Positions 1 through 64,000 of a DNA stretch of 64,000 nucleotides are shown here, one piece after another. The notes under the pieces were generated by a model. That model was not told the DNA's origin. It saw nothing but the letters and a program-made list of their open reading frames with translations, and searched no databases. Both the position numbers and the translations under genes were made by a program. This DNA comes from a virus: positions 1 through 64,000 of the IMG/VR virus record IMGVR_UViG_3300008448_000014, one strand, 5' to 3'. Numbering within the stretch: position 1 is the stretch's first letter; each line of letters starts with the position of its first letter.

Positions 1-1974
1 CTTATATTTGATGGTAAATCAAGAGGACTTGGAGAACAATTTCTTAGAAATATATCAATGGATGAGAATGAAGCTGGATATGGACAAACAAATCCTATTA
101 CAGGTGAATTAATTAATTCTGTTCCTAAATATTTTATAAATGATTTAGGTGAAGGATATTCTACAGACTTATTTAAAACAATGGTTTTATATAATGAGTA
201 TGCTATTAAGTTTAAAAATCTAACTGATATTGAAGAAAGAAGTTTACAATTATTAAGAATTGAAAGAAATAAAAAATCTATAATGACTTCTACATTTGGT
301 TCTTTACTAAAAGAAGGAGATGATTTAAAATTTAATCCTAACAATTTAGAAAACTCTAAGCTTTTAGAAGATATGATTAAATCTGTTGTATATCAACAAA
401 AGTATGTTCAAAGTGAAGTGTTTGATATGGCTCTTGGAAAAATATCTGGATTTGGTAAAAATCTTAATGAAAAATTAGGAATGAAAATATTTCCAGAAGA
501 TTTAGAAGAAAGACAATTATCAGCAAATAAATTTTTAGACGCATTAAATACACAGTTTCAAATAACTACATTAGGACTAAATCCTTTATCTGCTATTTCT
601 AACTTATTTGGAGGTACTGCAAATGGTTTAATTAATGCTGGTAAGTATTTTACAAAACTAGATTTTTTGAAAACACAAATGTGGTTTCTTACAAATAAAA
701 TGACAGGTGGAGAAGATAGACAAAAAGCACTAGCTGCTCTTGATTATTTTGTTCCTTTTGTTGAAAGTTATAATAAAAATGCTGCAAGAAAACTTTCATT
801 GAATAAATTGGATGAACAAGGTGTACAGGATTTTTTAATGTTTTTAATGCGTAATGGGGATGAAGCTATACAAGCATTAAACTTTTATACATTTTTAAAA
901 AATACAATTGTTGAAGATGGTAAAATAGTTAATGTTAGAGAATATTTAAGAAGCACTGATGAATACAAAGCTTTTTATTCTGGTACACAAGAAGAAAGAA
1001 AGACAAGATCTGATAAGTTTGAAAAAGATGTACAAGAATTATTAGATAGTAAAGGAGTATTAAAACTTGGAGAAGTTGTAGATGGAGAATTTGTTATTCC
1101 TGGTGTAGATAAAAAATCTGATTCAGTTATAGAACTTAGAAGACTTGTACAAAGTTTTACTGCAGATGCTCTTGGTTCTATGAGTGAAGAGAATAGAAGA
1201 CTTATAAATATGAATGTTTATACATCTTCTATAATGGTATTTAAAAACTGGATTCCTAGACTTGTTGATATGCGTATTGGGGATATAAAATATAATGCTG
1301 CTTCAGATGCTTATGAGTGGGGTAGAATAAGAATGATATTTAATATATTAGGAACAGATACATTAAAATCTATAAAAAGTTTACAAGCTGCAATTGGTGG
1401 TAACAATGATGTATGGTTGGAACAAGTTAGATCATTATATGAAAGAAAACAAGCAGAGTATAAAGCTAGTACAAATAAAGATCTTGAAATGACTGAAGAT
1501 GAGTTTATAGCTCTTGTAAATCAAAACATTAAAAACCAAACAGTAGACTTAGTTATTTTGTTAGGATTAATATCTTTATTAGCAGGTTTAAAAGCTGCTG
1601 CTCCTGATGATGATGAAGATGTTCTTGTTAGAAATCAATATAAGTTTCTTCTTAAAGCAACTGATAAACTAACAGATGAGCTTATGTATTTTTATAAGCC
1701 TACAACTCCTATTGATTTAATTGGAGGTAAAGGTGGTATATTTCCATCTATAGGTTTATTAAATAATTATAAAAAGTTTTTTACAAATTTTCTTTCTGAA
1801 AACTATGGTATAATAACTGATGATGAAAAAATGCAGGATGATGCTAAACCTATTAAATATTTAATGAAATCATTCCCTATATCAAGTCAAGCTGCTGGTT
1901 ATCTTCCAATGTTTTACCCAGAACTAGCAAAAGATCTAGGTATAAAAGTCCAATCTACTTATGGTGTAAGATAA
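1..1974 (+). CDS. C-terminal part of a giant crAss-like virion/cargo protein (5'-partial)
   Basis: Frame 1 is open from base 1, so the gene starts upstream of the window. Large helical protein directly before the lysis cassette; function inferred from position. Confidence 0.55.
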   Translation, partial: LIFDGKSRGLGEQFLRNISMDENEAGYGQTNPITGELINSVPKYFINDLGEGYSTDLFKTMVLYNEYAIKFKNLTDIEERSLQLLRIERNKKSIMTSTFGSLLKEGDDLKFNPNNLENSKLLEDMIKSVVYQQKYVQSEVFDMALGKISGFGKNLNEKLGMKIFPEDLEERQLSANKFLDALNTQFQITTLGLNPLSAISNLFGGTANGLINAGKYFTKLDFLKTQMWFLTNKMTGGEDRQKALAALDYFVPFVESYNKNAARKLSLNKLDEQGVQDFLMFLMRNGDEAIQALNFYTFLKNTIVEDGKIVNVREYLRSTDEYKAFYSGTQEERKTRSDKFEKDVQELLDSKGVLKLGEVVDGEFVIPGVDKKSDSVIELRRLVQSFTADALGSMSEENRRLINMNVYTSSIMVFKNWIPRLVDMRIGDIKYNAASDAYEWGRIRMIFNILGTDTLKSIKSLQAAIGGNNDVWLEQVRSLYERKQAEYKASTNKDLEMTEDEFIALVNQNIKNQTVDLVILLGLISLLAGLKAAAPDDDEDVLVRNQYKFLLKATDKLTDELMYFYKPTTPIDLIGGKGGIFPSIGLLNNYKKFFTNFLSENYGIITDDEKMQDDAKPIKYLMKSFPISSQAAGYLPMFYPELAKDLGIKVQSTYGVR

Positions 1975-2064
1975 TAACTAAAAAAGTTAATAAAATAAAT
2001 AATGTTTATGCTATATTATGTATAAAAAGTTGTATGTAGTATAGCATAATATTATTTAAAACAA

Positions 2065-2072
2065 TATATTTG
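2065..2072 (+). promoter_or_regulatory. Bacteroidota-type -7 promoter element (TATATTTG) before the lysis cassette
   Basis: Matches TAnnTTTG in an intergenic gap; preceded by an imperfect inverted repeat at 2006-2049. Confidence 0.55.
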
Positions 2073-2129
2073 TTGTTTATAAGGGAGAGAAATTAACATA
2101 TATGTAAACTTTAAAAAATTAATACAAAA

Positions 2130-2417
2130 ATGCCAGATTCTTCTCAAAGTCAATCAAAAATAATAGGAACAATAAAAGAATTCTTAGCTCCTATACTACT
2201 ATCAATAGTAGGTCTTTTCATCTGGAGAGATATATCAGAGATGAGATCAGATGTTAAACTTCTCCTTGTACAACAAAGTGCTGATAGAGTTAAAATAGAA
2301 AATATGGAAAGTGATATAGCTATGTTAAAATCTGTTGTTTTACAACCAGGTAAAGTAAAAGATGGTACATATGTTGTACAACCAGCCAAAAAAGAAGATG
2401 AACTTGAAATAAAATAA
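2130..2417 (+). CDS. holin/antiholin-like membrane protein
   Basis: Single TM helix (FLAPILLSIVGLFIW) plus coiled coil, upstream of the endolysin. Confidence 0.45.
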   Translation: MPDSSQSQSKIIGTIKEFLAPILLSIVGLFIWRDISEMRSDVKLLLVQQSADRVKIENMESDIAMLKSVVLQPGKVKDGTYVVQPAKKEDELEIK

Positions 2418-2419
2418 TT

Positions 2420-2644
2420 ATGAAAGACAATGTAATTTATAATTGGATAAAAAATAATATACTACCAATAGTATTAGTAATAGGTGGTATTATAGACCAA
2501 ACAACTGATTTATTAGTACAATTGTTATCAGAAGTTAATGCACCTGCTTGGGTGGGTACATTATTAAGAATTATTATTATATCTATAGGAGCATTTAAAC
2601 TTTATTATACTGAATCAAGTAATGCTATTAAAAAACAAAAATAA
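2420..2644 (+). CDS. putative holin
   Basis: 74 aa, two hydrophobic segments, basic C-terminus, in the lysis cassette. Confidence 0.5.
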   Translation: MKDNVIYNWIKNNILPIVLVIGGIIDQTTDLLVQLLSEVNAPAWVGTLLRIIIISIGAFKLYYTESSNAIKKQK

Positions 2645-3248
2645 AATTAGTTATTTAATAATAATAGTTTTAGTTATTATTATTCTAATACAAAGATCTT
2701 GTACAGGACCATCTATTATAAATAATGATCCTCAGATATCTGTAAAAATAGATACAGTATATAAATATATTACTGACACTATTACTAAAACTGTAAAGTT
2801 AAAATCAGTTGTTTATGTAAAACCAGATGGTCCTCAATACTATCCAGGTGAGACTATTGATACATGTAAACAAAGATTCCAAAACTTATTAAAAGAACAT
2901 ATTGCTAAGAAAGTATATAAAGACACTTTAAAACTAGATAGTCTTGGAACTATAACAGTTATAGATACAGTGTGGATTAATAAATTATATGGTAAGAGAA
3001 CATATATACAAGATATTAAAATACCAACTGTTACAAAAACAGTTACAATTACTAAAACAGAAGATCCTAAAAGACAATTATATATAGGAGGTAATTTGTT
3101 TGGAGATAAATCACAATTACAATTAGTAACTCCAGGGATTCTATATAAAACTAAAAAAGACCATATATATCAAGTTAACCTAGGAGTAAATTTTGATGGT
3201 TCTATTACATATGGATTAGGACTATATTATAAAATCAAACTAAAATAA
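2622..3248 (+). CDS. spanin-like membrane-anchored protein
   Basis: N-terminal TM, DTV/DTI-rich stalk, C-terminal amphipathic beta strands (YGLGLYYKI), next to the endolysin. Confidence 0.55.
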   Translation: MLLKNKNKISYLIIIVLVIIILIQRSCTGPSIINNDPQISVKIDTVYKYITDTITKTVKLKSVVYVKPDGPQYYPGETIDTCKQRFQNLLKEHIAKKVYKDTLKLDSLGTITVIDTVWINKLYGKRTYIQDIKIPTVTKTVTITKTEDPKRQLYIGGNLFGDKSQLQLVTPGILYKTKKDHIYQVNLGVNFDGSITYGLGLYYKIKLK

Positions 3249-3254
3249 TAACCA

Positions 3255-3674
3255 ATGGTAACAAGTGCACAATGTTTAAAAAAATATGGTGATCCTACAA
3301 AAGAATCTAACATGATTTTATGGGATGTACCAACTGAATTAGAAATAGGAGTTATACCTAAAAGATTATATTGTAATAAAGACTTAATTGCTCCACTTAC
3401 AAAAGCATTTAAAAATCTTATAGATACAGGATTTGTAAAAGAATTAAAAACCTGGGATGGATGTTTCAATATCAGAAAGAAAAGAGGTTTAAAAAGCATG
3501 TCATTACATTCATGGGGAATTGCCATTGATGTAAATGCTGCATGGAATGGATTAGGGAAAACTCCACAACTATCTGCAGGATTTGTAAAATGTTTTACAG
3601 ATGCTGGGTTTGATTGGGGTGGAAATTGGACAAATAGACCTGACGGAATGCATTTTCAACTAAATAAAATATAA
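3255..3674 (+). CDS. endolysin, M15 family peptidase
   Basis: SLHSWGIAIDVN (SxHxxGxAxD) and DGMHFQ motifs. Confidence 0.9.
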   Translation: MVTSAQCLKKYGDPTKESNMILWDVPTELEIGVIPKRLYCNKDLIAPLTKAFKNLIDTGFVKELKTWDGCFNIRKKRGLKSMSLHSWGIAIDVNAAWNGLGKTPQLSAGFVKCFTDAGFDWGGNWTNRPDGMHFQLNKI

Positions 3675-3811
3675 TGGCAAAGATAACCAACACAGTAGAA
3701 AAAATAGCTAAACCAAAGGTTAAACGTCCTGGTGTTCATGCTAAATCAAAAACTTCTAAATTAAAAACTAGTAAGTTATATAAGAAAGCTTATAATTCTC
3801 AAGGTAGATAA
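3674..3811 (+). CDS. small basic protein (45 aa, MAKITNTVEK...NSQGR), not in ORF track
   Basis: TAATG overlaps with both neighbouring genes; Lys-rich. Confidence 0.7.
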   Translation: MAKITNTVEKIAKPKVKRPGVHAKSKTSKLKTSKLYKKAYNSQGR

Positions 3812-4113
3812 TGGAAATCATATTTCAAGGTAATGTAGCAACAGATGGTAGTACAAAAATAACTTGTACATCTACTTCTATGGTTGTAAATGAAATTATT
3901 ATAAATAATATAGATAATAATTACAATATTACTATGAATAGGTTTATGACAGGAGAAGGAATACACCTTATACCTATATATGAATTTGCTTTAGATCTTG
4001 GAGATACAGTAAGAGACACTGAAGGATACACACTAAATCAAGGTAATTTTTTACAACTAATAACTAATGTAATAGGTACAACTTATTATATTAGTGCAAC
4101 AGAAACAGACTAA
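3811..4113 (+). CDS. small beta-rich structural protein
   Basis: Coupled ORF upstream of the fibre gene. Confidence 0.45.
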   Translation: MEIIFQGNVATDGSTKITCTSTSMVVNEIIINNIDNNYNITMNRFMTGEGIHLIPIYEFALDLGDTVRDTEGYTLNQGNFLQLITNVIGTTYYISATETD

Positions 4114-5274
4114 ATGTTACAGATATATAATAAATATGGACAGTTAAAAGTTGTTTCTTCTACATCAAGCACTGGTGTATCTTCTGTTTCAGGAGTTTCT
4201 CCTATCACCTCTACAGGAGGAACAAATCCTATTATTAGTACATTGGTAACTCCTAATAAATTATTAGGAAGATATAGTGCTAGCACTGGACCAATGCAAG
4301 AAATTATAATTGGAAGTGGATTATCTTTAGTTGGTAACACTCTTACCTCTACAAGTGCTGTTACACCAAACGCATTAACAAAAGTTGATGATACTAATGT
4401 TACATTAACATTGGGAGGAAATCCATCAACAGCTTTATTACAAAATGTGTCATTAACATTAGGATGGACAGGGACTTTAGCAGATAGTAGAATAACATCA
4501 GCTAGTACATGGAATGCTAAACAAGATGCAATTTCTTTAACTACATTAGGAACTTCAGGTCCAGCTACATTTATTTCTAATGTATTAAATATTCCACAAT
4601 ATACAGAGGTTTTTACTGGAACAGTTACATCTGTAGCAGCATTGACATTAGGTACTACAGGTACAGATTTATCATCAAGTGTTGTAAATAGTACAACAAC
4701 TCCTGTAATAACTTTAAATGTTCCTACAGCTAGTGCTACAAACAGAGGAGCTTTAAGTAGTACAGATTGGACTATATTTAACAATAAGCAAAATAATTTA
4801 GGCTATACGCCACCTCAAACTTGGTACAGGGGATTAGATGGTGTTACTGTTGCAAATACTCTAACAATTACTCCAACTTATACTCAATTAATACCAGCTA
4901 ATACATTTGCATCTGGTGATGTAGTTGAATTATTATTTAGAAGTACAGCACCTGGAGCTAAAACATCAGCTTCAAGTATTTATGTCTACATAAACACTAC
5001 TAACAATTTGAGTGGAACTCCAATTCAAGTTGGTATTTTAACAGGTGGTGCAACAACAAGAACTATTCAAATAGAAAGAGCTTTAGCTATAAAAGGAGCA
5101 ACAACAAGAGTTATAAATTCAGCTGGTACAACTGCAACTGATACTGGAATAAGTGCCGCAATGTCAACACTTACGATTGATTGGACAGTAAACCAATTCT
5201 TTGTCTTTGCAATAGGACATACAGTTGCTGACCAAACACTAACAGGAGATTTTTACAGAATAACAAAAAATTAA
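4114..5274 (+). CDS. tail/head fibre protein
   Basis: Thr/Ser/Gly-rich fibre repeats (GTVTSV, WNAKQD, FNNKQ) and a beta-rich C-terminal domain. Confidence 0.7.
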   Translation: MLQIYNKYGQLKVVSSTSSTGVSSVSGVSPITSTGGTNPIISTLVTPNKLLGRYSASTGPMQEIIIGSGLSLVGNTLTSTSAVTPNALTKVDDTNVTLTLGGNPSTALLQNVSLTLGWTGTLADSRITSASTWNAKQDAISLTTLGTSGPATFISNVLNIPQYTEVFTGTVTSVAALTLGTTGTDLSSSVVNSTTTPVITLNVPTASATNRGALSSTDWTIFNNKQNNLGYTPPQTWYRGLDGVTVANTLTITPTYTQLIPANTFASGDVVELLFRSTAPGAKTSASSIYVYINTTNNLSGTPIQVGILTGGATTRTIQIERALAIKGATTRVINSAGTTATDTGISAAMSTLTIDWTVNQFFVFAIGHTVADQTLTGDFYRITKN

Positions 5275-5280
5275 AAAGAT

Positions 5281-5436
5281 ATGAACATAACAAGAGAATT
5301 TTTAGAAAATGGATACATTATTCATAATGATACACAAGTAAGTGTAGAAGTTGACGGTCAAGTTATTTTATATACAGTTGAAAATACTCAACAATTTATA
5401 AAACAATTAGAACAAAATAACAATATAAACAAATAA
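5281..5436 (+). CDS. small hypothetical protein (51 aa), not in ORF track
   Basis: ATG..TAA frame directly after the fibre gene. Confidence 0.5.
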   Translation: MNITREFLENGYIIHNDTQVSVEVDGQVILYTVENTQQFIKQLEQNNNINK

Positions 5437-5452
5437 TATTAAAAATTATATT

Positions 5453-5460
5453 TACATTTG
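5453..5460 (+). promoter_or_regulatory. -7 promoter element TACATTTG
   Basis: TAnnTTTG match 24 nt upstream of ATG 5484. Confidence 0.55.
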
Positions 5461-5483
5461 TAAAACTTAAAATATTAAAAATC

Positions 5484-6134
5484 ATGGCAATACCATCTAG
5501 ACAAATAGGTTGGAGTACAGAATCAAACCTATTATGGCAAATATTAAAACAACTCACTAGACTAACCTCTACATTATTTAGTTTAAAAGAAGCAGCTACA
5601 CCTAAATATAAAGTGTATACAGCTTTATTAACACAGAGTGGTGGAGATAATATCTTACCAATTAATACAGGAGACCTAACAATAGGCGTAACATATTTGA
5701 TAAATGATTCTTCTGTAGGAATGGATTTTACTAATGTAGGTGCTCCTAATAATGATTCGGGAACATATTTTGTTGCTACAGGAACTACACCTAATAGTTG
5801 GGGAATAGATGAAGGAGGACCTGGTATTTTATTATACAATACAGGGGCTCCAGTAGTAACAGTATTAGAAAACACTATTGGGAATATTTGGTTTACTTAT
5901 CAAGATGTTGGAAACTATATTGTTAATTCTAATGGTTTATTTACTGCTAATAAAACTATACCACAAATGCTCCCTGAGGGATATACAGAAGACTCTGAAA
6001 ATATATATAGTTATGAATGTTTTCCTACAGATACTAATAGTATTGGAATAAGAACACTTAGTAAATCAGTTTCTACAGACAATTTATTAGGAGCTTATGC
6101 CCAAAATGCAATAGAAATAAAAGTTTATAACTAA
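5484..6134 (+). CDS. modular virion decoration/fibre-like protein (RQIGWS module plus YKVYTALL...IEIKVYN domain)
   Basis: Shares modules with the ORFs at 6152 and 7341. Confidence 0.5.
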   Translation: MAIPSRQIGWSTESNLLWQILKQLTRLTSTLFSLKEAATPKYKVYTALLTQSGGDNILPINTGDLTIGVTYLINDSSVGMDFTNVGAPNNDSGTYFVATGTTPNSWGIDEGGPGILLYNTGAPVVTVLENTIGNIWFTYQDVGNYIVNSNGLFTANKTIPQMLPEGYTEDSENIYSYECFPTDTNSIGIRTLSKSVSTDNLLGAYAQNAIEIKVYN

Positions 6135-6151
6135 TAAATATAAAAGAAAAA

Positions 6152-6295
6152 ATGAGTATAGGCAATAGACAAATAGGTTGGTCTCAAGAGAGTAATCTTC
6201 TTTGGGAAATTTCAAAACAGCTTGATAGAGCAATATCAGTGTTATGCACAGGACCATGTTCTACAACTACAACTACCTCCACTATAGCAATTTAA
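6152..6295 (+). CDS. 47-aa protein: RQIGWS module plus poly-Thr tail, not in ORF track
   Basis: MSIGNRQIGWSQESNLLWEISKQL...CTGPCSTTTTTSTIAI; N-terminus paralogous to 5484. Confidence 0.8.
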   Translation: MSIGNRQIGWSQESNLLWEISKQLDRAISVLCTGPCSTTTTTSTIAI

Positions 6296-6320
6296 TAAAA
6301 AACAATAAACCAACTACATA

Positions 6321-7334
6321 ATGAAACCAATATTCATCACAGCTCAACCTACAGATAGTTATTTTGTATGGCAAAATCATATGTATATAGAATCTTGTTT
6401 AGCTCAAGGAATTGAACAAGAACAAATACATATTCTATTATACAATCCTATAGGAAGACCTTATAATACCAACTGGGATAAATTAAAAGAATGTTACCCA
6501 AAATTAAATATATTTGTATATCAAGATAAAGGAGTTCAAAAGTTTTTAGGAACTTATATCCCTATATTAAGACCACATATTCTTTGGCAACATTTTGAAG
6601 CTTTTCCAGAATTACAAGATAAAACAATAGTATACACTGACTGTGATATTCTTTGGACAGATAACATGAACATTAATCAGTTATTAGAAGATAACATAAA
6701 TTATGTTAGTGATGCTAGTTCTTATTTAAATAATTCTTATTTTGAAAGTAAAGTAAAAGATGTACTTCCTGATAAGTTAGAACAATATAAAAACAGAGAT
6801 GTAGTAAAAGAACTTTGTACAATAACAGGAATAGATAAACAAACTGTATTAGACAATAATTCAAATACAGGTGGTGTACAATATATATTAAAAAACATTA
6901 ATTCTGATTTTTGGAAAAAAGTGGAAAAAGATGTTCTTCTTATTAGAACACATTTATTGAATTTCAATAGAGAGTTTTTTAAAGATGAAAATAGTGGCAT
7001 ACAATCATGGTGTGCAGATTTATGGGCAGTGCAATACAATCTTTGGTATTTTAACAAAGAGAGTAGAACAACTAAAGAATTAGATTTTGCATGGAGTACA
7101 GATCCTATAAGTAAATTAGAATCATATCCTATTCTTCATAATGCAGGAATAGTTTCTGAAACAGGAAATGGTTACCCAGCTTTCTATAAAGGAAAATATC
7201 ATATGGGAGTTGATCCAACAAAAGATGCTAACCTAGATGTTATTCTTAATAATGAACAATCAAAAAAATATTGTACATGGTTCTATGCTACAAAATTGAA
7301 TGAAATTAAAAATAAATATAAACTTAATTATTAA
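6321..7334 (+). CDS. GT-A glycosyltransferase resembling HPAT/SRGT1 protein O-glycosyltransferases
   Basis: DCD (DxD) motif with YFVWQ, LRPHIL, GGVQY and WCADLWA in the same order as SRGT1/HPAT motifs (recalled, not searched). Confidence 0.65.
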   Translation: MKPIFITAQPTDSYFVWQNHMYIESCLAQGIEQEQIHILLYNPIGRPYNTNWDKLKECYPKLNIFVYQDKGVQKFLGTYIPILRPHILWQHFEAFPELQDKTIVYTDCDILWTDNMNINQLLEDNINYVSDASSYLNNSYFESKVKDVLPDKLEQYKNRDVVKELCTITGIDKQTVLDNNSNTGGVQYILKNINSDFWKKVEKDVLLIRTHLLNFNREFFKDENSGIQSWCADLWAVQYNLWYFNKESRTTKELDFAWSTDPISKLESYPILHNAGIVSETGNGYPAFYKGKYHMGVDPTKDANLDVILNNEQSKKYCTWFYATKLNEIKNKYKLNY

Positions 7335-7340
7335 AATATT

Positions 7341-7817
7341 ATGCCTACATTTATAAAAGCTGGATTTTGGAATAAAAAAAAATATAAGTTAAATGGAGAA
7401 TTAGATCTTGATAGATTAATAGAAACATTTATTTCTTCATCAACTACTACTACAACTACAACCCAACCTCCTTATAAGGTTTATACTGCTTTGTTATCTC
7501 AAAATGGAACTGCATTATCTCCTCCAACAGCAATTGAACTAGAAAACACTTTAGGGTTTTCTCCTGCTTGGTTTGCACAGAGTGTAGGACAGTATTTTAC
7601 TCAAAATGTAGAGTTCGATGCTTCTTATTTAGATAAAGTAACTGTAATTGTAACTCCTATAAATAGATCTGGAAAAAGTATTAATTTAGAAGCTTATGCT
7701 AATATTCAAACTAATGGTATTTGGCTTATGTCAAAAAATGGAACATCTTTTGAAGATGGATTGTTGTCAAATGGTCCAAACGTAAAAACAACTCTTGAAA
7801 TAAGAGTATATAATTAA
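7341..7817 (+). CDS. modular protein: TFIKxGFW module, poly-Thr linker, YKVYTALL...LEIRVYN domain
   Basis: Direct sequence comparison with 5484 and 8776. Confidence 0.55.
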   Translation: MPTFIKAGFWNKKKYKLNGELDLDRLIETFISSSTTTTTTTQPPYKVYTALLSQNGTALSPPTAIELENTLGFSPAWFAQSVGQYFTQNVEFDASYLDKVTVIVTPINRSGKSINLEAYANIQTNGIWLMSKNGTSFEDGLLSNGPNVKTTLEIRVYN

Positions 7818-7846
7818 ACAAATATTAACTATTAAATATAAATAAA

Positions 7847-8056
7847 ATGACACCAAACAAACGTGACTTAAAAGCGTATGTACGCTTTGATGGTTCAGGA
7901 AGAGTAGTTCCTGGAAGCTTAGTACTTAGACGTAATAAACCTAAAGTAGGTAAATGGCAAGAGATTATTGGATATGAGTGTTGTAATCCTACAACAACAT
8001 CAACAACAACTCTAGCACCAACCACTACAACAACAACAACAACTTTAGCTCTTTAA
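7847..8056 (+). CDS. small protein with C-terminal poly-Thr tail
   Basis: ...ECCNPTTTSTTTLAPTTTTTTTLAL. Confidence 0.7.
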   Translation: MTPNKRDLKAYVRFDGSGRVVPGSLVLRRNKPKVGKWQEIIGYECCNPTTTSTTTLAPTTTTTTTTLAL

Positions 8057-8073
8057 TTTTAAAAGCATACAAC

Positions 8074-8490
8074 ATGGCACTAAAATCCATATTTCCAGAA
8101 GAAATGATGGAATCAAAAGGAAGTTCTAGTATGACACTAGAAAGTATAGCTGGTAAGCTAACATATTTTCATGAACAATTACATTTGTTACATTGGCAAA
8201 CAAGAGTGTATGCAGAACATCAAGCTTTAGGAGGATTGTATGATTATGTACATGATTTTAAAGATGGTGTTATAGAGAAACTTATGGGATATACAGGTAA
8301 AAGACCTGGTGTATTTAAAATAGATCCTCTTACAAACTGTACAGCTATGTCTTGTGTAGAAGCTCTTTGCAATTTTGCAAGTGAATTAAAAGCATATGGT
8401 GATGCAAATAGTTATCATGATATTGGAAATTTAGCAGATGCATTATCAGGTGAATCTGCAAAGGTAAAATATCTATTAACATTATCATAA
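8074..8490 (+). CDS. ferritin/Dps-like four-helix protein (DUF5856-like)
   Basis: LHLLHWQT...AEHQALGGLYD...D..IE...KYLLTL pattern. Confidence 0.7.
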   Translation: MALKSIFPEEMMESKGSSSMTLESIAGKLTYFHEQLHLLHWQTRVYAEHQALGGLYDYVHDFKDGVIEKLMGYTGKRPGVFKIDPLTNCTAMSCVEALCNFASELKAYGDANSYHDIGNLADALSGESAKVKYLLTLS

Positions 8491-8774
8491 TGAATATAAA
8501 CAGAAAACATTTTCCTAAAGTGATGCAAGATAATGATGAAATTTTTTTTGCATCACTAATAGGAGTAATAGAATCTGTAGATGAATTATGTAGTTTAGAG
8601 ATTACAAAAAACAATGATAATTATAGATTTAGAATAGCAGCAAGTCTTCCTATGTATAACAATATGCTTATAGAAGAAATATTAAAGTTCTGTAATCTAT
8701 TCCATATCAAACTTGATATGAGCAAGAGTATTAAAACAACAAGCGTTATTACATTTGATATAAATTTAGAATAA
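8490..8774 (+). CDS. hypothetical protein
   Basis: Coupled ORF. Confidence 0.6.
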   Translation: MNINRKHFPKVMQDNDEIFFASLIGVIESVDELCSLEITKNNDNYRFRIAASLPMYNNMLIEEILKFCNLFHIKLDMSKSIKTTSVITFDINLE

Positions 8775-8775
8775 C

Positions 8776-9426
8776 ATGGCAACATTTATAAAAGTTGGTT
8801 TCTGGGAACAACTATGTAAACCTTGTAAAGGATATAAGGGATGGCTTAATCTTGATGATTTTGTAAATTCAAGAGTGGTTCCAGGTCCTCCTGGTCCTCA
8901 AGGTCCTGCTGGTCCTTCTGATGGGCTATTTGCTCAAACAGGAAACTCAACAATTGTAACAGGTATTACTGAAAGCACATTAATAAATGGTGGTGTAGGA
9001 ACTTTATCTATACCTGCAAATGGATTTCAAGTAGGAGATAGTTTTAGAGCTGTTTTTGGTGGTGTTATGAATGCTGTAAATAACCAAACTATTAGAATAA
9101 GAGTTAAAGCAGGAGCTATTACATTATTAGATAGTGGTGTACAAAACTTAGGTAGTAGTGTTATAAATGATATTTGGAGTTTAAATATTGATTTTACAAT
9201 TAGACAAATTGGATTACCAGGTGTAGCATCTATTGTTTCATTAGGTAATTTTCATTATACAAAAACTAACAATGCTTCTGTACAAGGTTTTGGATTTAAT
9301 ACTGTAAACAATACAACATTTAGTACAACAATTAATAATACATTAGATGTTACAGTACAATGGGGATCTGCTAATGCAGGAAATAACATTTACAGTGATA
9401 TATTTATATTGAACAAAACATATTAA
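8776..9426 (+). CDS. fibre-like protein: TFIKxGFW module, short collagen GPP/GPQ repeat, beta-rich domain
   Basis: PGPPGPQGPAGP; N-terminus shared with 7341. Confidence 0.6.
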   Translation: MATFIKVGFWEQLCKPCKGYKGWLNLDDFVNSRVVPGPPGPQGPAGPSDGLFAQTGNSTIVTGITESTLINGGVGTLSIPANGFQVGDSFRAVFGGVMNAVNNQTIRIRVKAGAITLLDSGVQNLGSSVINDIWSLNIDFTIRQIGLPGVASIVSLGNFHYTKTNNASVQGFGFNTVNNTTFSTTINNTLDVTVQWGSANAGNNIYSDIFILNKTY

Positions 9427-9492
9427 ATTATTATTTGTATATATAAAAAACATTATATACATTTACTGTTAATTTTAAAACCAATTTATATT

Positions 9493-9711
9493 ATGTCAAA
9501 TTATGACCCAAACAAGAAATATTCTTGGACACCTGAAGACAAATTTGAATTATCTGGAAGAGATTTTGGATTAATTCTAAACACATTAAGAGCTATATTA
9601 GCTAAACCAGAATCTCAAGAAGTGTTATTAGCTCATCAAGCTTCTAATACATTAGAAGGCATTTTAGCTCAAGCTGTAGAAGCAGGAATTGCTAAAGAAT
9701 CAACAGAATAA
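9493..9711 (+). CDS. hypothetical protein
   Basis: ORF on the local coding strand. Confidence 0.6.
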   Translation: MSNYDPNKKYSWTPEDKFELSGRDFGLILNTLRAILAKPESQEVLLAHQASNTLEGILAQAVEAGIAKESTE

Positions 9712-9767
9712 CAAAAAGGCTGGTTGGGTGATTAAGAACCAGGCGTAGATAATATAAGCACTTCTCT

Positions 9768-9971
9768 ATGAGAATATATGAACCAAAGAACAGAATAGAT
9801 GTTATAACCCCCAAGGGAGAGGGAGTGATTTTTCTTGTTACAGACTATGGTCATGAGACAGACACCATCTATACAATTATAATAAACACTACAGGTGAGA
9901 TGTGGCAATACACTCACAAAGATATAATAGTTAAACCCAATATAACATTTAAACGCTATGGCAACAATTAA
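9768..9971 (+). CDS. hypothetical small beta protein
   Basis: ORF overlapping the next gene. Confidence 0.55.
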   Translation: MRIYEPKNRIDVITPKGEGVIFLVTDYGHETDTIYTIIINTTGEMWQYTHKDIIVKPNITFKRYGNN

Positions 9972-10401
9972 AAAAGCACAGAATGGTTCTAATTTTGGAT
10001 TACCAAAAGGTGCAAAAGCAGTTCCTCAAAAAGATAGAAGACCTTCTTATATTCAAAAAGCAGATAAGAGTATTACTAATTTTTCTAAAAAAGTATCTGA
10101 TAAAGTTTCAGATGATTTAAAACCTGAAAATGTTAAAAAAGCTTTAAAAAATTTAAAAAATTTTGGTAAGGACTTAATAGGTATGAAAGCTGGTGGGTCT
10201 GTTAAAAAGAAAATGAGAAATGGTGGGTCTCTATCTGGACTTAAAGCATCAAACAAAAGAGCTGGTTCTGAAAAAGGAGCTTGGATCACTGTACAAAACA
10301 AAACATTAGCTGGTGCTACAAGTAAAGCTAAACTTACCAAAGACAAACAACTTGGTGCTACAAAAATGGCTAAAAGAGGAATGTCTATTAAAAAGAAATA
10401 A
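9958..10401 (+). CDS. Lys-rich basic protein with KxxxG(G) motifs
   Basis: KKAQNG, MKAGG, KKMRNGG. Confidence 0.65.
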   Translation: MATIKKAQNGSNFGLPKGAKAVPQKDRRPSYIQKADKSITNFSKKVSDKVSDDLKPENVKKALKNLKNFGKDLIGMKAGGSVKKKMRNGGSLSGLKASNKRAGSEKGAWITVQNKTLAGATSKAKLTKDKQLGATKMAKRGMSIKKK

Positions 10402-10556
10402 TGGCTACTGATAAAAAATGGATTCAGAAAGCAGTAAAAGGAATGCGTAAAGATAAACCTTGTACTGGGCCTAAACTTGGTAGTAAAACTTGTCCTCCTG
10501 GAAGTAAAAGATATAATCTTGCCAAAACTTTTAGTAAAATGAATAAAAAGAAATAA
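10401..10556 (+). CDS. 51-aa basic protein, not in ORF track
   Basis: MATDKKWIQKAVK...NLAKTFSKMNKKK; TAATG coupling to the previous gene. Confidence 0.7.
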   Translation: MATDKKWIQKAVKGMRKDKPCTGPKLGSKTCPPGSKRYNLAKTFSKMNKKK

Positions 10557-10558
10557 TT

Positions 10559-11068
10559 ATGGCAAATATAACAAAAGTACCTAATGGTCCTCTTATTAAA
10601 AAGAAGGGTGAGTTTAAAGGAAGTACATTAAAAGCTGGTGGTGTTGTTAAGAAAGCACAAACTGGTGATAGTTTAACTCCTCAACAAAAAAGAGCTAAGT
10701 TAGATAGTATTACAGCAGTTAAAAGAGCTGAAATAACAAGGAAAAAAGATTCTATTCTTAATAGAAATGCTGCAGCTCAAGGTCTTACAAGAGAACAAGT
10801 AAGAGCTAAGCAAGAAGCTGATAAAAAGAAACCAGATGCCACTAGTTCTAGTTTAAGTGGACAAAATGCAGGTCCTGATGGATGTAAAGCTATTGGTAAA
10901 GCTGCTAGAGCTAGAAAGAAAAATGGTGGTATGATTAAACGTGCTGATGGTTCATTTTCTAAACCTGGTCTTTGGGATAATATCCGTAAGAATAAAGGAT
11001 CTGGAAAGAAGCCTACAAAGCAAATGTTAGTACAAGAGAAGAAGATTAAAGCTAAATCTAAGAAATAA
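10559..11068 (+). CDS. Lys-rich basic protein
   Basis: KAGG, KKAQTG, KKNGG and GLWDNIR motifs. Confidence 0.65.
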   Translation: MANITKVPNGPLIKKKGEFKGSTLKAGGVVKKAQTGDSLTPQQKRAKLDSITAVKRAEITRKKDSILNRNAAAQGLTREQVRAKQEADKKKPDATSSSLSGQNAGPDGCKAIGKAARARKKNGGMIKRADGSFSKPGLWDNIRKNKGSGKKPTKQMLVQEKKIKAKSKK

Positions 11069-11346
11069 TGGCAACTAAATCTGCAACTAAAAAGCCTGCA
11101 ATTAAAAAAGCTAGACCAGGTGCTTGGACTCGTAAAGAAGGACAAAGCCCTACAGGTGGATTGAATGCTAAAGGAAGAGCATCTTTAAGAGCTCAAGGAC
11201 AAAACATAAAACCTCCTCAACCTGAGGGTGGTCCTAGAAAAAAATCTTATTGTGCGAGATCTGCAGGACAAATGAAAATGTTTCCTAAAGCAGCTAAAGA
11301 TCCAAATAGTAGATTAAGATTAGCAAGGAAAAAATGGAAATGTTAA
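11068..11346 (+). CDS. basic phage protein (DUF6321-like)
   Basis: RKEGQSPTGGLNAKGRAS...RKKSYCARS...KDPNSRL...KWKC signature. Confidence 0.65.
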   Translation: MATKSATKKPAIKKARPGAWTRKEGQSPTGGLNAKGRASLRAQGQNIKPPQPEGGPRKKSYCARSAGQMKMFPKAAKDPNSRLRLARKKWKC

Positions 11347-11367
11347 ACCCTATAAAAATATAAAATC

Positions 11368-11850
11368 ATGTTACAACCTAAAAAGCCTGTAAAGAAATAT
11401 GTTCCTACAGCAAAAGAAAAAAAGAATCTTAAAGATGCTAAAGAGCAGAAAAATATGAGACCTCCATTTACTTCTGAGGAAAGAAAGAAAATGCCTAGAG
11501 TAGGTAGTATGGGAACTGCTAAAAATGGTAAAAATATTAAAAAAGCTAAAACAGGAACTTCATTAGGAATGAAATCTGTTAAAGCTGGTTATGATAAAAA
11601 TCCTGGTGTAACTCGTGCTGATATTATTACAGCTGCTACAAAGAAAGCTAAAACTGGAACTATTATTCCTAAAAAGAATAGTGTATCTAAAAATGTTGGT
11701 AATCTTAATAAAGCTAAATTTGGTGATATGTTAGGTAAAGCAGCAGGTAGTGGTATGTTTGGATTAGCTGGAATGGCTGCTAATAAACTATTTGGTGATA
11801 AAAAGAAAACAGGTGGTACTGTGAAAAAATGTATGCAAGGTTGCAAATAA
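11368..11850 (+). CDS. Lys-rich basic protein
   Basis: AKNG, KKAKTG twice, KAKFG, KKTGG. Confidence 0.65.
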   Translation: MLQPKKPVKKYVPTAKEKKNLKDAKEQKNMRPPFTSEERKKMPRVGSMGTAKNGKNIKKAKTGTSLGMKSVKAGYDKNPGVTRADIITAATKKAKTGTIIPKKNSVSKNVGNLNKAKFGDMLGKAAGSGMFGLAGMAANKLFGDKKKTGGTVKKCMQGCK

Positions 11851-12032
11851 TTATGGCTGCAAGTAAATCAATGACTTCTGGTAAAGCTAAGAAGAGTGGA
11901 GCACCAAGAATGGCTCCTAAAGTTGGTATTCCTAGAAAGGATAAACCTTTTTCTAAAGTGAAGAGTATGGATGATAAAGCTATAAGAAAAGCTCCTATGC
12001 AACTAATGAAACAAAAAAGACTAAGTAAATAA
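11829..12032 (+). CDS. small basic protein (true start probably ATG 11853)
   Basis: Lys/Met-rich; last gene before the terminator. Confidence 0.55.
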   Translation: MYARLQIIMAASKSMTSGKAKKSGAPRMAPKVGIPRKDKPFSKVKSMDDKAIRKAPMQLMKQKRLSK

Positions 12033-12063
12033 ATTCTTCTCTTCTTTTCATATTTTTTTTGTT

Positions 12064-12096
12064 AAAAAAAGCTCTATAGTGATATAGAGCTTTTTT
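12064..12096. terminator. bidirectional intrinsic terminator
   Basis: A7-GCTCTATA-gtga-TATAGAGC-T6 between convergent gene blocks. Confidence 0.9.
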
Positions 12097-12099
12097 GTT

Positions 12100-12990
12100 T
12101 TAATAAAATAAATTTAAATAGTCTTTATAGTCTCCCCAATAACTATTAGTGGGTTTTATATCTGTTGTAGAATATATACTATAGTGAGAAGTAAAATGTC
12201 CACCATGATTAACATGTACTGCAGGATTAATACAACTCCATTTCTGTCTAATTATATTAGGAATTTGAGGTTCTATCATTCCACTATTTGTAACAAGTGC
12301 ATTTTCTAATATAGATTCACAATGTTTTATAGCTTCATCAAATCTCATTGTCATTTGATGAAATGGTTCATGTTTAATAGGGACATTTTGCCAACCACTT
12401 TTACATAGTCCCATATAGTTCATATTAGTTATAACAGTGTTATTAGGAATGTCTGGAAAATCAAAATATCCTTCAGGATATAATACATCATGCTCTAAAA
12501 AAGATACATAGTCATAATTACCAGTTTGTTTTGCAACATATAATAGTTGCATTATTTGTAATAACTGGTTTAAATGAGACGTAGTTTTAGTCCAAGCTAT
12601 ATATTCAGTAAATGGATTCTGAGATTCATGGTTCCACATACAAGTTAATATGTCTGCTTTACCTTCTGATGCTTTTTGAATACTCTTTAAAGATGCTCTT
12701 ATAGCAGGAAAGGTTTCTGGTCTTGTATTATTAGAATAAAATATTCCAAGCTTATTATTAGTAGAAGCAGGGTAGACAAATAGTTTTCCTTCTGGTGTTG
12801 TAAACTTTTTACCATCTATATCAATTACAAGATTTTTAACTTTACCTACAGCAGGATCTCCTATTATATTATTGTCAGAACGTAAAATCAATTGGCCATT
12901 TCTGACCAATGATTTTACTTTTTCTGTACAATCTATATTTTCATATGTTGCTTTTAGTATATTCATATTACCATATATGAGCAACATCAA
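12100..12990 (-). CDS. glycosyltransferase (GT-A, EHD motif) with N-terminal lectin-like domain; start probably 12966
   Basis: ILKATY...DPAVGKVKNL lectin-like module; YVSFLEHDVLY motif. Confidence 0.6.
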   Translation of the reverse strand: MMLLIYGNMNILKATYENIDCTEKVKSLVRNGQLILRSDNNIIGDPAVGKVKNLVIDIDGKKFTTPEGKLFVYPASTNNKLGIFYSNNTRPETFPAIRASLKSIQKASEGKADILTCMWNHESQNPFTEYIAWTKTTSHLNQLLQIMQLLYVAKQTGNYDYVSFLEHDVLYPEGYFDFPDIPNNTVITNMNYMGLCKSGWQNVPIKHEPFHQMTMRFDEAIKHCESILENALVTNSGMIEPQIPNIIRQKWSCINPAVHVNHGGHFTSHYSIYSTTDIKPTNSYWGDYKDYLNLFY

Positions 12991-13261
12991 ATGTTGAAAT
13001 CATAATAACTTCTCTATCTGCTGATAAAGGAATTCTAAGAGCTTTACCTGCAGTAGAAGGATCAATCATAATTTCATCACCCTCTTTTATATCTTCTATA
13101 AGATTACCAACAGCATAAACTTTTAGTCTACCCCATTTTTTCATTTTTTCTGCTTCTAATGCAGCTTTAGATTCTTCATCTAAATGAATAGAACTCTTGG
13201 GTTCTTCAGGAATTTCTAAATAAATTCTATTCCCTCTTAGTTGTTTAAATTCTTTTGCCAT
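12968..13261 (-). CDS. groES: GroES-like co-chaperonin
   Basis: LRGNRIYL...VYAVG...IKEGDEI pattern, 97 aa. Confidence 0.7.
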   Translation of the reverse strand: MAKEFKQLRGNRIYLEIPEEPKSSIHLDEESKAALEAEKMKKWGRLKVYAVGNLIEDIKEGDEIMIDPSTAGKALRIPLSADREVIMISTFDVAHIW

Positions 13262-13267
13262 AATTTA

Positions 13268-13504
13268 TTACTTAAATGTTAATACTTTTACTACATTCAT
13301 CTGAGCATTTAAAATCTCTCCAACACTATGGTTATATAATTTTTCATACAATGAATTAAATGTTCCTTCATCAAAAGATTCTTGTTTAGCTTCTTCTAAT
13401 ATATCTGCTAGTTCAGCACAAAGTTCTTTCACTCTTTGTACTTTTTCATTTCCTGATGGGTTAAATGGCAATCCAACAAGTTTTTGTCCAAAAGTTTGTT
13501 CCAT
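13268..13504 (-). CDS. Acb2/Tad1-like helical hairpin protein (candidate anti-defence sponge)
   Basis: FNPSG...VKELCAELAD...AQMNVVK pattern; recalled family resemblance. Confidence 0.5.
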   Translation of the reverse strand: MEQTFGQKLVGLPFNPSGNEKVQRVKELCAELADILEEAKQESFDEGTFNSLYEKLYNHSVGEILNAQMNVVKVLTFK

Positions 13505-13782
13505 TATGATCTATATTCAGTTGATTGATAAAAACGTGCACCATCTTCTGCAGATAATACTATTTCTGATTGAACAGTTTCACGTACATTTTTGTACCCT
13601 TTCATTTTGTTAGTCTTTAGATCAATGTCAGGTTGTTGTGTAACTCTCTCATTGAAATCATCAAGAATAACAATTACAGATCCTTCTTCATTAGTAAGAG
13701 ATCTAATTACTTTTTCAAGATTAAAGGAAGCTTTATATTCCTTTTCAGCTATTGTAGCTGTGTAAATAAATTGGTTTTTCAT
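13504..13782 (-). CDS. hypothetical protein
   Basis: Coupled ORF. Confidence 0.6.
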   Translation of the reverse strand: MKNQFIYTATIAEKEYKASFNLEKVIRSLTNEEGSVIVILDDFNERVTQQPDIDLKTNKMKGYKNVRETVQSEIVLSAEDGARFYQSTEYRS

Positions 13783-14198
13783 AAAATATTATATTTAATT
13801 TTTAATAATTCTCTTTTTTTGTTAATGTACTCATACTTATACATGTCTAATTCTACTGAAGCGTGAATTTCTGGTTGTAAAAATACTATATTTTCCTCAT
13901 CAAAACAAGCTTGTGGGTATTTACTTTTTGGTAGTATGTGATGTTGATATAAAGAAGAACACCTGTTTCCTAGATATTTTCCACTAACTTCACAATAATG
14001 TGGTTTATTTTTCCAGCATAATTCAAAGAACTCTTTCATTTGTGGGATATGTCCATCATTATAGACATTTCTAGGTTTTTTGCTGGAAATAACAGACATT
14101 TTCCTATTTAAACCCTTACCAGAAGATAAGGGTTTTTTAGGTTTACATTTAAAACAAAATTCTGATAATGCTTTAGCACCACATTTACTACACTTCAT
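13779..14198 (-). CDS. Zn-finger/HNH-like nuclease
   Basis: CxxC pairs, HHILPK...ENI...H. Confidence 0.6.
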   Translation of the reverse strand: MKCSKCGAKALSEFCFKCKPKKPLSSGKGLNRKMSVISSKKPRNVYNDGHIPQMKEFFELCWKNKPHYCEVSGKYLGNRCSSLYQHHILPKSKYPQACFDEENIVFLQPEIHASVELDMYKYEYINKKRELLKIKYNIL

Positions 14199-14368
14199 TT
14201 TTAGGATTTATTAAATTTTCTGCCTGATTTGTAAGTTTAGAAAATCCCAACTTTTTTTTAATAGTATTTTTACAATGACAAAGTTTTACTGTAGCTGATG
14301 TATTAGAATTATAGGGAGCAAATTTATACCCTCCACATTTCTTACATATATTTTGTAATACTAAGTTA

Positions 14369-14674
14369 TTATTCATCTTTCAAAAATTGTCCATCTTTCA
14401 TTACTCCTGTACGTTTAGAAATTACATTATATGCACTTTCTAAACAATCAATAAGACTTACTTCTTGCATTTCTGCTTGAATAATAATTGTAACAAGTAT
14501 ATCACCTAGAGCATCTTCTATCTCTGGTTTATTGTTTGTATTAATTGCATCAATAAGTTCTTGAACTTCTTCTACTGTTTTACCAGCTTGTGCTCTTGGT
14601 GTTCCATTATCTAGAATACCTTTCTGATGTGCCCATGTTATAACAAGAGCTTCTAATTCATTATAACTTCTCAT
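14369..14674 (-). CDS. MazG-like nucleotide pyrophosphohydrolase
   Basis: EEVQEL...IEDALGDILV...KRTG. Confidence 0.85.
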   Translation of the reverse strand: MRSYNELEALVITWAHQKGILDNGTPRAQAGKTVEEVQELIDAINTNNKPEIEDALGDILVTIIIQAEMQEVSLIDCLESAYNVISKRTGVMKDGQFLKDE

Positions 14675-14675
14675 A

Positions 14676-15692
14676 TTATTCTTCTATTAAAATTTCTTCA
14701 TCTACTACTTCTATTTCTTCTATAGGAGTTTCATTATTTAAATTAGCTATTACTTTTCTTTCTATTTCTAATAGAATATCAGAGTTTTCTTCTAGAAAGT
14801 CTTTAAGCTTGTCAGTTCCTTGAAATTTATTCTCTTCATAAGTAAACCATGCTCCTCCTTTTTTGATAATATCAAACTCTACAGCATAGTCAATAATTTC
14901 TCCAAGCTTATCAATACCTGTACCCCATTCAATAGCAAACTTAGCTACACCAAATGGAGATGCAAGTTTATTCTTAATAACATCTACAGTTGTTTTATTA
15001 AGCTCATTAATCTTGTCATTCATTTTCCATACTTTCCATCTTACATCTGCATAAAATTTAATAGCATTACCACCTGTAGTAGTAGATGCTTCTCCATAAC
15101 CACCAATATTACTTCTAGTTTGAGATATAATAAACAATGTACAATTATGATTAGCTAACAAGCCTTTCACCTTCATACAAAATTTACTATTTAGTCTAGC
15201 TTGTAAACCAATTGTAGCATCACCCATCTCTCCTTGAAGAATAGCTTTAGGCATAGCTGCTGATTGACTATCTATTACAAGACATGATATAATATTATTC
15301 TCTATTAATGCTAGAGCCATATCATAACCTTCTTCTTGTGTTTCTGGTTGATAGATTAATAAAGCATCTACATCTACCCCTAGAGTTGTTGCATATTTTC
15401 TATCAAATGCATACTCATAATCAAACAGTGCTACTTTCTTATCAGGGAAAGCTTGTTGATATTCTGCCATTTGGTGAAGAGTTAGTGTTGATTTTCCAGA
15501 ACTATTTTCTCCAAATATTTCTATAAACTTACCAACAGCTGTACCTCCTACACCCATTGCTTGATTTAATTGTAAAGATCCTGTGCTTACAATTGTCAAA
15601 TCTTCAGGAACCAGCCTTCCCAAACCATACTTTTTCTCTAATCCATCAAGAACTAGGTCAACTCCTTGTTTTTCTACTTTTCTCTTTGCCAT
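14676..15692 (-). CDS. recA: RecA recombinase
   Basis: GENSSGKST Walker A, VIDS, GGNAIKFYADVR, KNKLASPF. Confidence 0.95.
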   Translation of the reverse strand: MAKRKVEKQGVDLVLDGLEKKYGLGRLVPEDLTIVSTGSLQLNQAMGVGGTAVGKFIEIFGENSSGKSTLTLHQMAEYQQAFPDKKVALFDYEYAFDRKYATTLGVDVDALLIYQPETQEEGYDMALALIENNIISCLVIDSQSAAMPKAILQGEMGDATIGLQARLNSKFCMKVKGLLANHNCTLFIISQTRSNIGGYGEASTTTGGNAIKFYADVRWKVWKMNDKINELNKTTVDVIKNKLASPFGVAKFAIEWGTGIDKLGEIIDYAVEFDIIKKGGAWFTYEENKFQGTDKLKDFLEENSDILLEIERKVIANLNNETPIEEIEVVDEEILIEE

Positions 15693-15760
15693 TATTTAAT
15701 TGTTTTAATTATTATTTAAAGTTATTAATTTTTTATGTTATTTCCTAATTTAATTAGATG

Positions 15761-15793
15761 AAAAACCCCAGGAAATGGGTGATTTCCTAGGGC
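15761..15793 (-). terminator. intrinsic terminator
   Basis: On minus strand: CCCTAGGAAAT-loop-ATTTCCTGGGG-TTTTT. Confidence 0.75.
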
Positions 15794-15825
15794 TATTTCA
15801 ACATTTAAAAATAGAAAAACAACAA

Positions 15826-16008
15826 TTATTCTTTTAATTCTGTATTACCTTTTGCTTTTTCTGTATATGGACAAAATTGACAATCATTTCCACAACAAGA
15901 TCCTCTATCTTTCAGATAAGATTCTGAAAAAATTACTCTACCATTTATAAGGTAATAATCTTTACCTTCTATAAATTCTTTATTTGTCATAACATTTTTA
16001 AATTTCAT
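15826..16008 (-). CDS. Cys-rich protein (DUF5522-like)
   Basis: RGSCCGNDCQFCPY. Confidence 0.75.
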   Translation of the reverse strand: MKFKNVMTNKEFIEGKDYYLINGRVIFSESYLKDRGSCCGNDCQFCPYTEKAKGNTELKE

Positions 16009-16023
16009 AATGCAATATACGAT

Positions 16024-16365
16024 TTATTTTTGGTTTATAATACTTTCAACTATTATATGTTCAGTGTGTAAAAACTCTTTTACTACTAATGATACAGCAT
16101 CTCTATTAATTTTTAAACATTTAGAAACTTTATTACAACTTTTTAATCTAAAGTAAGTTTCTAATATTTCTATTTTTCTTTTATTATAAAGTTTATGTTT
16201 TGGAGATACAGAGCTTTTATTTCTAATTAAATAATTAATTTCTCTTTCATTAAATATTTTATATTTACCTAATTGAAATCCTTTTATTTTTAAATCAGAT
16301 GCAGATCTTTTTAATTCTCTGATACTAATATCATATTGTTTACTAATTTCTTCATAACTTAACAT
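16024..16365 (-). CDS. putative HTH DNA-binding protein
   Basis: Two HTH-like segments. Confidence 0.4.
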   Translation of the reverse strand: MLSYEEISKQYDISIRELKRSASDLKIKGFQLGKYKIFNEREINYLIRNKSSVSPKHKLYNKRKIEILETYFRLKSCNKVSKCLKINRDAVSLVVKEFLHTEHIIVESIINQK

Positions 16366-17900
16366 TTTTCATTTGTTTTATAATTTCACTTTCATTTTCA
16401 AATACATATCTATACTTAACATCTTTATACTCTTCTATAATATATGGGTTTTCCATTTTTCTAAAAAAGTTTTTATCATCTTTAGTTTCTACAGCTAATA
16501 TAAAATGACTATGATTATATCCACAAACAACACCACTGTATTTAGGATGTGTTATAATAAATCCTTTAAAGAGATTGAATAGGTTTTCCATTTACATCTA
16601 GGTTTAAGCTTAATAATCTTTGTTCCACTTCAAATTCCACTTTTAATAATAAACTAATTTTTTCTTCTAGTTCACTATTAATAATTCTTCCTACAAAAGG
16701 AAGAAGCTCATCTAGATTGGTATATACTCTTGGTAAACCATATTTAGTTTTAATCTGAGAGTATTTAAACCCAGGTATTTTAGTAAGGTCTTTAAACACT
16801 GTATTCATATAATGTACAACTGAAGGTACACCTATTTCCATACCATAAAATCCTTCTTCTATATATTCCTTATAAAAGGAATTAAATTCATTACTTGTTC
16901 TCATATTTTTTAATTTTAAGGGAGACAAATATAATTCATCTCCCTGATTATTCCTAATTATTCTTCCAGTTTTGGTAACTCAATTGGGGTTAATTTAGTT
17001 TCTAATTCTTTAAATGCAGCTTTTATAGCAAATACTTCAGCTTCTTTCCTAGATTTACAAAAATGATTTTCTACTGATGCTTGCATTATTTCCCATTCCC
17101 ATTCTTCAGTGCTATTAGGAGTTCTTATAATATTTATAGATAGTTCATGCTGATCAAATACATCAAATAATGTTCTTGGTTGAACATCTATAACAGTGCT
17201 TATTCTATCATCTGATATACCTTCATCTAATATAGCTTGTTTAAATTCTTCTGGAACAGAATCTGTATTCATAGATTCCATCATCATTTCTAAAAACCAA
17301 TCCTTAACAACTTTTGCTGCTAAAGGATATTTACTCAATAATTCCTGTGCTTTCATATTCTTTTATTTTATTTAAATTTAATTGTTCATCTTGGTCATCC
17401 CAACCTCTCCAGACTTCTTGATCTTCTTCAAACTTTACATCTAATTTTTCTTCCCAGAAATCTATTAAATCTTGTGTCTTTTTAAAGATTCTAACTTGTA
17501 AAGCAATTTCATCTCTATGTTTTCCATTTATTAAAATTTTAACAGCTTTAGGAAACACATCTTGAAACTTTTTTGAAGTTTTAGAATATTTACCTTGTCT
17601 AATTAAATCAAAATCTTCTTTGAATTTATCATCAAGTTTATATACTACTACTACAAATCCATCTTCATAATCATAGTCTTCTATTACATTTTTAGTTCTT
17701 TCATGTTCAAGGTCTAGAAATTCTCTAAATTTATCTAGATTGGGAGGTTTAAATAATAAACATATACAATCCTTATATTGATGTTCTTTGTCAATATCTG
17801 TACTATATGCATTTATAAACCCATTATCTTTTAAAGAATTCTTTGGTATTTGTAAGGTGGGAACCATAAAAATACTAGTTATGGTTTTCTTTATATCCAT
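16352..17900 (-). CDS. four coupled hypothetical proteins (16352-16591, 16566-16928, 16958-17356, 17331-17900)
   Basis: Tightly packed ORFs on the coding strand; no recognisable motif. Confidence 0.6.
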
Positions 17901-17901
17901 A

Positions 17902-18732
17902 TTATTTTAAATTTTTAATTTCTTCTAGAGTGTGTAACTTTAAAACTTTATAGTAAAGTCTTATTTGTTGTTTTGCCTCTATATTATTATTTTTTGTGGC
18001 TTTTAAATATGCTAAATAAATAGCTTTTATAAATTGATAATCTGTCATATCAATATGTAGATTATTTTCACACCATGCTTTCCCTACACCTTTTGCTCCT
18101 GGTACACCATCTGTACTATCTCCAGTAATAATTTGTGTAGCTCTAGCAAGTCTACTTTCTTTTTCAGAGATGTATTTAAACTCTCCTAGAACATCATTAT
18201 AACCTCTATAATCATATAAAGGTATGTTTGGGCTATAATAGAGAACATCTTTGTCTATAGAGCTTACTACGCAGTTTCCAGAGCATTCACTAACAGCATC
18301 AATAATGTAATCATCAGCTTCTCCACCATGAGCTTCAATAGCACCTAGTTCATTAATCATATACTCTTTAATAATAGGAAGAAGAGGACTCTTTATAACA
18401 TTCTTTCTATTAGCCTTATATTCAGGAAATATTTTATATCTAAAATTATTCTTTCCTCCTATAAATATATATGTTTGTACAATATTATACCATTCTTCTA
18501 CATTAATTTGTATTTCTTGTAGTTTTGTTCTAGTTCTATATTTAGCTTCCTCTAATTGTTCTTCTTCTGTAGGAAACTCAAATAAAGAATCTTCAGGAAA
18601 ATATGTTGCTGTGTACATTATACTGTCAGCATCTATTAACAACACTCTATCAGAATCATCATAACTAGTAGGACAATTCTTCACTGCTCTTATAATCTCT
18701 TCTACGTTTTGTTTTACTGGTCCTTGTATCAT
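17902..18732 (-). CDS. 5'-3' exonuclease (T7 gp6/flap-endonuclease-like)
   Basis: LLIDAD, NFRY...YKANR, EADD, SIDKD, GDSTDGVPG..GVG. Confidence 0.9.
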   Translation of the reverse strand: MIQGPVKQNVEEIIRAVKNCPTSYDDSDRVLLIDADSIMYTATYFPEDSLFEFPTEEEQLEEAKYRTRTKLQEIQINVEEWYNIVQTYIFIGGKNNFRYKIFPEYKANRKNVIKSPLLPIIKEYMINELGAIEAHGGEADDYIIDAVSECSGNCVVSSIDKDVLYYSPNIPLYDYRGYNDVLGEFKYISEKESRLARATQIITGDSTDGVPGAKGVGKAWCENNLHIDMTDYQFIKAIYLAYLKATKNNNIEAKQQIRLYYKVLKLHTLEEIKNLK

Positions 18733-18737
18733 ATTAT

Positions 18738-18959
18738 TTATTTAATTATTTTTACTTCTCCTTGTGTTTCCATCCAAACATGTGCTCCACAACTAAGAGG
18801 TTTATCTGGACTATATACTATTTTACTAGGACCAACTATCTCAACTTCATGAGCATATTTATTCTCTTTATAAGTCTTAACAGTTAGAACAGGGTTTTGA
18901 ACCCCATTCTTTCTGTTATCTTTCACCACATGCTGATTCACATGTATTATTGTTTTCAT
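18738..18959 (-). CDS. conserved small phage protein
   Basis: IHVNQH...PLSCGAHVW pattern. Confidence 0.6.
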   Translation of the reverse strand: MKTIIHVNQHVVKDNRKNGVQNPVLTVKTYKENKYAHEVEIVGPSKIVYSPDKPLSCGAHVWMETQGEVKIIK

Positions 18960-19314
18960 CTTCTTTTATTTTTAAAATTTGATTAGTTAAATACTCTAAA
19001 GTATAAGCATAAGCTTCTTCTGATTCATAACAATATTGTATTCCTATTTTCTTAAACAAGAACACAATAGCATGGAATGCTTCGTGAGCTACAATTCCTG
19101 GATTATCTATATCATCTTTAAATCTTATAAGAATGCATCCACTTCTCATTTTATGTGTAGTAGCAATAGCTTTTTGATTAGCCATGTGTTTCTTAAAATC
19201 TTTCTCAGATATATTCTCTTTAATTTCTTTATATAAATCTTCATCTGATTGTCCTATAGATACAACTATATCATGTCCATACACATCTAGTGGTATTATT
19301 TTAAATATGTTCAT
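18916..19314 (-). CDS. HExxH metallopeptidase-like protein
   Basis: VAHEAFH...EEAYAY. Confidence 0.6.
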   Translation of the reverse strand: MNIFKIIPLDVYGHDIVVSIGQSDEDLYKEIKENISEKDFKKHMANQKAIATTHKMRSGCILIRFKDDIDNPGIVAHEAFHAIVFLFKKIGIQYCYESEEAYAYTLEYLTNQILKIKEDENNNTCESACGER

Positions 19315-20222
19315 ATTTTCTGTTTAAAAGATTCAATAATTTGTGGAACCATAGATCTCACTTCTCTTGGTACTCTTTGAAAAAACCAACGCACATCTAT
19401 TTCATATTCATTACCATTAGGATCAACTCCTTGTGGATGAATAATCCAAAAACTATATTGCTCTTTTTCATATATAACAAATCCTTCATACCATATTTCA
19501 TTGAATGAAGGATTTTTATTAATTGATATTTGTATCATGTTTAATTATTTTATCTATCACATACTACTTGTGCTTCAGGAAATTCTTTTAAAGCTTTTAA
19601 ATATTCTTCTATCCAAGGAACAAAGTTATGATACATTCCCCATCCATTTGAACTATTAAACTTTTCATAATGCTTAGGTCTGGCTTTCATATCTTCTAAT
19701 CCTTTTTCTATAATATCAATTATTTCATACGCTCTTACAGGATTGTCTTCTTCAAACTTATACTCAGCTTGGAGATCATCTTCTGGAATGTTATATTCTG
19801 GTTTTAATTGATATGGTCTCCATAAAGCATTATATATTCCTGCTTCATCAGCCATTTTGTTAAGATTATGTGTAATGTTTGCACTATACACTTCTTCTCT
19901 TCTAGGTTCTAATGTCACACCTTCATCATAACTGATAAGGTAGTTTCTATATAAGGATACATCTAAACTCATAGCTCCACTTCTTTAGGGTTCCAAGAAT
20001 AAATATATAATCTATAATCTTTACCTCCTGGTAATTTACTTTTTAATTTAGGAGAAAAACCTTTAACATCATTTTCCAGTTGTTCTACATTCAATATCAT
20101 TCTTTCTCCTTTATGGATTATTTCCATAGATTCTTTATTTCTAATACAACCAGTCACTTCATAATCTCTTACAGAAACTGTGGCATCATTGTTTAGTTTT
20201 GTTACTTCTTTTCTCATTTTTT

Positions 20223-20471
20223 CTATTTTAAAATTAATGTTGATACTAATAATCCTATAGCACTACCAAAAGCAGCACCTAATGCGTATACAATTCTATC
20301 TGTTAATGTTCCAAATGCAACTTTCTTTACATTCCAACTCCATATTAGAGAAATCATAAATCCACAGAAAAATACACCTACATAAAATATCTTACTTAAG
20401 AAGTATGTATTAACTGCAACAAAGAACACTTGTATAAATCCTGTTATAAATAGTTTTATTGAATCTCTCAT
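20223..20471 (-). CDS. small membrane protein
   Basis: Three hydrophobic helices. Confidence 0.6.
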   Translation of the reverse strand: MRDSIKLFITGFIQVFFVAVNTYFLSKIFYVGVFFCGFMISLIWSWNVKKVAFGTLTDRIVYALGAAFGSAIGLLVSTLILK

Positions 20472-21796
20472 ATTATTCCTTCTATAGTTAATACTTGTCT
20501 CATCTTCTCTATAAGATCTTCTATAGATCCATTATTGATAATTTCATAATCAAACTCAGCATCATCAAGAGCTGTTTCACTTGGATGTAAATCTGCAGCA
20601 ATAAGTTTTATCTCGTGATATAGAACTTGTGCTTCTGAGAAGTCATTGTTTATAAAACAAAAATCTTGATATACTTCAGTGACTTCATAGGATCCAGAAG
20701 AAACACCTTCAGGATCTGTCCAGTATACTTTATCACCAACTTTGTATCTTACTACTCTAATAGTAATACCTTTTCTTTCTTCAACAGCTTCTAATTCATT
20801 AGGAAATCTCATGTCCGTTATGCACCACGAAGGATAAATTAAATTATTTTCTTCTTCTTTTAAATACAAACCTTCTCTTTCCATAAAAGCATTTTCGTAT
20901 GCTTCAGAAGCTTCTTCAGCAGTATCAAAATATCCAAGAAATTTTTGTTTTCCCTTTATTTGTATTTGTGCTCTCCAATTATGACTATCTTTAGTAACGC
21001 CTTTATAACCAGAAGTATTATCTTTTCTTAAACTTTTATTAATTGACTGTACTGCATAGCTTACACATCTACAATTATCAGGAGAATACCCTTTGTTATT
21101 ATCAATTCTATCAATACTTAAACTTTCATTATAACCATTTTCAATTGCCCAATTAATAAAAGAAGTAATATTATTTAACCATTCTTCACACATGGTTATG
21201 CCTCTATTACCATAATCATTATATCTTGGATGTTTTGGATTATTACATCTTTGTTTTATATTATGATAAGTACGATAAATTTTAGTTCCTTTATAACCAT
21301 GATGTAGTCTATCATCAACACATGTGTTTGATTTAGATATATCACTTATTGGAACATAATCAGCAAACAAAGCATTAACCCATACATTTGTATGTAATCC
21401 ATCACGCATTGCTTCTGTACCAAGTTTTTGAAGGAGCTCACGTATTGTCATTTTAGTTATACTACCTCTAGGACTATTGTTCATATATTCTATATAATCC
21501 CACTCTTGTCCAAGAAATGTCTTTTTGAACTCTTGGTCTTCAAACTTCTCTACATCAATACCAGTTAGAAGAGAAGCTGTTGTTTTCAACTTTCCAGCAA
21601 ATTTCTTAACTTCCCAATCAGATACATAATGTTGATCAAAGTTTCTTAAATTAGAACCTCCTCCTCTTTTTAAAAATTCTGCATAAGTTCTATGTCTAGA
21701 ACTATTTGAATCTCCACATTCACTAGTCAGATACTGAATAATTTTGCCTACAGTGTCCTTTCCACTGCCAATCTTTCCATTGATACCTATTATCAT
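20468..21796 (-). CDS. deoxynucleoside monophosphate kinase with in-frame HNH-AP2 insertion
   Basis: GKIGSGKDT, RELLQKLGTE, ITDMRFPNE, HPSE, IINNGS. Confidence 0.85.
   Translation of the reverse strand: MIIGINGKIGSGKDTVGKIIQYLTSECGDSNSSRHRTYAEFLKRGGGSNLRNFDQHYVSDWEVKKFAGKLKTTASLLTGIDVEKFEDQEFKKTFLGQEWDYIEYMNNSPRGSITKMTIRELLQKLGTEAMRDGLHTNVWVNALFADYVPISDISKSNTCVDDRLHHGYKGTKIYRTYHNIKQRCNNPKHPRYNDYGNRGITMCEEWLNNITSFINWAIENGYNESLSIDRIDNNKGYSPDNCRCVSYAVQSINKSLRKDNTSGYKGVTKDSHNWRAQIQIKGKQKFLGYFDTAEEASEAYENAFMEREGLYLKEEENNLIYPSWCITDMRFPNELEAVEERKGITIRVVRYKVGDKVYWTDPEGVSSGSYEVTEVYQDFCFINNDFSEAQVLYHEIKLIAADLHPSETALDDAEFDYEIINNGSIEDLIEKMRQVLTIEGII
20837..21355 (-). mobile_element. in-frame HNH + AP2 homing-endonuclease-like insertion (approximate bounds)
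   Basis: KQRCNNP...YGNRGI...SIDRIDNNKGYSPDNCR (HNH); NTSGYKGV...WRAQI...LGYFDTAEEA (AP2). Confidence 0.85.
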
Positions 21797-22057
21797 TTTA
21801 TTGGTTTGTTTTTTGTGTTACACGTTTTACATTTAAGTGTTTCAGGGTCAAAGTTTTTCTCTGTCTTACACTTGTCACAATACTTATATAAAGCTATCAT
21901 TATTAAGTAATTTTAATTCTACATCCCCATCTTGAACAAGCCATATAGACATCAAAATAATAATCTTGCCAGTAATATACTGGTTCATTTGATATTCCAT
22001 CCCAGAATCCTTTTTCTGATGTTTTCATCATAGTGAGTCTACTTATAATATTTTTTA

Positions 22058-22468
22058 TCATATTCCTAATAATTTAATTATTTTTCTAAATGTGTTAATG
22101 TCTTTACATTCTCCATAGTATATTGAATCTTCTAATTCATTATTAATAATTCTAATTTTATTGTTATTAATAATGTATAAATCATAATCTCTCCCTACCC
22201 CTTTATAAAAAAGATTTTCTTCAGCTGGACGTTGTTTCCATCCTTCAGATTCTATTTGTTCTTTAGTGAGATAGGGAACTCTAAGTTGTTCTTTTCTTTC
22301 ATAAAGAAGAAGTATTCTATCTATTGTAAAAGGATCAGGAAATTTGCATTTCATCCACTCAGGTTCACTTTTACTTAAAGACTCTGAAAGAGGTGTAACT
22401 AATTGTTCATACTCATATCCAATACATATGTCTTCTATATCTGGAGTAAAATATTTATTGTTTTCCAT
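22058..22468 (-). CDS. hypothetical protein
   Basis: ORF on the coding strand. Confidence 0.6.
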   Translation of the reverse strand: MENNKYFTPDIEDICIGYEYEQLVTPLSESLSKSEPEWMKCKFPDPFTIDRILLLYERKEQLRVPYLTKEQIESEGWKQRPAEENLFYKGVGRDYDLYIINNNKIRIINNELEDSIYYGECKDINTFRKIIKLLGI

Positions 22469-22489
22469 TTGTTTTCTTTTTTAATTGTT

Positions 22490-23317
22490 TTATATAAATT
22501 CAAATTTACAACACTTGCTATTTCTAATAAGTTGAGCATATAATGTCCCTACTTTTATATTATTTTTTATAGAACATTGTGTTATAGACTCAAATAATTC
22601 TTTTGTTTCTTTATTTATAATTTTTCTACATATTTTATCTTTTTGTTTTTGAAGTTGTTCTTTACTAGGTTTCCTACCTTTTAATTTTATACTTCTTTTT
22701 AATTTACTTTCTTCTGAATGTATTCTTCCTGTATTTATACTTATTAATCGTAATCTTTCAGTTTCAGAAATTTTTTTACCTTTATGTATAATAGACATTT
22801 TTTTACAAAATTCTTCAGACATTTTTCTACCTTTTAAAGCTTTTGATATTTTTAATTTAGCTTCTTCAGTATGTTTATAGTTTTTGTTTTTTAAACGTAT
22901 TTTTTCTTTTGTCTCTTCTGATAAACATTTTCCTTTTCTACTATTTGAAATTTTTTCTCTACCTTCTTTACTTATTTTTCTACCTATTCCTGCTTTAGAT
23001 ATTTTTTCTTTAGTTTCATTAGTATGTAACCATCCAAAAGAACCTTCACCAGATTCATTAACAAGATTTGCAAATTCATTACTGTTTACAATATTGTATA
23101 ATTCAGAAAAATATAATCCTTTTTCTCTAATATCTTCAATATTATTAGAAGTATATAATATTTTTGTTTTTATACTTTTTGTTGAAATTTTATGAAATTT
23201 TAAGTGTCTTACCCAATATTTTCCACTCCCTTTATATTTATAAGGATTTTGTATTGTTTTACCTAAATATTTTAAACCTAAAGGAGATTCTTTTAAATAT
23301 AAATAAATTGTTTTCAT
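22490..23317 (-). CDS. free-standing GIY-YIG-like homing endonuclease with NUMOD3 repeats
   Basis: IYLY...KYLGKT...YKGSG; repeated H(T/S)EETKEKIS units. Confidence 0.85.
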   Translation of the reverse strand: MKTIYLYLKESPLGLKYLGKTIQNPYKYKGSGKYWVRHLKFHKISTKSIKTKILYTSNNIEDIREKGLYFSELYNIVNSNEFANLVNESGEGSFGWLHTNETKEKISKAGIGRKISKEGREKISNSRKGKCLSEETKEKIRLKNKNYKHTEEAKLKISKALKGRKMSEEFCKKMSIIHKGKKISETERLRLISINTGRIHSEESKLKRSIKLKGRKPSKEQLQKQKDKICRKIINKETKELFESITQCSIKNNIKVGTLYAQLIRNSKCCKFEFI

Positions 23318-23369
23318 AGTAATAATTATTATTTATACAAATGTAGAAAATTGTTTCCTAAAAAACAAT

Positions 23370-23774
23370 TTATTTACCATGTTCTTTATCATGACATTTA
23401 GAACAAACTAATTTTAAATCTTTGCTATCACAAAACAATCTTTGTACAAAACCAGGTAAATCATCAAATGAATTTAACTCTCCACATTCTATTGAATGAT
23501 GTACATTTACTTCTTTAGAGTCAAATAATTCAGCACATCCTTCACATTTGTACATCCACTTTCTTCTTTTATTTGGGCCTGTATAAGCTACTTTTTGACG
23601 TTCTTTACAGTTTTTAATTGGTAAAAACCATCTACTTTTTTGCCTTAAAGCACTTCTAATAGACCCAAAAAAAGCAGCACTACTTAGTGTACCATCTGCA
23701 AAAGGTTTTTCTATAATTCTTTTCTTTTTAGCTACTACTGTTGTAGCTTTTCTTTTTATTATTTTCTTTGCCAT
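23370..23774 (-). CDS. HNH endonuclease
   Basis: CEGC...VNVHH...LVCSKCHDKEH. Confidence 0.75.
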   Translation of the reverse strand: MAKKIIKRKATTVVAKKKRIIEKPFADGTLSSAAFFGSIRSALRQKSRWFLPIKNCKERQKVAYTGPNKRRKWMYKCEGCAELFDSKEVNVHHSIECGELNSFDDLPGFVQRLFCDSKDLKLVCSKCHDKEHGK

Positions 23775-23829
23775 AATATATTATTAATTAAAATAGAGTA
23801 ACAAAGTTAATTATTACTCTATTCAATTA

Positions 23830-24129
23830 CTAATTTATTTTATTAATTCTACTTTTAATAACTTTTTTCATAGTGTGAGAAGCTACAGAACTAACATAAG
23901 TTTGATTTTCTATATCATAATTTTCTACATAAATTTTATTTTTAATCTCTGTTTTAGTTTTAGCTTCTACTACAGCATAATAATCTTCTTCTGTTGCACC
24001 ATCTTTAGTTACTATTTGTCCATCACTTAGCACTACTATCAATTTGTCTCCTATTAATTTAATATTTTTATATGGAGATCCTTGGTTTTCTGCTATTTTC
24101 CTTAATATACTGTGTAAATCATCATTCAT
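23830..24129 (-). CDS. short protein at the rIIB position; possible truncated rIIB
   Basis: Immediately follows rIIA; only 99 aa. Confidence 0.35.
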   Translation of the reverse strand: MNDDLHSILRKIAENQGSPYKNIKLIGDKLIVVLSDGQIVTKDGATEEDYYAVVEAKTKTEIKNKIYVENYDIENQTYVSSVASHTMKKVIKSRINKIN

Positions 24130-24130
24130 A

Positions 24131-26422
24131 TCATACTAATTCGTCTATTATTTCATCTGTTAATATTGCTGTTTCCTCTTCATTTAATGTTATTTTGTAA
24201 TGTTTATAATCCACTCTTTGTTTGTAGTATTTAAACATATCTACTAATATAGGAAACATAACATCTCTTTCTTGATTATAATGATTCATTTTTCCTATTA
24301 TAATATTTACAAATGGAAGTTTTTCTAATAACGCTTTCATCTCTAAATATTCTGTATATATGTTTTCATCAAACAATTTGTTATTTGTAGCCACTTCTAT
24401 CATTGCTTTTATAGCTGAATTACCAGAATGTACATAATTAAGATTTTTATATTCATGTATATCATTTAGTTTTTTATACAAACTTTCAGAAATTAGTTTA
24501 ATACAATTCAAATTACCAAACAAATTACTATTCTTACTTATCAGCTCATCAATAATATAACTTGTCACTATTCTTTTAAATGGAGCATTTTTTCCTTCCA
24601 TAAACTTTTTATAAGGTATTAAATTGTGAATATTTAACTTGTCTACAACTTTTAATGTAGCATCTGAAAATGTAATAAACTTTATTTTTTGTTTACTAGC
24701 TATTTCAAATAATTTATCAAGTTGTGATGCTTTATCATGTTCTGTATATACAAATAAACATTTTTGTTTATAAATATTTTCTAGTTTATATGTTTCTGGC
24801 ACAAACTTGCAATTATTGCCATTGTTATATCTCAACAAAGGAACAGCTAATTTACATGTTATCTCTCCTTGTAGCTTTACTTTTCTAGTTCCTCCACTAG
24901 CTACAGATATTCTTTTCTTTTTTCTAGCATCATGCCATTCTTGTGGAATAACAAAATCATCTACATTTATAAAGTTTTCTAATAACAGAGATTGTATGTA
25001 TTGAAACTCTTTTATAGCTTCTCTCCATTGTTCTTTTGGATATTGACTTAAGTTAAGAATATCAAAATAATTCTGATAAGAATTATGTTTTGTACTATAC
25101 AATTTAAAAGAGCTAACTTTTTTAATAAAATGATATGTAGCATGGTCTAAGTTTTCTCTGTAAAAACTTTTTTTATTACCAGGTATTGTTTCATTATATA
25201 TATAATAATTAACCTTATTGATATACATAGGGTTAATATCTCTATAATAATGATGTTTATTCTCTACAAATTTATTATTGTACAATCTATATCTTAATTG
25301 ATACTCTCCAAACATATATTCTCTATTATTGTAGAGAGTTTTTAAATTTAGTAGTTTAACATTTTTTAATTTAGGGGTTGCAATTTCAACACTAGAAAAT
25401 TTAATTAAACTATTAATCTCTATACTACTATTATTTAAATTAAAGTATTTACTACTATTATAATAGTATTTAAAAATGTTTTGAATATTATCTGTCTCTT
25501 GTATAGATTCATTATACTTATTAATGAACTCTTCTGCTATTAAACTAATTTTATTTAAGATTAATTCTTTTGTTTTAGCATTGTATAATAAAGACTCTCT
25601 TGAAGGAATTGGAAATAATCCATCACTCAATCCAAATCTTAAAGCAATAGGAATTTCTATTCTATCAATTCCCATTTTGGTAAAATCTAAAGGGTAGTAT
25701 ACATCATCTAAACATATATGCATATTTTCATCACTAGATAACTCTGAGAATTGATAATTATCTGATCTATATATAGAAAAACTATTATCAATAGTTTCAG
25801 AACCTAATTTTACATCAAAATACACATTTTCAAAATAAGCTAATTGTTGCTTTATTTTATTAAAGAATTCCCATCTGTCAGTATATTTAATAGGAATTAT
25901 AACTTTAACACCATTACATTCTGTAGTAGTAGATTCATATAACAAATCAATACTGTTACCATTCTCATTCTCATACATTATGTATTTTCTTTCCACTCCA
26001 TTTTTTCTACAAGTAAAAAAGAAAGAAGAACTATAAGCTAATGGACTTTTAAACCCTAATCCCATAGCTCCAAGAGAGTTAGCTTCTTCTCTTTTAGTAG
26101 ACATACCATACTTACTGATAATATTACGTACATCATCATCATCCAACCCTGTACCAAAATCCTCACTACTAAATTCACAATCACCTCCTTCATTAATTTT
26201 TAATGAAACTATAATTGGTTTTTTACATTTAGCTCTTCTATGACTGTCTAAACTATTACTAACTGTTTCCCTAATAGCACTTCCTATACTGTCAGAATAT
26301 AAATTCTTACTTAACATATTCATTAATATATTAGCACTATTCATATCTAATGACATCCCTATAGTATCACTATTTTCTGTCTGTAGTATTTCTACTTCTG
26401 ATTGTTTTTGATTTATTATCAT
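24131..26422 (-). CDS. rIIA: rIIA-like protein (GHKL/HSP90-type ATPase domain)
   Basis: LYSD..AIRETVSNSLDSH, DFGTGL, STK, GAMGLGFKSPLAY, NGVKV. Confidence 0.8.
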   Translation of the reverse strand: MIINQKQSEVEILQTENSDTIGMSLDMNSANILMNMLSKNLYSDSIGSAIRETVSNSLDSHRRAKCKKPIIVSLKINEGGDCEFSSEDFGTGLDDDDVRNIISKYGMSTKREEANSLGAMGLGFKSPLAYSSSFFFTCRKNGVERKYIMYENENGNSIDLLYESTTTECNGVKVIIPIKYTDRWEFFNKIKQQLAYFENVYFDVKLGSETIDNSFSIYRSDNYQFSELSSDENMHICLDDVYYPLDFTKMGIDRIEIPIALRFGLSDGLFPIPSRESLLYNAKTKELILNKISLIAEEFINKYNESIQETDNIQNIFKYYYNSSKYFNLNNSSIEINSLIKFSSVEIATPKLKNVKLLNLKTLYNNREYMFGEYQLRYRLYNNKFVENKHHYYRDINPMYINKVNYYIYNETIPGNKKSFYRENLDHATYHFIKKVSSFKLYSTKHNSYQNYFDILNLSQYPKEQWREAIKEFQYIQSLLLENFINVDDFVIPQEWHDARKKKRISVASGGTRKVKLQGEITCKLAVPLLRYNNGNNCKFVPETYKLENIYKQKCLFVYTEHDKASQLDKLFEIASKQKIKFITFSDATLKVVDKLNIHNLIPYKKFMEGKNAPFKRIVTSYIIDELISKNSNLFGNLNCIKLISESLYKKLNDIHEYKNLNYVHSGNSAIKAMIEVATNNKLFDENIYTEYLEMKALLEKLPFVNIIIGKMNHYNQERDVMFPILVDMFKYYKQRVDYKHYKITLNEEETAILTDEIIDELV

Positions 26423-26438
26423 GTTTTTTATTTTTTAA

Positions 26439-27158
26439 TTAAAATGGGCATTCAATATCTGGAAGCCATAACACAATTTGTTCATGTTGTTTCCATATTA
26501 CATCATTCAATTTTGTAAACACTCCATTTGTATTCCATTTACCACCATTATAACTAGCAGAGGCTGGATGAGAAGCTTTTAGCACTACAGAATCTATTTC
26601 TGATTCATACTCTTGAGCATCTTTTCCTAACAATACAATAGGAATATTATATCTATTTACAATTTTTTCTATTATATAATTTGTAAAAGGTTTCCACAAT
26701 TCTTTATGACTACCTGCTTTATCTTTTTGTACAGTGAGAGATGCATTTAACATCATAACTCCTTGTTCTGTTAAATAACTTAAATCATAATTTTCTGTAT
26801 TCCATTGTAAACTTAAACCACCATATAATTCTTCTTCAATTCCACTATAGAATTGTCTTAATGTAGGTTGTAGTTTTTTTGTTACAGAACAATCTAATGC
26901 TACTCCTGTTGCTATAGGTAATCCATCTTTAAATGTGAAATAAGGGTCTTGAAACATAAATATACATTTAATATCTTTTAGAGGTAATTCTTTAAACACT
27001 CTAAATGTATTCATGGATTGAGGAGCTAAACTAGCTCCCCTTCCACTTTCCTTCTTTAAGAATGCATATATTTTATTACATTCCTCACTTTCTATAAATG
27101 GTTTCATAATCTCATGATAACTCTCATGAAATTTACTTTTAAACTTTTCCCATTCCAT
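26439..27158 (-). CDS. ung: uracil-DNA glycosylase
   Basis: QDPY, GVMMLNASLTV...AGSH, SHPA. Confidence 0.9.
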   Translation of the reverse strand: MEWEKFKSKFHESYHEIMKPFIESEECNKIYAFLKKESGRGASLAPQSMNTFRVFKELPLKDIKCIFMFQDPYFTFKDGLPIATGVALDCSVTKKLQPTLRQFYSGIEEELYGGLSLQWNTENYDLSYLTEQGVMMLNASLTVQKDKAGSHKELWKPFTNYIIEKIVNRYNIPIVLLGKDAQEYESEIDSVVLKASHPASASYNGGKWNTNGVFTKLNDVIWKQHEQIVLWLPDIECPF

Positions 27159-27160
27159 AA

Positions 27161-27613
27161 TTATTCTTTTTTTAAAAGTTCTGGATTTTCATATATATTT
27201 CCAATCACCTCATATTCATACCCCCAATGCTTTCTTAATTTTATATAGCTACTTCCATATTCCATTACAAAAGCAAACACTTCTTCACTAAAAACTATTT
27301 TATGAGTAGTTGTCATATATTGTCCAGTCCAATTACCTATACTTCTTTTATAAGTTACAATATCCCCTTCATATATTTCTTTACCATTTTTATCTGTAAG
27401 ACCTGTAAATTGTTGAATTACAAAATCTTCATTGTTTACTAAAGAACCAAAAGCACTATAACCACCTAAAATACCATTTAAATCTGCACCACTACCATCA
27501 TATAGTTTTTGTACATTATAAATCATTTGAGGTTTTTCATAATCTTCTAAATTTTGTAAATCTAATGGAAATTGACAACCTTTATACCAAGCTCTAAACT
27601 TAATAGTTCTCAT
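27161..27613 (-). CDS. YopX family protein
   Basis: IKFRAW...QFTGLTDKNGKEIYEGDIV...EVIGNIYENPELL. Confidence 0.9.
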   Translation of the reverse strand: MRTIKFRAWYKGCQFPLDLQNLEDYEKPQMIYNVQKLYDGSGADLNGILGGYSAFGSLVNNEDFVIQQFTGLTDKNGKEIYEGDIVTYKRSIGNWTGQYMTTTHKIVFSEEVFAFVMEYGSSYIKLRKHWGYEYEVIGNIYENPELLKKE

Positions 27614-28389
27614 TATACTGGAAACAATTCTAATTGATTAACAGGTTGTAATTCTGGAGCATTAAATCCTGGTGTTACAAGTATTCCTGCTTCATTTACA
27701 AAGAATGAATGAGCATCCATATGATTCTCCATCCATAATGAAGGATGTACCTCTTTCATACTAAATGTAGTAAATTGATATAATTCCCATAAACTATTAG
27801 GAGCACCATAACTATGTGTTGGTTTATTTAATTCTCCTTTGATAATATTTAATTGTGTAGATTGTATAAATTCTTTTTCAATTAACATTCTACCAATTAA
27901 TTCTGCTTGAATTTTTCTATCAATTTCAATTTCTTTCATTCTTTCTCTTTCTTCTTGCATTTTTATAAAAGCATCTCCTGCTCTTTTGATATAATCTACT
28001 ATAGCAGAAGGAGCAAAACTTTGAATTTGTCCTTGATGTTTCTTCTTAAAAGCACCATAATCTCCACTTACACACCCATTAGAGCATATAAAGATTTTAG
28101 TTCCAATAGCAAATTTCAATGATAGAGATTTATCATATGAATTTTGCCATCCTATTTGTAATTGCATTTCACTATCTGCAACATTCTTAATTGTAAATTT
28201 ACCATTAGCCACTTTACCATCTCTAGCTGATGAATAAGTTTCACTGTCTAATTTAAATCCTGCTTTATGAATGCTATCCAAAGTTAAATCCATTAATTGT
28301 GTATGACTCACTGGTCTGTAAGTTCTTGTAGCACTAGGTACTGGTGTACTTATTAATATGTTTTTTGCTGTATTATATGTGTTTTCCAT
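27613..28389 (-). CDS. DUF932-like protein
   Basis: NSYDKS...FICSNG...SLWELYQ. Confidence 0.65.
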   Translation of the reverse strand: MENTYNTAKNILISTPVPSATRTYRPVSHTQLMDLTLDSIHKAGFKLDSETYSSARDGKVANGKFTIKNVADSEMQLQIGWQNSYDKSLSLKFAIGTKIFICSNGCVSGDYGAFKKKHQGQIQSFAPSAIVDYIKRAGDAFIKMQEERERMKEIEIDRKIQAELIGRMLIEKEFIQSTQLNIIKGELNKPTHSYGAPNSLWELYQFTTFSMKEVHPSLWMENHMDAHSFFVNEAGILVTPGFNAPELQPVNQLELFPV

Positions 28390-28541
28390 TTTTTATAATT
28401 TTATTTTTCTTTCAAAGAATGTTGTTAATATTTGTTGCAAATCTTCTAATGTTATAGCTTTTTGATTTCCAAAATCTTCATCAAAAGCTTTTTCTAATAT
28501 ATTTTCTTCTAAAACATCTAAATCTTCTTGTGTGTATGTTT

Positions 28542-29543
28542 TCATAATAATTTCTTTTTTTTAAATATTTTTTCTATTGTTTCCATACCATAATCTTTTG
28601 CAAGGTCTGCAAAATCTTTAATACCATCTGACAAATAACTTCTAGGTACATTGATATAATCAAAATCAAACACTTTAGTTATCTGTTGAGAATTCTTTAC
28701 ACCTGTAGGATCTGAATCAAAAGATAATGTCTGTCTATCTGAATTAGCTTTTATATATTCTAAATTATCATCAGAGAAACATACAATACTTTCATTTTGA
28801 ACAGCACATACATTAGGATAAATCTTCTTAAGAACCATATAGTCTTTTTTAGACTTAGTAATGATAGCCATTTTACAATCAATAATGTCTTTTTTACCAT
28901 CCATAGTTGTAATAGGTACATTATTAGGCATCCATTTCATTTTAGGATCTACAAATGGTCTATATATCTTCCAATGTCCATTATATAAATATCCAAACCT
29001 AAGATCACTATTCTTGAGATAGAATAATTGTTTATTTAAATACACTTTAGATAGACTATATACATTATTTGCTTTTAAATCATCTTCACTTTGGTGGTAT
29101 TGATTCCAATAGGCAAGTTCTTCATTTGTAAACTTTCTAGTTATTGCTTGTACTAAAGAATATCTTTTTTCTATATTGTCAGGTTGTTTATATTCATTGA
29201 CAATCTTTTTATAATCACCAACTTTTCCTGAAGATATACCAAGACTAAAATCTCTATCAATAAGTTTTAAAGCATCATAATAACCAGGAAGATTACATAT
29301 CATCTGTACAAAATTAAAACAATTACCTTTTTTGCTTATATCAGCAAAATCTATAAAACTAATATTGCCATGTTTAGTTCCTATAACAAAAGAAGGATTA
29401 TCATCTTTTCTAAAAGGACTATTTGTAACAATATTTAATTTCCAATTTCCAGGCATATACATTTTAAATATATCATATTCTGATATTTTACTTAAAATAG
29501 TTTCTTCTGTTAACTTTACTCTTTTTTGTCCTTGTATACTCAT
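28542..29543 (-). CDS. dnaG: DNA primase (crAss-type TOPRIM)
   Basis: SPFRKDDNPSF, KIYRP, ITKSKKD, FDSD..G, KDFAD. ATG 29543 chosen because the longer start overlaps a terminator. Confidence 0.8.
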   Translation of the reverse strand: MSIQGQKRVKLTEETILSKISEYDIFKMYMPGNWKLNIVTNSPFRKDDNPSFVIGTKHGNISFIDFADISKKGNCFNFVQMICNLPGYYDALKLIDRDFSLGISSGKVGDYKKIVNEYKQPDNIEKRYSLVQAITRKFTNEELAYWNQYHQSEDDLKANNVYSLSKVYLNKQLFYLKNSDLRFGYLYNGHWKIYRPFVDPKMKWMPNNVPITTMDGKKDIIDCKMAIITKSKKDYMVLKKIYPNVCAVQNESIVCFSDDNLEYIKANSDRQTLSFDSDPTGVKNSQQITKVFDFDYINVPRSYLSDGIKDFADLAKDYGMETIEKIFKKKKLL

Positions 29544-29546
29544 AAT

Positions 29547-29573
29547 AAAAAAGCCTCCCATTTCTGAGAGGCT
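29547..29573 (-). terminator. intrinsic terminator/attenuator before primase
   Basis: GCCTC/GAGGC stem followed by T6 on minus strand. Confidence 0.65.
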
Positions 29574-29593
29574 CATATATTAATTAATAATTA

Positions 29594-30454
29594 TTAATAA
29601 TCACTATCTTCTTCAGAAATTGCAGCATCAGATGAAACTAAATTATCATCTGGGTTATAATCTGTAATCTCTTTGAATGTATAATAGTCTTTACAACCAT
29701 ATTCACCAGTTACATTAAGAACAAATCTTTCATGTGGTTTTAAGTCTTTAGACTTTTTACTAGCTAGCCCTTCAATAACTTTAGGATTAGAATAATCAAC
29801 AAGTTTAAAGTTCTTTAAAGCATATGCTGGTACAAATGATTTGTTATATATACCTTGGTATTCTTTAACTTCACCATCTTTCTCTTTTGTGATGATTGTA
29901 GCTAAAGCTCCAACATTACCACAATAGTCACCATCAATTTGATCTTTTAAATCTCTTACATTACCTTTCATCAATTTCTTCCAATCAATTTGTAATGTTG
30001 TATCATCACTTCTGTAGTCTAATTCACATAACCATGTTCTAACAAAGTTATAGAAATCTTCTTCTCCTACATATGCAACTCTATAATCTCTAGCAGAAAA
30101 CCATTCTGGTAAATCATCTACATCAGCTGCCCATGAACAAGCACCAATATCATTAATATACTGATGTTTTGTTTGATCTTTATTAGTTCTTTCTTTGTTT
30201 TCTAAGAAGAAATTTACTTTAAATTTATCACCATTTTTAACATCTTCTAACCAGAAATCAACTCTAAGAACAGTGTTTCCATCTCTTTCACTAAGATATT
30301 CTGCAGCTTTACTGTCTTCTTTAAGTTCCATTCCTAGTATGGATTTAAACTGCTCAATAGTAGGATTGATAGCTATAACTGAACACTCTACCATGCCAAC
30401 TTTTAAAGTTTTACTTGAATCACTTAATTGTCTTTTTTCTCCTTTAATACTCAT
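29594..30454 (-). CDS. putative single-stranded DNA-binding protein
   Basis: Lies between AAA ATPase and primase; acidic C-terminal tail (SEEDSDY). Confidence 0.5.
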   Translation of the reverse strand: MSIKGEKRQLSDSSKTLKVGMVECSVIAINPTIEQFKSILGMELKEDSKAAEYLSERDGNTVLRVDFWLEDVKNGDKFKVNFFLENKERTNKDQTKHQYINDIGACSWAADVDDLPEWFSARDYRVAYVGEEDFYNFVRTWLCELDYRSDDTTLQIDWKKLMKGNVRDLKDQIDGDYCGNVGALATIITKEKDGEVKEYQGIYNKSFVPAYALKNFKLVDYSNPKVIEGLASKKSKDLKPHERFVLNVTGEYGCKDYYTFKEITDYNPDDNLVSSDAAISEEDSDY

Positions 30455-30460
30455 AATTTT

Positions 30461-31105
30461 TTAATTTAAATAATAAAAATTTGTTTTTAATTTATTGTTT
30501 TTAATTTTACCTTCAAGGTATCTTTTTATAATAGAGAAAGATACATTATAGTGTTTAGCTGCTTCAGAAATACTATCCCAAATAGTTTCTTTATTTAAAA
30601 AATTTATTTCTTTTATTTTTATTTTAAATGAGCTATTTTTACTAATATTTAATCTATGTTCTATTGTTATAACCTGCAAAGCTCTTTTTTCTCTTATTTT
30701 ATTTTTTGTTTCTTCAGAATGTTTAGATCCCTTTTTTCTTCCTCTATTTTTACACTTAGATAAAGCTATTCTACAATTTTCTGAAATTATTCCTGTTTTA
30801 CCTCCTTTCGTTTTATTTAATAAATTGTTTCCTTCTTTTTCATACTTTTCTATCCACTCTTTTTCTTTTTCTTCCCATATTTCAGTAAGAACTTCTTCTA
30901 AAATATTTAATTTAGGTCGTATACCTTTTTCTAAAAGGGATTTAATCCATTTTGCTTTATCTTCATTTTTTCCTTTTATGTTATTTTTAGCTTCATGAAT
31001 ATGTCCCCAAAATCTGTTAAAAGGGTCTACAGTTTTTCCTACATATCTAATTTCTTCTGATTCTGGATCAGACAAAGAATAAATATAAACAGTTTTCATT
31101 TTCAT
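30461..31105 (-). CDS. GIY-YIG homing endonuclease (NUMOD3/NUMOD1)
   Basis: VYIYSL.DP...RYVGKT; HSEETKNKI; SISEAAK. Confidence 0.85.
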   Translation of the reverse strand: MKMKTVYIYSLSDPESEEIRYVGKTVDPFNRFWGHIHEAKNNIKGKNEDKAKWIKSLLEKGIRPKLNILEEVLTEIWEEKEKEWIEKYEKEGNNLLNKTKGGKTGIISENCRIALSKCKNRGRKKGSKHSEETKNKIREKRALQVITIEHRLNISKNSSFKIKIKEINFLNKETIWDSISEAAKHYNVSFSIIKRYLEGKIKNNKLKTNFYYLN

Positions 31106-31185
31106 AATAAATAGGTTTAAAATTATTTTGTAAATATATAAAATTTAAACCTACTTTCAAACAACTATAATAATTAATTTAATTT

Positions 31186-31857
31186 TTAGTTATAATATTC
31201 ATTAATTTTTTCTATAACAACTTGTAAGTTATTAGGTATTTTTACATCTGTAAACATTCCATCAGGACTTTTAGCTGGAAACTTTTTGTATCTATTAGTT
31301 ACAAAGTTATAGTCTACCATCCCATCCTTCTTTTCTTCTACATTTGTATATAATACAACTGTAAAAAGTCCTTCTAGATTAATTTGATTATCAATCAATT
31401 TACCTGCAGTTTTAATTTTGTATCCTATAATCTCACCACCATCTTCAATAGTTTCTGGGTGTGTAAAATAGAATACAATTAAATCATCTCTTAATGTTCT
31501 AGCTGTTCTAACTAAATCCACCATATCTTTAGCCATAAGACTAAATTTAGTGAAACCAGTTTCTGTAGCTTTAGCAACCATATTAAAACCCATTATATAG
31601 TTTGAATCTTCTATAATGATGTTTTTAATGTGTGGTGCTTTTTCAGAGATTGTTTTTAACAACTTGCTGATTTCAATAGCATCATCTACTTCTTTGTAAT
31701 TTTTGCTTTCTACGTTGTACAGTTTCTCACTTCCTTTAAATGGAAGTTCTTTTTTTGCTACGTTAATAATGTAAGTTTCTTTTGGGTCTAGATGTTTAAT
31801 ACTTGTTGATTTTCCAGTTCCTGTCTGTCCAACTATGCCTATCAGCTTCGAGCTCAT
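31186..31857 (-). CDS. AAA ATPase (Sak4/AAA_24-like annealing protein)
   Basis: GQTGTGKSTS, IIIED, PAKSPDGMF. Confidence 0.8.
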   Translation of the reverse strand: MSSKLIGIVGQTGTGKSTSIKHLDPKETYIINVAKKELPFKGSEKLYNVESKNYKEVDDAIEISKLLKTISEKAPHIKNIIIEDSNYIMGFNMVAKATETGFTKFSLMAKDMVDLVRTARTLRDDLIVFYFTHPETIEDGGEIIGYKIKTAGKLIDNQINLEGLFTVVLYTNVEEKKDGMVDYNFVTNRYKKFPAKSPDGMFTDVKIPNNLQVVIEKINEYYN

Positions 31858-32759
31858 ATGTTATATTTTTTATAGTTTTTTACTGATTTTATTCTTTCTT
31901 GTAATAAATCATATACTGCATAAACTAAACATCCAATATGTTTGGAAGCTTCTTTTACAGAATTAAATTTATATTCTACACCTTCTTTATATATAATAAT
32001 TTCTTTTTTATCTAAATTAGGGTTTAATGAGTTAATGGTCCACCCATTAATTGGTTTTTTACTTTTGTCTAATTTTTTATAAATAAAATCAGAGATATTT
32101 AAAAATTCCATAATTTCTGAAAATGTACTAAAAATTCTAATTTCTTTTTTTTCATAATTATATAAATATAAATAATCTTCTAAATGTAATTTACAAGTTT
32201 TTGAAATAAATATATTATCTATAGATCTTTTAGATTTTATTCTACTAATTATAGCTTTAATAGTTGTATTAAATAATACAGCAGTAGAAGTAATACTTTC
32301 TTCCTCTTTCAATAAATTTCCAAACTTATCAAACAAAAATAATTTTGTTGTTTTTTTCTTTATCTCATTTTTTTCATATTTTTCTTTTAATGTTTTACTT
32401 ATTAATTTTTTAGTATCTTCTGTAGTTATTCTACTTTCAGGACCAATACCTCTATCTTGAGCATTTAATAAATTAAATTTATCTTTATACTTTCCTATTA
32501 ATGATGTTTCAAAAATATATGATTCATTCCATCCTTTAATTTCAATCAATTTTTTAATTTTAGGTTCAATTCCTTTTTTTAATAAAGAATTTATCCAATT
32601 TACTTTGTGGGGAGGATTTCTGTTAGGAAAATATTTATTATAATATTTTGATTTACTTATATGTTCAATTAACCTTATTTCTAAAGGTTTTCTAGTTCGT
32701 CCAATGTATCTAATCTTACAATCTGTAGGATCATACAAACAATATATATTTACTTTCAT
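31854..32759 (-). CDS. GIY-YIG homing endonuclease
   Basis: NIYCLYDP...RYIGRT; NUMOD1-like FNSVKEAS; ATG at 32759. Confidence 0.85.
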   Translation of the reverse strand: MKVNIYCLYDPTDCKIRYIGRTRKPLEIRLIEHISKSKYYNKYFPNRNPPHKVNWINSLLKKGIEPKIKKLIEIKGWNESYIFETSLIGKYKDKFNLLNAQDRGIGPESRITTEDTKKLISKTLKEKYEKNEIKKKTTKLFLFDKFGNLLKEEESITSTAVLFNTTIKAIISRIKSKRSIDNIFISKTCKLHLEDYLYLYNYEKKEIRIFSTFSEIMEFLNISDFIYKKLDKSKKPINGWTINSLNPNLDKKEIIIYKEGVEYKFNSVKEASKHIGCLVYAVYDLLQERIKSVKNYKKYNI

Positions 32760-32803
32760 AAGCAAATATAATTATAATTTTACAGCAAACTGGTATATAA
32801 ATG

Positions 32804-32860
32804 TTAAATTGTTGTTAAATCACCTGTTTGTCCTACAATTCCAATTAGTTTAGAGCTCAT
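32804..32860 (-). pseudogene. stub of the original AAA ATPase 5' end (MSSKLIGIVGQTG-DLTTI*)
   Basis: First 13 aa identical to the gene starting at 31857. Confidence 0.9.
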
Positions 32861-33485
32861 ATTTAATTATTAATTTTAGTTTGTAATTCTTTATCTGTTA
32901 AAATATACTCTTTGCAATAAGTTGTAGATCCATTTTCTTCTAATACTACATTTCCATTTTTAATAGACTCTTTTAATAGATTTAAACGATCTTCGTCATT
33001 GTTACAGTATTCTTTTAACAACGCTAATACCTGTTCTTGTTTTTCATTCATTTTTTAATTTATTTAGTTAATTTTTTAAAGAATAAAGATACAAATAATT
33101 TTTTTAATTATCAACTATTCTACTCTATATTTTCTGTTAAATTCTATTAGCTTTTTAGCTAATTCCTCTGGGTTTAATTCTGATTCATCGTGATTATTAT
33201 CTCTTCGTTGATGTTCTTTAAACCACCATTCTAAATCTGAATTTACAAATTTATAATCAAAATTAGACACTACTATTTCCATAGCTTTACATAGAAATAC
33301 TGTCATAAAAGAATTAAAAGCAATGTTTTCTAGTTCTTTTAATTCTAAACTTTCTAACTCTATAATTCTTTTTTTTAATGATGCATTTTCATCAATTAAA
33401 TCATCAATAGGATTACTAGGTTTTTTAAAATTATTAGAATCTCCACAACAATTTGAATTCCATTCATCTACTCTACAAGGCATAA

Positions 33486-34568
33486 TTATATATATTTAAT
33501 TTTGTTTTTATCTATTAATTGAAGTGATTTCTCAAGCCATTTATTTTGAAAAACTTCTGTACTCACAAATATATGTATATGTGAATGATCTGTATCATCT
33601 AGTAAACTTCTTCCTATCATTTGCTCTAAATTTTCTCCATTACCATTAATGGCAGTTATTAATATATTTTGCAATTCTGGAAAAGTTACACCAGCAGAAG
33701 CTTTCTTTAATAAACACAATTGATTTATATCTCCTTGTTGAAATTGTTTTAAAATAGAATCATCTTTACTTTTACTATTGAACATAGGAAGATTATATTT
33801 AAGTCCTGTTTTTTCATCAGAACTAAATAATATAAACCTCTTATCTTTGTTATTGATAATCCATTTGTTTACACATTCAATTAAAGAGTCACATGAATTA
33901 ATAAATCTCATTCTTTCTAAAGACTTAAACATCTTTAGTTGACCACTGCTTTTTAATATAAAAGCACTGAGTCTGTTACATTCTTTTTTCTCTGTTGATT
34001 TCCATTTCTTTACTCTACCATACTCTACTATTTTAGTGTTATTTAAATTATATCTATGTATATAAATAGTAAAATCACTAACAATACCATCTTTAATAGC
34101 TTTGTTAGTAGAATAATCTACTATCAATTTCATTTTAGTAAAAAACTTTATGTCAGCTAAAGTTTCTTTATTATACGTACCAGAAGCAAACATTACATGT
34201 TTATTGTTTTTTGCTATATCTCCTGCAATAGGCATTTGATTTTCTTCTCCAAGAAGATGAGCTTCATCAAATACATAATAATCAGCAATTACTTTTTTGT
34301 TTTTTTCTAAAGACATAAAAGTGGAAAATATAATAATTTGTTTAAAGTTTAATCTATTTATTTCATTTTCCCAAGAAATACGCACGTCTATATTAGGATA
34401 AGCTATAAACACTGTTATTTCTTTATTATTACTATGATTTTTTATTGATTCTAAAATCATTTTTGTTTTTCCTGATCTTACACTAGATAATATAATACCT
34501 TTACAATTATTTTCTATAATAGTATTTTGTATTTTTTCTTGAATTAAATCTTTTTTTGTATTAATCAT
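33486..34568 (-). CDS. SF2 helicase (DExH)
   Basis: RSGKT, FDEAH, SGT, QMIGR; probable ATG 34568. Confidence 0.8.
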   Translation of the reverse strand: MINTKKDLIQEKIQNTIIENNCKGIILSSVRSGKTKMILESIKNHSNNKEITVFIAYPNIDVRISWENEINRLNFKQIIIFSTFMSLEKNKKVIADYYVFDEAHLLGEENQMPIAGDIAKNNKHVMFASGTYNKETLADIKFFTKMKLIVDYSTNKAIKDGIVSDFTIYIHRYNLNNTKIVEYGRVKKWKSTEKKECNRLSAFILKSSGQLKMFKSLERMRFINSCDSLIECVNKWIINNKDKRFILFSSDEKTGLKYNLPMFNSKSKDDSILKQFQQGDINQLCLLKKASAGVTFPELQNILITAINGNGENLEQMIGRSLLDDTDHSHIHIFVSTEVFQNKWLEKSLQLIDKNKIKYI

Positions 34569-35313
34569 ATTTATATTTCCATTTAAATCCACAAGATTGT
34601 TTTTGCCTACCTTTTAACGTTGCAGGTATATCTCCTTTAAAAAATTTTTTAGCTTCTGTTACAGTTTTCCATTCTTTAATAAAATTATCATTTAAATCAT
34701 ATTGTATTATAGGTTTTGAAACTCTTTCAGAAACTTTTTTTCTATTCTCAATTGACATACCTTTACCTATATTACCTAGTTTAATTTTTTCTTTAGTAAT
34801 TTCAGATAAAATTCTACCTTTTTTAGCTTTGCTCATTTTTTCACGAGCCTCTTTTGACATTTTTTTACCTTTGTTACCTTGAGAAATTTTTTTCTTAGTA
34901 TCTTCAGTATGTTTTTTATTTAAAAAATGTCCTACATGTCCTAATAATGTTTTAGATATTTTATTTTTAGTTTCTTGTAAAATTATTCTATTACTCATTT
35001 TTTTCTTTGTTTCCTCGCTTACTATTCTAGGTAAAATATCTGTTTCTTGTAATCTACAATTTAACCCTTTAGTGGAAACAACATTAAATAAATCTTGATA
35101 ATATCTTTCTTTAAGATTTAATTGATCATGTTTACATTCTTCAATTATTTCAAAAATATGATTTTCTACGCCATATTTTAAAAAGCTTTTATACAAAATA
35201 GGTTGATTTTTACAAGAAAGATTTTTATAATTTTTAAATCTTTTTTCAATATTAATACTTTGCCCAATGTATATTTTACCACTTGGACTTGTGATTTTAT
35301 AAATTCCTATCAT
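34561..35313 (-). CDS. GIY-YIG homing endonuclease (NUMOD3 + NUMOD1)
   Basis: MIGIYKITSPSGKIYIGQS; ATG at 35313. Confidence 0.9.
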   Translation of the reverse strand: MIGIYKITSPSGKIYIGQSINIEKRFKNYKNLSCKNQPILYKSFLKYGVENHIFEIIEECKHDQLNLKERYYQDLFNVVSTKGLNCRLQETDILPRIVSEETKKKMSNRIILQETKNKISKTLLGHVGHFLNKKHTEDTKKKISQGNKGKKMSKEAREKMSKAKKGRILSEITKEKIKLGNIGKGMSIENRKKVSERVSKPIIQYDLNDNFIKEWKTVTEAKKFFKGDIPATLKGRQKQSCGFKWKYKYD

Positions 35314-36356
35314 TTTGTATAAAATTAATTTTATACAAAAATAAGTAATTAATATCAATATTTGGACAAAGTATTATTTTTTTTTTATCTACACTTGTAT
35401 TTCTGTTTTTGTCATAATTCTTTGTTATAATATTCTTCTTCAAAATGTTCATATAAAGCCATCAATGTGTAAGAATGTTTTTTTGTTAACCATTCAGCAA
35501 AATGAATTACTTTGTTATCAGTATTAATTTTTTCTAGTTCTTTTGCTTTTTCAATAATTGGTTCATCATCAGCTATACTCACACCAGTTAATGTTTTTAT
35601 ACCATCAACTACATATTCTACTGCTGTCATAACTTCTTAGTTAAATAATATTTTAAATCTAATGCTCTTCTTTTAACAGCACCAGACATTCTGGTATTGC
35701 TAATATCATGTTTACCTATAACTATTCCATTATAACTACTAACATATCCTGTTGTAGCTTTAGCAACTGTTATAGCTTCATCCACTGTATCTGAGAATCT
35801 TTTGATTTCAGATTTAATTTGTATTAAGTCTTCTAGTTTCATTTTTTATTATATTTTATTAATTTCTATTTTGTTTTAAATTATTTTTCCATTCTATCCA
35901 AAAACCTATAGCTACTAATATATTCATACCAAAAGAAGCAATAATTTCATGTAAGTCTTCATATATATTCATAGTTAAGTGAACATGTCCAATTACCCAA
36001 AAAGGTACTGATAAATTACTTGCTGTCCATGTTATAAAAAATATAATAAATTTTTTCATTTGTCTCCTTTACTAATCAAGTAATACCATAACCAAATCAC
36101 TTTTGGCCTTATAAACTCATAACCTATCCATATTAATAAGTATTTCATTCTTCTTTGTTTTTTATATATCCATATACATTAAAACCTTCTTCATCTTCAT
36201 ATTTAGTACCATCCTTACGAACTCCCCATTTATACCACATAGCCATAATTGTTGATTCATTAGTTTTACTCCATTTATCATCTTCAAACCTGAATTGTTC
36301 TTTGTCTGATTTTTCTTTAAATAAAGGAACAAATCCTTCTGGTTTTTCTTTTCTCA

Positions 36357-37427
36357 TTATTGTAAAAAATATGATTTGTTAATAATACTTTCATAATCTG
36401 CATCTGTAATATCTCTTTTTCTAGGCAATTCCTTGAAAATTCCTAATTTTCCTAAAAATGCAAGTCCAATTCTAATATCATCTTCACCATATGAATTTTT
36501 CAATAATCTTAAACTTCTGAAATATTTACCACCATACTCATCTTTGAGTTTGTTAAGATCATATCCAGAAGTATCTTCCACTTTATATCTCACAGGATCA
36601 AATAGAGCAAGAACAACATCTGCATCATTTTGTGTGCTAGATGAATCTGAAAAATCTTCTAGTTGAGGTTCTACATCTCCTGCTTTAAGTCTCATTGGAT
36701 TAGATATACTTCTATTAAACTGACTAACAATTACAGGAGTATAACCAAAGAAATCTCTAACATATTGAAGTTCATTTGACATTTTATCAATTGCTTCTTT
36801 TTTTGTTGGCTGATCTTTTGTTGTTTTCAATAATCCTATATGGTCAATAATAACAATAGTTATTACATTAGGATCATTAGGAACATATACTTTGCTATAT
36901 TCATCATCAGGATCTTTTTGTATTATTTTACCATTCTTTAGAGCGTGTGCTCTTAGTTCTTTGGCTATACCTACAGGATTCTCTGGACCATCTATAACTG
37001 TAATAACATCTTTCATCTTATCCATATACCATTGATAGGAAAGAAATAATTTATGTTCATCTTCAGTCATTTTTTCTGTCCAACCTAATAGTCTATTAAC
37101 AGACATACTTATACCATGATCAAGAAATATCTTTCTACACACCCATTTTGCATACTTGTATGTAGAACTTCTCTCCATTGATCTATATATAATCTTTAAC
37201 TTTATATCTGTATTATTCTTTTTAGATATATACCAATCAAAAGGATTAAGAACAAAACAATCATCTATAAAAGAAGTTTTACCACTTCCTGTATTACCAC
37301 CAATAAGAAACATCATAGACTTCCTAATACCTATATATCTATTAAGTCTATCAAATCCCATAGGAATACCATTATTGTTTCCTTCCAATCCTTTATCAAC
37401 TTCTCTCTTTAATTGCTCAAAACTCAT
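36357..37427 (-). CDS. dnaB: replicative DNA helicase (DnaB-like)
   Basis: GNTGSGKT, SME, IIDHIGL, VSQFNR, QNDADVV, LKN. Confidence 0.85.
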   Translation of the reverse strand: MSFEQLKREVDKGLEGNNNGIPMGFDRLNRYIGIRKSMMFLIGGNTGSGKTSFIDDCFVLNPFDWYISKKNNTDIKLKIIYRSMERSSTYKYAKWVCRKIFLDHGISMSVNRLLGWTEKMTEDEHKLFLSYQWYMDKMKDVITVIDGPENPVGIAKELRAHALKNGKIIQKDPDDEYSKVYVPNDPNVITIVIIDHIGLLKTTKDQPTKKEAIDKMSNELQYVRDFFGYTPVIVSQFNRSISNPMRLKAGDVEPQLEDFSDSSSTQNDADVVLALFDPVRYKVEDTSGYDLNKLKDEYGGKYFRSLRLLKNSYGEDDIRIGLAFLGKLGIFKELPRKRDITDADYESIINKSYFLQ

Positions 37428-37450
37428 TTTAATTTTTTTAATTATAAATA

Positions 37451-37458
37451 CAAAAATA
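37451..37458 (-). promoter_or_regulatory. -7 promoter element TATTTTTG before dnaB
   Basis: TAnnTTTG match in an intergenic gap. Confidence 0.5.
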
Positions 37459-37464
37459 CTAATA

Positions 37465-37917
37465 TTAACTGAATAATTTCTCTAACCATTCATTCATAAT
37501 TAAAGATGTTCCTTTAATCTCTTCTATATGATTTCTTATATCATCTCCTTTAAGAGCAGGCCAGTATTTTACATAGCCACCACAATTACCATCTTTAGCT
37601 CCAATACGTAAATCTATTCCATATTTTGTACTAGTGTTCTTAAGAAGACCAGTTCCAGTATATTTTAGCCAATAATGTGCACCTCCTGATTTAGTGTTGT
37701 AATGATAACTCTTATTTAGTTCTACTAATATAACCATTGGTATATTCTCAAAACCATCTTTACCATTTTTACAATCTACATCTACTACAATATATTCATC
37801 TGTAGGAGATACAGCTAGATTATAACCTTCAGGAATTTCTCCTTCAAAATAATATCCTGAAGGAATAGAACCCCACTTACATGTGGGGGTTCCATTTCTC
37901 AACAAAAAACTCTTCAC
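37465..37917 (-). CDS. stand-alone Prim-Pol (AEP) catalytic domain
   Basis: VVDVD, TKSGGAHYW, GIDLR, GGYV. Confidence 0.75.
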   Translation of the reverse strand: MKSFLLRNGTPTCKWGSIPSGYYFEGEIPEGYNLAVSPTDEYIVVDVDCKNGKDGFENIPMVILVELNKSYHYNTKSGGAHYWLKYTGTGLLKNTSTKYGIDLRIGAKDGNCGGYVKYWPALKGDDIRNHIEEIKGTSLIMNEWLEKLFS

Positions 37918-38180
37918 TAAAAAGAATATTGTTTACGTGCTTTATCTGTTTCCCAGAATTTAGCATAATTATGATTATAAGCATAATCAAACACTCTATC
38001 AATCTCTTCATTTACATCACTATCTTCACTATCTGCTGCTTTAAGGCAATCTAATTCTGTTGCTTTTATATAACAAGCATAACCACAAAGAGCAAGAATG
38101 TTTACATCTCCTCCACTTCCACCATTAAATTCTAATTTGTTATCTGTAATAAACTGTTTTAATTTTTCTAACTTGTTCAT
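37917..38180 (-). CDS. small helical protein, possibly PriCT-like
   Basis: Coupled to the Prim-Pol gene; weak resemblance only. Confidence 0.3.
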   Translation of the reverse strand: MNKLEKLKQFITDNKLEFNGGSGGDVNILALCGYACYIKATELDCLKAADSEDSDVNEEIDRVFDYAYNHNYAKFWETDKARKQYSF

Positions 38181-38748
38181 GTTTTTATATATTTAATTAG
38201 TTAATAGCTGTATAAGGGTTAGACTCTATCCATTCTTTTAGAAAATCTTCTTTCTCTGATAAACTTTGAAAGTTTAATTCAGCAAAACTATCTCCAGATC
38301 CTATTCTTTCCCACGTTTCTCTATTGTTTGGTAATCCTATAAAATCACTAGATTTCTTATCTGATGATAATGTTAACATTGATTTCAATAATTCTTCTAT
38401 TGTTGCCATAATTTTATTTTTTAATTTTTAAAAAGTTTTCTACTAATGTTTTTATTATAAATTCGTCTGCATGGCAGTCTTCATATCCTGTCCATACTAA
38501 TGTATTACTGATTGCATCTGCTAATTCTTTGTAGTTTTTAGGTGTAATACATAAAAATTCATCTATTTTAGTTTCAATATCAGCAATAGCTCTATCCATT
38601 GTTGGATAACCCATAGAAGCATTTCTATCTTTTTCTTTATTTGAAGTAGATAGTACATCTAAAGCATAACCATGAAAGAATCCAGTTTCATAGACTGCTA
38701 TTGTAACAGAACAATCTTTGTATTTATAAGATTTAACTATTGCCATTT

Positions 38749-39498
38749 TTATAATTGTTTAATTGTTTCTCTTAATAATTCTAACTCTGTTTCACTAATT
38801 GTATGGTTTAATAACCATAAATCAATAATTTTAATTAATATTTTACTATTCTTCTTTACAGATTCTACTTTCTCATCTACTTTTTGAGAATTAAATATGT
38901 TTTCATATTCTAACATACTAGTTAGTATCTCTTTGTATTTAAGAACAGCTTCATCAGTGTTATATCCACGTTTATAATACTTAAAACATCTTTCAAGCTG
39001 ACGTAATATTCTACTTACAGCCCAAATGTTTGGATTATAAAAAGATTTATTCCATTTATTCCATGTAGCTATTCCTTCTCTACCCTCAGAAAGATTTAAT
39101 GTCTTTTTAGATTTTAAATCATATCCTATAGCAATTATATCTAAATCAAATGTACTAAGTACATCAAATATAGAATGGTTCTTTTCTTTAAATATAATAT
39201 TAACATCAATAGCCATATTGTATTTAAACTTAATAGTTATAAGTCCTAATTTCTTTAAACTTCCTTTATAAGGATTAGAAATCCAATCCTCAAACTTCCA
39301 TTTCTCTATTGGATCTATCAATAAAAACATTTTATTATGATAGAGAGTGAATAATAGTTTTGTGAAGGCAGCTTCATCATATGTGAATATATCAACATCT
39401 GCTCCTTCAAAATATTGAAGCATACAGCTTCCAGTTATACATCCATTAACATCCTGTTCTTTTAAAAATGCAATAGCATTTTCCATTTGTTCTTTCAT
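38749..39498 (-). CDS. Pol-beta-superfamily nucleotidyltransferase
   Basis: ITGS...DVDIF motif, FDLDI. Confidence 0.7.
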   Translation of the reverse strand: MKEQMENAIAFLKEQDVNGCITGSCMLQYFEGADVDIFTYDEAAFTKLLFTLYHNKMFLLIDPIEKWKFEDWISNPYKGSLKKLGLITIKFKYNMAIDVNIIFKEKNHSIFDVLSTFDLDIIAIGYDLKSKKTLNLSEGREGIATWNKWNKSFYNPNIWAVSRILRQLERCFKYYKRGYNTDEAVLKYKEILTSMLEYENIFNSQKVDEKVESVKKNSKILIKIIDLWLLNHTISETELELLRETIKQL

Positions 39499-39532
39499 CT
39501 TGTTTATTTATTTGTGTTCTATGTTATAAAAT

Positions 39533-39563
39533 AAAAAAGACACCTAAATTAATAGGTGTCTTT
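39533..39563 (-). terminator. intrinsic terminator
   Basis: AAAGACACCT-AAATTAAT-AGGTGTCTTT with a T-run on minus strand. Confidence 0.75.
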
Positions 39564-39583
39564 AATGTTAAAATGACTAATAA

Positions 39584-40075
39584 TTAGTCTAAATGTGGCT
39601 CTAAAGTTGTTACAGCTTCTACAATTTGCTCTAATGTATATAAAGCCTGTAGTTTAACAATTTTGTCTGTAGAGAAATACAATCCAAACTCTTCAAATTC
39701 TGCAATGATATTGAATTTTTGCATGATTCTGTTCAATTTTTCTGCTTTTCCTTCATCTTCTTTATTACCTAACCAAGCCAAAGCTTCTTTTTGTAATTTA
39801 TCTAATGTAGGAGTTTTTACTTCTTCTGGAGCAGTTACATAAGTTCTTTTCTCATCATTCAATTTTTCTGTAACTTGTTTTACTACACTTTCAAATGTAA
39901 TAACTTCTTTCACTTTAAAATCTGTAGCTCTAACTGTATTAGCTAAATTTACAAGATAATGAGCTTCTTTTTGAAGAGTTACAAATTCTTCGTGATTTAC
40001 AGGAACTTGTCCTTCTGTTGCTACTAAATAACCACCATTCACTAACGCTAATTCATTGTTTTTTAAAAATTTCAT
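39584..40075 (-). CDS. hypothetical helical protein
   Basis: ORF in the MoxR/VWA cluster. Confidence 0.6.
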   Translation of the reverse strand: MKFLKNNELALVNGGYLVATEGQVPVNHEEFVTLQKEAHYLVNLANTVRATDFKVKEVITFESVVKQVTEKLNDEKRTYVTAPEEVKTPTLDKLQKEALAWLGNKEDEGKAEKLNRIMQKFNIIAEFEEFGLYFSTDKIVKLQALYTLEQIVEAVTTLEPHLD

Positions 40076-40132
40076 TTTTTTTTTGTGTTTTAAATTATTA
40101 ATTATTAATTATTTTGAGTGTCCTCTCCAGGT

Positions 40133-41125
40133 TTAATTTAAGTCTTTTACCCAATTGCTAACATGTTCTACATTACTACAATCAAACATATCAGCATAAC
40201 CTGCTAATGTACTACTGCTTGTTGTATGAAAAGAATATATTTTATTCACTTTAAAGTTACAAACATCATATGCTTGTTTCTTACTAATAGCTCTTTCTGA
40301 TCCCCAACTATCTAAAGGTGTATGATAATCACCAAATACAATAACATTGTCATAGTTTCTATGTTGAGAAACAATAGCTCTAAAGTCTTTACATTCATTA
40401 TTTTGACCATAATCTTGATACACTTGATCTATATCTAAGCTATCAACTTCTGTATAATCAAATAGCCCTGATCTAGCTCCTGTAATAATCAAATCAGCAA
40501 AGAACTGTGTAACCATTGTTTTACTCAATAATAGACAAGCTTTTGCAATAGATTTAGGAATAGATGCTGATATATCTATAATAATAAGATTTCTATCTGG
40601 TGTGCTCAATGTAATATTACCAGATGTATTATCTAGTTTTTTATTATACAATGAAGGATTCCATGTTATAGAACTCAATATATTAGATTTAATAGCATCT
40701 TCTATTTTAGAGCTAAACCATGTAGGAATAACTTTCAAATTCTTTAAGCAATCTAAATCTACTTGATATGATATATCAGCAATAAATTCTTCTACATCAA
40801 CAGAAGGAGTTACACCATTAATTGTAGTGTCCACTGTTATTTTAGAATCATCATTAATATATATACATTGCTCTGAATATGCTTTAGACTTAAACAAATC
40901 TTTATACCCATTCTTTTGTAATATTGCTTGCCAATCAAAAGGAAGACCTGTTGCTATAGCAGATTTTAACAATATTTCAAACTCTAATAGTTTTACATAA
41001 TTGTTATAATCTTTTTTGTTTCCTTTAATAAAAGGAACACCCATAGGAATTGTTGCCAATTCTTTATCATCTTCTATAAGATAGACAATAGGTAGACTAA
41101 ATTTTTTACTCTGTAATAATTCCAT
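40133..41125 (-). CDS. VWA-domain protein
   Basis: IIIDISASI (MIDAS DxSxS), VIVFGD. Confidence 0.65.
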   Translation of the reverse strand: MELLQSKKFSLPIVYLIEDDKELATIPMGVPFIKGNKKDYNNYVKLLEFEILLKSAIATGLPFDWQAILQKNGYKDLFKSKAYSEQCIYINDDSKITVDTTINGVTPSVDVEEFIADISYQVDLDCLKNLKVIPTWFSSKIEDAIKSNILSSITWNPSLYNKKLDNTSGNITLSTPDRNLIIIDISASIPKSIAKACLLLSKTMVTQFFADLIITGARSGLFDYTEVDSLDIDQVYQDYGQNNECKDFRAIVSQHRNYDNVIVFGDYHTPLDSWGSERAISKKQAYDVCNFKVNKIYSFHTTSSSTLAGYADMFDCSNVEHVSNWVKDLN

Positions 41126-41927
41126 GTTTCATAATTTTTTGAAGTTTTAACCAACTAATTTTCTCATTCTGTTTAAATACGTAATCATTTATTATTAAAT
41201 CACTATCTCCTGTATTCTCTATTAAGTTATTTAATATAGGATTTAGTTTATTCTCGTAAGGAGTTTTAATACCTGCAATCATCATTTTAATAGCTTTTAC
41301 AAGACTTCTTGGTGTATTATAATTCTTTTCAGAACTATTAAATGATTCATTTTGTATTAATACACACAATTGCTCAAAGATTTCATCTGTCACCATAAAC
41401 TTAGCCATATATTCTTTCCAAGCTGATTTATCAAATGCAATATTATACCATATAAATCTTTCTTTAATCTGTGGTGTAATAATTGTAGCTCCTTGTGGAT
41501 TAGCTGCTGCTACAATCATAATCTTTGGAAGCTTTTTACCACTAATCAATTCTCTGTTCTCTAATATAGTTAAACATGCATTTAACACCATTGTATTAGC
41601 ATTTAATAACTCATCAAAGAATAGTATATCACCATCTTTTAGAGATGTAAACATTTTGGTATCAAAATACTCCACTTCTTTTTGTTCATGAACAGGAAGT
41701 AACATACCACTAACCTCGTGAGGCATTAATTGACTTGCAATAATATCTAAACACTTAACACCTTTTTCTTTAGCAAACTGCTTTATCACTTCTGTCTTTC
41801 CTATACCAGGATTTGATAGAAATAAAGGAATACAGGTTTGCCTTAATTCTTCATCTTCATAAATCTTTTCTAACACATTTAATAGTTCTCTCATTGTTTT
41901 TCTAGTTTTAATTATTCTTATTTTCAA
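41106..41927 (-). CDS. MoxR-like AAA+ ATPase
   Basis: NPGIGKT, LFFDE, IVAAAN, ERF, TPRS. Confidence 0.8.
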   Translation of the reverse strand: MKIRIIKTRKTMRELLNVLEKIYEDEELRQTCIPLFLSNPGIGKTEVIKQFAKEKGVKCLDIIASQLMPHEVSGMLLPVHEQKEVEYFDTKMFTSLKDGDILFFDELLNANTMVLNACLTILENRELISGKKLPKIMIVAAANPQGATIITPQIKERFIWYNIAFDKSAWKEYMAKFMVTDEIFEQLCVLIQNESFNSSEKNYNTPRSLVKAIKMMIAGIKTPYENKLNPILNNLIENTGDSDLIINDYVFKQNEKISWLKLQKIMKHGIITE

Positions 41928-42944
41928 ATTTTATTAATTCATTATATAATGATTCTGGAATTTCTTCCCAATCATGCCCATCATAATTTTCAATACTCCA
42001 ATAAAATTTATCATTTACTTTTTTAATATGCAATCCTCCATAATAGTTTCCTATATTGCCAATTTCTCTTTCCATTTATTATTTTTTAGGTTCTACAAAT
42101 ATTTTTAATGTTCTACCATCATCTTGATATGATAATTCTACATCAGAATTATATATTACATATGCTCTTCCTGTATGATCTATCACTTCAAGTCTTGTAA
42201 CTTTAGGTAGTTTATAAATTCCATCAACTATTACTTCTCCATCTTTCATAATCCTTTTTCTTTTTTATATATTTCTAATAGTTCTTTAGTTGAATGATTA
42301 ATCCAAAGTTCTGAATGAAATTGAATCCACTTTGCAAACTCAATAGCAAATTCATCTGCTATTTGCTCTATGATTTCAGCATCCTCAAAAATTGGAATAA
42401 CATAATAGCTTCCTTTATTTGTGGCTTTTGCAAACCTATCTCTTAGTGTCATAAATGTATTTGTATTTTTCTTGTTTCACATCCCATTTTATGTTTACCT
42501 CCTGCTAAATTACAATAAGCACACTTCTCTGTAATAATCTTATATCCTGTATCAATAGGCTTAAAGTCTTTAACTATATAGTCTTTAAAACCAAAACTAT
42601 CTAATGACATACCTCTAGACATATAAGGACCACCTGAAGGGTCAACCATATCAATCTCATTTTTTAATGAATCAACCATCTTTACATATTCAGGATAATG
42701 ATATGTATGAGTTTCATCATCCCATTCATGTACAGCTTTCTTAAATAATTCTAAAGACATTCTTTCTCCATTGTAAAAGTTTTCTATATGATCTTTGCAA
42801 TATTTATCATATGCTTTTGTATAATCATTTGGCATACCTATTCTACAATATTCAAAATTACCTTGCCATAAGATGTCTTGATTTTCATCTTCTGTATATG
42901 TGAATATATCACCATATCTATTTTTATAAGTTTTTTCCATAATA

Positions 42945-43562
42945 TTAAATATCTGTTGCTCCTATACTATCTGTTTCTTTTGTATTAATTCCTTCTTTTA
43001 ATAATTCTATAAAAGGTTCATAACTTCTCTGATTCAGATATGTTGAAGAGTTTTGCATATATTTTAGTTTGTTAGTGTTTTCTTTAAATGAAGCCTCTTT
43101 CTTTTGTAAAACATCAAGATTTAAAGCATCAATTAATTGTTTAGATGTGTATTCTCCTTCAAGAAGTATTTTATCAAACTTAACTCTACAATCATCAGGA
43201 TTTTGTCTTAATGTTCTACTTCCTGTAAATGTTTTACCTTTGTATGTAAAAGTATCTGTACCAGGAAATGTCTTATACCACTGTTCAAACTCTGTAACTG
43301 TTTTCTTTTTGATAATCTTCTTTTGTCCTTTACTTTCAAGGAATAATAAAAGCTCAACACCATGGGTAGTAATTTTACTATCATCTGTAATGAGGCCTTT
43401 TCTTAGCAGTCCTTGTTGTAATCCAGCAATTTTCATACTTTCTTCTCCTAATTCACTTATATCAAATCCTTCATTAACTAGTTTTAGTAAGAAGATGTGA
43501 TCTAAACTGTAAGATCTTTTTTGTAGTTCTATAAAATGATGATTTTCTAATGTAATTTTCAT
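42945..43562 (-). CDS. replication initiator/helicase-loader-like protein
   Basis: N-terminal wHTH-like region; FEQWYKTFP...YMQNSSTYLNQ C-terminus. Confidence 0.45.
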   Translation of the reverse strand: MKITLENHHFIELQKRSYSLDHIFLLKLVNEGFDISELGEESMKIAGLQQGLLRKGLITDDSKITTHGVELLLFLESKGQKKIIKKKTVTEFEQWYKTFPGTDTFTYKGKTFTGSRTLRQNPDDCRVKFDKILLEGEYTSKQLIDALNLDVLQKKEASFKENTNKLKYMQNSSTYLNQRSYEPFIELLKEGINTKETDSIGATDI

Positions 43563-43818
43563 TAAATATTATTTTTGCTGGTTTTCTGTTCTGTTCTTTT
43601 TCCCATTTTTCCCATGATGCTTGTAAATCCATTTCTCTTTCAAGAGCATATATATAATCATGGTCATATTCTTTCTCCCAATCTATATCCATAACTAATT
43701 ATCAGTTATAATTGCTAAAACAAATAATACAATTAATATACATACATAAACTGTATTAGCTTTTTTCATTACTTTTTTATATTCAATTGATTCTTCTTCT
43801 TCTGTCATATTTTTATAT

Positions 43819-44019
43819 TTATTTAATTTGAATAATTAATTCTTTATTTAGTTTATTACAAAACTTTTCTAATTGGTCTAATGATAAATCTAATCTACCA
43901 CTTAACCATTGAGTCATATTTGGCGTATGAGCTTTATATCCTAACATTATACAAAAATCTGTCTGAGAGCAATTATAGCTTTGAAATAAGTCCCATAATA
44001 TTTGATTAGATTGTTTCAT
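43819..44019 (-). CDS. XRE-type HTH protein
   Basis: SQTDFC.MLG...MTQWLSG...LSLDQLEKFC. Confidence 0.65.
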   Translation of the reverse strand: MKQSNQILWDLFQSYNCSQTDFCIMLGYKAHTPNMTQWLSGRLDLSLDQLEKFCNKLNKELIIQIK

Positions 44020-44457
44020 AATCCTTTTATTCTAAGACCATAAGCCATATCAAACTGGTCAAACCATTTCTCTCCTCTTAGTCTGTTACATTTATAAATC
44101 TTTCTAATCAATTTAATGGCATATTTTTTAAATTCATTATGCTGTTCTCTAGTCATAGTGAAATTAAAATACCATCTGTCATCATCTATAGCATCTAATC
44201 TAGTTTTACCAACCATATTAAGTTCATAGTCTACAAGATGCTGAACTAAGTTTTCTCTTGTAAGTTTTTCCATAATTATAATTTCTTTAATCTATTATAA
44301 CATCTTAATTCACAATGAAATTCATGTTCAACTTCACATTCAACTTCTTTATGGTCTACATGTTGAAGTATAAATAATAATTTTTCATAATCAAAATCTT
44401 CTTTTTTATATTTTTTAAGAAGTTTATGCTTTTTAATTATTTTTTTAATAAATTTTA

Positions 44458-45135
44458 TCATAATTTTTTAAATGTTTTATTAATCCATTCTGCAAACAAC
44501 AATAACTCTTCAACTGTAGCAGAATTTTTAATTGTATTAGCTTTCATTGAAATAATTTGTATATTACCTTTTATATATCCTTTAGTGTTATCAATTCTGT
44601 CTACAGAAGGCGAAAATTTATAATTATCTTTAGTTCCTTGTATTATAGGCTGTAACAGAATAGGACATATTTTTGGTATAACAATATCTTCTAGAGTAAT
44701 ATTAAATTCTATTCCTTTTTTTAAAGCTCTATCTTTACAACCTTTTAACAAAACTGCAGAAATATTTCTTAATCTACTTTCTCTTTTTTGTTTATTAATT
44801 TTTTCTTTAAAAATAGGATCATTATGTATTTTTTCTTTTCTTACAGCTCCAGATTTTTTAGCATATTCAGAAACTTTGTGTTTTTCTGAACAACATGTTT
44901 TACACCAAGTGTGTAATCCACCTTGTAATCCTGCATTTTTTGAAAACTCTTTTGCAGGTTTTGTTTTTTTACAACAAAAACAAGTTTTTTCAGTTAATGT
45001 TATTTCATATCTTTTAGTTTGTTTGATTAATGATGCACACTTTCTACAAGTACTTATAGTACCATCTAATGTTAATTTTGAATTTACAAATTCAATTAAA
45101 GGTTTTTCAATATTGCAATGTTTACAAATCTTCAT
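44458..45135 (-). CDS. HNH homing endonuclease with Zn ribbons
   Basis: CxxC repeats; SPSVDRIDNTKGYIKGNIQIIS..AN; ATG at 45135. Confidence 0.85.
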   Translation of the reverse strand: MKICKHCNIEKPLIEFVNSKLTLDGTISTCRKCASLIKQTKRYEITLTEKTCFCCKKTKPAKEFSKNAGLQGGLHTWCKTCCSEKHKVSEYAKKSGAVRKEKIHNDPIFKEKINKQKRESRLRNISAVLLKGCKDRALKKGIEFNITLEDIVIPKICPILLQPIIQGTKDNYKFSPSVDRIDNTKGYIKGNIQIISMKANTIKNSATVEELLLFAEWINKTFKKL

Positions 45136-45211
45136 AATTACTTTATTTAATGAGCTCAAATTTACTTAAAGAACTCATTAAATAAAAATATTTAACAAGA
45201 AATTAACATTA

Positions 45212-47242
45212 TCACTTTGCATCATACCAAGAATTTCCATAATGTGCGTCTGCCTTGATTTTTAATGTTTGTAAATAATGGTTTCCACCTTCAATCATAG
45301 CTTCTTCAACTTTAGTTCTAGCTAATTCTGCTAAATCTACAGGACATTCTATTACTAATTCATCATGTACAGAATTACATATTTTAATTATATTAATATA
45401 ATTATTATCAACTATCCAATCAAAAAGTATTAAAGCACTTCTCTTAATCATCATGGCACTTCTGGCTTGAACAGGGTTGTTAAGGCATAAACGTTGGTAT
45501 TCAGATTTAAGTTTAAAAAATTGACTCACTTCTGTTTTCTTTGACTTATAATATGTCACAGCTTTAGGAAATATATATGTATATTCATTTCCTTTTTCTT
45601 TCTCATCAAACTTCTTTTTATAATCTAATTTACCTTGTTTATATAACTGCCATTGTTCTTTAGTTATAGCCTCAACTTTACCTTTGTATTCATTAAACTT
45701 ATCAAACTTTGGTAGAGCTAGTTTCCAACCATCTGCAGATTCTATATATCCTTGCTTAACAGCTTTATTGAATTCTTCTGCTCCCCATGTATACAATCCT
45801 TCATGAAGTTCTTTAAAAGCATCTTCAATTCTATATGCTTGTACTAATGGTATTCCTTCATTTTGATGAATAGTATATGCAGAACCACCATATTGAAATG
45901 CAAACCTTGGACTCTTTGCTGCTTGTCTTTTAGATTTATGTTCTTTAATGATTGTTTCATCATCAAGTTCTTCTAATTCTGGATATAAAACTCTAGCAAA
46001 AGCACAATGCAAATCATCTCCATTAACTACAGAAGATGTCATTGCAGCATCTCCAGATAAATCTGCAGCTACAACAGTTTCTTGACCACTATAATCACAA
46101 ACAATAATTACATTACCTTTATTAGCTTTAAAACACTTTCTTGTAATACTATCAGAAGGAAAATTTAAAAAGTTTATATTTCCTTTTCTAGTAGATAGTC
46201 TAGCTGTATCAACCATAGGATTAAAGTTAGTGTATATACGTTCATTCTCTATTTGCTTGTATATACTTTCTCCAAAGGTTGTAACTCTATGATTAGCTTC
46301 TTGAAAACTAAGCCACATATCAACAAAATCATGTTTAGATTTCTTTATAATGTTTTCTCCAATACTATCTTTACCATCTTTATCCTTTGTAGGGATACCA
46401 AAAGCATTAAAGACTTTAAGCATTTGTGATGGTGAATTAATAGATACATGTATTCTTTTCTTTGTGTCAAACATATCTATTTGTCCATCTGCAAATTGTG
46501 GAAGATTATCATATATATACTCTTCAATTATAGTTTTCCATTTGAATGTATTTTCTATGTCTTCAACCATTTTATCTTTCCATGATTTAGAGCTAATAGG
46601 AAGCCCACATTGCTCAATATATGCTAAAGCTCTAATATATCTACAATGAAGATTATATGTCTCTGTAAAGCCTCTTTTATTGATTTTAAGCATTAATGCA
46701 TCATGTAACTCAATAAGTCTATCAACATCATTAAATGAATACTCAATTGTACTCTGTTGGCTTAATTTAACTATATGAATATTCTTTTGGTCTGTTTTGT
46801 CATATATAACATCAAGTTCTCTTTCCATCACTTTACCAAAATCATGTCTATAAGGCATAAAGTCTTTATCAACTTGTCCATTATATATAATCTTACTAGC
46901 AAGCATTGTATCTCTAACATCTTTAGGATAGAATCCATACTTATAACAAAACCCTACATCAAATAATGCATTATGAAATATTAATGTCTTGCTCTCTATA
47001 TAAGGAACCAAATCACTAAACTTATAACTATTTTCTCCACTAGTATATAAGTCTATAATATAATTGTTTTTTCCTGTTCCAATTTGTACACAAAATATAT
47101 CACAATGTCTTGGTTGAAGTCCACTAGTTTCTGTGTCTATTCCTATAATATCAGGTAAAATTAAATCAGTTAAATCACAGTAATTATACTTACCAATTTT
47201 TTCAAAATATTTTTTATTTTTAGTTATAATAAAATTTGCCAT
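45212..47242 (-). CDS. polA: DNA polymerase family A with 3'-5' exonuclease
   Basis: DTETSG, HNALFD, TARLS, DYSGQE, RQAAK...YG, NNPVQ, VHDE. Confidence 0.95.
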   Translation of the reverse strand: MANFIITKNKKYFEKIGKYNYCDLTDLILPDIIGIDTETSGLQPRHCDIFCVQIGTGKNNYIIDLYTSGENSYKFSDLVPYIESKTLIFHNALFDVGFCYKYGFYPKDVRDTMLASKIIYNGQVDKDFMPYRHDFGKVMERELDVIYDKTDQKNIHIVKLSQQSTIEYSFNDVDRLIELHDALMLKINKRGFTETYNLHCRYIRALAYIEQCGLPISSKSWKDKMVEDIENTFKWKTIIEEYIYDNLPQFADGQIDMFDTKKRIHVSINSPSQMLKVFNAFGIPTKDKDGKDSIGENIIKKSKHDFVDMWLSFQEANHRVTTFGESIYKQIENERIYTNFNPMVDTARLSTRKGNINFLNFPSDSITRKCFKANKGNVIIVCDYSGQETVVAADLSGDAAMTSSVVNGDDLHCAFARVLYPELEELDDETIIKEHKSKRQAAKSPRFAFQYGGSAYTIHQNEGIPLVQAYRIEDAFKELHEGLYTWGAEEFNKAVKQGYIESADGWKLALPKFDKFNEYKGKVEAITKEQWQLYKQGKLDYKKKFDEKEKGNEYTYIFPKAVTYYKSKKTEVSQFFKLKSEYQRLCLNNPVQARSAMMIKRSALILFDWIVDNNYINIIKICNSVHDELVIECPVDLAELARTKVEEAMIEGGNHYLQTLKIKADAHYGNSWYDAK

Positions 47243-48003
47243 TATTTGTTTCTTTTTACTTTTTTAAAGAATAATCCTTTATAAGATTTGTTATTTTTAA
47301 TTGCTCTAAATATATTTTGATAAGATACTATTTTATTTTTTAAATACTTTTTATTAAATTTTTTAGCATTAATATTGTAAAACTCAATATAATCAGGAAT
47401 TGGTAAATCATTTTCTTTTGTTCTAGAAAATCTATCTATTTCCAAAGTATTATCAAATCTTCTAAAAAAGTTCATATTAATATCATACACTTCTATGTCA
47501 TCAAACATATTTTTTCTAGCATCAGAAATGTTATTACATACTAAACCTTTATTCCAAGAAGGTTTACCTTTTTTAATATTAGATAAATGTTGCCTGTAAT
47601 TTTCATTATTTTTATATCTTTCCTTTAATGTATCACTTATTTTTTTCTTTACATCACTATTACAAGGAGGTTGAGTAGTAACATCACTTATATTGTATCC
47701 ATTTTTAATACTATTAAAAAAGTTTATATAAAAAGATTCTTTTTCTCTTATAAAAGGTATATTATTATTTTCTAATATTTCTATTACAGAAAATTCAAAA
47801 TTTTCTATACCATGTTTTAAAACAGAATTATTTAAATAACTATTATGATGGTTACCTGTCTTAAGTTTTCTTACATGTTCAGTATATCTTCTTTTAAAAG
47901 TCATTTTTGTTGACCCAATGTAAACTTTATTATTTAATAAGTTTTTTATCATATAAACTCCTGAAAGTTTAAATGTTTCTAAATTTGGTATTGCTATTTT
48001 CAT
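47242..48003 (-). CDS. GIY-YIG homing endonuclease
   Basis: SGVYMI...KVYIGST...RY.EH...GYN. Confidence 0.9.
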   Translation of the reverse strand: MKIAIPNLETFKLSGVYMIKNLLNNKVYIGSTKMTFKRRYTEHVRKLKTGNHHNSYLNNSVLKHGIENFEFSVIEILENNNIPFIREKESFYINFFNSIKNGYNISDVTTQPPCNSDVKKKISDTLKERYKNNENYRQHLSNIKKGKPSWNKGLVCNNISDARKNMFDDIEVYDINMNFFRRFDNTLEIDRFSRTKENDLPIPDYIEFYNINAKKFNKKYLKNKIVSYQNIFRAIKNNKSYKGLFFKKVKRNK

Positions 48004-48061
48004 AGCACAAATATATAAAATTTACATTAGATACACAAACATTTTTAAACATTAGTTAGTT

Positions 48062-48184
48062 TTAACCTGTTGTTTCACTATCACAAGCAATTACATCTGG
48101 AAGAATCATATCTTCTAAACTACAATAATTGTAATCACCAATGCTTTCAAACTGTTCTTTATTCTTGCATACTATATAGTTCAT
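48062..48184 (-). pseudogene. stub of a PolA 5' end (40 aa, ends at the ExoI motif DSETTG*)
   Basis: MNYIVCKNKEQFESIGDYNYCSLEDMILPDVIACDSETTG aligns without gaps to the PolA N-terminus. Confidence 0.9.
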
Positions 48185-49624
48185 CGTCTTCTTCTTCTGT
48201 TAAAAATTTAAGTACCACCTTCTGTTCTACAAAGTTAGGAATAATTGTTGAGATTTCCTCATCATAAAATGATTCATGTATCTCAATATCAAGCCATCCA
48301 TCATACTCATTAATTATAACATTTATATCTTTAAGGGATATAGGTCTTAATTCATCAACATGAACTCCTTCATCCCACCAACCTATTTCATGTGGTTCAG
48401 CAAGAATATCTCCATTTTCGTCAATAATACACACTTCCATAGGTGCACCATGTTCAACTAAAAACTTTTCCTTATCAAAAGGAATAGTTTCTAGTTCCCA
48501 TAATATTGTTTCATGTTCAGTAACTCTGACAAACAACATTCCTTTCTCTAGTTCTTTAGGCATATAACTCCTAAGAACTAATTCTGCTTCATAATTGTAC
48601 ATGTCATTTTATATTAGTTAATGGATAAGCATCATAAACAGATTGAGGGTTAATGTAACGCTCGCTGTAATCAGTGCCATTAATCATTTGCCTCATAGTT
48701 GTTATTTTTGCTTCTTTAATAACTTTATCTAAAGCCTCTTTTACGTGCATTTGTGCAAATTCAATCATAGCATAATTAATATCATCTCCTGATAATATAT
48801 CAGTAGGTAAATTTTCTCTTTTTAAAAATTCTTCTGCTGTTGGTATATTTTTCATATTATATAATTCTTTCATAGTTATGTCTAATAATACTATCTATCT
48901 TATTACTCAAATCTGTTAAATATGTGCTAGAACTTATTTCAGGAAAACCATACACTTTTGTTATTAATTCTTCACAAACTGGAAGTAAATCTTCCACTTT
49001 ATCTTTAAATCTTTTAGATAAAGGTTTTAGTTCATCTATTTCATGTGTATAATCAGCTAATAAAGCCATTAATACAGTGACTGTGTGACATATTTGTGCT
49101 TCTCTTTTTGGTGTCATAACTTTTCTATTTTTTGTTTAATTTCTTGCCAATAAATTATTCTTGATTTCATCCAAACTTCACCACATTCTAAAAGTTCTTC
49201 AATAATTTCATCAACTGCTATTAATCCACATTGTTTTGCTATTGATGTGCAAAGTATTTCGTTACCGCATTCAGTGGCTTCGTTCATTAAAATAATACGA
49301 TACTGATTTACTAACTCTTCTGCTTTTTCTTTTGGTGTCATAATGTTATTAATTCTTCTTGTTCTACACTAATTTTATTTGTTACTTCTTCTATTTTTCT
49401 AAATCTATCTATTCTAAATGTAGGTTCCATAAATTTATTTACTAATTTAAACCATCTTGGTGGATTAATTATCTCTTCAAGTCTAACTCCTACAACAAAA
49501 TCAGAATCAACAATATCTCTTATAGTGTATTGTTTATCTTTAACTACCCAATTAGGACAATCTTTTAATAATTCTGCTACAGTATGTGGCTGCATTGAGC
49601 TATCAATGCAAACCACTTTGTCTC

Positions 49625-50098
49625 CTATATCAAACATAAATCATCAAATCTAACAGGTGTATAATTAATCATCTCTGCACATACATTAATATATCTAGCA
49701 TCATCTAAACTGTTTTGATGAACATGTCCATGAATATTATATGAATATCTAAACTCAAGTTGTGAAGGATGTATAGGACAATGTGTAAGAATAGCTTTTT
49801 TTTTATAATCTATCATTCCTGCTACACTATGTACATAATTTAACATTTCTTTTACATGTTGCCTTTGGTCATGATTACCAAGAACAACATTTATTAGACC
49901 TTGTAATCTACCTAAGATTTCATATTGTTTCTTTTCCATTGTTATATCTCCAAGTAAAAACACTACATCTTTTTTAGATATAGTGTTATTCCAGTTCTTT
50001 ACAATAAGCTCATTCATTTCTTCTGCAGAGCTAAATCCTCTTCTGATAGCCATATTCTCATGATGAAAATGTGGATCACTAAATAAATATGTACTCAT
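49625..50098 (-). CDS. calcineurin-like metallophosphoesterase
   Basis: SDPHF, LGD, GNHD, THCP, HGHVH. Confidence 0.9.
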   Translation of the reverse strand: MSTYLFSDPHFHHENMAIRRGFSSAEEMNELIVKNWNNTISKKDVVFLLGDITMEKKQYEILGRLQGLINVVLGNHDQRQHVKEMLNYVHSVAGMIDYKKKAILTHCPIHPSQLEFRYSYNIHGHVHQNSLDDARYINVCAEMINYTPVRFDDLCLI

Positions 50099-50949
50099 AT
50101 ATCAATCATTATGAAATTCAACCATATATCCTTTGGCTATTAGTATTCTAAGACATGTATCATCATCAAATAACTGTACAGCCACTTTATCTCCATCTTC
50201 ATCAAGACATTCTACTATCTGATAACCAGCACCATCTGTAGTTTTACCTTCTTTAGCACCACTAATTTGATGTAATATTAATGTTTTACCACTAGAATAG
50301 TAAAACACAATATCTCTCACTCCTTTGGGATTAAATACAACTGTAACATCAGTTTCTTCCCATGGTTGCACTACATCATTTTTCTTTGATATAATAGAAT
50401 TGTATTTCTTAACAAATGTTTCTTGTGCAAACATTGATGCACTTAATAGCAATAAGCTACAAATTAATAATTTTTTCATAATTTTATTGTTTAAATGTTT
50501 CGTTGTAGTATTGTTCATCTTCTTTATACATAGCACCATTATCTCTAAAATCTTGCCGTCCATTATGTCTTGCTGATTTTATATTTTGCTTTTCCATTTC
50601 TTTGGCTTGTTTTAAAATTTCTTTTTTAATGACATTACCTTTCATTTGATAATAATTATCTAATTCTTGAAATAACCATTCTACTACTGTTTGTTTCATA
50701 TCTTATTTGTTTTTAAATTGTTTAAACCAATCTTTTGCAGTTATACAAGGTAATCTGTTTTGATTACACCTAATACAAAATTCTGCATACTCTTGCATAT
50801 CTTCCTCACTATACATTCTTTCAGCTTGCCATTTAGCACCATCAATAACTAAATCCATTAATGCTTTATAATTATCATTGTCAAATGCTCTTGATACTTT
50901 TTCAGCAAATTCTTCAAGTGTTTCTTTATTCATGTTATTTCTTTTTAAA

Positions 50950-51909
50950 TTAAAATTTATTATTCAGCCAAGTATAACATCTAAGTTTATATTGCGTATC
51001 ATTTTCATGCTCAAATCTTTTAGGTAAGTTACCTAGTTCATTTTGTTCTTGTTGCCATTTTGCGCCAGCTATCCAATTAGGTTTCCTTACTTTATTTTGA
51101 TAATCTAAAGATTCATCTCCAGTATTAATAGGAAATAATCTTTCAGCCACTTCCTCAAGCGTTTCTTGTTTATTAACTTTTATTCTTTTTCCTAAATGAA
51201 TTATAGAATTTCCACAAATTTTACATAGACCTTTCATTACATCAAAATCAGGTTCTTTACAAGTACAATCAGGTAATAAAAAACAATCTTGTTTAGGTTC
51301 TTCTTTTGGAATGATTTGCCCCATTTCTAAACCACCAGCATAATCCTCATTAATAATTTGTTGAGTTGTTCTTGGAATGATGATTTTGTATTCTCCAAAT
51401 GTTTTAAGTATTTTTTCAGCTCCTGTAATACCTCTATTATTAAACTTTACCTCAACACTCTTACAACTTGGATTCTTCACAAACCATTCAAGGAAATCAT
51501 CTGGTATGGATTGTATACCTTGTTTGATTAAATCTTGGTCTGTTGTAAGAATTACCTTTTTATCTCCTTCTTGAAAATATAGAAACGCAACACCATCAAT
51601 GGTTTTAAAACCTAAAACACCTTGACTGATTTCTGCTTTAGTTAATCTACCACTTTTAAGTATAACACTATCTCCTTCTTTAATTTCTTCATTGTTGGTG
51701 ATGTATATGTTATGAGTTTTAAATGAAGAAGTAATATCTCTAAAACTACCATTTAAGGTAGTGTATTGAATAACATCATCAATAGTAATTGTTTCATTAT
51801 ATCTCCACCAAGATATACATTCATTTGAAGTTCCTCTCCAAAGATGTCTTAACAGTAAATCTCCTTTAATTGGATTTTTATCTGTTGGCAATACGTGTAT
51901 GTTTTTCAT
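50950..51909 (-). CDS. mosaic hypothetical protein
   Basis: Contains the ETLEE..E...GAKWQ module shared with 50703-50933. Confidence 0.6.
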   Translation of the reverse strand: MKNIHVLPTDKNPIKGDLLLRHLWRGTSNECISWWRYNETITIDDVIQYTTLNGSFRDITSSFKTHNIYITNNEEIKEGDSVILKSGRLTKAEISQGVLGFKTIDGVAFLYFQEGDKKVILTTDQDLIKQGIQSIPDDFLEWFVKNPSCKSVEVKFNNRGITGAEKILKTFGEYKIIIPRTTQQIINEDYAGGLEMGQIIPKEEPKQDCFLLPDCTCKEPDFDVMKGLCKICGNSIIHLGKRIKVNKQETLEEVAERLFPINTGDESLDYQNKVRKPNWIAGAKWQQEQNELGNLPKRFEHENDTQYKLRCYTWLNNKF

Positions 51910-51911
51910 AT

Positions 51912-52169
51912 CTATCTACATTGTCCTATCTCAGGAATTAAACTTGCATCTGTTGTGCTAAATGTTTTTTGTTTTTGAATATTAGTACATTCATTAATGG
52001 TAGTGTACACAGTGTGATAAGTGATAGCTGGATTCTGTGGTGTGCCAAGTACATTGTAAGTTGTCTTAGCTACAACCTTATCACAATCACAATTCAATGC
52101 AGGAGTTTGCTCTTCTTCATTATTGCAAGACATTGCAACTAATGATAATAATAATAATACTTTTTTCAT
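51912..52169 (-). CDS. putative lipoprotein
   Basis: MKKVLLLLSLVAMS-C lipobox-like signal. Confidence 0.65.
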   Translation of the reverse strand: MKKVLLLLSLVAMSCNNEEEQTPALNCDCDKVVAKTTYNVLGTPQNPAITYHTVYTTINECTNIQKQKTFSTTDASLIPEIGQCR

Positions 52170-52460
52170 GGTTTTTTAAATTTAATTTCTAATGATTCCA
52201 TTATTTCATTAAAATCTTTTTGTTTTAATGTTTTAGGTTTGTTAATATATAATACATGTGTAGAATTTCCTTCTTCACTAATAAAAGATACAATACCTGT
52301 TTCTTTTTTTAATAGCACTCTTTTAGTTTCTTGTAATAAACTCATAATTTATTTTTAAATGTATTTAATAATATTTTGTTAATAATTGGTACTATTAAAA
52401 AACATATTATAATAGCTAAACTTAATCCTTGATTTTCCATAATTTAAACTTTTTAAAAAG

Positions 52461-52482
52461 AAAAAGCCCTATTTCTAGGGCT
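52461..52482 (-). terminator. intrinsic terminator
   Basis: AGCCCTA/TAGGGCT stem with a T-run on minus strand. Confidence 0.7.
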
Positions 52483-52670
52483 AATTCAAGAATTAATAAC
52501 CTAATTGTTCTAAAGATAACTTATCAGCTGTCACCTCGTATACTCCTTTTGTTATTTTACAATCAAACCAAATTTTAAATTCATTTGCTTTTTGTTTAAA
52601 CTGATAAAAAGCTGTGGGTTGCATTTTAATTTTTTTCATGTGTTCTATGTTTAATTTGTGATTAAGTGTT

Positions 52671-52706
52671 AAAAAATCCCTACACACTTGAGACATGTGT
52701 AGGGAA
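52671..52706 (-). terminator. strong intrinsic terminator closing the candidate ncRNA
   Basis: TCCCTACACA-loop-TGTGTAGGGA-TTTTTT on minus strand. Confidence 0.85.
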
Positions 52707-53300
52707 ATGGTAAAATTTTACATTCAAAGAATGCAAGCCTCATATGTATGAGCACTTATCAGTTAGTTGTGTATAAGTTAATCAAACCAATGATTACTAT
52801 TTTAGCACCTTCTTTCTTATATAAACTGCCTATTATGGTACCTAAATATAAGAGTAAGGTCACGTAGTTTATTGTAATAAGAAGTAAATGTTTCATTACA
52901 TCCCAATAGAACTACTTGCTGAGAACTCATTACGTGAGTGTGGAGCCATTCATTATCCACCATAACTAGCACTTTCCTTTCTCAAGGGAACTCACGTTCT
53001 AGGATTACTCCTTGCTACTCTATAGGGTTCTTATGGTTTCCTATTTCACATCTCTCTGGCAATTCAGGATTAGTATCTTTATGTAAATAACAACTTCATA
53101 GATGCTACGTTAACTGTAGAGAAGTTTAATCATCATTTTTATTTACAAACCATCAATGTTTAGGGCTAACTTCTATCAGATTATCAGTTCTGACGCTTTA
53201 CACAGCTTAGCTATTGTTTGAGAGTTTTTCATTACAACTCACAAGTGTTGACTTTTCTTCAGTCACCAATAGCACCCATTTAACCTTGGGTACACCAGGA
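52707..53300 (-). ncRNA. candidate large structured non-coding RNA (~600 nt), family unassigned
   Basis: No ORF >=60 aa inside it, visibly more G/C than the flanks, many nested helices with GNRA loops, followed by a terminator. Confidence 0.7.
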
Positions 53301-53304
53301 TTTA

Positions 53305-53658
53305 TTATTCTTCTAACAAAGCAGCTTGTTTTCTTAAGAAATCTAGCTTAGCATTGTGTAATTCAAGAGCTTCTTCAGCATCAACTAATTTGTTTTGAGC
53401 TAATAATAAATTAGAAATATAATAATTTCTATCAGTGATTAAATTACCATTGTTTAATCTAGCAAGTCTTAATGACTCTTTTGCTTCTTCTACAGCATCT
53501 TCTAAAGATATAGTATCTCCTGTTAATGATGCAATTTGTGTTTTGAAAGCTGAATCAGCTTGTCTTAAGATTTTTTGTGCTGTTGCTTCTGCATCATCTC
53601 CTTTAAGTAAACAAACAATTTCTGTTACAAATGATTTTACAATTTTTTTAGTTGTCAT
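53305..53658 (-). CDS. coiled-coil hypothetical protein
   Basis: Heptad-rich ORF just upstream of the candidate ncRNA. Confidence 0.6.
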   Translation of the reverse strand: MTTKKIVKSFVTEIVCLLKGDDAEATAQKILRQADSAFKTQIASLTGDTISLEDAVEEAKESLRLARLNNGNLITDRNYYISNLLLAQNKLVDAEEALELHNAKLDFLRKQAALLEE

Positions 53659-53663
53659 GATTT

Positions 53664-54953
53664 TTAAAATTTAAATTTGTTATTAATTGTTTTTGTGCTT
53701 AATTTAACACTAACAGAATGCACATTTTCTATTAGTGGTTTTGTTTTTACTGTTTCATATGAATCATGTACATATACAGAGGATTCTTTTTTAATAATAT
53801 CATATACATCTATAGGATGTACATTATCATAAAATTGTTGAAGAGTTATTTCTGTATACCCAACTGGAACACTATTATTCCAATGTGTATATGTTCCATC
53901 ATGTGCATCAGAAAGTAACCAACCTGTAAAAGCAATACTTTGTTCAAAAAAGTTAGGTTGTCTTTTTCTCCATTTATTTAATACTTCTTGATTACTTGAT
54001 GTAATTTTTAAACACCATTTCTTTGGTAATATAGATAAAGTGGCTACAAACTGAGCATCATATGCTTCTTTAGAAGAAGGTTTGAAACAATCTTTTTCTT
54101 TTCTTACTTGTTGACCACCTTTACCATCTCTTTTATCAAATTGTAGCCTAAAATAACCATTATTAACATCAAAAGAATCAATTTTATATATTCTTCCTTT
54201 TTTAGTAATATTCCAACCATAAGGTACTTCAATACATTCTACATATTCAGGAATACTAATAGATGTATCTACAGAAACTTTATCAGAAACTAGTTCCCAC
54301 TTTGATAAATCTAGTGGATTTTGTATAATCATACCATTATTACCTTTAGGAGTTGTATTTAAAACATAAGTTTTTAATCTTTCTAATAAAATTTTAACTG
54401 TTTCACCTTTTTTCAGACCTGTATTATCAGGATTATCAAATAAAGCTTTAATAGTTCTTCCATTGTAACTTTCAGATGTTGTTTTACCAAGAAAATCTTT
54501 AGATAAAACTACACTTGTATAATAAAAACTGTGATGATTTTTTCTAGCTACTGTCCATTCTTTTCTTGTTCTATTAAACCCAACAAAATACCATTCAGTA
54601 TTGGCAGTTTTAGTAGCATACTTATAATAATTAGGATTAATATTTTCTTCTTTTGATTCTAAATAATCAAATACTTTTTTAGAATCAGTCTCAGAGCTAC
54701 ACTCTATTAATAAATTTCTATCTATATTTTCCATACTAACTGTTTTTGTTACAAATTTAGATAATTCTTCCCACTTATATTCAGTTTTTGAAGAACTTTG
54801 ACAAAACCAATAAAATTTACTGTTCCAACCAACAAAAATAGCATATGTACTTATAATTTCATTAGATGTTCTATTTTCTTTTAAATATGTTATTAAATCA
54901 TTTTGGTTTTTTCCATCAAATTTAAAACAACCTTGAATTGGAAACTCTTTCAT
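53664..54953 (-). CDS. mosaic hypothetical protein
   Basis: 429-aa ORF made of several small domains. Confidence 0.6.
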   Translation of the reverse strand: MKEFPIQGCFKFDGKNQNDLITYLKENRTSNEIISTYAIFVGWNSKFYWFCQSSSKTEYKWEELSKFVTKTVSMENIDRNLLIECSSETDSKKVFDYLESKEENINPNYYKYATKTANTEWYFVGFNRTRKEWTVARKNHHSFYYTSVVLSKDFLGKTTSESYNGRTIKALFDNPDNTGLKKGETVKILLERLKTYVLNTTPKGNNGMIIQNPLDLSKWELVSDKVSVDTSISIPEYVECIEVPYGWNITKKGRIYKIDSFDVNNGYFRLQFDKRDGKGGQQVRKEKDCFKPSSKEAYDAQFVATLSILPKKWCLKITSSNQEVLNKWRKRQPNFFEQSIAFTGWLLSDAHDGTYTHWNNSVPVGYTEITLQQFYDNVHPIDVYDIIKKESSVYVHDSYETVKTKPLIENVHSVSVKLSTKTINNKFKF

Positions 54954-56837
54954 AACTCTTGTTTTACATATCTAGAAATTCTTTTATATGTCAAAGAGTT
55001 ATAACTCTGTAACACAACCAATGCTTTACAACAAGCATATTGTAATGGATTAGTAGAAGCAACTACTTGTCCTACTACCACTTTTGCTGGAATTCTTGGT
55101 CTACCTTTCTTCATCTTTTTTCTTGTTAAGAGAAAATCCAAATATCACAGGAGCAACAATAGGTGCTAATATAAAACAAATAATATCATTCCATGACCAA
55201 TCTTCTAAATGGTCATACTCATTTAATAATATTCCAAATACTATTAAATAACAAACTATACAATATAACATAATTTTTAAATTTTTAAATTAAACATCTT
55301 CTGCTTCATCAGCAAACATCATATCCCAATCTTCATCAGTGTTACCACTGATTATAAATTCTCTTTCACTAGCATTAAGCTTAGTAAATACATCTTGAGC
55401 TAATTCACCTTGTTCCCAACGTGAAATCTGCTCTGGTGTAACATTTAAATCTTTACTTCTTGTTACACCAAATACAGAGGTTCTAGTTATTATCATACTC
55501 CTATTAATTTATTTAAATGTCCTTCTTCAATTAATTTTGATAACACTTTTTCATCTTGATTGTTTAAATCATTAAGTTGACTAACAAGTCTTATTCTATC
55601 ATGAGTGATATTATCACCATATATAGTTTTAACTTTATTACCTAATTCTATTAATTCTGACCAATTACGTTCATCTATTGGATTGAAATTATTATCAACC
55701 CATCTTCCATTAACAATTCTCATATTTTTCTATTTTTTGTTTGTACAATAATATAATTTGTTCTTGTAATAATATTCTTTCTTGGTAACTACTAATAAGT
55801 CTATTATTAACATCATTCAAATCTTTTAATATTTGATTTTGTTCTTCTAATGCTTTTGTATATTCTTCCATAATGTTATTTTAGCTTACAGATTGTAACC
55901 ATTTTTGTTTATATAGTTATAATCTGTAAGCAGTTTTTGTTAATACTTGCAAATTAAAAAATTTTAAACTAGCTTTGAGCAAGCTTTGAGCTATAAAAGT
56001 ATTGGAACAATATAACACATATCTAATAATAGACATATACACAGAGCAATACTTAATTCTTTTCTTGTTCCTTTAAAGTTAGGAATTACAAATAATGTTA
56101 TCATAAGTCTATTAGTTTTGCTTCATCTCTTGATAACCATTTAATAGAATACCCATATTCTTTAAGATGATCAAAAGGTAAACCATCTCTTTCACTTTCT
56201 GTTTCCATACCATATAGGAGAGAATCAATAAATTGTTCTTCATCATCATAATTAAGTGAATAATTAGGATATACTTCTGATATATTATCAGCAATAGATA
56301 TTTCTACTAAAACTGTTAGTTTTTTCATATAATGCTATATTATTATGGGATTAAATCTTCCCAATTAATACTCTTTATTTTATGTTGCTCATTAGCTAAA
56401 TAATCATCTTCATCTTTTAATTGTATAATAGCTGAATATAATTCATCAACATTAGCTTTTGACATTGGTTTATTAAACATAATACCAACCATATCCTCCA
56501 TTCTTTGTAATGTAATTGTTTCTTTTACTTTTGCCATGTGTTTCAAGTTTTAATTTATTACTATTTTTATTCATCTACAGAATTTAAATACACTGTATCT
56601 CCATTTGTAGTTAATTGTAATTTCCTAATACCATCTGCAGGTATATCTTTATCAAGTCCTTCCCATTCAAATTTAATATTTGATTTAAGGTTTTCATTAG
56701 TGTTGCTCAAGATATATTCATTAGTAATATAACCACCAACAGCCATACCAAAAAATAATCCACTAATCCATACCCAAATTAAGGAATAATCTATTTTTTT
56801 CATATAATTTTATTTGTTTGTTATTTAAAATTTTTTA

Positions 56838-57029
56838 TTAATAACAATAAAAATCACCAACTTTATAAATTAATGAATTAATATATATAATTGTATTATT
56901 TTCTAATGTTAAATAATGACCTGATTCTTTAGATTCAACTTTTGTAATTTTTAAACAATCTTGTGTGTCTTCTATTGTACAACTTGATAAAGTAAATGAC
57001 AATATAAATAATATTATTATTTTTTTCAT
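56838..57029 (-). CDS. putative lipoprotein
   Basis: MKKIIILFILSFTLSS-C. Confidence 0.6.
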   Translation of the reverse strand: MKKIIILFILSFTLSSCTIEDTQDCLKITKVESKESGHYLTLENNTIIYINSLIYKVGDFYCY

Positions 57030-57082
57030 TGTTATTTTATTTAATATAATCAGTCAATCCAGCACTACCTGTAATTGACTGA

Positions 57083-57376
57083 CTAAAGTTTTGTTATTAA
57101 ATTTAATGCTTTTTCATGTCCTTCAAGAGCATCTTTGTGTGATGTATATCTCTCTTGATATTGATCGTGTTCTCCTCCAAATATCATAGTTTCCCATAAC
57201 ACTGGTATTTCACTATTCCAACTATGGTTAAGACCTAGGAATACAGTAGATACAAAAACTGTATCAATATGATCTTTAGCTACAGTTTTTATTATACCAC
57301 CATCTGACCATTTTAAATAGTCATGAACATCAATTGCCTTAACAGGTTTATTGTTTTCATCTAATTTGTACCACAT
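57083..57376 (-). CDS. conserved phage protein
   Basis: VSTVFLG...WETMIFGG...ALEGH pattern. Confidence 0.6.
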   Translation of the reverse strand: MWYKLDENNKPVKAIDVHDYLKWSDGGIIKTVAKDHIDTVFVSTVFLGLNHSWNSEIPVLWETMIFGGEHDQYQERYTSHKDALEGHEKALNLITKL

Positions 57377-58482
57377 AATTTTGTTATTTAGTCAGTTAAT
57401 AATTTGTTTTAAAAATCATCTGCTACACCATTGTAAGCAAATGTACCATCCATAGAACATTCATCATACCAATCATTATAAGACATAACTGGTTTTCTAA
57501 TGATTTTATTCTTGTTATATATTCTTTTAAAAGAAGCAAAATCTTGTTGAGCTAACTCTGATATAATTAAATACCAATCAGCATCAACTCTCTTTGGTCT
57601 TTTAATACTATGCACCTCAAGTGCATACAATGACAATAGTCTTCTCATATCATGAATAGAACATCCATGATTAATGAGAAAACTAAATACACCACTATCT
57701 ATTTTAATCTTTTTCATAACTATACCTCAGTTATATTAATTAAAGAACAAAACCATACTTCTTTATTACTATTATTCTGTATAAGAATATTATTAGAGTA
57801 TTTATTAGCTCTCTCTATCAACTCTCCATCTAAATACATAGGAAGAGGAATATTAAACAATAATACAGTCCATTCATCTCTATTCCATCCTATAACAGGT
57901 ATAAGAGGAGAAGAATGACTAATAGATCCATTACTAAGTTGTGTAGTCATATAAGACCCATCTATAATCCTAACTTGTGTTCCTTTTGTTATCATAATGC
58001 TATATATATCTGATTAAAATTTGATTTTTGTTGTTTATTTTTGACCTGTTTGATTGCAGAATGGTCTACACTGCTCTTATTTTACCCACACAAACACATA
58101 ATATTTTAGTCTATGTATATCTATTTTACATCATTCTATATGTATTCTCTTACAAAAACATACAATTTAGTATAATAAGTGAACTTTTACCCCTATGTAA
58201 ATACAAACTTTTTTCACATTATTCTCTCAATATGTATATATATGCTAATTTGGTATACATACTCCTTATTATGTATATATATATATATTAAGGTATTTAT
58301 TTATTTGTTTTAATAAACATATATAATAGTAATAACATTCCTAATATCATAAAGACTACATCATTCATTAGTAATAATGATATACATATAAATAGTATAA
58401 ATAATAATTGTTTCATTTGCTTTCTTTGTTTTTTAAATTACCCACCCTGAACAAGTTCTTTTCCCACCACTATATATAATAA

Positions 58483-58504
58483 CAGGCTCAAATTAATGAG
58501 CCTG
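58483..58504 (-). terminator. hairpin/terminator after the first leftward gene
   Basis: CAGGCTC-AAATTAAT-GAGCCTG. Confidence 0.55.
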
Positions 58505-58520
58505 CTATTGTATTACAATA

Positions 58521-59036
58521 TTACATTGCAATAAGGTCTTCCAAATTAATGGCAACACTTTCAAGTTTCTTGTTAAGCATTTCTTCTGTAATACTAACAC
58601 GAGTTTTTGACATATCTTGTCCACCTTGGTTAGAGATTGTGTAAATAACAAGAGGTTTCATTTCTCCTGTTTCTTCGTCTGCTACCATAATTGGCTTACC
58701 AAAGTTAGGAGATGTTTCATCTCTGTCTACTTGTGGTAATTCAAGAATTGGTAACAAAGCAAGATTAGCAAGTTTTTTTTGTAGTTCATTTTCTGATTTA
58801 GAAGAACGTAAATCAGCACTTAATGGGTCAGAACAATTAACGTAAACACGTTGTCCTTTTGCATTATAGATTGCAATAGTAACACGATTAAGTTTACCTG
58901 TCTTTTCATTAAGCACTCCTTTGAAGTTCTTCTTGCTTGATAGTTCGTGGTAACCACCTATTCCTGCATACTCTGCAACTGTACCAATAGTTTTTAATGT
59001 GCTCTCTTGTTGAGCAACGTCTTTAAATTGTAACAT
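58521..59036 (-). CDS. hypothetical protein, first gene of the leftward arm
   Basis: 171-aa ORF flanked by non-coding DNA. Confidence 0.7.
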   Translation of the reverse strand: MLQFKDVAQQESTLKTIGTVAEYAGIGGYHELSSKKNFKGVLNEKTGKLNRVTIAIYNAKGQRVYVNCSDPLSADLRSSKSENELQKKLANLALLPILELPQVDRDETSPNFGKPIMVADEETGEMKPLVIYTISNQGGQDMSKTRVSITEEMLNKKLESVAINLEDLIAM

Positions 59037-59342
59037 AATTTCTAATTTTTAAATTGTTTTTATAATAGAGATAATACTCACGTTGTTAAAAGGGTTTTGG
59101 GATGGAGTTTGTTTTATTTCACAAAATAGCATTCCAACCATAAGATTTGCACAAGTGATGTGCAATGTGTGGGGAGTACCCCAACTACTCAAATTGTATG
59201 GGGGGTCTTGATATGGAGTAACCCACCTTCTCACACATATGATGGCCTTCAAAATTTTGGGAAAAAAATTTTTTTGCATTTTGAAAAAACACATGGCAAA
59301 AAATATTCCTTTAAAAGTTTGGGAGAGATATAATTTTATATC

Positions 59343-59350
59343 TATATTTG
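59343..59350 (+). promoter_or_regulatory. -7 promoter element TATATTTG for the rightward arm
   Basis: TAnnTTTG match 27 nt before ATG 59378. Confidence 0.6.
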
Positions 59351-59377
59351 TGAGAATTATTTAAAACCAATTATATA

Positions 59378-59743
59378 ATGTTAGTACAAAAACTAAAAAA
59401 GGATGTAGTGGATGAGTTTCAACTTGCTGAAAAGTATTATGGAATCTTGTCTATTATAAACTCTCTTCAATTAACAGAAAGAGAAATACAGCTTATTGCT
59501 TTTACAGCTATAAGAGGTAATATATCTAATATGAATTATAGAGAAGAGTTTTGTAAAAGGTATAATACAACAAGTCCTACAATTAATAATATTGTTAGTA
59601 AGCTTAAAAGGATTGGTGTGTTTGTTAAAACAGAGGATAAAGATTCTTCCTACCCAAAGAAGATTAGAGTTAATCCCTCTATTGCTTTAGATTTTAAAAA
59701 GGATTTAATGTTAGCTATAAGTTTAAAACATGTTATCAGTTAG
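59378..59743 (+). CDS. winged-HTH DNA-binding protein
   Basis: LTEREIQL...TINNIVSKLKRIG..VK...VNP. Confidence 0.6.
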   Translation: MLVQKLKKDVVDEFQLAEKYYGILSIINSLQLTEREIQLIAFTAIRGNISNMNYREEFCKRYNTTSPTINNIVSKLKRIGVFVKTEDKDSSYPKKIRVNPSIALDFKKDLMLAISLKHVIS

Positions 59744-60077
59744 AGAAACAATTATAAAACAATTAGCTATTAATAAAATAGCAGATAAATTAATTTCTGA
59801 GAAGATTATTGATAAGGTTATTTCTCATCAATTTGATTCAGCTCTTAAAGCTACAGTAAAACATAATTCTGTTGAGATTTCTGGGTTTGGAAAGTTTTCT
59901 TTTAATCAGAAAAAAGCAATTAAACAAATGACAAAGTATAATGAGCAAATAGTTTATTATACAGAAAAATTAAATAGTAGTGATTCTGATGCAGAGAAAA
60001 GAAATTTAAGTATGAGAATTAATACAACTTTGCAAAATATAGAAGTGTTAAAATTAAAAATTAAATCTGATGAGTAA
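59730..60077 (+). CDS. HU/IHF-like DNA-binding protein
   Basis: SVEISGFGKF motif. Confidence 0.65.
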   Translation: MLSVRETIIKQLAINKIADKLISEKIIDKVISHQFDSALKATVKHNSVEISGFGKFSFNQKKAIKQMTKYNEQIVYYTEKLNSSDSDAEKRNLSMRINTTLQNIEVLKLKIKSDE

Positions 60078-60315
60078 ATTAGGAGAGATTGCTGAAGGAT
60101 GGAAAAACAACTTGACACCAGAAAGTATGTTAGATCCACACATTGTAGAGGTGTCTAAAAAAAGAATGTCTATATGTCAAAACTGTGAACACATTTCTAC
60201 AAAGCATAAGGGATTAAGACCAGATGTACATTGTGTAGAATGTGGTTGTACATTGTCTGCGAAGACAAAATGTTTGTCTTGTGAATGCCCTAAAGAAAAA
60301 TGGTTAGCTGAATAA
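60070..60315 (+). CDS. Cys-rich Zn-binding protein
   Basis: R..IC..C...CVECGC...K...CPKEKW. Confidence 0.7.
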   Translation: MSKLGEIAEGWKNNLTPESMLDPHIVEVSKKRMSICQNCEHISTKHKGLRPDVHCVECGCTLSAKTKCLSCECPKEKWLAE

Positions 60316-60323
60316 TTATAAAT

Positions 60324-61581
60324 ATGGAAAAGAATAGAATAATATTGAGAAAGATTCCTATAGAGATGGTGATAGAATTATTAGATTCTTTGTATGAAGC
60401 AGGTTATGATTATTTTGATATAAAAGGTAGTGCAGGAGAAGAACAGGATATTATTCAGATTTTTATAAAGCCTGAATATTTTTCTGAAGAAATAGAAGAA
60501 GAAGATGTCCCTAGAAAGCTTTCTGATGAAGATTTAAATCAATTGATATGAAAAGTTATTATAATAGAAGCCTGATTGTACTAGAAAGAATAAAAAAGTT
60601 TATTCCTAACATCACTTTAGGAAAACATTTTGCTACAGCCTTAGAAGACTGTAACATAGAAAATATTTCAGATAAAGATTTATTTATTAAATTAAATGAC
60701 TATCTTAGCACGCTAGAAAGTGATGTCCCTCATTGCCAAGATCTTGAACAGATTATAAAGGAAGGCCTTGATTTAAATCACATTTTAGATAGTGAAGAAT
60801 AGAAATATATAATAAACTACATAATGGAAAACCAAGATTTAAGGTGGAATGAAATAACAAATTCATTTTATACATGGAATCAAATGACTTTTACAAAAGA
60901 AGATATAACAATTCCTTATTTTTGTAATGGTGAAAGATTTGGAACATTTAGAAGAGCACATTTAAATGGTATGCAAGAATTTCTTTGTTCTGATGGTGAA
61001 GATGTTTATCATTCACAAGAGGAAAGAAGAAGAGAAAGATTTAGAAAGCAGGAATTAGCATTTAAAAATAGACTTGCTGCAGACTCTGAAGAACAACTTA
61101 GATACAATGCTGTAGTAGATAGCATTGTTAATTATAAAGACCATAAGGAATATAAATATAAAACTAGTTTTAAATATAGAATGTTAAAGTTTTTTAAATT
61201 AGCTAAATAATGGAAAATACACATGAGTTTAAAACTGTACATGATCCTTTATTTTGTGAAGAAGGAGATATTCCTTTTGATGTACATTTAGTAAATAAAG
61301 ATGGTAGTAAATTTGTAACTATTCAAGAAGAATTTCATAATCCTAAAGATGTACCAGCTTGTAATCCAGAAAATACTTGTGAAGTGATACAAGACTTTTT
61401 AAAAGAAGGTGAAGATGATAAATTCTATACATTTCGAGCAATGCAACAAAGTTATTACGAAGAAATATATCAATGTCAAAATAGAATAGAGTCTTATAAA
61501 AAGAAAATCAAAGCGGAGATTCAAGATATAATAGCTTACAAACAAAAATTGGATGAAGCATTTAACCAATATTTAGAATAA
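60324..61581 (+). CDS. four hypothetical proteins (60324-60551, 60548-60802, 60824-61210, 61210-61581)
   Basis: Closely packed ORFs before the terminases. Confidence 0.6.
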
Positions 61582-61913
61582 TGGCAGTAAAGAAGAATAC
61601 ATATGTATCAGCTGAGTTAGATTGGGCAGAACAACAGCTTTCTTCTTGGAAAGAATATGTTGATGCTAATCCTTTACATTTGTTAAAAGATAGGATAGAG
61701 TGGAAACCTACAGCTAAGGGAGGAATGCTTCCAATGGTTATAGCTTCTATTGAAAGTCAAGGTAAATTTGTACAAGAGACAATGAAGAACTATTTAGCTC
61801 TTCTTGAACAAGTTGATAAGCTACGTGAAAAAGAAGAAGCTAAAACAGTACCTGTAAGAGGAGATGTACAACTTGGAAGTATGGCTGAAGATTTCTTAAA
61901 AAGAAGAACATAA
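61581..61913 (+). CDS. putative terminase small subunit
   Basis: Helical protein coupled directly to TerL, ending in VRG. Confidence 0.5.
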   Translation: MAVKKNTYVSAELDWAEQQLSSWKEYVDANPLHLLKDRIEWKPTAKGGMLPMVIASIESQGKFVQETMKNYLALLEQVDKLREKEEAKTVPVRGDVQLGSMAEDFLKRRT

Positions 61914-63934
61914 TGAAATTACATAATATAGAATATAAAGATTGGTTTATTAATCAAGCAAGGATTCCTGATGAAACATCAGATGAATACAAAGCATTCT
62001 TTAATTTTCATAAAGAACTATGTATGAATGGTGCTATGATGGATGGACAATATATTAATCCATTTCTATATTGGCATTTAAACATATGGCATACAGAGGT
62101 GGATGTTATAGATGAATATGGACGTATTAATCAGAAATATGCCAACCCATTATTAAGAGATAATGAATGGCTTGTTACAAACGAAATAGATAGAGCACAT
62201 AAAGAAAAGAAAGGCCTAGTTATACTAGGTATTAGACGTTTTGCTAAAAGTGTTATTGAAGCTTCATATATAGGACAAGGAGCTACGTTTGATGAAAACT
62301 CACAGAATATTATTGCAGGACTGAATGCTCCTGATATTAAGCTGATTACAGATAAGATTGATAAGGGATTAAACTTCCTACCTAAAGCTTGGAGATGGCA
62401 AAGAGTTGAAGACAACTGGGCTAAACAAGTTACATTAGGGATTAAAACAAAAGCAGGAGAGAGAATACCTTTTTCTCAGATTCTTATAAGAAACTTAGAT
62501 GGTGGTAATAATGAAGAAGCTATTGCAGGATCAAAACCTAGAAGACTTATTATTGATGAGATAGGTAAAGGAAGCTTTCTTAGAGGACTTCAAGCTGCTA
62601 TACCAGGGTTTACAACACCATTTGGTTGGGGATGTTCTCCAATTCTAACAGGTACAGGTGGAGATATGAAGATGTTTATGGATGCAAAAAGTTTAATGTT
62701 TGACGTTGAAAACTTTAACTTCCTAGAATATAACAATGCTAAAGATGATAAGAGAGTTCATGGACTTTTTATATCACATAAATATAGAATGGAAGCCAAA
62801 GAGGAAAGTTCTCTTGGTGCATTTTTAGATAAACCAGCAGGTTCTTCTTTACATCAAGTGAAGATGATGGTGAGTAATGAAGAGAAAGCTACAGAAATCA
62901 CTAACTCTAATTTAGAAAAACTTAAGAAAGCTGGTGATAGAATGGCCTATCTTAAGGAGAAGATGTACTACCCACAAGAAGTGGATGATATATTTTTAAA
63001 TGAAGATACTAATATATTTGATATAGAAGCAGCTAAACGTCAGAAAGCTAGACTACTATATAATGAAAAGGTGGGAACATCTGTTGTGTTATTTGATGAT
63101 GGTAATGGTGTTAAACATGAAGTTTCACAAAAACTACCTATATCAAATTTTCCATTAAAGAATAGTGATTTAAAAGATGCTCCTGTAGTTATATATGAAT
63201 TTCCATTGCCTGATCCTCCATTTGGATTATATGTTGCAGGGATTGACCCTTATAGACAAGGTAAATCTGCATATTCAAGCTCCTTAGGATCTGTGTATAT
63301 ATACAAACGTATGCATAGTATATCAGGAGAAGATTATCAAGATATGTTTGTAGCTAGTTATTGTGCTAGACCAGACAAAAAAGAAACATGGGAAGAACAG
63401 GCAAGATATTTGATAAAGTATTATAATGCTAGAGCTCTCTGTGAAAATGATGAAATTTCTTTTATAGACTATATGATAGCTAAAGGAGATGCACATTATT
63501 TAGAAAAACAACCAGATTGGTTAAAAGAAATAGTTCCAAATACTACTGTTAGGCGTGATTATGGAATACATAGATCTTCTGAGAAAATTAGAGACTTCTT
63601 ACATGGAAGTTTAAAGAAGTATACAGAAGAAGTTATTAATAGAGAACTAGATGATAATGGTGATGTTAAATCTGAAACAAAAGGTATGTCTAAAATACTT
63701 GACCCTGTACTTTTGGAGGAGATGATACAATATAATGAATCAGGAAACTTTGATAGGATTATTGCTGCAGAATTAGCAATAGCGTTAGCTATGAAAATGG
63801 ATCCTATATATGGAAGAATAGAAGGAAAGAAAGATGTTAGACTAGAATCTATGTATTCTAAGAAAACAAAAAAGAAATTATTCTCTGAATCATCAGGGAT
63901 GTTTAATAATAACAAACGTAAATTGTTTACATAA
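61913..63934 (+). CDS. terL: terminase large subunit (crAss-like)
   Basis: RRFAKS Walker A variant, IIDEIGK, TGTGG, AGIDPY, CEN, GNFDRI. Confidence 0.9.
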   Translation: MKLHNIEYKDWFINQARIPDETSDEYKAFFNFHKELCMNGAMMDGQYINPFLYWHLNIWHTEVDVIDEYGRINQKYANPLLRDNEWLVTNEIDRAHKEKKGLVILGIRRFAKSVIEASYIGQGATFDENSQNIIAGLNAPDIKLITDKIDKGLNFLPKAWRWQRVEDNWAKQVTLGIKTKAGERIPFSQILIRNLDGGNNEEAIAGSKPRRLIIDEIGKGSFLRGLQAAIPGFTTPFGWGCSPILTGTGGDMKMFMDAKSLMFDVENFNFLEYNNAKDDKRVHGLFISHKYRMEAKEESSLGAFLDKPAGSSLHQVKMMVSNEEKATEITNSNLEKLKKAGDRMAYLKEKMYYPQEVDDIFLNEDTNIFDIEAAKRQKARLLYNEKVGTSVVLFDDGNGVKHEVSQKLPISNFPLKNSDLKDAPVVIYEFPLPDPPFGLYVAGIDPYRQGKSAYSSSLGSVYIYKRMHSISGEDYQDMFVASYCARPDKKETWEEQARYLIKYYNARALCENDEISFIDYMIAKGDAHYLEKQPDWLKEIVPNTTVRRDYGIHRSSEKIRDFLHGSLKKYTEEVINRELDDNGDVKSETKGMSKILDPVLLEEMIQYNESGNFDRIIAAELAIALAMKMDPIYGRIEGKKDVRLESMYSKKTKKKLFSESSGMFNNNKRKLFT

Positions 63935-64000
63935 TGGCAATAATTAGATATACAAAAGATGCAACTATAAGGTATGCATACTTAAACATTTTTCCTGATC
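63934..64000 (+). CDS. probable portal protein, N-terminus only (3'-partial)
   Basis: TAATG-coupled ORF after terL, open to the window end; identity inferred from crAss-like gene order. Confidence 0.5.
   Translation, partial: MAIIRYTKDATIRYAYLNIFPD

Follow-up and report, generated by a model that had tools for sequence, protein, structure and literature searches.

A GIY-YIG endonuclease gene that appears to carry a replacement start for the phage ATPase gene it interrupts

An endonuclease gene between two starts of an ATPase gene

The stretch of DNA analysed here (64 kb in full length, hereafter the window) is the opening part of a complete virus record of 113,909 bp with direct terminal repeats. 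Within its replication module, on the minus strand, lies a locus composed of a short stub, an endonuclease gene and an ATPase gene. The gene order of the module is helicase, two small ORFs, the stub, the endonuclease gene, the ATPase gene, a second endonuclease gene, a gene for a 286-aa protein, and primase. The stub ORF has 18 codons, 13 of them native and 5 unrelated, and ends in TAA. About 40 nt of non-coding DNA separate it from the endonuclease ATG, and the endonuclease ORF fills all but about 60 nt of the distance to the point where the ATPase gene starts anew. We refer to the material between the stub and the resident gene body as the cassette; its features are placed in Table 1.

Table 1. 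Positions of the features at the locus, in window numbering
Feature	Position	Strand	Remarks
Stub, orphaned native 5' end of the Sak4-like ATPase gene	32822..32860	-	ATG and 12 codons encoding MSSKLIGIVGQTG; stops inside Walker A
Tail of the stub ORF, out of context	32804..32821	-	DLTTI, then TAA; overlaps the left end of the cassette
Left-end motif of the cassette, TTAACAACAATTTAAC	32803..32818	-	Abuts the stub; recognisable in 5 of 6 lineages; consensus TTAACAAnAnTTTAAC from the left-junction alignment
Box TATATTTG, candidate Bacteroidota-type -7 promoter element	32763..32770	-	3 nt 5' of the endonuclease ATG
Free-standing gene for a putative GIY-YIG homing endonuclease, 301 aa	31854..32759	-	ATG 32759, TGA 31854; weak NUMOD1 match in the C-terminal half
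Replacement 5' end, apparently from the cassette: new ATG and 12 codons	31819..31857	-	Encodes the 13 residues of the stub; 9 nt differ, all silently
Complete Sak4-like AAA_24 ATPase gene, 223 aa	31186..31857	-	Intact Walker A; Pfam and PHROG matches
Block of 1,039 nt, identical in the independent contig L096	31814..32852	-	Begins at stub codon 4, spans the endonuclease gene and the new start, and ends at nt 44 of the ATPase gene

The 223-aa product of the invaded gene matched Pfam PF13479 (AAA_24) at 34.4 bits against a cut-off of 27, and PHROG 2872 with an E value of 5e-53. We found 3,051 homologues, and nearly all among the matches listed are themselves 223 aa long. By these matches the protein is a full-length AAA_24 or Sak4-like single-strand annealing ATPase. 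The phage GenBank collection held no close relative: the best match there, in crAss-like and other phages, was 41% identical.

Pfam returned no GIY-YIG match for the 301-aa protein itself, and its match to NUMOD1 (21.6 bits) fell just below the cut-off of 22.8. We aligned it, as a 14-member alignment, with the neighbouring Pfam-positive GIY-YIG protein (PF01541), and hhalign gave a probability of 97.7% (E = 2e-12) over the first 120 residues. Residues Y6, Y18, G20, R29, E32, H33, E84 and N99 are invariant among 14 full-length homologues (48 to 100% identity), and the catalytic Tyr, Tyr, Arg, His, Glu and Asn of the GIY-YIG domain are conserved. Some of the homologues carry PF07453 in precomputed domain lists. 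A profile search of the PDB with the endonuclease produced only a weak match to UvrC (E = 0.2). Judged by its catalytic domain, the 301-aa ORF can be assigned to the GIY-YIG homing endonucleases.

The original prediction had claimed that the ATPase gene is broken inside a conserved motif and supplied with a second, silently altered start, and each element of that claim was borne out. The ATG at 32860 opens 13 codons encoding MSSKLIGIVGQTG, with a stop 5 codons later. The intact gene repeats the identical 13 residues and continues with TGKSTS, which places the break inside Walker A, between GQTG and TGKS. The two copies differ at 9 of 39 nt; all nine differences are at third positions, they affect 9 of the 13 codons, and every one is silent. 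By chance, a single-base change placed at random in the stub would be silent in only about 27% of cases. At the other end, the endonuclease stop (TGA 31854) and the new ATG (31857) overlap in a common ATGA, as had been described.

The locus in related phages

The 80 closest viral contigs, whose ATPases are 79 to 97% identical to that of the window, each have one start, in many cases of the stub type, directly after the helicase gene. None of these 80 loci has this endonuclease gene and none has a duplicated start, as expected if the duplication depends on the nuclease. In L002 and L003, a start of the stub type runs straight into ACTGGAAAATCA, which in the window comes after the new start. The comparison proposed in the original prediction thus came out as foreseen: endonuclease-free relatives join the stub-type 5' end directly to the gene body, and the start of L002 differs from the window stub at only 4 of 39 nt.

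With the endonuclease protein alone as query, viral contigs yielded no close relatives that bear it; a profile built from the 14 homologues recovered them. Homologues (again 48 to 100% identical) were found in L096, L097/L098, L100, L082-84, L085/L099 and L101. Six diverged lineages, the window's included, each have a stub, an endonuclease gene and a complete ATPase gene. The pairing of stub and restart around homologous endonuclease genes therefore recurs in five further diverged lineages, which come from independent metagenomes of several projects, and this recurrence argues that the pair did not arise by chance.

The junctions are alike across these lineages. On the left, the stub abuts TTAACAA.A.TTTAAC in five of the six; the motif is diverged in L101. 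The window contains one exact copy of the left-end motif, near matches occur there at chance level, and the motif is no repeated genomic signal. Variants TATCTTTA and TAATTTTA of the TATATTTG box occupy the equivalent position in other lineages. On the right, the endonuclease stop and the new ATG overlap as ATGA in four lineages; in one the stop lies 4 nt before the ATG, and in one the endonuclease gene overlaps the ATPase gene by 11 nt. In all six, stop and new ATG overlap or lie side by side, which is consistent with the coupled expression that had been predicted. The stubs break within codons 11 to 13.

The exact stub ends vary by a few nucleotides between lineages, which is unexpected under strictly precise insertion.

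Where do the two starts come from? In five lineages, comparison of stub with new start shows 40 codons changed silently and 5 changed by replacement, the latter at naturally variable positions; the longest identical run is 5 to 8 nt. The stub of L096 differs from the start of endonuclease-free L002 at 1 of 39 nt, and that of L100 from endonuclease-free L055 at 0 of 33. New starts lie 6 to 9 nt from any endonuclease-free allele, and the new start of the window lies at least 7 nt from every allele sampled. In the lineages with close endonuclease-free relatives (window/L096 and L100), stubs are thus 0 to 4 nt and new starts 6 to 7 nt from the nearest allele; in L097, L082 and L085 the stub is the closer of the two by only 1 to 2 nt. 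Because the differences between the copies are mostly silent and the stubs match local alleles, we suggest that the two copies diverged while functional in different genomes and were joined recently.

Endonuclease-free alleles paired at random differ by a median of 9 of 39 nt, and stub and new start differ by 9 to 13. Since this is the natural level of divergence between alleles, the replacement end is most simply a foreign allele travelling with the endonuclease gene, and its "recoding" is most simply ordinary divergence between alleles. Among the sampled alleles that we compared, no base separates all endonuclease-linked starts from all endonuclease-free starts, and nuclease immunity through recoding is hence without direct support. 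Identical runs of only 5 to 8 nt would hinder deletion by repeat recombination. It is plausible that selection, for nuclease immunity or against repeat deletion, lies behind the silent differences.

One contig, L001, has a partly new-type start and no endonuclease gene. Either the new-type allele circulates by itself, or the endonuclease gene was lost there. The window and L001 differ at 17 sites in nt 1 to 156 of the gene and then at none over 269 nt, a pattern suggestive of a co-conversion tract in which the direction of exchange is ambiguous.

The two genes do not share one history of relatedness. L100 and L082 are 83% identical in the ATPase and 61% in the endonuclease, while L097 and L085 are 59% identical in the ATPase and 69% in the endonuclease. 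In the ATPase tree the endonuclease-bearing loci are scattered, and well-supported branches force at least three changes. L096 reproduces the window structure at 98.9% identity, and the two are without mismatch over 1,039 nt, compared with 17 mismatches in 1,157 nt of flanking sequence (about 1.5%). Had the block diverged at the flank rate, it would contain about 15 mismatches. The block is likely a recently transferred unit. As judged from these sequence comparisons, the cassette is real, recurrent and mobile, with a patchy, horizontally moving distribution among related genomes.

The layout of stub, endonuclease gene and restart is not confined to the ATPase gene. It is also present at the helicase and polA genes of the window genome, which makes three loci in total. 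At the helicase locus, a stub whose 22 nt equal the native start in L001 is followed by a GIY-YIG gene and then the restart. At the polA locus, a 40-codon stub ending at the ExoI motif precedes a GIY-YIG gene and the restart; the native N termini of endonuclease-free polA relatives are 77 to 82% identical to this stub and 63 to 65% to the new start. Boxes matching TATATTTG stand 5' of both the polA-linked and the helicase-linked endonuclease genes. In L123, the polA-linked endonuclease gene lies just 5' of polA, and no stub ORF of at least 20 aa is listed upstream.

Splicing and the intron-borne relatives

Invasion without splicing was a central claim of the original prediction. An Rfam search gave no match in 31750-32900 at E ≤ 10, nor in 30000-36000 at E ≤ 1. 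Group I introns in the related loci of L089, L090 and L105 were, by contrast, picked up by such a search. The claim is supported by the lack of a match to any intron model at this threshold and by the lack of room for a ribozyme.

Two other arrangements were considered and rejected. An intein does not fit a stub frame that stops after 5 extra codons and an endonuclease gene that has its own ATG after non-coding DNA. A split gene of the nrdA-mobE type does not fit a downstream ORF that by itself covers residues 1 to 223 of the homologues.

Shorter relatives of the endonuclease, 201 aa long, are found in group I introns that split Walker A codons in L105, L102/L103, L104, L106 and L107. Their catalytic domains are 50 to 60% identical to that of the cassette endonuclease. 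The L105 intron scores 68.8 bits to RF00028. The L102/L103 intron, in a distant AAA_24 gene, has R/S-like core elements, and its exon 1, MANAIAIVGDTGTG, joins KSSS...; Rfam missed this intron, and the call is made from the exon logic and from alignment to the Rfam-positive L105.

Might the endonuclease gene of the window, then, also ride in a self-splicing group I intron, with the stub as exon 1 and the downstream start incidental? Its shorter relatives do occupy such introns at the Walker A codons of ATPase genes, and the window stub ends in T, like group I 5' exons. Against this reading, and besides the lack of an Rfam match, true introns have a non-coding core of 250 to 330 nt after the endonuclease gene, whereas here about 60 nt are left; the position that would serve as 3' splice site lacks a conserved guanine; and all six lineages possess an entire downstream gene that opens with an ATG of its own, whereas the start is not duplicated at the loci that bear introns. 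We regard a present-day intron as very improbable. A related idea concerns origin only: the cassette would be a degenerate intron whose ribozyme was lost on recombining with an intron-less allele just upstream of the ATG of that allele. This idea draws on the related endonuclease genes found in group I introns 1 to 2 codons from the same site, in distant AAA_24 and other P-loop genes. We nevertheless think it an unlikely origin, since no ribozyme remnant was detected, the left end resembles intron 5' ends no more than AT-rich background does, and the helicase and polA cases, which have the same layout, involve other GIY-YIG genes with no intron relatives. Such an origin would be compatible with the main explanation, to which we now turn.

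A proposed route of invasion and its precedents

We think it probable that the locus records an invasion by a mobile homing-endonuclease cassette that needs neither an intron nor an intein and enters a Sak4-like (AAA_24) phage gene at its Walker A codons. Such a cassette would consist of the left-end motif, a short promoter-like leader, the 301-aa GIY-YIG gene, and a new ATG with 12 codons of the target gene. Its insertion at about codon 13 would orphan the resident start as the 18-codon stub ORF, and the imported start, fused in frame to the resident body, would allow a full-length ATPase to be made from the new ATG. The nuclease would cut endonuclease-free alleles in or near the Walker A codons, a site suggested by the stub ends, and repair would copy the cassette from a co-infecting donor, with homology provided on the left by the upstream region and stub and on the right by the gene body. 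The imported start would be a foreign allele that diverged while functional in another lineage. Two filters could plausibly have kept it different from the stub: recombination between the repeats would remove any copy that resembled the stub too closely, and the nuclease would cut any copy in which a cleavable site had been re-created. As for the first cassette, its source was probably an endonuclease gene of the usual intergenic kind, and one-sided, illegitimate break repair the process that gave rise to it.

One-sided repair of this kind occurs in T4 homing, where one-sided homology gives illegitimate junctions (PMC2988022), and it might be asked whether such scars are all there is to explain, an intergenic endonuclease gene having been gained separately in each genome by the same kind of repair, with no defined mobile unit. 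The arrangement at polA in L123 and the presence of stubs at three different loci of one genome would both fit. Yet the left junction TTAACAA.A.TTTAAC is common, give or take a few nucleotides, to five of the six lineages, whose stubs are lineage-specific, and independent illegitimate joins would not hit the same donor nucleotides. A repair scar most likely explains the first cassette and not its spread, and as a full account we judge it improbable. It is scarcely credible that the locus is an assembly artefact or a local tandem duplication without biological meaning. The source is indeed a metagenome assembly; the architecture nonetheless recurs in independent assemblies from several projects, the two copies differ at silent sites only, and L096 has the same structure at near identity.

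The closest precedent for the mobile cassette lies in fungal mitochondria, where mobile endonuclease ORFs (mORFs) bring a foreign C terminus and orphan the native one, as in Glomus atp6, atp9, cox2 and nad3 (PMC3630166; also PMC7487136). An atp6 mORF of Allomyces macrogynus with a foreign C terminus is attributed to Paquin, Laforest and Lang (1994) in PMC3630166. As in the mORFs, a conserved gene harbours an endonuclease gene next to a second, diverged version of the end that was displaced; this second version, lying in frame, makes the gene whole again without splicing (here as read from the sequence), and the orphaned native end is closer than the imported copy to relatives that lack the element. 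By this analogy, the phage cassette is the mirror image, at the 5' end, of a known mitochondrial element type: it would replace the 5' end with its start codon, and its endonuclease gene precedes the gene that is rescued. Other differences are that the phage endonuclease ORF is separate, with a stop that overlaps the new ATG, and not fused in frame; that the host is a phage and not a mitochondrion; that the duplicated piece is 13 codons long; and that the target is a catalytic P-loop.

Among phage elements, the T-even endonucleases SegF, SegG and SegB are free-standing GIY-YIG enzymes that spread by intronless homing (PMC2988022, PMC2330249). The cassette resembles them in having a free-standing GIY-YIG gene beside its target and a patchy occurrence among related phages. 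A likeness may also be drawn to their co-conversion of the flanking target and to the protection that the carrier is thought to gain from the sequence differences of its own allele. Unlike the Seg genes, which lie between intact genes and leave no orphan fragment, the cassette lies inside coding sequence and produces a stub and a restart. With the GIY-YIG enzymes of I-TevI-type group I introns, including those of L105 and L102-L104, it shares a homologous catalytic domain, a target in a conserved motif, and an insertion that disrupts the site; unlike them, it has no ribozyme and would restore the gene at the DNA level by a carried start rather than by RNA splicing. A review of mobile elements in T4-type phages names introns, inteins, gene splitting and translational bypass as routes into essential coding sequence, with no mention of a carried gene end (PMC2988022), and our literature search found no phage report of an endonuclease gene carrying a replacement gene start. 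Endonuclease-split genes are represented by mobE in Aeh1 nrdA and by mobA with T4 gene 60 (PMC2988022). There, as here, an endonuclease gene occupies a critical coding region without an intron or intein. In those cases both halves are needed and their products reassemble, whereas the upstream piece at a cassette locus would be dispensable because the downstream ATPase gene is complete.

In synthetic home-and-rescue gene drives, Cas9 is directed at an essential gene, of which the drive brings along a recoded rescue copy. The cassette is similar in that a nuclease would target a gene and a carried piece would restore that same gene. The drives are engineered and use Cas9, whereas the cassette is natural and would be protein guided, and the immunity of its recoded copy is only putative. 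We offer, as a tentative and rather doubtful extension, the idea that cassettes of stub, endonuclease gene and restart form a distinct and common class of phage mobile elements that act as natural home-and-rescue drives. Taken as one joint proposal, it would have the cassettes insert at the cut site within codons of catalytic motifs (Walker A, the polymerase ExoI motif) or a helicase start; the silent divergence of the rescue start would be favoured by selection, as giving both nuclease immunity and a safeguard against recombination between the repeats; its role as left homology arm would keep the stub in place; and one endonuclease lineage would have two interchangeable solutions at Walker A, the intron and the cassette.

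The locus adds a route into phage coding sequence, by which the element would bring its own replacement gene start; such replacement had been documented for 3' ends, in fungal mitochondria. Its three occurrences in one genome and its presence in several freshwater phage lineages make questions about intron-like precision and about immunity through recoding testable. At one and the same motif, related endonucleases rely on an intron in some cases and on a carried gene start in others. For annotation, stubs of this kind are easily called as small genes, and for phylogeny, the imported starts would be foreign sequence inside otherwise native genes.

Stub and restart at polA and at a helicase gene

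The arrangement of an orphaned native gene start, or stub, followed by an endonuclease gene and then by the complete gene with a new start is repeated at polA in the window. The polA stub is followed by a GIY-YIG gene, upstream of which lies a TTTG-N20-TATATTTG box, and then by a complete polA whose ATG has one base in common with the endonuclease stop. Compared with the polA genes of endonuclease-free relatives, the stub is the better match; the new start matches them less well. The helicase gene has this layout too. Its stub, ATGACAAAAACAGAAATACAAG, has 8 codons and is the same as the native helicase start of L001, the closest endonuclease-free relative, over the opening 22 nt. A 265-aa GIY-YIG/NUMOD gene lies downstream of the stub, and the helicase restarts 8 nt ahead of the endonuclease stop with a diverged N-terminus.

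Coordinates of features in the window
Feature	Position	Strand	Remark
polA locus	47242-48184	minus	
polA stub, 40 codons	48184..48062	minus	3' limit at ExoI DxE motif
polA-linked GIY-YIG gene, 253 aa	48003..47242	minus	downstream of polA stub
Helicase locus	34561-35414	minus	
Helicase restart ATG	34568	minus	
GIY-YIG gene, 214 aa	30461-31105	minus	between ATPase gene and 286-aa gene
Insertion, 597 nt	32863-33483		between helicase gene and ATPase stub

Neighbors of the ATPase gene

Another GIY-YIG gene, of 214 aa, is a neighbor of the ATPase gene. It overlaps the start of the 286-aa gene by 8 nt, and no stub was seen there; a 66% homologue occupies the equivalent position in contig L079.

The 597-nt insertion is made up of a 122-aa and a 62-aa ORF, neither with a family match. 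It is missing from the sister contig L096, which is 98.9% identical and carries the endonuclease cassette, and from 80/80 endonuclease-free relatives. Its right edge is the exact place where stub codons 2-3 differ (AGCTCT in the window versus AGTAGT in L096).

Group I introns in related or similar loci

In the more distant phage contig L089 (6634-8188), a group I intron that Rfam recognizes (6864-7096) splits the same ATPase gene at residues 84/87, and after the intron comes a GIY-YIG gene. The contig has a further intron at 4761-4998. The 201-aa GIY-YIG genes of one clade, shorter relatives of the 301-aa endonuclease, are housed in group I introns on six contigs (L102:2887-3870, L103, L104, L105:1-985, L106 and L107). 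The genes that these introns interrupt are P-loop genes of several kinds, and the insertion point is within the GxxGxGKS codons; the intron type found in L102 and L103 was undetected by Rfam RF00028.

The ATPase start in an endonuclease-free relative

Upstream of the ATPase gene in L001 is a 43-aa ORF (3872-4003) whose TGA overlaps the ATPase ATG, and the start that follows is of the new type in part, at codons 4-9. A possible origin of this arrangement is an earlier loss of the endonuclease gene; alternatively, it may be a free resistant allele.

Follow-up and report, generated by a model that had tools for sequence, protein, structure and literature searches.

The gene for a family A DNA polymerase (PolA) in the window, i.e. 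the 64,000 nt of viral record IMGVR_UViG_3300008448_000014 analyzed in this study, carries its 5' end twice, once as a short orphan ORF (the stub) and once as the functional start of the gene, with a GIY-YIG homing endonuclease gene lying between the two copies. The break in the gene is a group I intron insertion site, a point missed by the first-pass annotation, and the element probably descends from a mobile group I intron that lost its ribozyme. The accepted view is that homing endonucleases survive in essential genes by residing in self-splicing introns or inteins, or else lie between genes; how they switch from one lifestyle to the other has long been a question. At this single nucleotide of PolA, members of one endonuclease clade occur in either state, housed in what looks like a working intron in L106, L093 and L096, and accompanied by a duplicated gene start, with the ribozyme missing, in the window and L027, so that the transition becomes directly testable with natural sequences.

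Organization of the PolA locus

The features of the locus, all on the minus strand, are given in Table 1. The whole polymerase (nt 47242 – 45212) has 676 aa, with matches to Pfam DNA_pol_A (1e-42) and to a 3'-5' exonuclease domain (6e-18). The first-pass annotation had described a 40-aa stub ahead of the endonuclease, a homologous and intact PolA restart coupled by TAATG at nt 47242, and a break right after the catalytic motif, and all of these are present. The stub runs past the ExoI motif, D-x-E-T-x-G, and ends after the first base (T, nt 48064) of the Leu codon that follows; this base, the T of the stop codon, is the last that derives from PolA, and the AA is supplied by the insert. At the other side of the insert, TAATG represents the overlap of the endonuclease stop with the PolA start, and because of this overlap there is no room for a ribozyme. 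The ExoI Asp and Glu are intact in the replacement start.

The two copies of the gene start are ~65–70% identical in DNA, with homology ending at the stop codon of the stub. As proteins, stub and PolA N-terminus share 61.5% identity over 39 aa, a match far beyond chance (E 1.6e-11 for the whole window, 1.2e-15 in a local search). The last 26 nt of the upstream neighbor gene overlap the start of the stub. When the whole locus was compared with the phage collection at the nucleotide level, only three matches were obtained, all of them short and distant.

Table 1. Features of the PolA locus of the window, in order of transcription
Feature	Position (nt)	Strand	Remarks
Upstream neighbor gene	48159–48602	minus	147 aa; no Pfam or PHROG match; conserved
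Orphan exon-1 relic (stub)	48062–48184	minus	40 resident PolA codons, end DSETTG, then TAA
Insert leader	48004–48063	minus	homologous to the group I intron 5' ends of L106 and L093
GIY-YIG homing endonuclease gene	47242–48003	minus	253 aa; short C-terminal tail (..YKGLFFKKVKRNK)
Replacement PolA codons 1–41 (MANFIITKN...DTETSG)	47120–47242	minus	duplicated segment, now the functional start
Rest of foreign tract, ~codons 42–76	47015–47119	minus	probably co-converted; boundary approximate
Resident family A polymerase body, residues ~77–676	45212–47014	minus	closest to L034, L001 and L002
Endonuclease VII/HNH-type gene	44458–45159	minus	directly 3' of PolA; PHROG endonuclease VII (1.9e-33) and HNH families

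Group I introns at the same site in related polymerases

In L106, exon 2 of PolA is 63% identical to residues 48–449 of the window polymerase. Exon 1 of this gene is a 40-codon ORF ending in DTETTG, and is followed by a group I intron (RF00028 in Rfam; 87.9 bits, with the gathering score set at 50) that contains an endonuclease 53% identical to that of the window. Joining of the exons (GGAT/TAGATTCT) restores G-L-D-S in frame. The same arrangement is seen in the more distant PolA genes of L096 (66.6 bits) and L093 (36.3 bits, E 2e-7), the full-length endonucleases of which are 32–33% identical to that of the window. In all three, exon 1 stops at one common nucleotide after DxETxG, and the endonuclease lies within the intron detected by Rfam. 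A further group I intron was detected in L042 (RF00028, 57.3 bits).

The stub of the window ends exactly at the 5' splice site of the L106 intron, i.e. the junction between stub and insert (GGTT/AAAAC) is at the same nucleotide as the splice site in L106 (GGAT/AAATA). The leader that follows could be aligned among the window, L027, L106 and L093 (the alignment also took in L096). The 3' ends of the endonuclease genes align up to TTTAAAAAAGT, beyond which the PolA start follows in the window and in L027, while L106 and L093 continue into the ribozyme. No group I intron (RF00028) was detected in the window, either at nt 46950 – 48250 (E<=10) or at nt 44000 – 50000 (E<=1), and none was found in L027. 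Joining the stub to the downstream PolA, which starts at its own ATG, would also duplicate 41 residues rather than yield the full protein from exons fused in frame. Since the intron leader is kept, and homologous endonucleases occupy true introns at this site, the cassette is best read as the descendant of a mobile intron without its ribozyme.

The course of events may be pictured as follows. The GIY-YIG clade of this phage group would target the DNA encoding the ExoI motif of family A polymerases, and in some phages the endonuclease gene is housed in a presumably self-splicing intron placed after the first base of the Leu codon past D-x-E-T-x-G. The window has the same left boundary, the 5' leader of the intron and the endonuclease gene, and is without the catalytic RNA core (P2–P9). 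Where the ribozyme would be, there is a second, complete copy of PolA codons 1–41 overlapping the endonuclease stop; with this duplicated start, PolA is read as one uninterrupted 676-aa frame without splicing, and translation of the endonuclease and of PolA is presumably coupled. Of the original exon 1 there remains a 40-codon orphan, its stop made by the first two bases of the intron. The replacement start and ~35 further codons belong to another polymerase lineage than the body, a chimera that would be expected if a break made by the endonuclease were repaired from a foreign template with co-conversion. That the intron came first and the cassette second is suggested by parsimony over a tree that is only partly resolved.

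The endonuclease and its phylogeny

The endonuclease matches Pfam GIY-YIG (PF01541, E 9.6e-10, residues 15–104) and PHROG homing endonuclease families (1.4e-23). Homologs number 21, at 50–96% identity, and the motifs GVY..YIG, RR.Y.EH and ENFEF are kept across 22 endonuclease homologs. The enzyme is predicted to be active, and to cut cassette-free alleles near the insertion site. Its presence at this fixed site is patchy, with the endonuclease found in some relatives and absent from others: among 40 IMG/VR PolA relatives only L027 has it at the PolA start, and homologs in L106, L093 and L096 are placed at the same PolA nucleotide. Of two metagenome scans, the first, for which two endonuclease sequences were aligned, had no matches, and the second recovered distant relatives only.

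In the endonuclease tree, 11 sequences with short tails, including that of the window, form a clade (support 95/88), which is nested within a clade of 22 sequences (99/99) together with long-tailed forms. The tails of the latter are translated ribozyme sequence (e.g. ..DELLEKL from GAAUUGCUGGAAAAGCUG), and the outgroups, L093 and L042, are both intron-borne. The genomic context is confirmed for four intron-borne endonucleases (L106, L093, L096, L042) and two cassettes (window, L027), and for the other homologs the tail was used as a proxy. With context assigned by this proxy, and on a partly resolved tree, the endonucleases without a ribozyme fall into a single supported clade within the intron-type ones.

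Ancestry of the stub, the replacement start and the polymerase body

The first-pass annotation had proposed that the polymerase is chimeric, and that the stub, the new N-terminus and the body be compared separately. This comparison bears out the proposal, as the stub groups with the closest relatives of the body while PolA residues 1–76 do not. The stub matches L034 at 33 of 40 positions (20 codons identical, 13 with synonymous and 7 with non-synonymous changes), and 35 of 40 are matched when L034, L001 and L002 are combined; the corresponding figure for the new start is 25 of 41 (Fisher p 0.010). A maximum chi-square break falls at PolA residue 76, with a match to the L034 clade of 63% before and 90% after this point, a value reached by none of 300 permutations. 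Segments of residues 81–580 are 82–96% identical to the closest relatives (L034, L001, L002). In AU tests, for which the clades were picked after the identity tables had been viewed, placement of the new N-terminal tract with the relatives of the body was rejected (p 0.019) and placement of the stub with them was not (p 0.39).

The stub is supported as the resident 5' end of PolA, still in its native place, because it starts directly after the conserved upstream gene just as PolA does in relatives without the endonuclease gene; homologs of the upstream gene lie directly 5' of PolA in most of these (e.g. L002, L005, L030). During spread of the element the stub may act as a left homology arm. 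The replacement start has an indel ('MAN..') in common with L038, L035 and L018, and codons ~42–76 include a YTSG insertion common to the L038/L035 lineage. A donor of the replacement start was not found, L038 and L035, with the two common indels, being only ~63% identical. A protective change at the target site is not evident in the carried copy, and since the functional copy of L027 is also without an obvious one, there is no evident immunity of the carried copy. L005 has no endonuclease, yet carries an N-terminal tract from another lineage (to ~residue 93) on an L003-like body, and this swap marks the site as a recurrent exchange boundary.

The native-like stub and the foreign start would also fit the explanation favored in the first-pass annotation, which involves no intron ancestry. 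There, a free-standing GIY-YIG endonuclease whose gene lay 5' of PolA in a donor phage cut the ExoI codons of the recipient PolA, one-sided repair copied the endonuclease together with the donor start, and the cut-off 5' end was joined illegitimately upstream. T4 free-standing endonucleases that cut inside a neighboring gene are well known (PMC2988022), and the region 5' of PolA is variable among relatives, so homology on the left side could be missing. Illegitimate joins should, however, vary in the base at which they occur, whereas the left boundary coincides with the 5' splice site of the L106 intron; the homology of the leader to intron leaders and the nesting of the endonuclease among intron-borne forms also speak against this explanation, which is considered unlikely.

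A second occurrence and other stub layouts

In L027 the elements come in the same order as in the window: the stub, in decayed form (MNYIITKH...DIETT), is followed by the leader, by an endonuclease with 61% identity to that of the window, and by a full PolA. About two thirds of the length of the stub has been deleted, and PolA is intact. The right-hand junctions of the two cassettes differ by a few bases, and their replacement starts are very unlike each other, being alike at only 15 of 41 positions. Kinship between the two would be expected had the start simply moved along with the endonuclease, so either the start has since been replaced by exchange, or the junction had more than one origin. 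Joint movement of the carried start and the endonuclease can be judged from these two contexts only.

A systematic search for the layout 'stub – X – gene' covered ~105 loci; it missed the decayed PolA stub of L027, which was recognized by eye. The two confirmed cases in the window, at PolA and at a P-loop NTPase gene, both have a GIY-YIG gene between the stub and the gene. The first-pass annotation had regarded the latter (as an AAA gene) as a case of the same strategy, and the layout does recur there, but the pattern of relatedness is reversed: the new copy of the NTPase gene matches its closest relative and the stub matches another lineage. A proposed third case, an SF2 helicase stub near nt 35415, was not significant in tblastn. 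Outside the window, the search returned nothing but pairs of paralogs (L039), endonuclease copies in tandem (L061) and, in L027, a single tandem duplication without a nuclease (9548–9945 and 10422–10749, around a phosphoesterase fragment), by which a gene of 207 aa has acquired a stub of 31 aa with 100% identity.

This last case would fit a generic unequal or illegitimate recombination between co-infecting relatives that had duplicated the start of PolA, with the endonuclease as a mere passenger in the inserted DNA. Such recombination is a very unlikely origin for the PolA cassette, given a break at a conserved catalytic motif that is also the intron and endonuclease site of three other PolA lineages, the GIY-YIG gene intervening in both stub cases of the window, and the same junction in L027.

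Continued use of the stub, whether it were connected to PolA by splicing or translational bypass or served as an independent 40-aa subunit in the manner of 'genes in pieces', is highly improbable. The ORF is intact and has its native start context, synonymous changes relative to L034 outnumber non-synonymous ones, and some genes split by endonucleases still work, as do Aeh1 nrdA and gene 43 of phage 25 (PMC2988022). Against this, codons 1–41 are present in PolA itself as a homologous copy in which the ExoI motif is intact, and no ribozyme was detected at E<=10; there is no sign that the stub is spliced or bypassed into PolA, and this reading is rejected on account of the missing ribozyme and the complete start of PolA. 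A split polymerase that needs the 40-aa piece is likewise rejected, as the piece is redundant and, in L027, mostly deleted beside an intact PolA. An assembly artefact joining reads of intron-bearing and intron-free strains, in favor of which it may be said that the virus record is metagenome-assembled, is hardly credible when the copies are only ~65–70% identical in DNA (arguing against a collapse or mis-join), the frames and the TAATG overlap are clean, an independent sample (L027) has the same layout, and other datasets contain an endonuclease (P0001) that is 96% identical and shares the short tail.

Comparison with known homing elements

Several known systems resemble the PolA cassette. In the literature considered, the closest are homing elements that replace gene ends, namely the mORFs of fungal mitochondria (PMC3630166) and the WHO elements of yeasts (PMC7282813). 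The former have produced 'gene hybrids' in atp6 of Allomyces macrogynus and in atp6, atp9, cox2 and nad3 of Glomus (PMC3630166). As in the window, an endonuclease gene (GIY-YIG or LAGLIDADG) sits in a coding gene, and the end of that gene is present on either side of it. Of these two ends, the foreign one brought by the element is joined to the core and used, the native orphan is closer to near relatives, and splicing is unneeded (PMC3630166). The mORFs replace the 3' end (in the order core, foreign C-terminus, ORF, native C-terminus), whereas in the window it is the 5' end, in mirror order and in a phage (PMC3630166). The functional and orphan copies flanking the endonuclease ORF are respectively foreign and native here too. 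Unlike the mORFs, the window has a gene start that overlaps the endonuclease stop, and an intron-borne homolog at the same nucleotide.

The WHO elements of Torulaspora and Lachancea reportedly home into FBA1 and replace an end of the target gene at each integration; they descend from a splicing-type (intein-like) element and act without splicing, which parallels an intron-derived cassette (PMC7282813). They differ in being eukaryotic and nuclear, in having an intein-related LAGLIDADG-type nuclease and in replacing the 3' end, and their cleavage has been shown experimentally, while the element of the window is known from its sequence alone (PMC7282813).

Mobile group I introns with GIY-YIG enzymes (I-TevI type; e.g. 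the phage DNA polymerase intron of Pf-WMP3, PMC3428280) resemble the window element in nuclease superfamily and in targeting a conserved catalytic motif of a replication gene. With the introns of L106, L093 and L096 it shares the insertion nucleotide, a homologous endonuclease and the in-frame stop at the first intron bases; it differs from mobile introns in having no ribozyme core, and so is not an intron, and in that continuity of the gene is provided by a duplicated exon 1.

The free-standing Seg and Mob enzymes of T4-like phages are also encoded between phage genes, with their own expression signals and patchily among relatives (PMC2988022). As with these, flanking sequence appears to be co-converted (PMC2988022), and the polymerase is bracketed by nucleases at exchange boundaries (cf. 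PMC10448857). Unlike the window element, the seg genes of T4 have intact genes on both sides, with no stub left behind, and the mobE and seg43 insertions split a gene into two required polypeptides, whereas here the downstream gene is complete, with its own copy of the redundant upstream piece (PMC2988022). In the T4 MobA/gene 60 cassette, the endonuclease also travels with a device that keeps the invaded gene working without RNA splicing, but the device is a 50-nt translational bypass, and the window has neither a bypass signal nor a coding gap (bioRxiv 10.1101/2022.08.31.505936).

With this locus, the gene-end replacement described in fungal mitochondria and yeasts extends to phages, where it affects the 5' ends of genes. 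The locus also shows a route to mosaic DNA polymerases, and explains the presence of short orphan ORFs, which would be labeled as hypothetical genes by annotation pipelines. A tentative generalization is that phage group I introns might shed the ribozyme and persist as still-mobile, start-replacing cassettes, in which the insertion site and leader are kept, a duplicated exon 1 replaces splicing, and the orphan exon 1 serves as left homology arm. If true, this would represent a general and repeatable route between the intron-borne and intron-free lifestyles of homing endonucleases, and a driver of chimeric replication genes.

A putative promoter and the 3' flank of PolA

The leader contains a TATATTTG box (nt 48015 – 48008), 4 nt before the endonuclease ATG. 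The bipartite Bacteroidota-type motif (TTTG N17-21 TAnnTTTG) is present before the endonuclease, but with 3 copies against 4.9 expected it shows no enrichment across the window. Of 65 long ORFs, 12 have TAnnTTTG in the 45 nt that precede them (3.5% expected), and since only this box is enriched upstream of ORFs, it is the TAnnTTTG box that is put forward as a putative promoter of the endonuclease gene. Judged by such promoter boxes alone, the host would probably be a member of Bacteroidota.

The Endonuclease VII/HNH-type gene directly 3' of PolA probably represents a further homing endonuclease of the free-standing kind, on the other flank of the polymerase. Homologs of this gene lie 3' of PolA in L023 and L037 only. 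PolA residues 561–676, at the end of the gene facing it, show a 76% match to the L034 clade, compared with 90% for the body.

The polymerase locus

The first-pass annotation held that the 5' end of the family-A DNA polymerase gene (PolA) is duplicated around a GIY-YIG gene. The duplication is real and beyond chance, as the 40-codon stub matches PolA residues 3–41 at 61.5% identity (E 1.6e-11, search of the whole window). The two start copies are about 65–70% identical as DNA, and the homology ends at the stop codon of the stub. PolA is encoded at 57–79% identity by 40 IMG/VR contigs, and since a homologue of the 147-aa gene directly precedes it in most of these, the stub occupies the native PolA start position. 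The window, which belongs to a complete virus record of 113.9 kb with terminal repeats, has a G+C content of 27.7%, and its replication module contains at least five GIY-YIG-like genes.

Features of the PolA and NTPase loci
Locus	Feature	Position (nt)	Strand	Remarks
PolA	Conserved 147-aa gene	48602–48159	-	first in gene order
PolA	40-codon ORF (stub), MNYIVCKNKEQFESIGDYNYCSLEDMILPDVIACDSETTG	48184–48065, stop 48064–48062	-	second in order
PolA	60-nt spacer	between stub and GIY-YIG gene	-	third in order
PolA	GIY-YIG gene, 253 aa	48003–47242	-	Pfam and PHROGs
PolA	Family-A DNA polymerase, 676 aa	47242–45212	-	Pfam and PHROGs; start overlaps GIY-YIG stop as TAATG
NTPase	Stub ATGAGCTCTAAACTAATTGGAATTGTAGGACAAACAGGT encoding MSSKLIGIVGQTG, 13 codons	32860–32822	-	stop 5 codons further on
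NTPase	TATATTTG box	between NTPase stub and GIY-YIG-like gene	-	
NTPase	GIY-YIG-like gene	32765–31854	-	ATGA overlap with full NTPase gene
NTPase	P-loop NTPase gene, full	31857–31186	-	last in order

A second cassette was found in L027, a contig from an independent sample whose PolA is 62% identical to that of the window. Its endonuclease (61% identical) lies directly before the full PolA, with an ATGA overlap, and follows a decayed stub in which ATGAACTATATAATAACTAAACAT (MNYIITKH), a deletion and GATATAGAAACTACT (DIETT) lead into the same leader as in the window. Because this stub has decayed, it must be dispensable for polymerase function. The PolA starts carried by the two cassettes are dissimilar, and no protective change was evident at the target site. 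Elsewhere in this contig (L027:9548–10749), about 400 bp are duplicated in tandem around a metallophosphoesterase fragment. The result is a stub of a 207-aa gene, 31 aa long and 100% identical, formed without a nuclease gene.

Group I introns at the same nucleotide

The key result, drawn from sequence comparison, is that the break in the window is a group I intron insertion site. L106 was recovered by searching with aligned endonuclease homologues; this contig of 64 kb, which is binned in a MAG, has a PolA of the same family, with 63% identity between exon 2 and residues 48–449 of the window's PolA. The gene begins with a 40-codon ORF ending DTETTG, then TAA, after which come an endonuclease 53% identical to that of the window and a group I ribozyme (Rfam 87.9 bits, gathering score 50). 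Joining ...GGAT to TAGATTCT... gives the in-frame product G-L-D-S-K-K-H-D-I-F-C. Group I introns require that exon 1 ends in U and the intron in G, and these are the last bases of exon 1 and intron in L106.

The arrangement is the same in L096 (66.6 bits) and L093/L099 (36.3 bits, E 2e-7, local scan), where PolA is only about 30% identical to that of the window. Exon 1 ends ...DSETKG or ...DTETEG, and is followed by a full-length endonuclease homologue (32–33% identity, E 2e-35; decayed in L096), the ribozyme, and exon 2 from ...VDCH.K.LL.IQ.G. The junctions of the window (GGTT/AAAAC) and L106 (GGAT/AAATA) fall at the same nucleotide, and in both the last exon base and the two bases that open the intron form the stop codon of the stub. 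The spacer preceding the endonuclease start can be aligned across the window, L027, L106 and L093.

The ribozyme is missing from the cassettes: Rfam searches gave no group I intron in window nt 46950–48250 at E<=10 or nt 44000–50000 at E<=1, and no ribozyme was found in L027. The 3' ends of the endonuclease genes of the window, L027, L106 and L093 are alignable up to TTTAAAAAAGT; past this point L106 and L093 run on into the ribozyme (an overlap of at least 26 codons), and the window and L027 reach the PolA start codon within 5 codons.

Comparison of 21 endonuclease homologues (50–96% identity) bears on the direction of change. Short-tail sequences, which end 4–5 residues after YKGL[FY]FKK, form one 11-row clade (ultrafast bootstrap 95, SH-aLRT 88) of the window, P0001–P0009 and P0015, the motif being undetected in P0015. 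This clade is nested within one of 22 rows (99/99), the remaining members of which have tails of 8–26 residues homologous to the ribozyme-overlapping tail of L106; in P0011 the tail translates the conserved ribozyme core as ..DELLEKL. P0021 (truncated, 204 aa) is the exception: its tail is short, yet it groups with P0014 and P0018, which have long tails. Both outgroups (L093 and L042) are intron-borne. Because of parsimony on this tree, with six contexts seen, and the retained splice-site boundary and intron leader, we favour an order in which the intron would have come first and the cassette second.

In this phage group the polymerase is an intron hot spot. Three group I intron matches lie in PolA at L106:3300–6700 (87.9, 60.4 and a partial 41.3 bits). 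PolA of L037 (5998–9373) is broken near residue 407 by a 323-aa ORF and a group I intron (88.1 bits, 8241–8520), and the distant PolA of L042 (4131–7296) has an intron (57.3 bits, 5712–5979) holding a 31% identical endonuclease homologue between the exonuclease and polymerase parts, a site other than ExoI. Full-length homologues (29–34% identity) in L070, L072, L075 and L095, at about 4000–4800 or 2761–3732, separate the two parts of another type of DNA polymerase (a YDIE.. exonuclease part and a ..QANTDG.. part). A ribozyme search of L072 and L095 gave none at E<=0.1, and the four may represent genuinely split genes or else introns missed by the model.

A chimeric polymerase

The polymerase had also been taken to be chimeric, and this is borne out. 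Relative to the three closest relatives (L034, L001 and L002), PolA matches at 63% over residues 1–76 and 90% over residues 77–560, and the maximum chi-square break, at residue 76, was reached by none of 300 permutations. Variability is greater at the N-terminus in all relatives; the window, however, has the highest body match together with an N-tract match that is among the lowest. Against the same three relatives, the stub agrees at 35/40 positions and the new copy at 25/41 (Fisher p 0.010). The new N-tract has two indels (MAN.., YTS(G)) in common with L038 and L035, and in trees clusters with L010, L008, L035 and L038 (SH-aLRT 87). When stub, new N-terminus and body were analysed in separate phylogenies, AU tests of a constraint to L034/L001/L002, with the groups chosen once the identity tables were known, rejected only the new N-tract (p-AU 0.019; stub 0.39, body 0.46).

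Codons of the stub compared with L034 are identical (20), synonymous (13) or non-synonymous (7), a pattern which indicates that most of the stub's divergence arose while it was evolving as coding sequence and suggests that it was orphaned fairly recently. In L005 (5992–6280) a foreign N-tract reaching about residue 93 (the first ~65–93 PolA residues) sits on an L003-like body without an endonuclease, so the site acts as a recurrent exchange boundary. This N-tract is of the L027/L033 type, and may be the footprint of a past conversion at the same site.

Directly 3' of PolA is an endonuclease VII/HNH-type gene (44458–45159, minus strand; PHROG 1.9e-33), with homologues downstream of PolA only in L023 and L037 among the PolA relatives. 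Over the last ~115 residues, the match of PolA to its closest relatives is 76%, vs 90% for the body. Gene and lower C-terminal match together suggest a second nuclease-associated exchange boundary.

The NTPase locus

The same strategy had been proposed for a P-loop NTPase gene. The layout of stub, GIY-YIG gene and full gene does recur there, but the ancestry pattern is reversed. The NTPase stub is broken inside Walker A, and the start copies differ at 9/39 bases, all silent. The stub is nearest to L108 (35/39 nt) and the functional copy to L107 (32/39), whose gene is also the most similar as a whole (97% aa), which is the opposite of the PolA pattern. Neither an endonuclease nor a stub is present at this site in any of the 80 closest relatives. 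Both patterns fit nucleases at boundaries of exchange (PMC10448857).

Relation to known systems

A literature search gave no account of phage endonuclease cassettes that replace the 5' end of a gene, and a T4 review gives gene-splitting insertions and no duplications (PMC2988022). The closest described systems are mitochondrial mORFs, in which a foreign C-terminus is brought in and the native C-terminus stays behind as an orphan (PMC3630166), and WHO elements, which are reported to replace FBA1 at its 3' end, no protein splicing being involved (PMC7282813). Unlike these, the cassette in the window replaces the 5' end of its gene, PolA. What it adds is a direct link of a start-replacing cassette to intron-borne homologues at the same nucleotide.

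Other genes in the window

A further GIY-YIG gene (30461–31105, minus strand) separates the NTPase gene from the conserved gene that comes next, and occupies this place in only one of 80 relatives (L185, 66% identity). The beginning of an SF2 helicase gene (34592–33486) is overlapped by a GIY-YIG/NUMOD gene (34561–35461, minus strand). Upstream, the frame MNILKKNIITKN...KKKIILCPN is a possible stub of the helicase start, with its break ahead of motif I, but the similarity is too weak for confirmation. Several structural-looking genes at 5484–9426 (plus strand) have a common short N-terminal module: 6152–6295 repeats the start of 5484–6134 (64% over 33 aa), and the starts of 7341–7817 and 8776–9426 are similar. 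These look like paralogues, not nuclease stubs. The TATATTTG box is a putative promoter. TAnnTTTG boxes occur within 45 nt upstream of 12 of the 65 long ORFs (3.5% expected), and their match to a Bacteroidota-type promoter element hints at the host phylum.

Follow-up and report, generated by a model that had tools for sequence, protein, structure and literature searches.

We conclude that a gene-free region of about 630 bases (53305-52671, minus strand) is very likely a phage non-coding RNA gene that is read with or just behind a 117-codon gene, is built as a chain of modules, ends at its own terminator, and has at its core an RNA of an uncatalogued family; there are no transcript data for this phage itself. 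Coordinates are those of the window, the whole 64,000-nucleotide stretch of DNA that was analysed, which covers the first 64 kb of an IMG/VR phage record, complete at 113,909 bp and bearing terminal repeats. An earlier note, made from the sequence alone, had proposed a single structured RNA of about 600 nt and allowed that its class might be undescribed. The reading as a large structured phage RNA is supported, given that Rfam is empty at this locus and relatives covary strongly, and a core of 365 nt is structured. The idea of one 600-nt RNA does not hold, as the region is a chain of separately conserved RNA modules.

The region starts after the stop codon of the 117-codon gene and closes at an intrinsic terminator. 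Each of the six frames of 52671-53305 contains 12-32 stops, the longest open run is 54 codons, and G+C is 0.33-0.36 inside the RNA region compared to about 0.25-0.29 in the flanks, which bears out the earlier description of an ORF-free gap richer in G/C than its surroundings. The terminator, also noted earlier, was recovered in a terminator search at 52671..52705 on the minus strand (stem 52705-52677, then T6); it has U6 and an 11-bp stem rather than the 10 bp originally counted. Three terminator-like sites were observed compared to 0.4 expected. Folded as a single sequence, the region is only modestly more stable than its shuffles (z = -2.4, with 1 of 20 shuffles equally good), and the case for an RNA therefore rests on comparison with relatives. 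The RNA element is present once in the complete 113.9-kb genome. The nearest relatives of this phage's DNA polymerase, at about 30% identity, are from crAss-like phages and one cyanophage. A GIY-YIG homing-endonuclease gene (47242-48003, minus strand) lies directly upstream of the DNA polymerase I gene (45212-47242).

The core RNA occupies 52802..53166 on the minus strand (365 nt) and comprises P1 with its loop L1, helices P2-P6, the junction J4/7, P7, P8 and a GCUAA tail. Another 78 distinct members align with it, and the 79 full-length members parsed, including the copy in the window, range from 254 to 504 nt. An invariant 21-mer of the core occurs in 100 stretches of IMG/VR viral DNA among the matches listed, and a second, independent anchor in P4-P5 occurs in at least 120 such stretches. 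Across bacteria and archaea, represented by one genome for each of 185,579 species, the same 21-mer was found in only two contigs, both from metagenome bins. The core family is almost confined to phage DNA, namely hundreds of uncultured genomes and one cultured marine phage. Among cultured phages, blastn matched the core to Cellulophaga phage phi14:2 only, and matched a flanking 48-nt module (see below) to Flavobacterium elemo phages only, over a 49-nt piece that directly precedes an annotated tRNA. Based on these two kinds of carrier, the hosts of the core family appear to be Bacteroidota. Member lengths are spread evenly over the three classes modulo 3, as is one of two internal spans checked, which is expected for non-coding sequence.

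The conserved blocks of the family are found in order at 53162-52802 of the window: the L1 loop UAAACAUUGA, UAAAGAUA in J2/3, UGAGAA in the P5 loop, the J4/7 21-mer, CGUGACC, and the tail G(G/A)GGUGCUAA. The J4/7 21-mer and the L1 loop match the family exactly. Member collection relied on two conserved motifs, so the apparent invariance of both is inflated; J4/7 is nearly invariant also in samples gathered via other anchors.

Structure was tested with a 30-sequence MAFFT alignment and anchor-based parsing of the 79 members. Covariation among homologues, by which the earlier note had proposed to judge its candidate, is extensive: both sides change at 25 of 40 pairs, and standard pairs fill 96.2% of cells compared to 80.9% in shuffles, none of which (0 of 500) reaches the observed level. 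Sliding the partners by 1-3 columns as a control lowers pairing to 33-49%, and RNAalifold agrees with the covariation result. U-G and G-U pairs are frequent, for example in 17 of 30 sequences at one P3 pair; because these would be A-C mismatches on the other strand, they fix the RNA to the minus strand. The window itself pairs at P2-P5, P7 and P8 in the MAFFT alignment, with variant pairs in P4 and P8. When all columns of the 79 members were scanned against each other for new long-range pairs, only the known helices emerged.

At the 5' end of the core, anchor parsing places the P1 hairpin at 53149..53166 (minus strand), with a GCC/GGU stem and the near-invariant loop UAAACAUUGA at 53153-53162. 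P1 and P2 align poorly in MAFFT, and it is the anchor parsing that reveals many different complementary stems; those of P1 include AGG/CCU, AGC/GCU, GUCG/CGAC, CUC/GAG and others around a constant loop. P2 with its variable insert spans 53082..53147 on the minus strand (53139-53147 pairs with 53082-53090), and 4 of its 7 pairs change on both sides; it is optional, since other members differ in P2 sequence or lack the helix. P3 is supported by covariation in the relatives. In most members it is a simple GNRA-capped hairpin, with both-sided changes at 6 of 6 pairs, and in the window (52999..53073, minus strand) it is a branched arm with a GUAA tetraloop at its tip, a form found also in L014, L025 and L051.

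The next covarying unit, at 52932..52997 on the minus strand, is P4 (52990-52997 with 52932-52939), which encloses P5 and a variable P6. All 7 P4 pairs change on both sides, and the helix reads CGUGAG/CUCACG in the window compared to GUGUUG/CAACAC in most members. P5 (52975-52989, minus strand), in which 5 of 6 pairs change on both sides, carries UGAGAA in its loop at 52979-52984. P7 and P8, with a variable insert in each, fill 52807..52918 on the minus strand (P7, 52910-52918 with 52861-52869; P8, 52846-52860 with 52807-52822); paired cells reach 98% in P7 and 97% in P8, and P8 reads CCUU/AAGG in the window compared to CCCU/AGGG in most members.

The junction J4/7 (52919..52931, minus strand) includes UUCUCA at 52920-52925, the complement of the P5 loop. 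A pseudoknot of 5-6 bp between UGAGAA and UUCUCA is plausible, although it remains an unproven candidate. The two motifs turn up again in a shorter RNA class. No compensatory changes between the P5 loop and J4/7 were found, apart from a single variant compatible with a G-U pair; with so little variation in either partner, the pairing is beyond the reach of covariation.

Many of the helices that the earlier note had read from the window alone are conserved or covary in relatives and have a place in this plan. UGUAAAUAA/UUAUUUACA is P2, AGGA-GUAA-UCCU is the GNRA-capped tip of P3, ACGUGAGU/ACUCACGU is P4, CUU-GAGA-AAG is P5, GUAGUU/AACUAC is P7, and ACCUU/AAGGU with UCUUAUAU/AUAUAAGA is P8; outside the core, GAGUU/AACUC forms the leader hairpin, UCAGA/UCUGA a hairpin of the 48-nt module, and CUCAUA/UAUGAG a hairpin of the 3' module. 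Its long-range pairings GCUAUUG/CAAUAGC and AUGGUUU/AAACCAU have to be given up, as they clash with conserved helices (the closing stem of the 48-nt module and P1) and no relative supports them, and GUACCCA/UGGGUGC and GACU/AGUC can be seen, but in the window only. A 5'/3' closing stem, present in the window only, was dropped after inspection.

The core does not correspond to a known RNA class. A scan of all 64 kb of the window against Rfam found no family at gathering score; covariance models for ROOL, GOLLD, HEARO, OLE and raiA gave no match at or near gathering score in the window, and RNase P RNA and group I and group II introns gave no Rfam match there. ARAGORN found no tRNA or tmRNA genes in the window or in the whole 113.9-kb genome. 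There is no split gene around the RNA, the flanks being the complete 117-codon gene and the terminator. The earlier impression that hallmarks of tRNA, tmRNA, RNase P and introns are absent thus agrees with the ARAGORN and Rfam scans. RNase P-like P4/CR-I motifs and a T-box-like 3' end were considered and dropped after inspection. The core family is a new class, absent from Rfam, among the large ornate phage RNAs without known function. It shares with ROOL (RF03087) and GOLLD (RF01998) a length of several hundred nucleotides, an elaborate fold, an association with phages, frequent proximity to tRNA genes and the lack of a known function. However, it is unrelated to either: the conserved motifs and helix plan are unlike theirs, no Rfam model matches, and only the setting, in phage DNA and sometimes beside tRNA genes, is common to them. 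ROOL and GOLLD come mostly from Firmicutes and their phages.

Other conserved modules flank the core. Immediately upstream is a 48-nt three-way junction (53167..53214, minus strand) in which a closing stem leads to two hairpins, one of 3 bp that is invariant and one of 4-5 bp that covaries and has an 8-nt loop. An exact 21-mer of this module occurs in 35 stretches of IMG/VR viral DNA, and in 14 of these loci the module is followed by the larger conserved core RNA, as in the window. In a set of 20 distinct copies, both-sided changes affect 6 of 12 pairs, and the closing stem and second hairpin covary. What follows the module may be the core RNA, a tRNA, a tmRNA leader or, where it stands alone, a terminator. 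Rfam searches of a stand-alone copy, and of a locus of the short RNA class mentioned below, returned nothing except flanking tRNAs, and an HDV, hammerhead or pistol fold for the module was dropped after inspection. Further copies lie at 1815-1900 (minus strand) of L186 and 3002-3049 of L001. The module stands alone just before the terminator in L186, L159, L229 and L030, and in L186 it overlaps the stop codon of an ORF. In Flavobacterium phage elemoA it is unannotated and adjoins an annotated tRNA-Ala. Just upstream of the module in the window is a leader hairpin (53216..53245, minus strand) with a 9-bp stem containing one U-U mismatch; at least six other loci (L053, L061, L067, L091, L121 and L129) have an almost identical hairpin ahead of either the core or the 48-nt module.

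Downstream of the core, a 3' module (52739..52796, minus strand) consists of a hairpin at 52779-52796, the motif UGAUAAGUG and a hairpin at 52739-52752. This module follows the core in 16 loci, and the stem of its second hairpin varies but stays complementary. In 9 of the 16 loci, not including the window, a tmRNA-like 5' end begins a few bases after it. UGAUAAGUG and its hairpin (52739-52762, minus strand) are kept in the window although the complete genome has no tmRNA, which suggests either loss of a tmRNA or a separate role for the motif.

The neighbourhood of the 79 members often includes tRNA or tmRNA genes. Directly upstream of the core, 16 members have the 48-nt module, 7 have the T-arm of a tRNA and 4 have the leader hairpin; on the downstream side, motif searches identified 10 members with a tmRNA 5' end, 8 with only the 3' module and 4 with a tRNA-like start, and ARAGORN placed a tmRNA within about 115 nt of the core in 12. 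Some loci have sharp ends, with a tRNA ending 0-3 nt before P1 or a tmRNA or tRNA starting 5-8 nt past the tail, and these abutting genes fix the ends of the RNA unit. This arrangement suggests, by inference, that the core is released by tRNA-processing nucleases. One relative, L006, has the order 48-nt module, core, 3' module, tmRNA and then a terminator nearly identical to the one in the window, and encodes a homologue of the window's 117-aa protein with 70% identity; the window therefore looks like the L006 unit minus its tmRNA. Clustering of neighbouring proteins in the 79 loci revealed no informative or consistently adjacent family. The most common neighbour, found in 23 of 79 loci, is an unannotated protein without a Pfam family. 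About two thirds of members have no adjacent tRNA or tmRNA, and the phage of the window has neither gene, so a role tied to phage tRNA or tmRNA genes cannot be general.

The only cultured carrier found is the Cellulophaga crAss-like phage phi14:2, whose core copy has the same conserved blocks and falls within the 686-nt gap that separates gp006 from gp010, at about 2907-3357 of KC821624. In the next gap, ARAGORN identified an unannotated tmRNA (4031-4500 of KC821624); the phage of the window has no tmRNA. The tag peptide of the phi14:2 tmRNA is GSSVQKLAMVA (3514-3983 of L142, which is KC821624 518-5790). In GenBank, gp007-gp009 are listed as three small hypothetical ORFs that overlap or adjoin the RNA gene (2589-2914 of L142) in antisense orientation, and this annotation can now be corrected, as these small proteins placed on the RNA gene are spurious. 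A search of the literature by topic and sequence motif found a single relevant paper, a preprint on phi14:2 (10.1101/2020.03.07.982082). Two long intergenic regions of phi14:2, at the g004-g005 and g005-g006 junctions, were reported to be transcribed rightward above most genes, and these transcripts appear early and persist while other early transcripts fall (10.1101/2020.03.07.982082). For the core family, this published RNA-seq is the sole source of expression data. The positions of the two transcripts fit the core RNA and the tmRNA, and the core copy probably lies within one of these abundant, stable transcripts; both assignments are inferred from gene order, not from the gene table. Drobysheva et al. 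leave the function of these transcripts open, and their account describes no sequence family, structure or function (10.1101/2020.03.07.982082).

The family, with its hundreds of phage members, has no entry in Rfam, and in phi14:2, which can be cultured on Cellulophaga baltica, its RNA probably ranks with the most abundant transcripts. Because phi14:2 is grown in the laboratory and the transcript is probably abundant, the function of the RNA is open to direct test. Few folded RNAs are both large and highly conserved, and where their function is known it has mostly proved fundamental, as in the ribosome, RNase P, tmRNA and introns. The findings also mean that phage tRNA regions hold further unrecognised RNA genes.

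We propose a model in which the core would fold into a compact body, with P3 bearing a GNRA cap and the P5 loop pairing with J4/7, and in which loop L1, J4/7 and the 3' tail, single strands that hardly vary, would form its working surface; all of these features are inferred. The flanking modules occupy the slots held by tRNA and tmRNA genes in relatives and so probably mark cleavage sites. Host tRNA-processing or other nucleases may cut at the module borders and free a stable core RNA, an inference for which the sites are unproven. Release of RNAs by tRNA-type punctuation is known from the tRNA-like handle of mascRNA/MALAT1 and from mitochondrial tRNA punctuation. The present loci are similar in that the core of relatives abuts a tRNA or tmRNA within 0-8 nt, so that cuts by RNase P or RNase Z would set its ends, and in that elsewhere the 48-nt module takes the slot of the upstream tRNA. 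They differ in that the 48-nt module has neither a T-arm nor a 7-bp acceptor stem and is not recognised as a tRNA by ARAGORN, and processing has not been shown. What the released RNA does is a guess: we tentatively favour action in trans, as a decoy or scaffold, on a conserved host tRNA, tmRNA or translation component, to which its invariant single strands would bind. A broader and more doubtful speculation is that Bacteroidota phages carry a toolkit of RNAs placed in tRNA slots, made up of the 48-nt junction, a short class of about 110 nt and the long class, the latter two built around the knot of P5 loop and UUCUCA. Matured by host tRNA-processing enzymes, these would counter a component of host translation, trans-translation or tRNA-targeting defence, serving as tRNA-like decoys or as a new ribozyme.

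An alternative that we regard as unlikely is that the core is itself a ribozyme, which would excise itself from its precursor or process tRNA or tmRNA precursors. Its near-invariant junctions inside covarying helices with variable peripheral inserts, its GNRA cap and its likely pseudoknot are as in large ribozymes, and the core often lies within tRNA or tmRNA arrays. However, protein-binding RNAs can have ribozyme-like conservation too, even a permissive scan matched none of the known ribozyme models, no signature of a cleavage site came to light, and the phage of the window has no tRNA or tmRNA to process. Also quite unlikely, in our view, is a self-assembling architectural RNA forming RNA-only multimers of the kind reported for ROOL and GOLLD, the subject of a cryo-EM preprint. 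The size and setting of the core in phage DNA, sometimes beside tRNAs, and the great abundance of the probable phi14:2 transcript would suit such a role, but neither its sequence nor any model match links it to ROOL or GOLLD, and inspection of the motifs revealed no self-complementary conserved loop for homomeric kissing.

There is little to recommend a cis-acting element of the neighbouring genes, whether it served the 117-codon gene as 3' UTR or stability element, formed the leader of the next gene, or provided an antitermination site. The RNA does directly follow the 117-codon gene with no recognised promoter found between them, a homologue of the 117-aa protein is encoded just upstream of the core in five loci, and the 48-nt module can overlap an ORF stop codon and precede a terminator. 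Against this, the core is found in many unrelated gene contexts, including directly between tRNA genes, a strong terminator separates the RNA from the next gene, and the intergenic RNAs of phi14:2 outlast other early transcripts (10.1101/2020.03.07.982082). Least credible of all is that the models missed a divergent representative of an established class (ROOL, GOLLD, group I or II intron, RNase P RNA or tmRNA), or that the region is a DNA-level element or an overlooked protein gene: covariance-model filters can overlook very divergent members and the region is AT-rich, but a permissive Rfam scan of 1.1 kb (52400-53500; E up to 10, lax filters) returned only chance-level snoRNA and sRNA hits of at most 21 bits, ARAGORN found nothing, no split host gene flanks the region, the strand-specific G-U pairs and compensatory changes favour an RNA, and every frame is closed.

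Relatives of the core were also observed in other arrangements. A shorter RNA class of about 100-120 nt has P4 and P5 in common with the long family and ends in a hairpin whose loop contains UUCUCA. This class, absent from Rfam, accounts for about half of 131 instances of the P4-P5 anchor. Its loci lie directly between phage tRNA genes, as in L259 (about 4580-4665), L245 (two copies), L243, L250 and L258. Judging from the sequences, RNAs with the P4-P5 anchor are often duplicated in tandem: it occurs twice, 230-570 nt apart (5.7 kb in L267), in L272, L274, L301, L308, L245 and L267. Many of the phage tRNA-like genes near these RNAs (in L259, L243, L250, L258 and other arrays) start with AGUCAGGUGGCG and contain inserts of 40-70 nt; several of the genes with this start are missed by ARAGORN, and one scores just 32 bits over 96 nt in Rfam.
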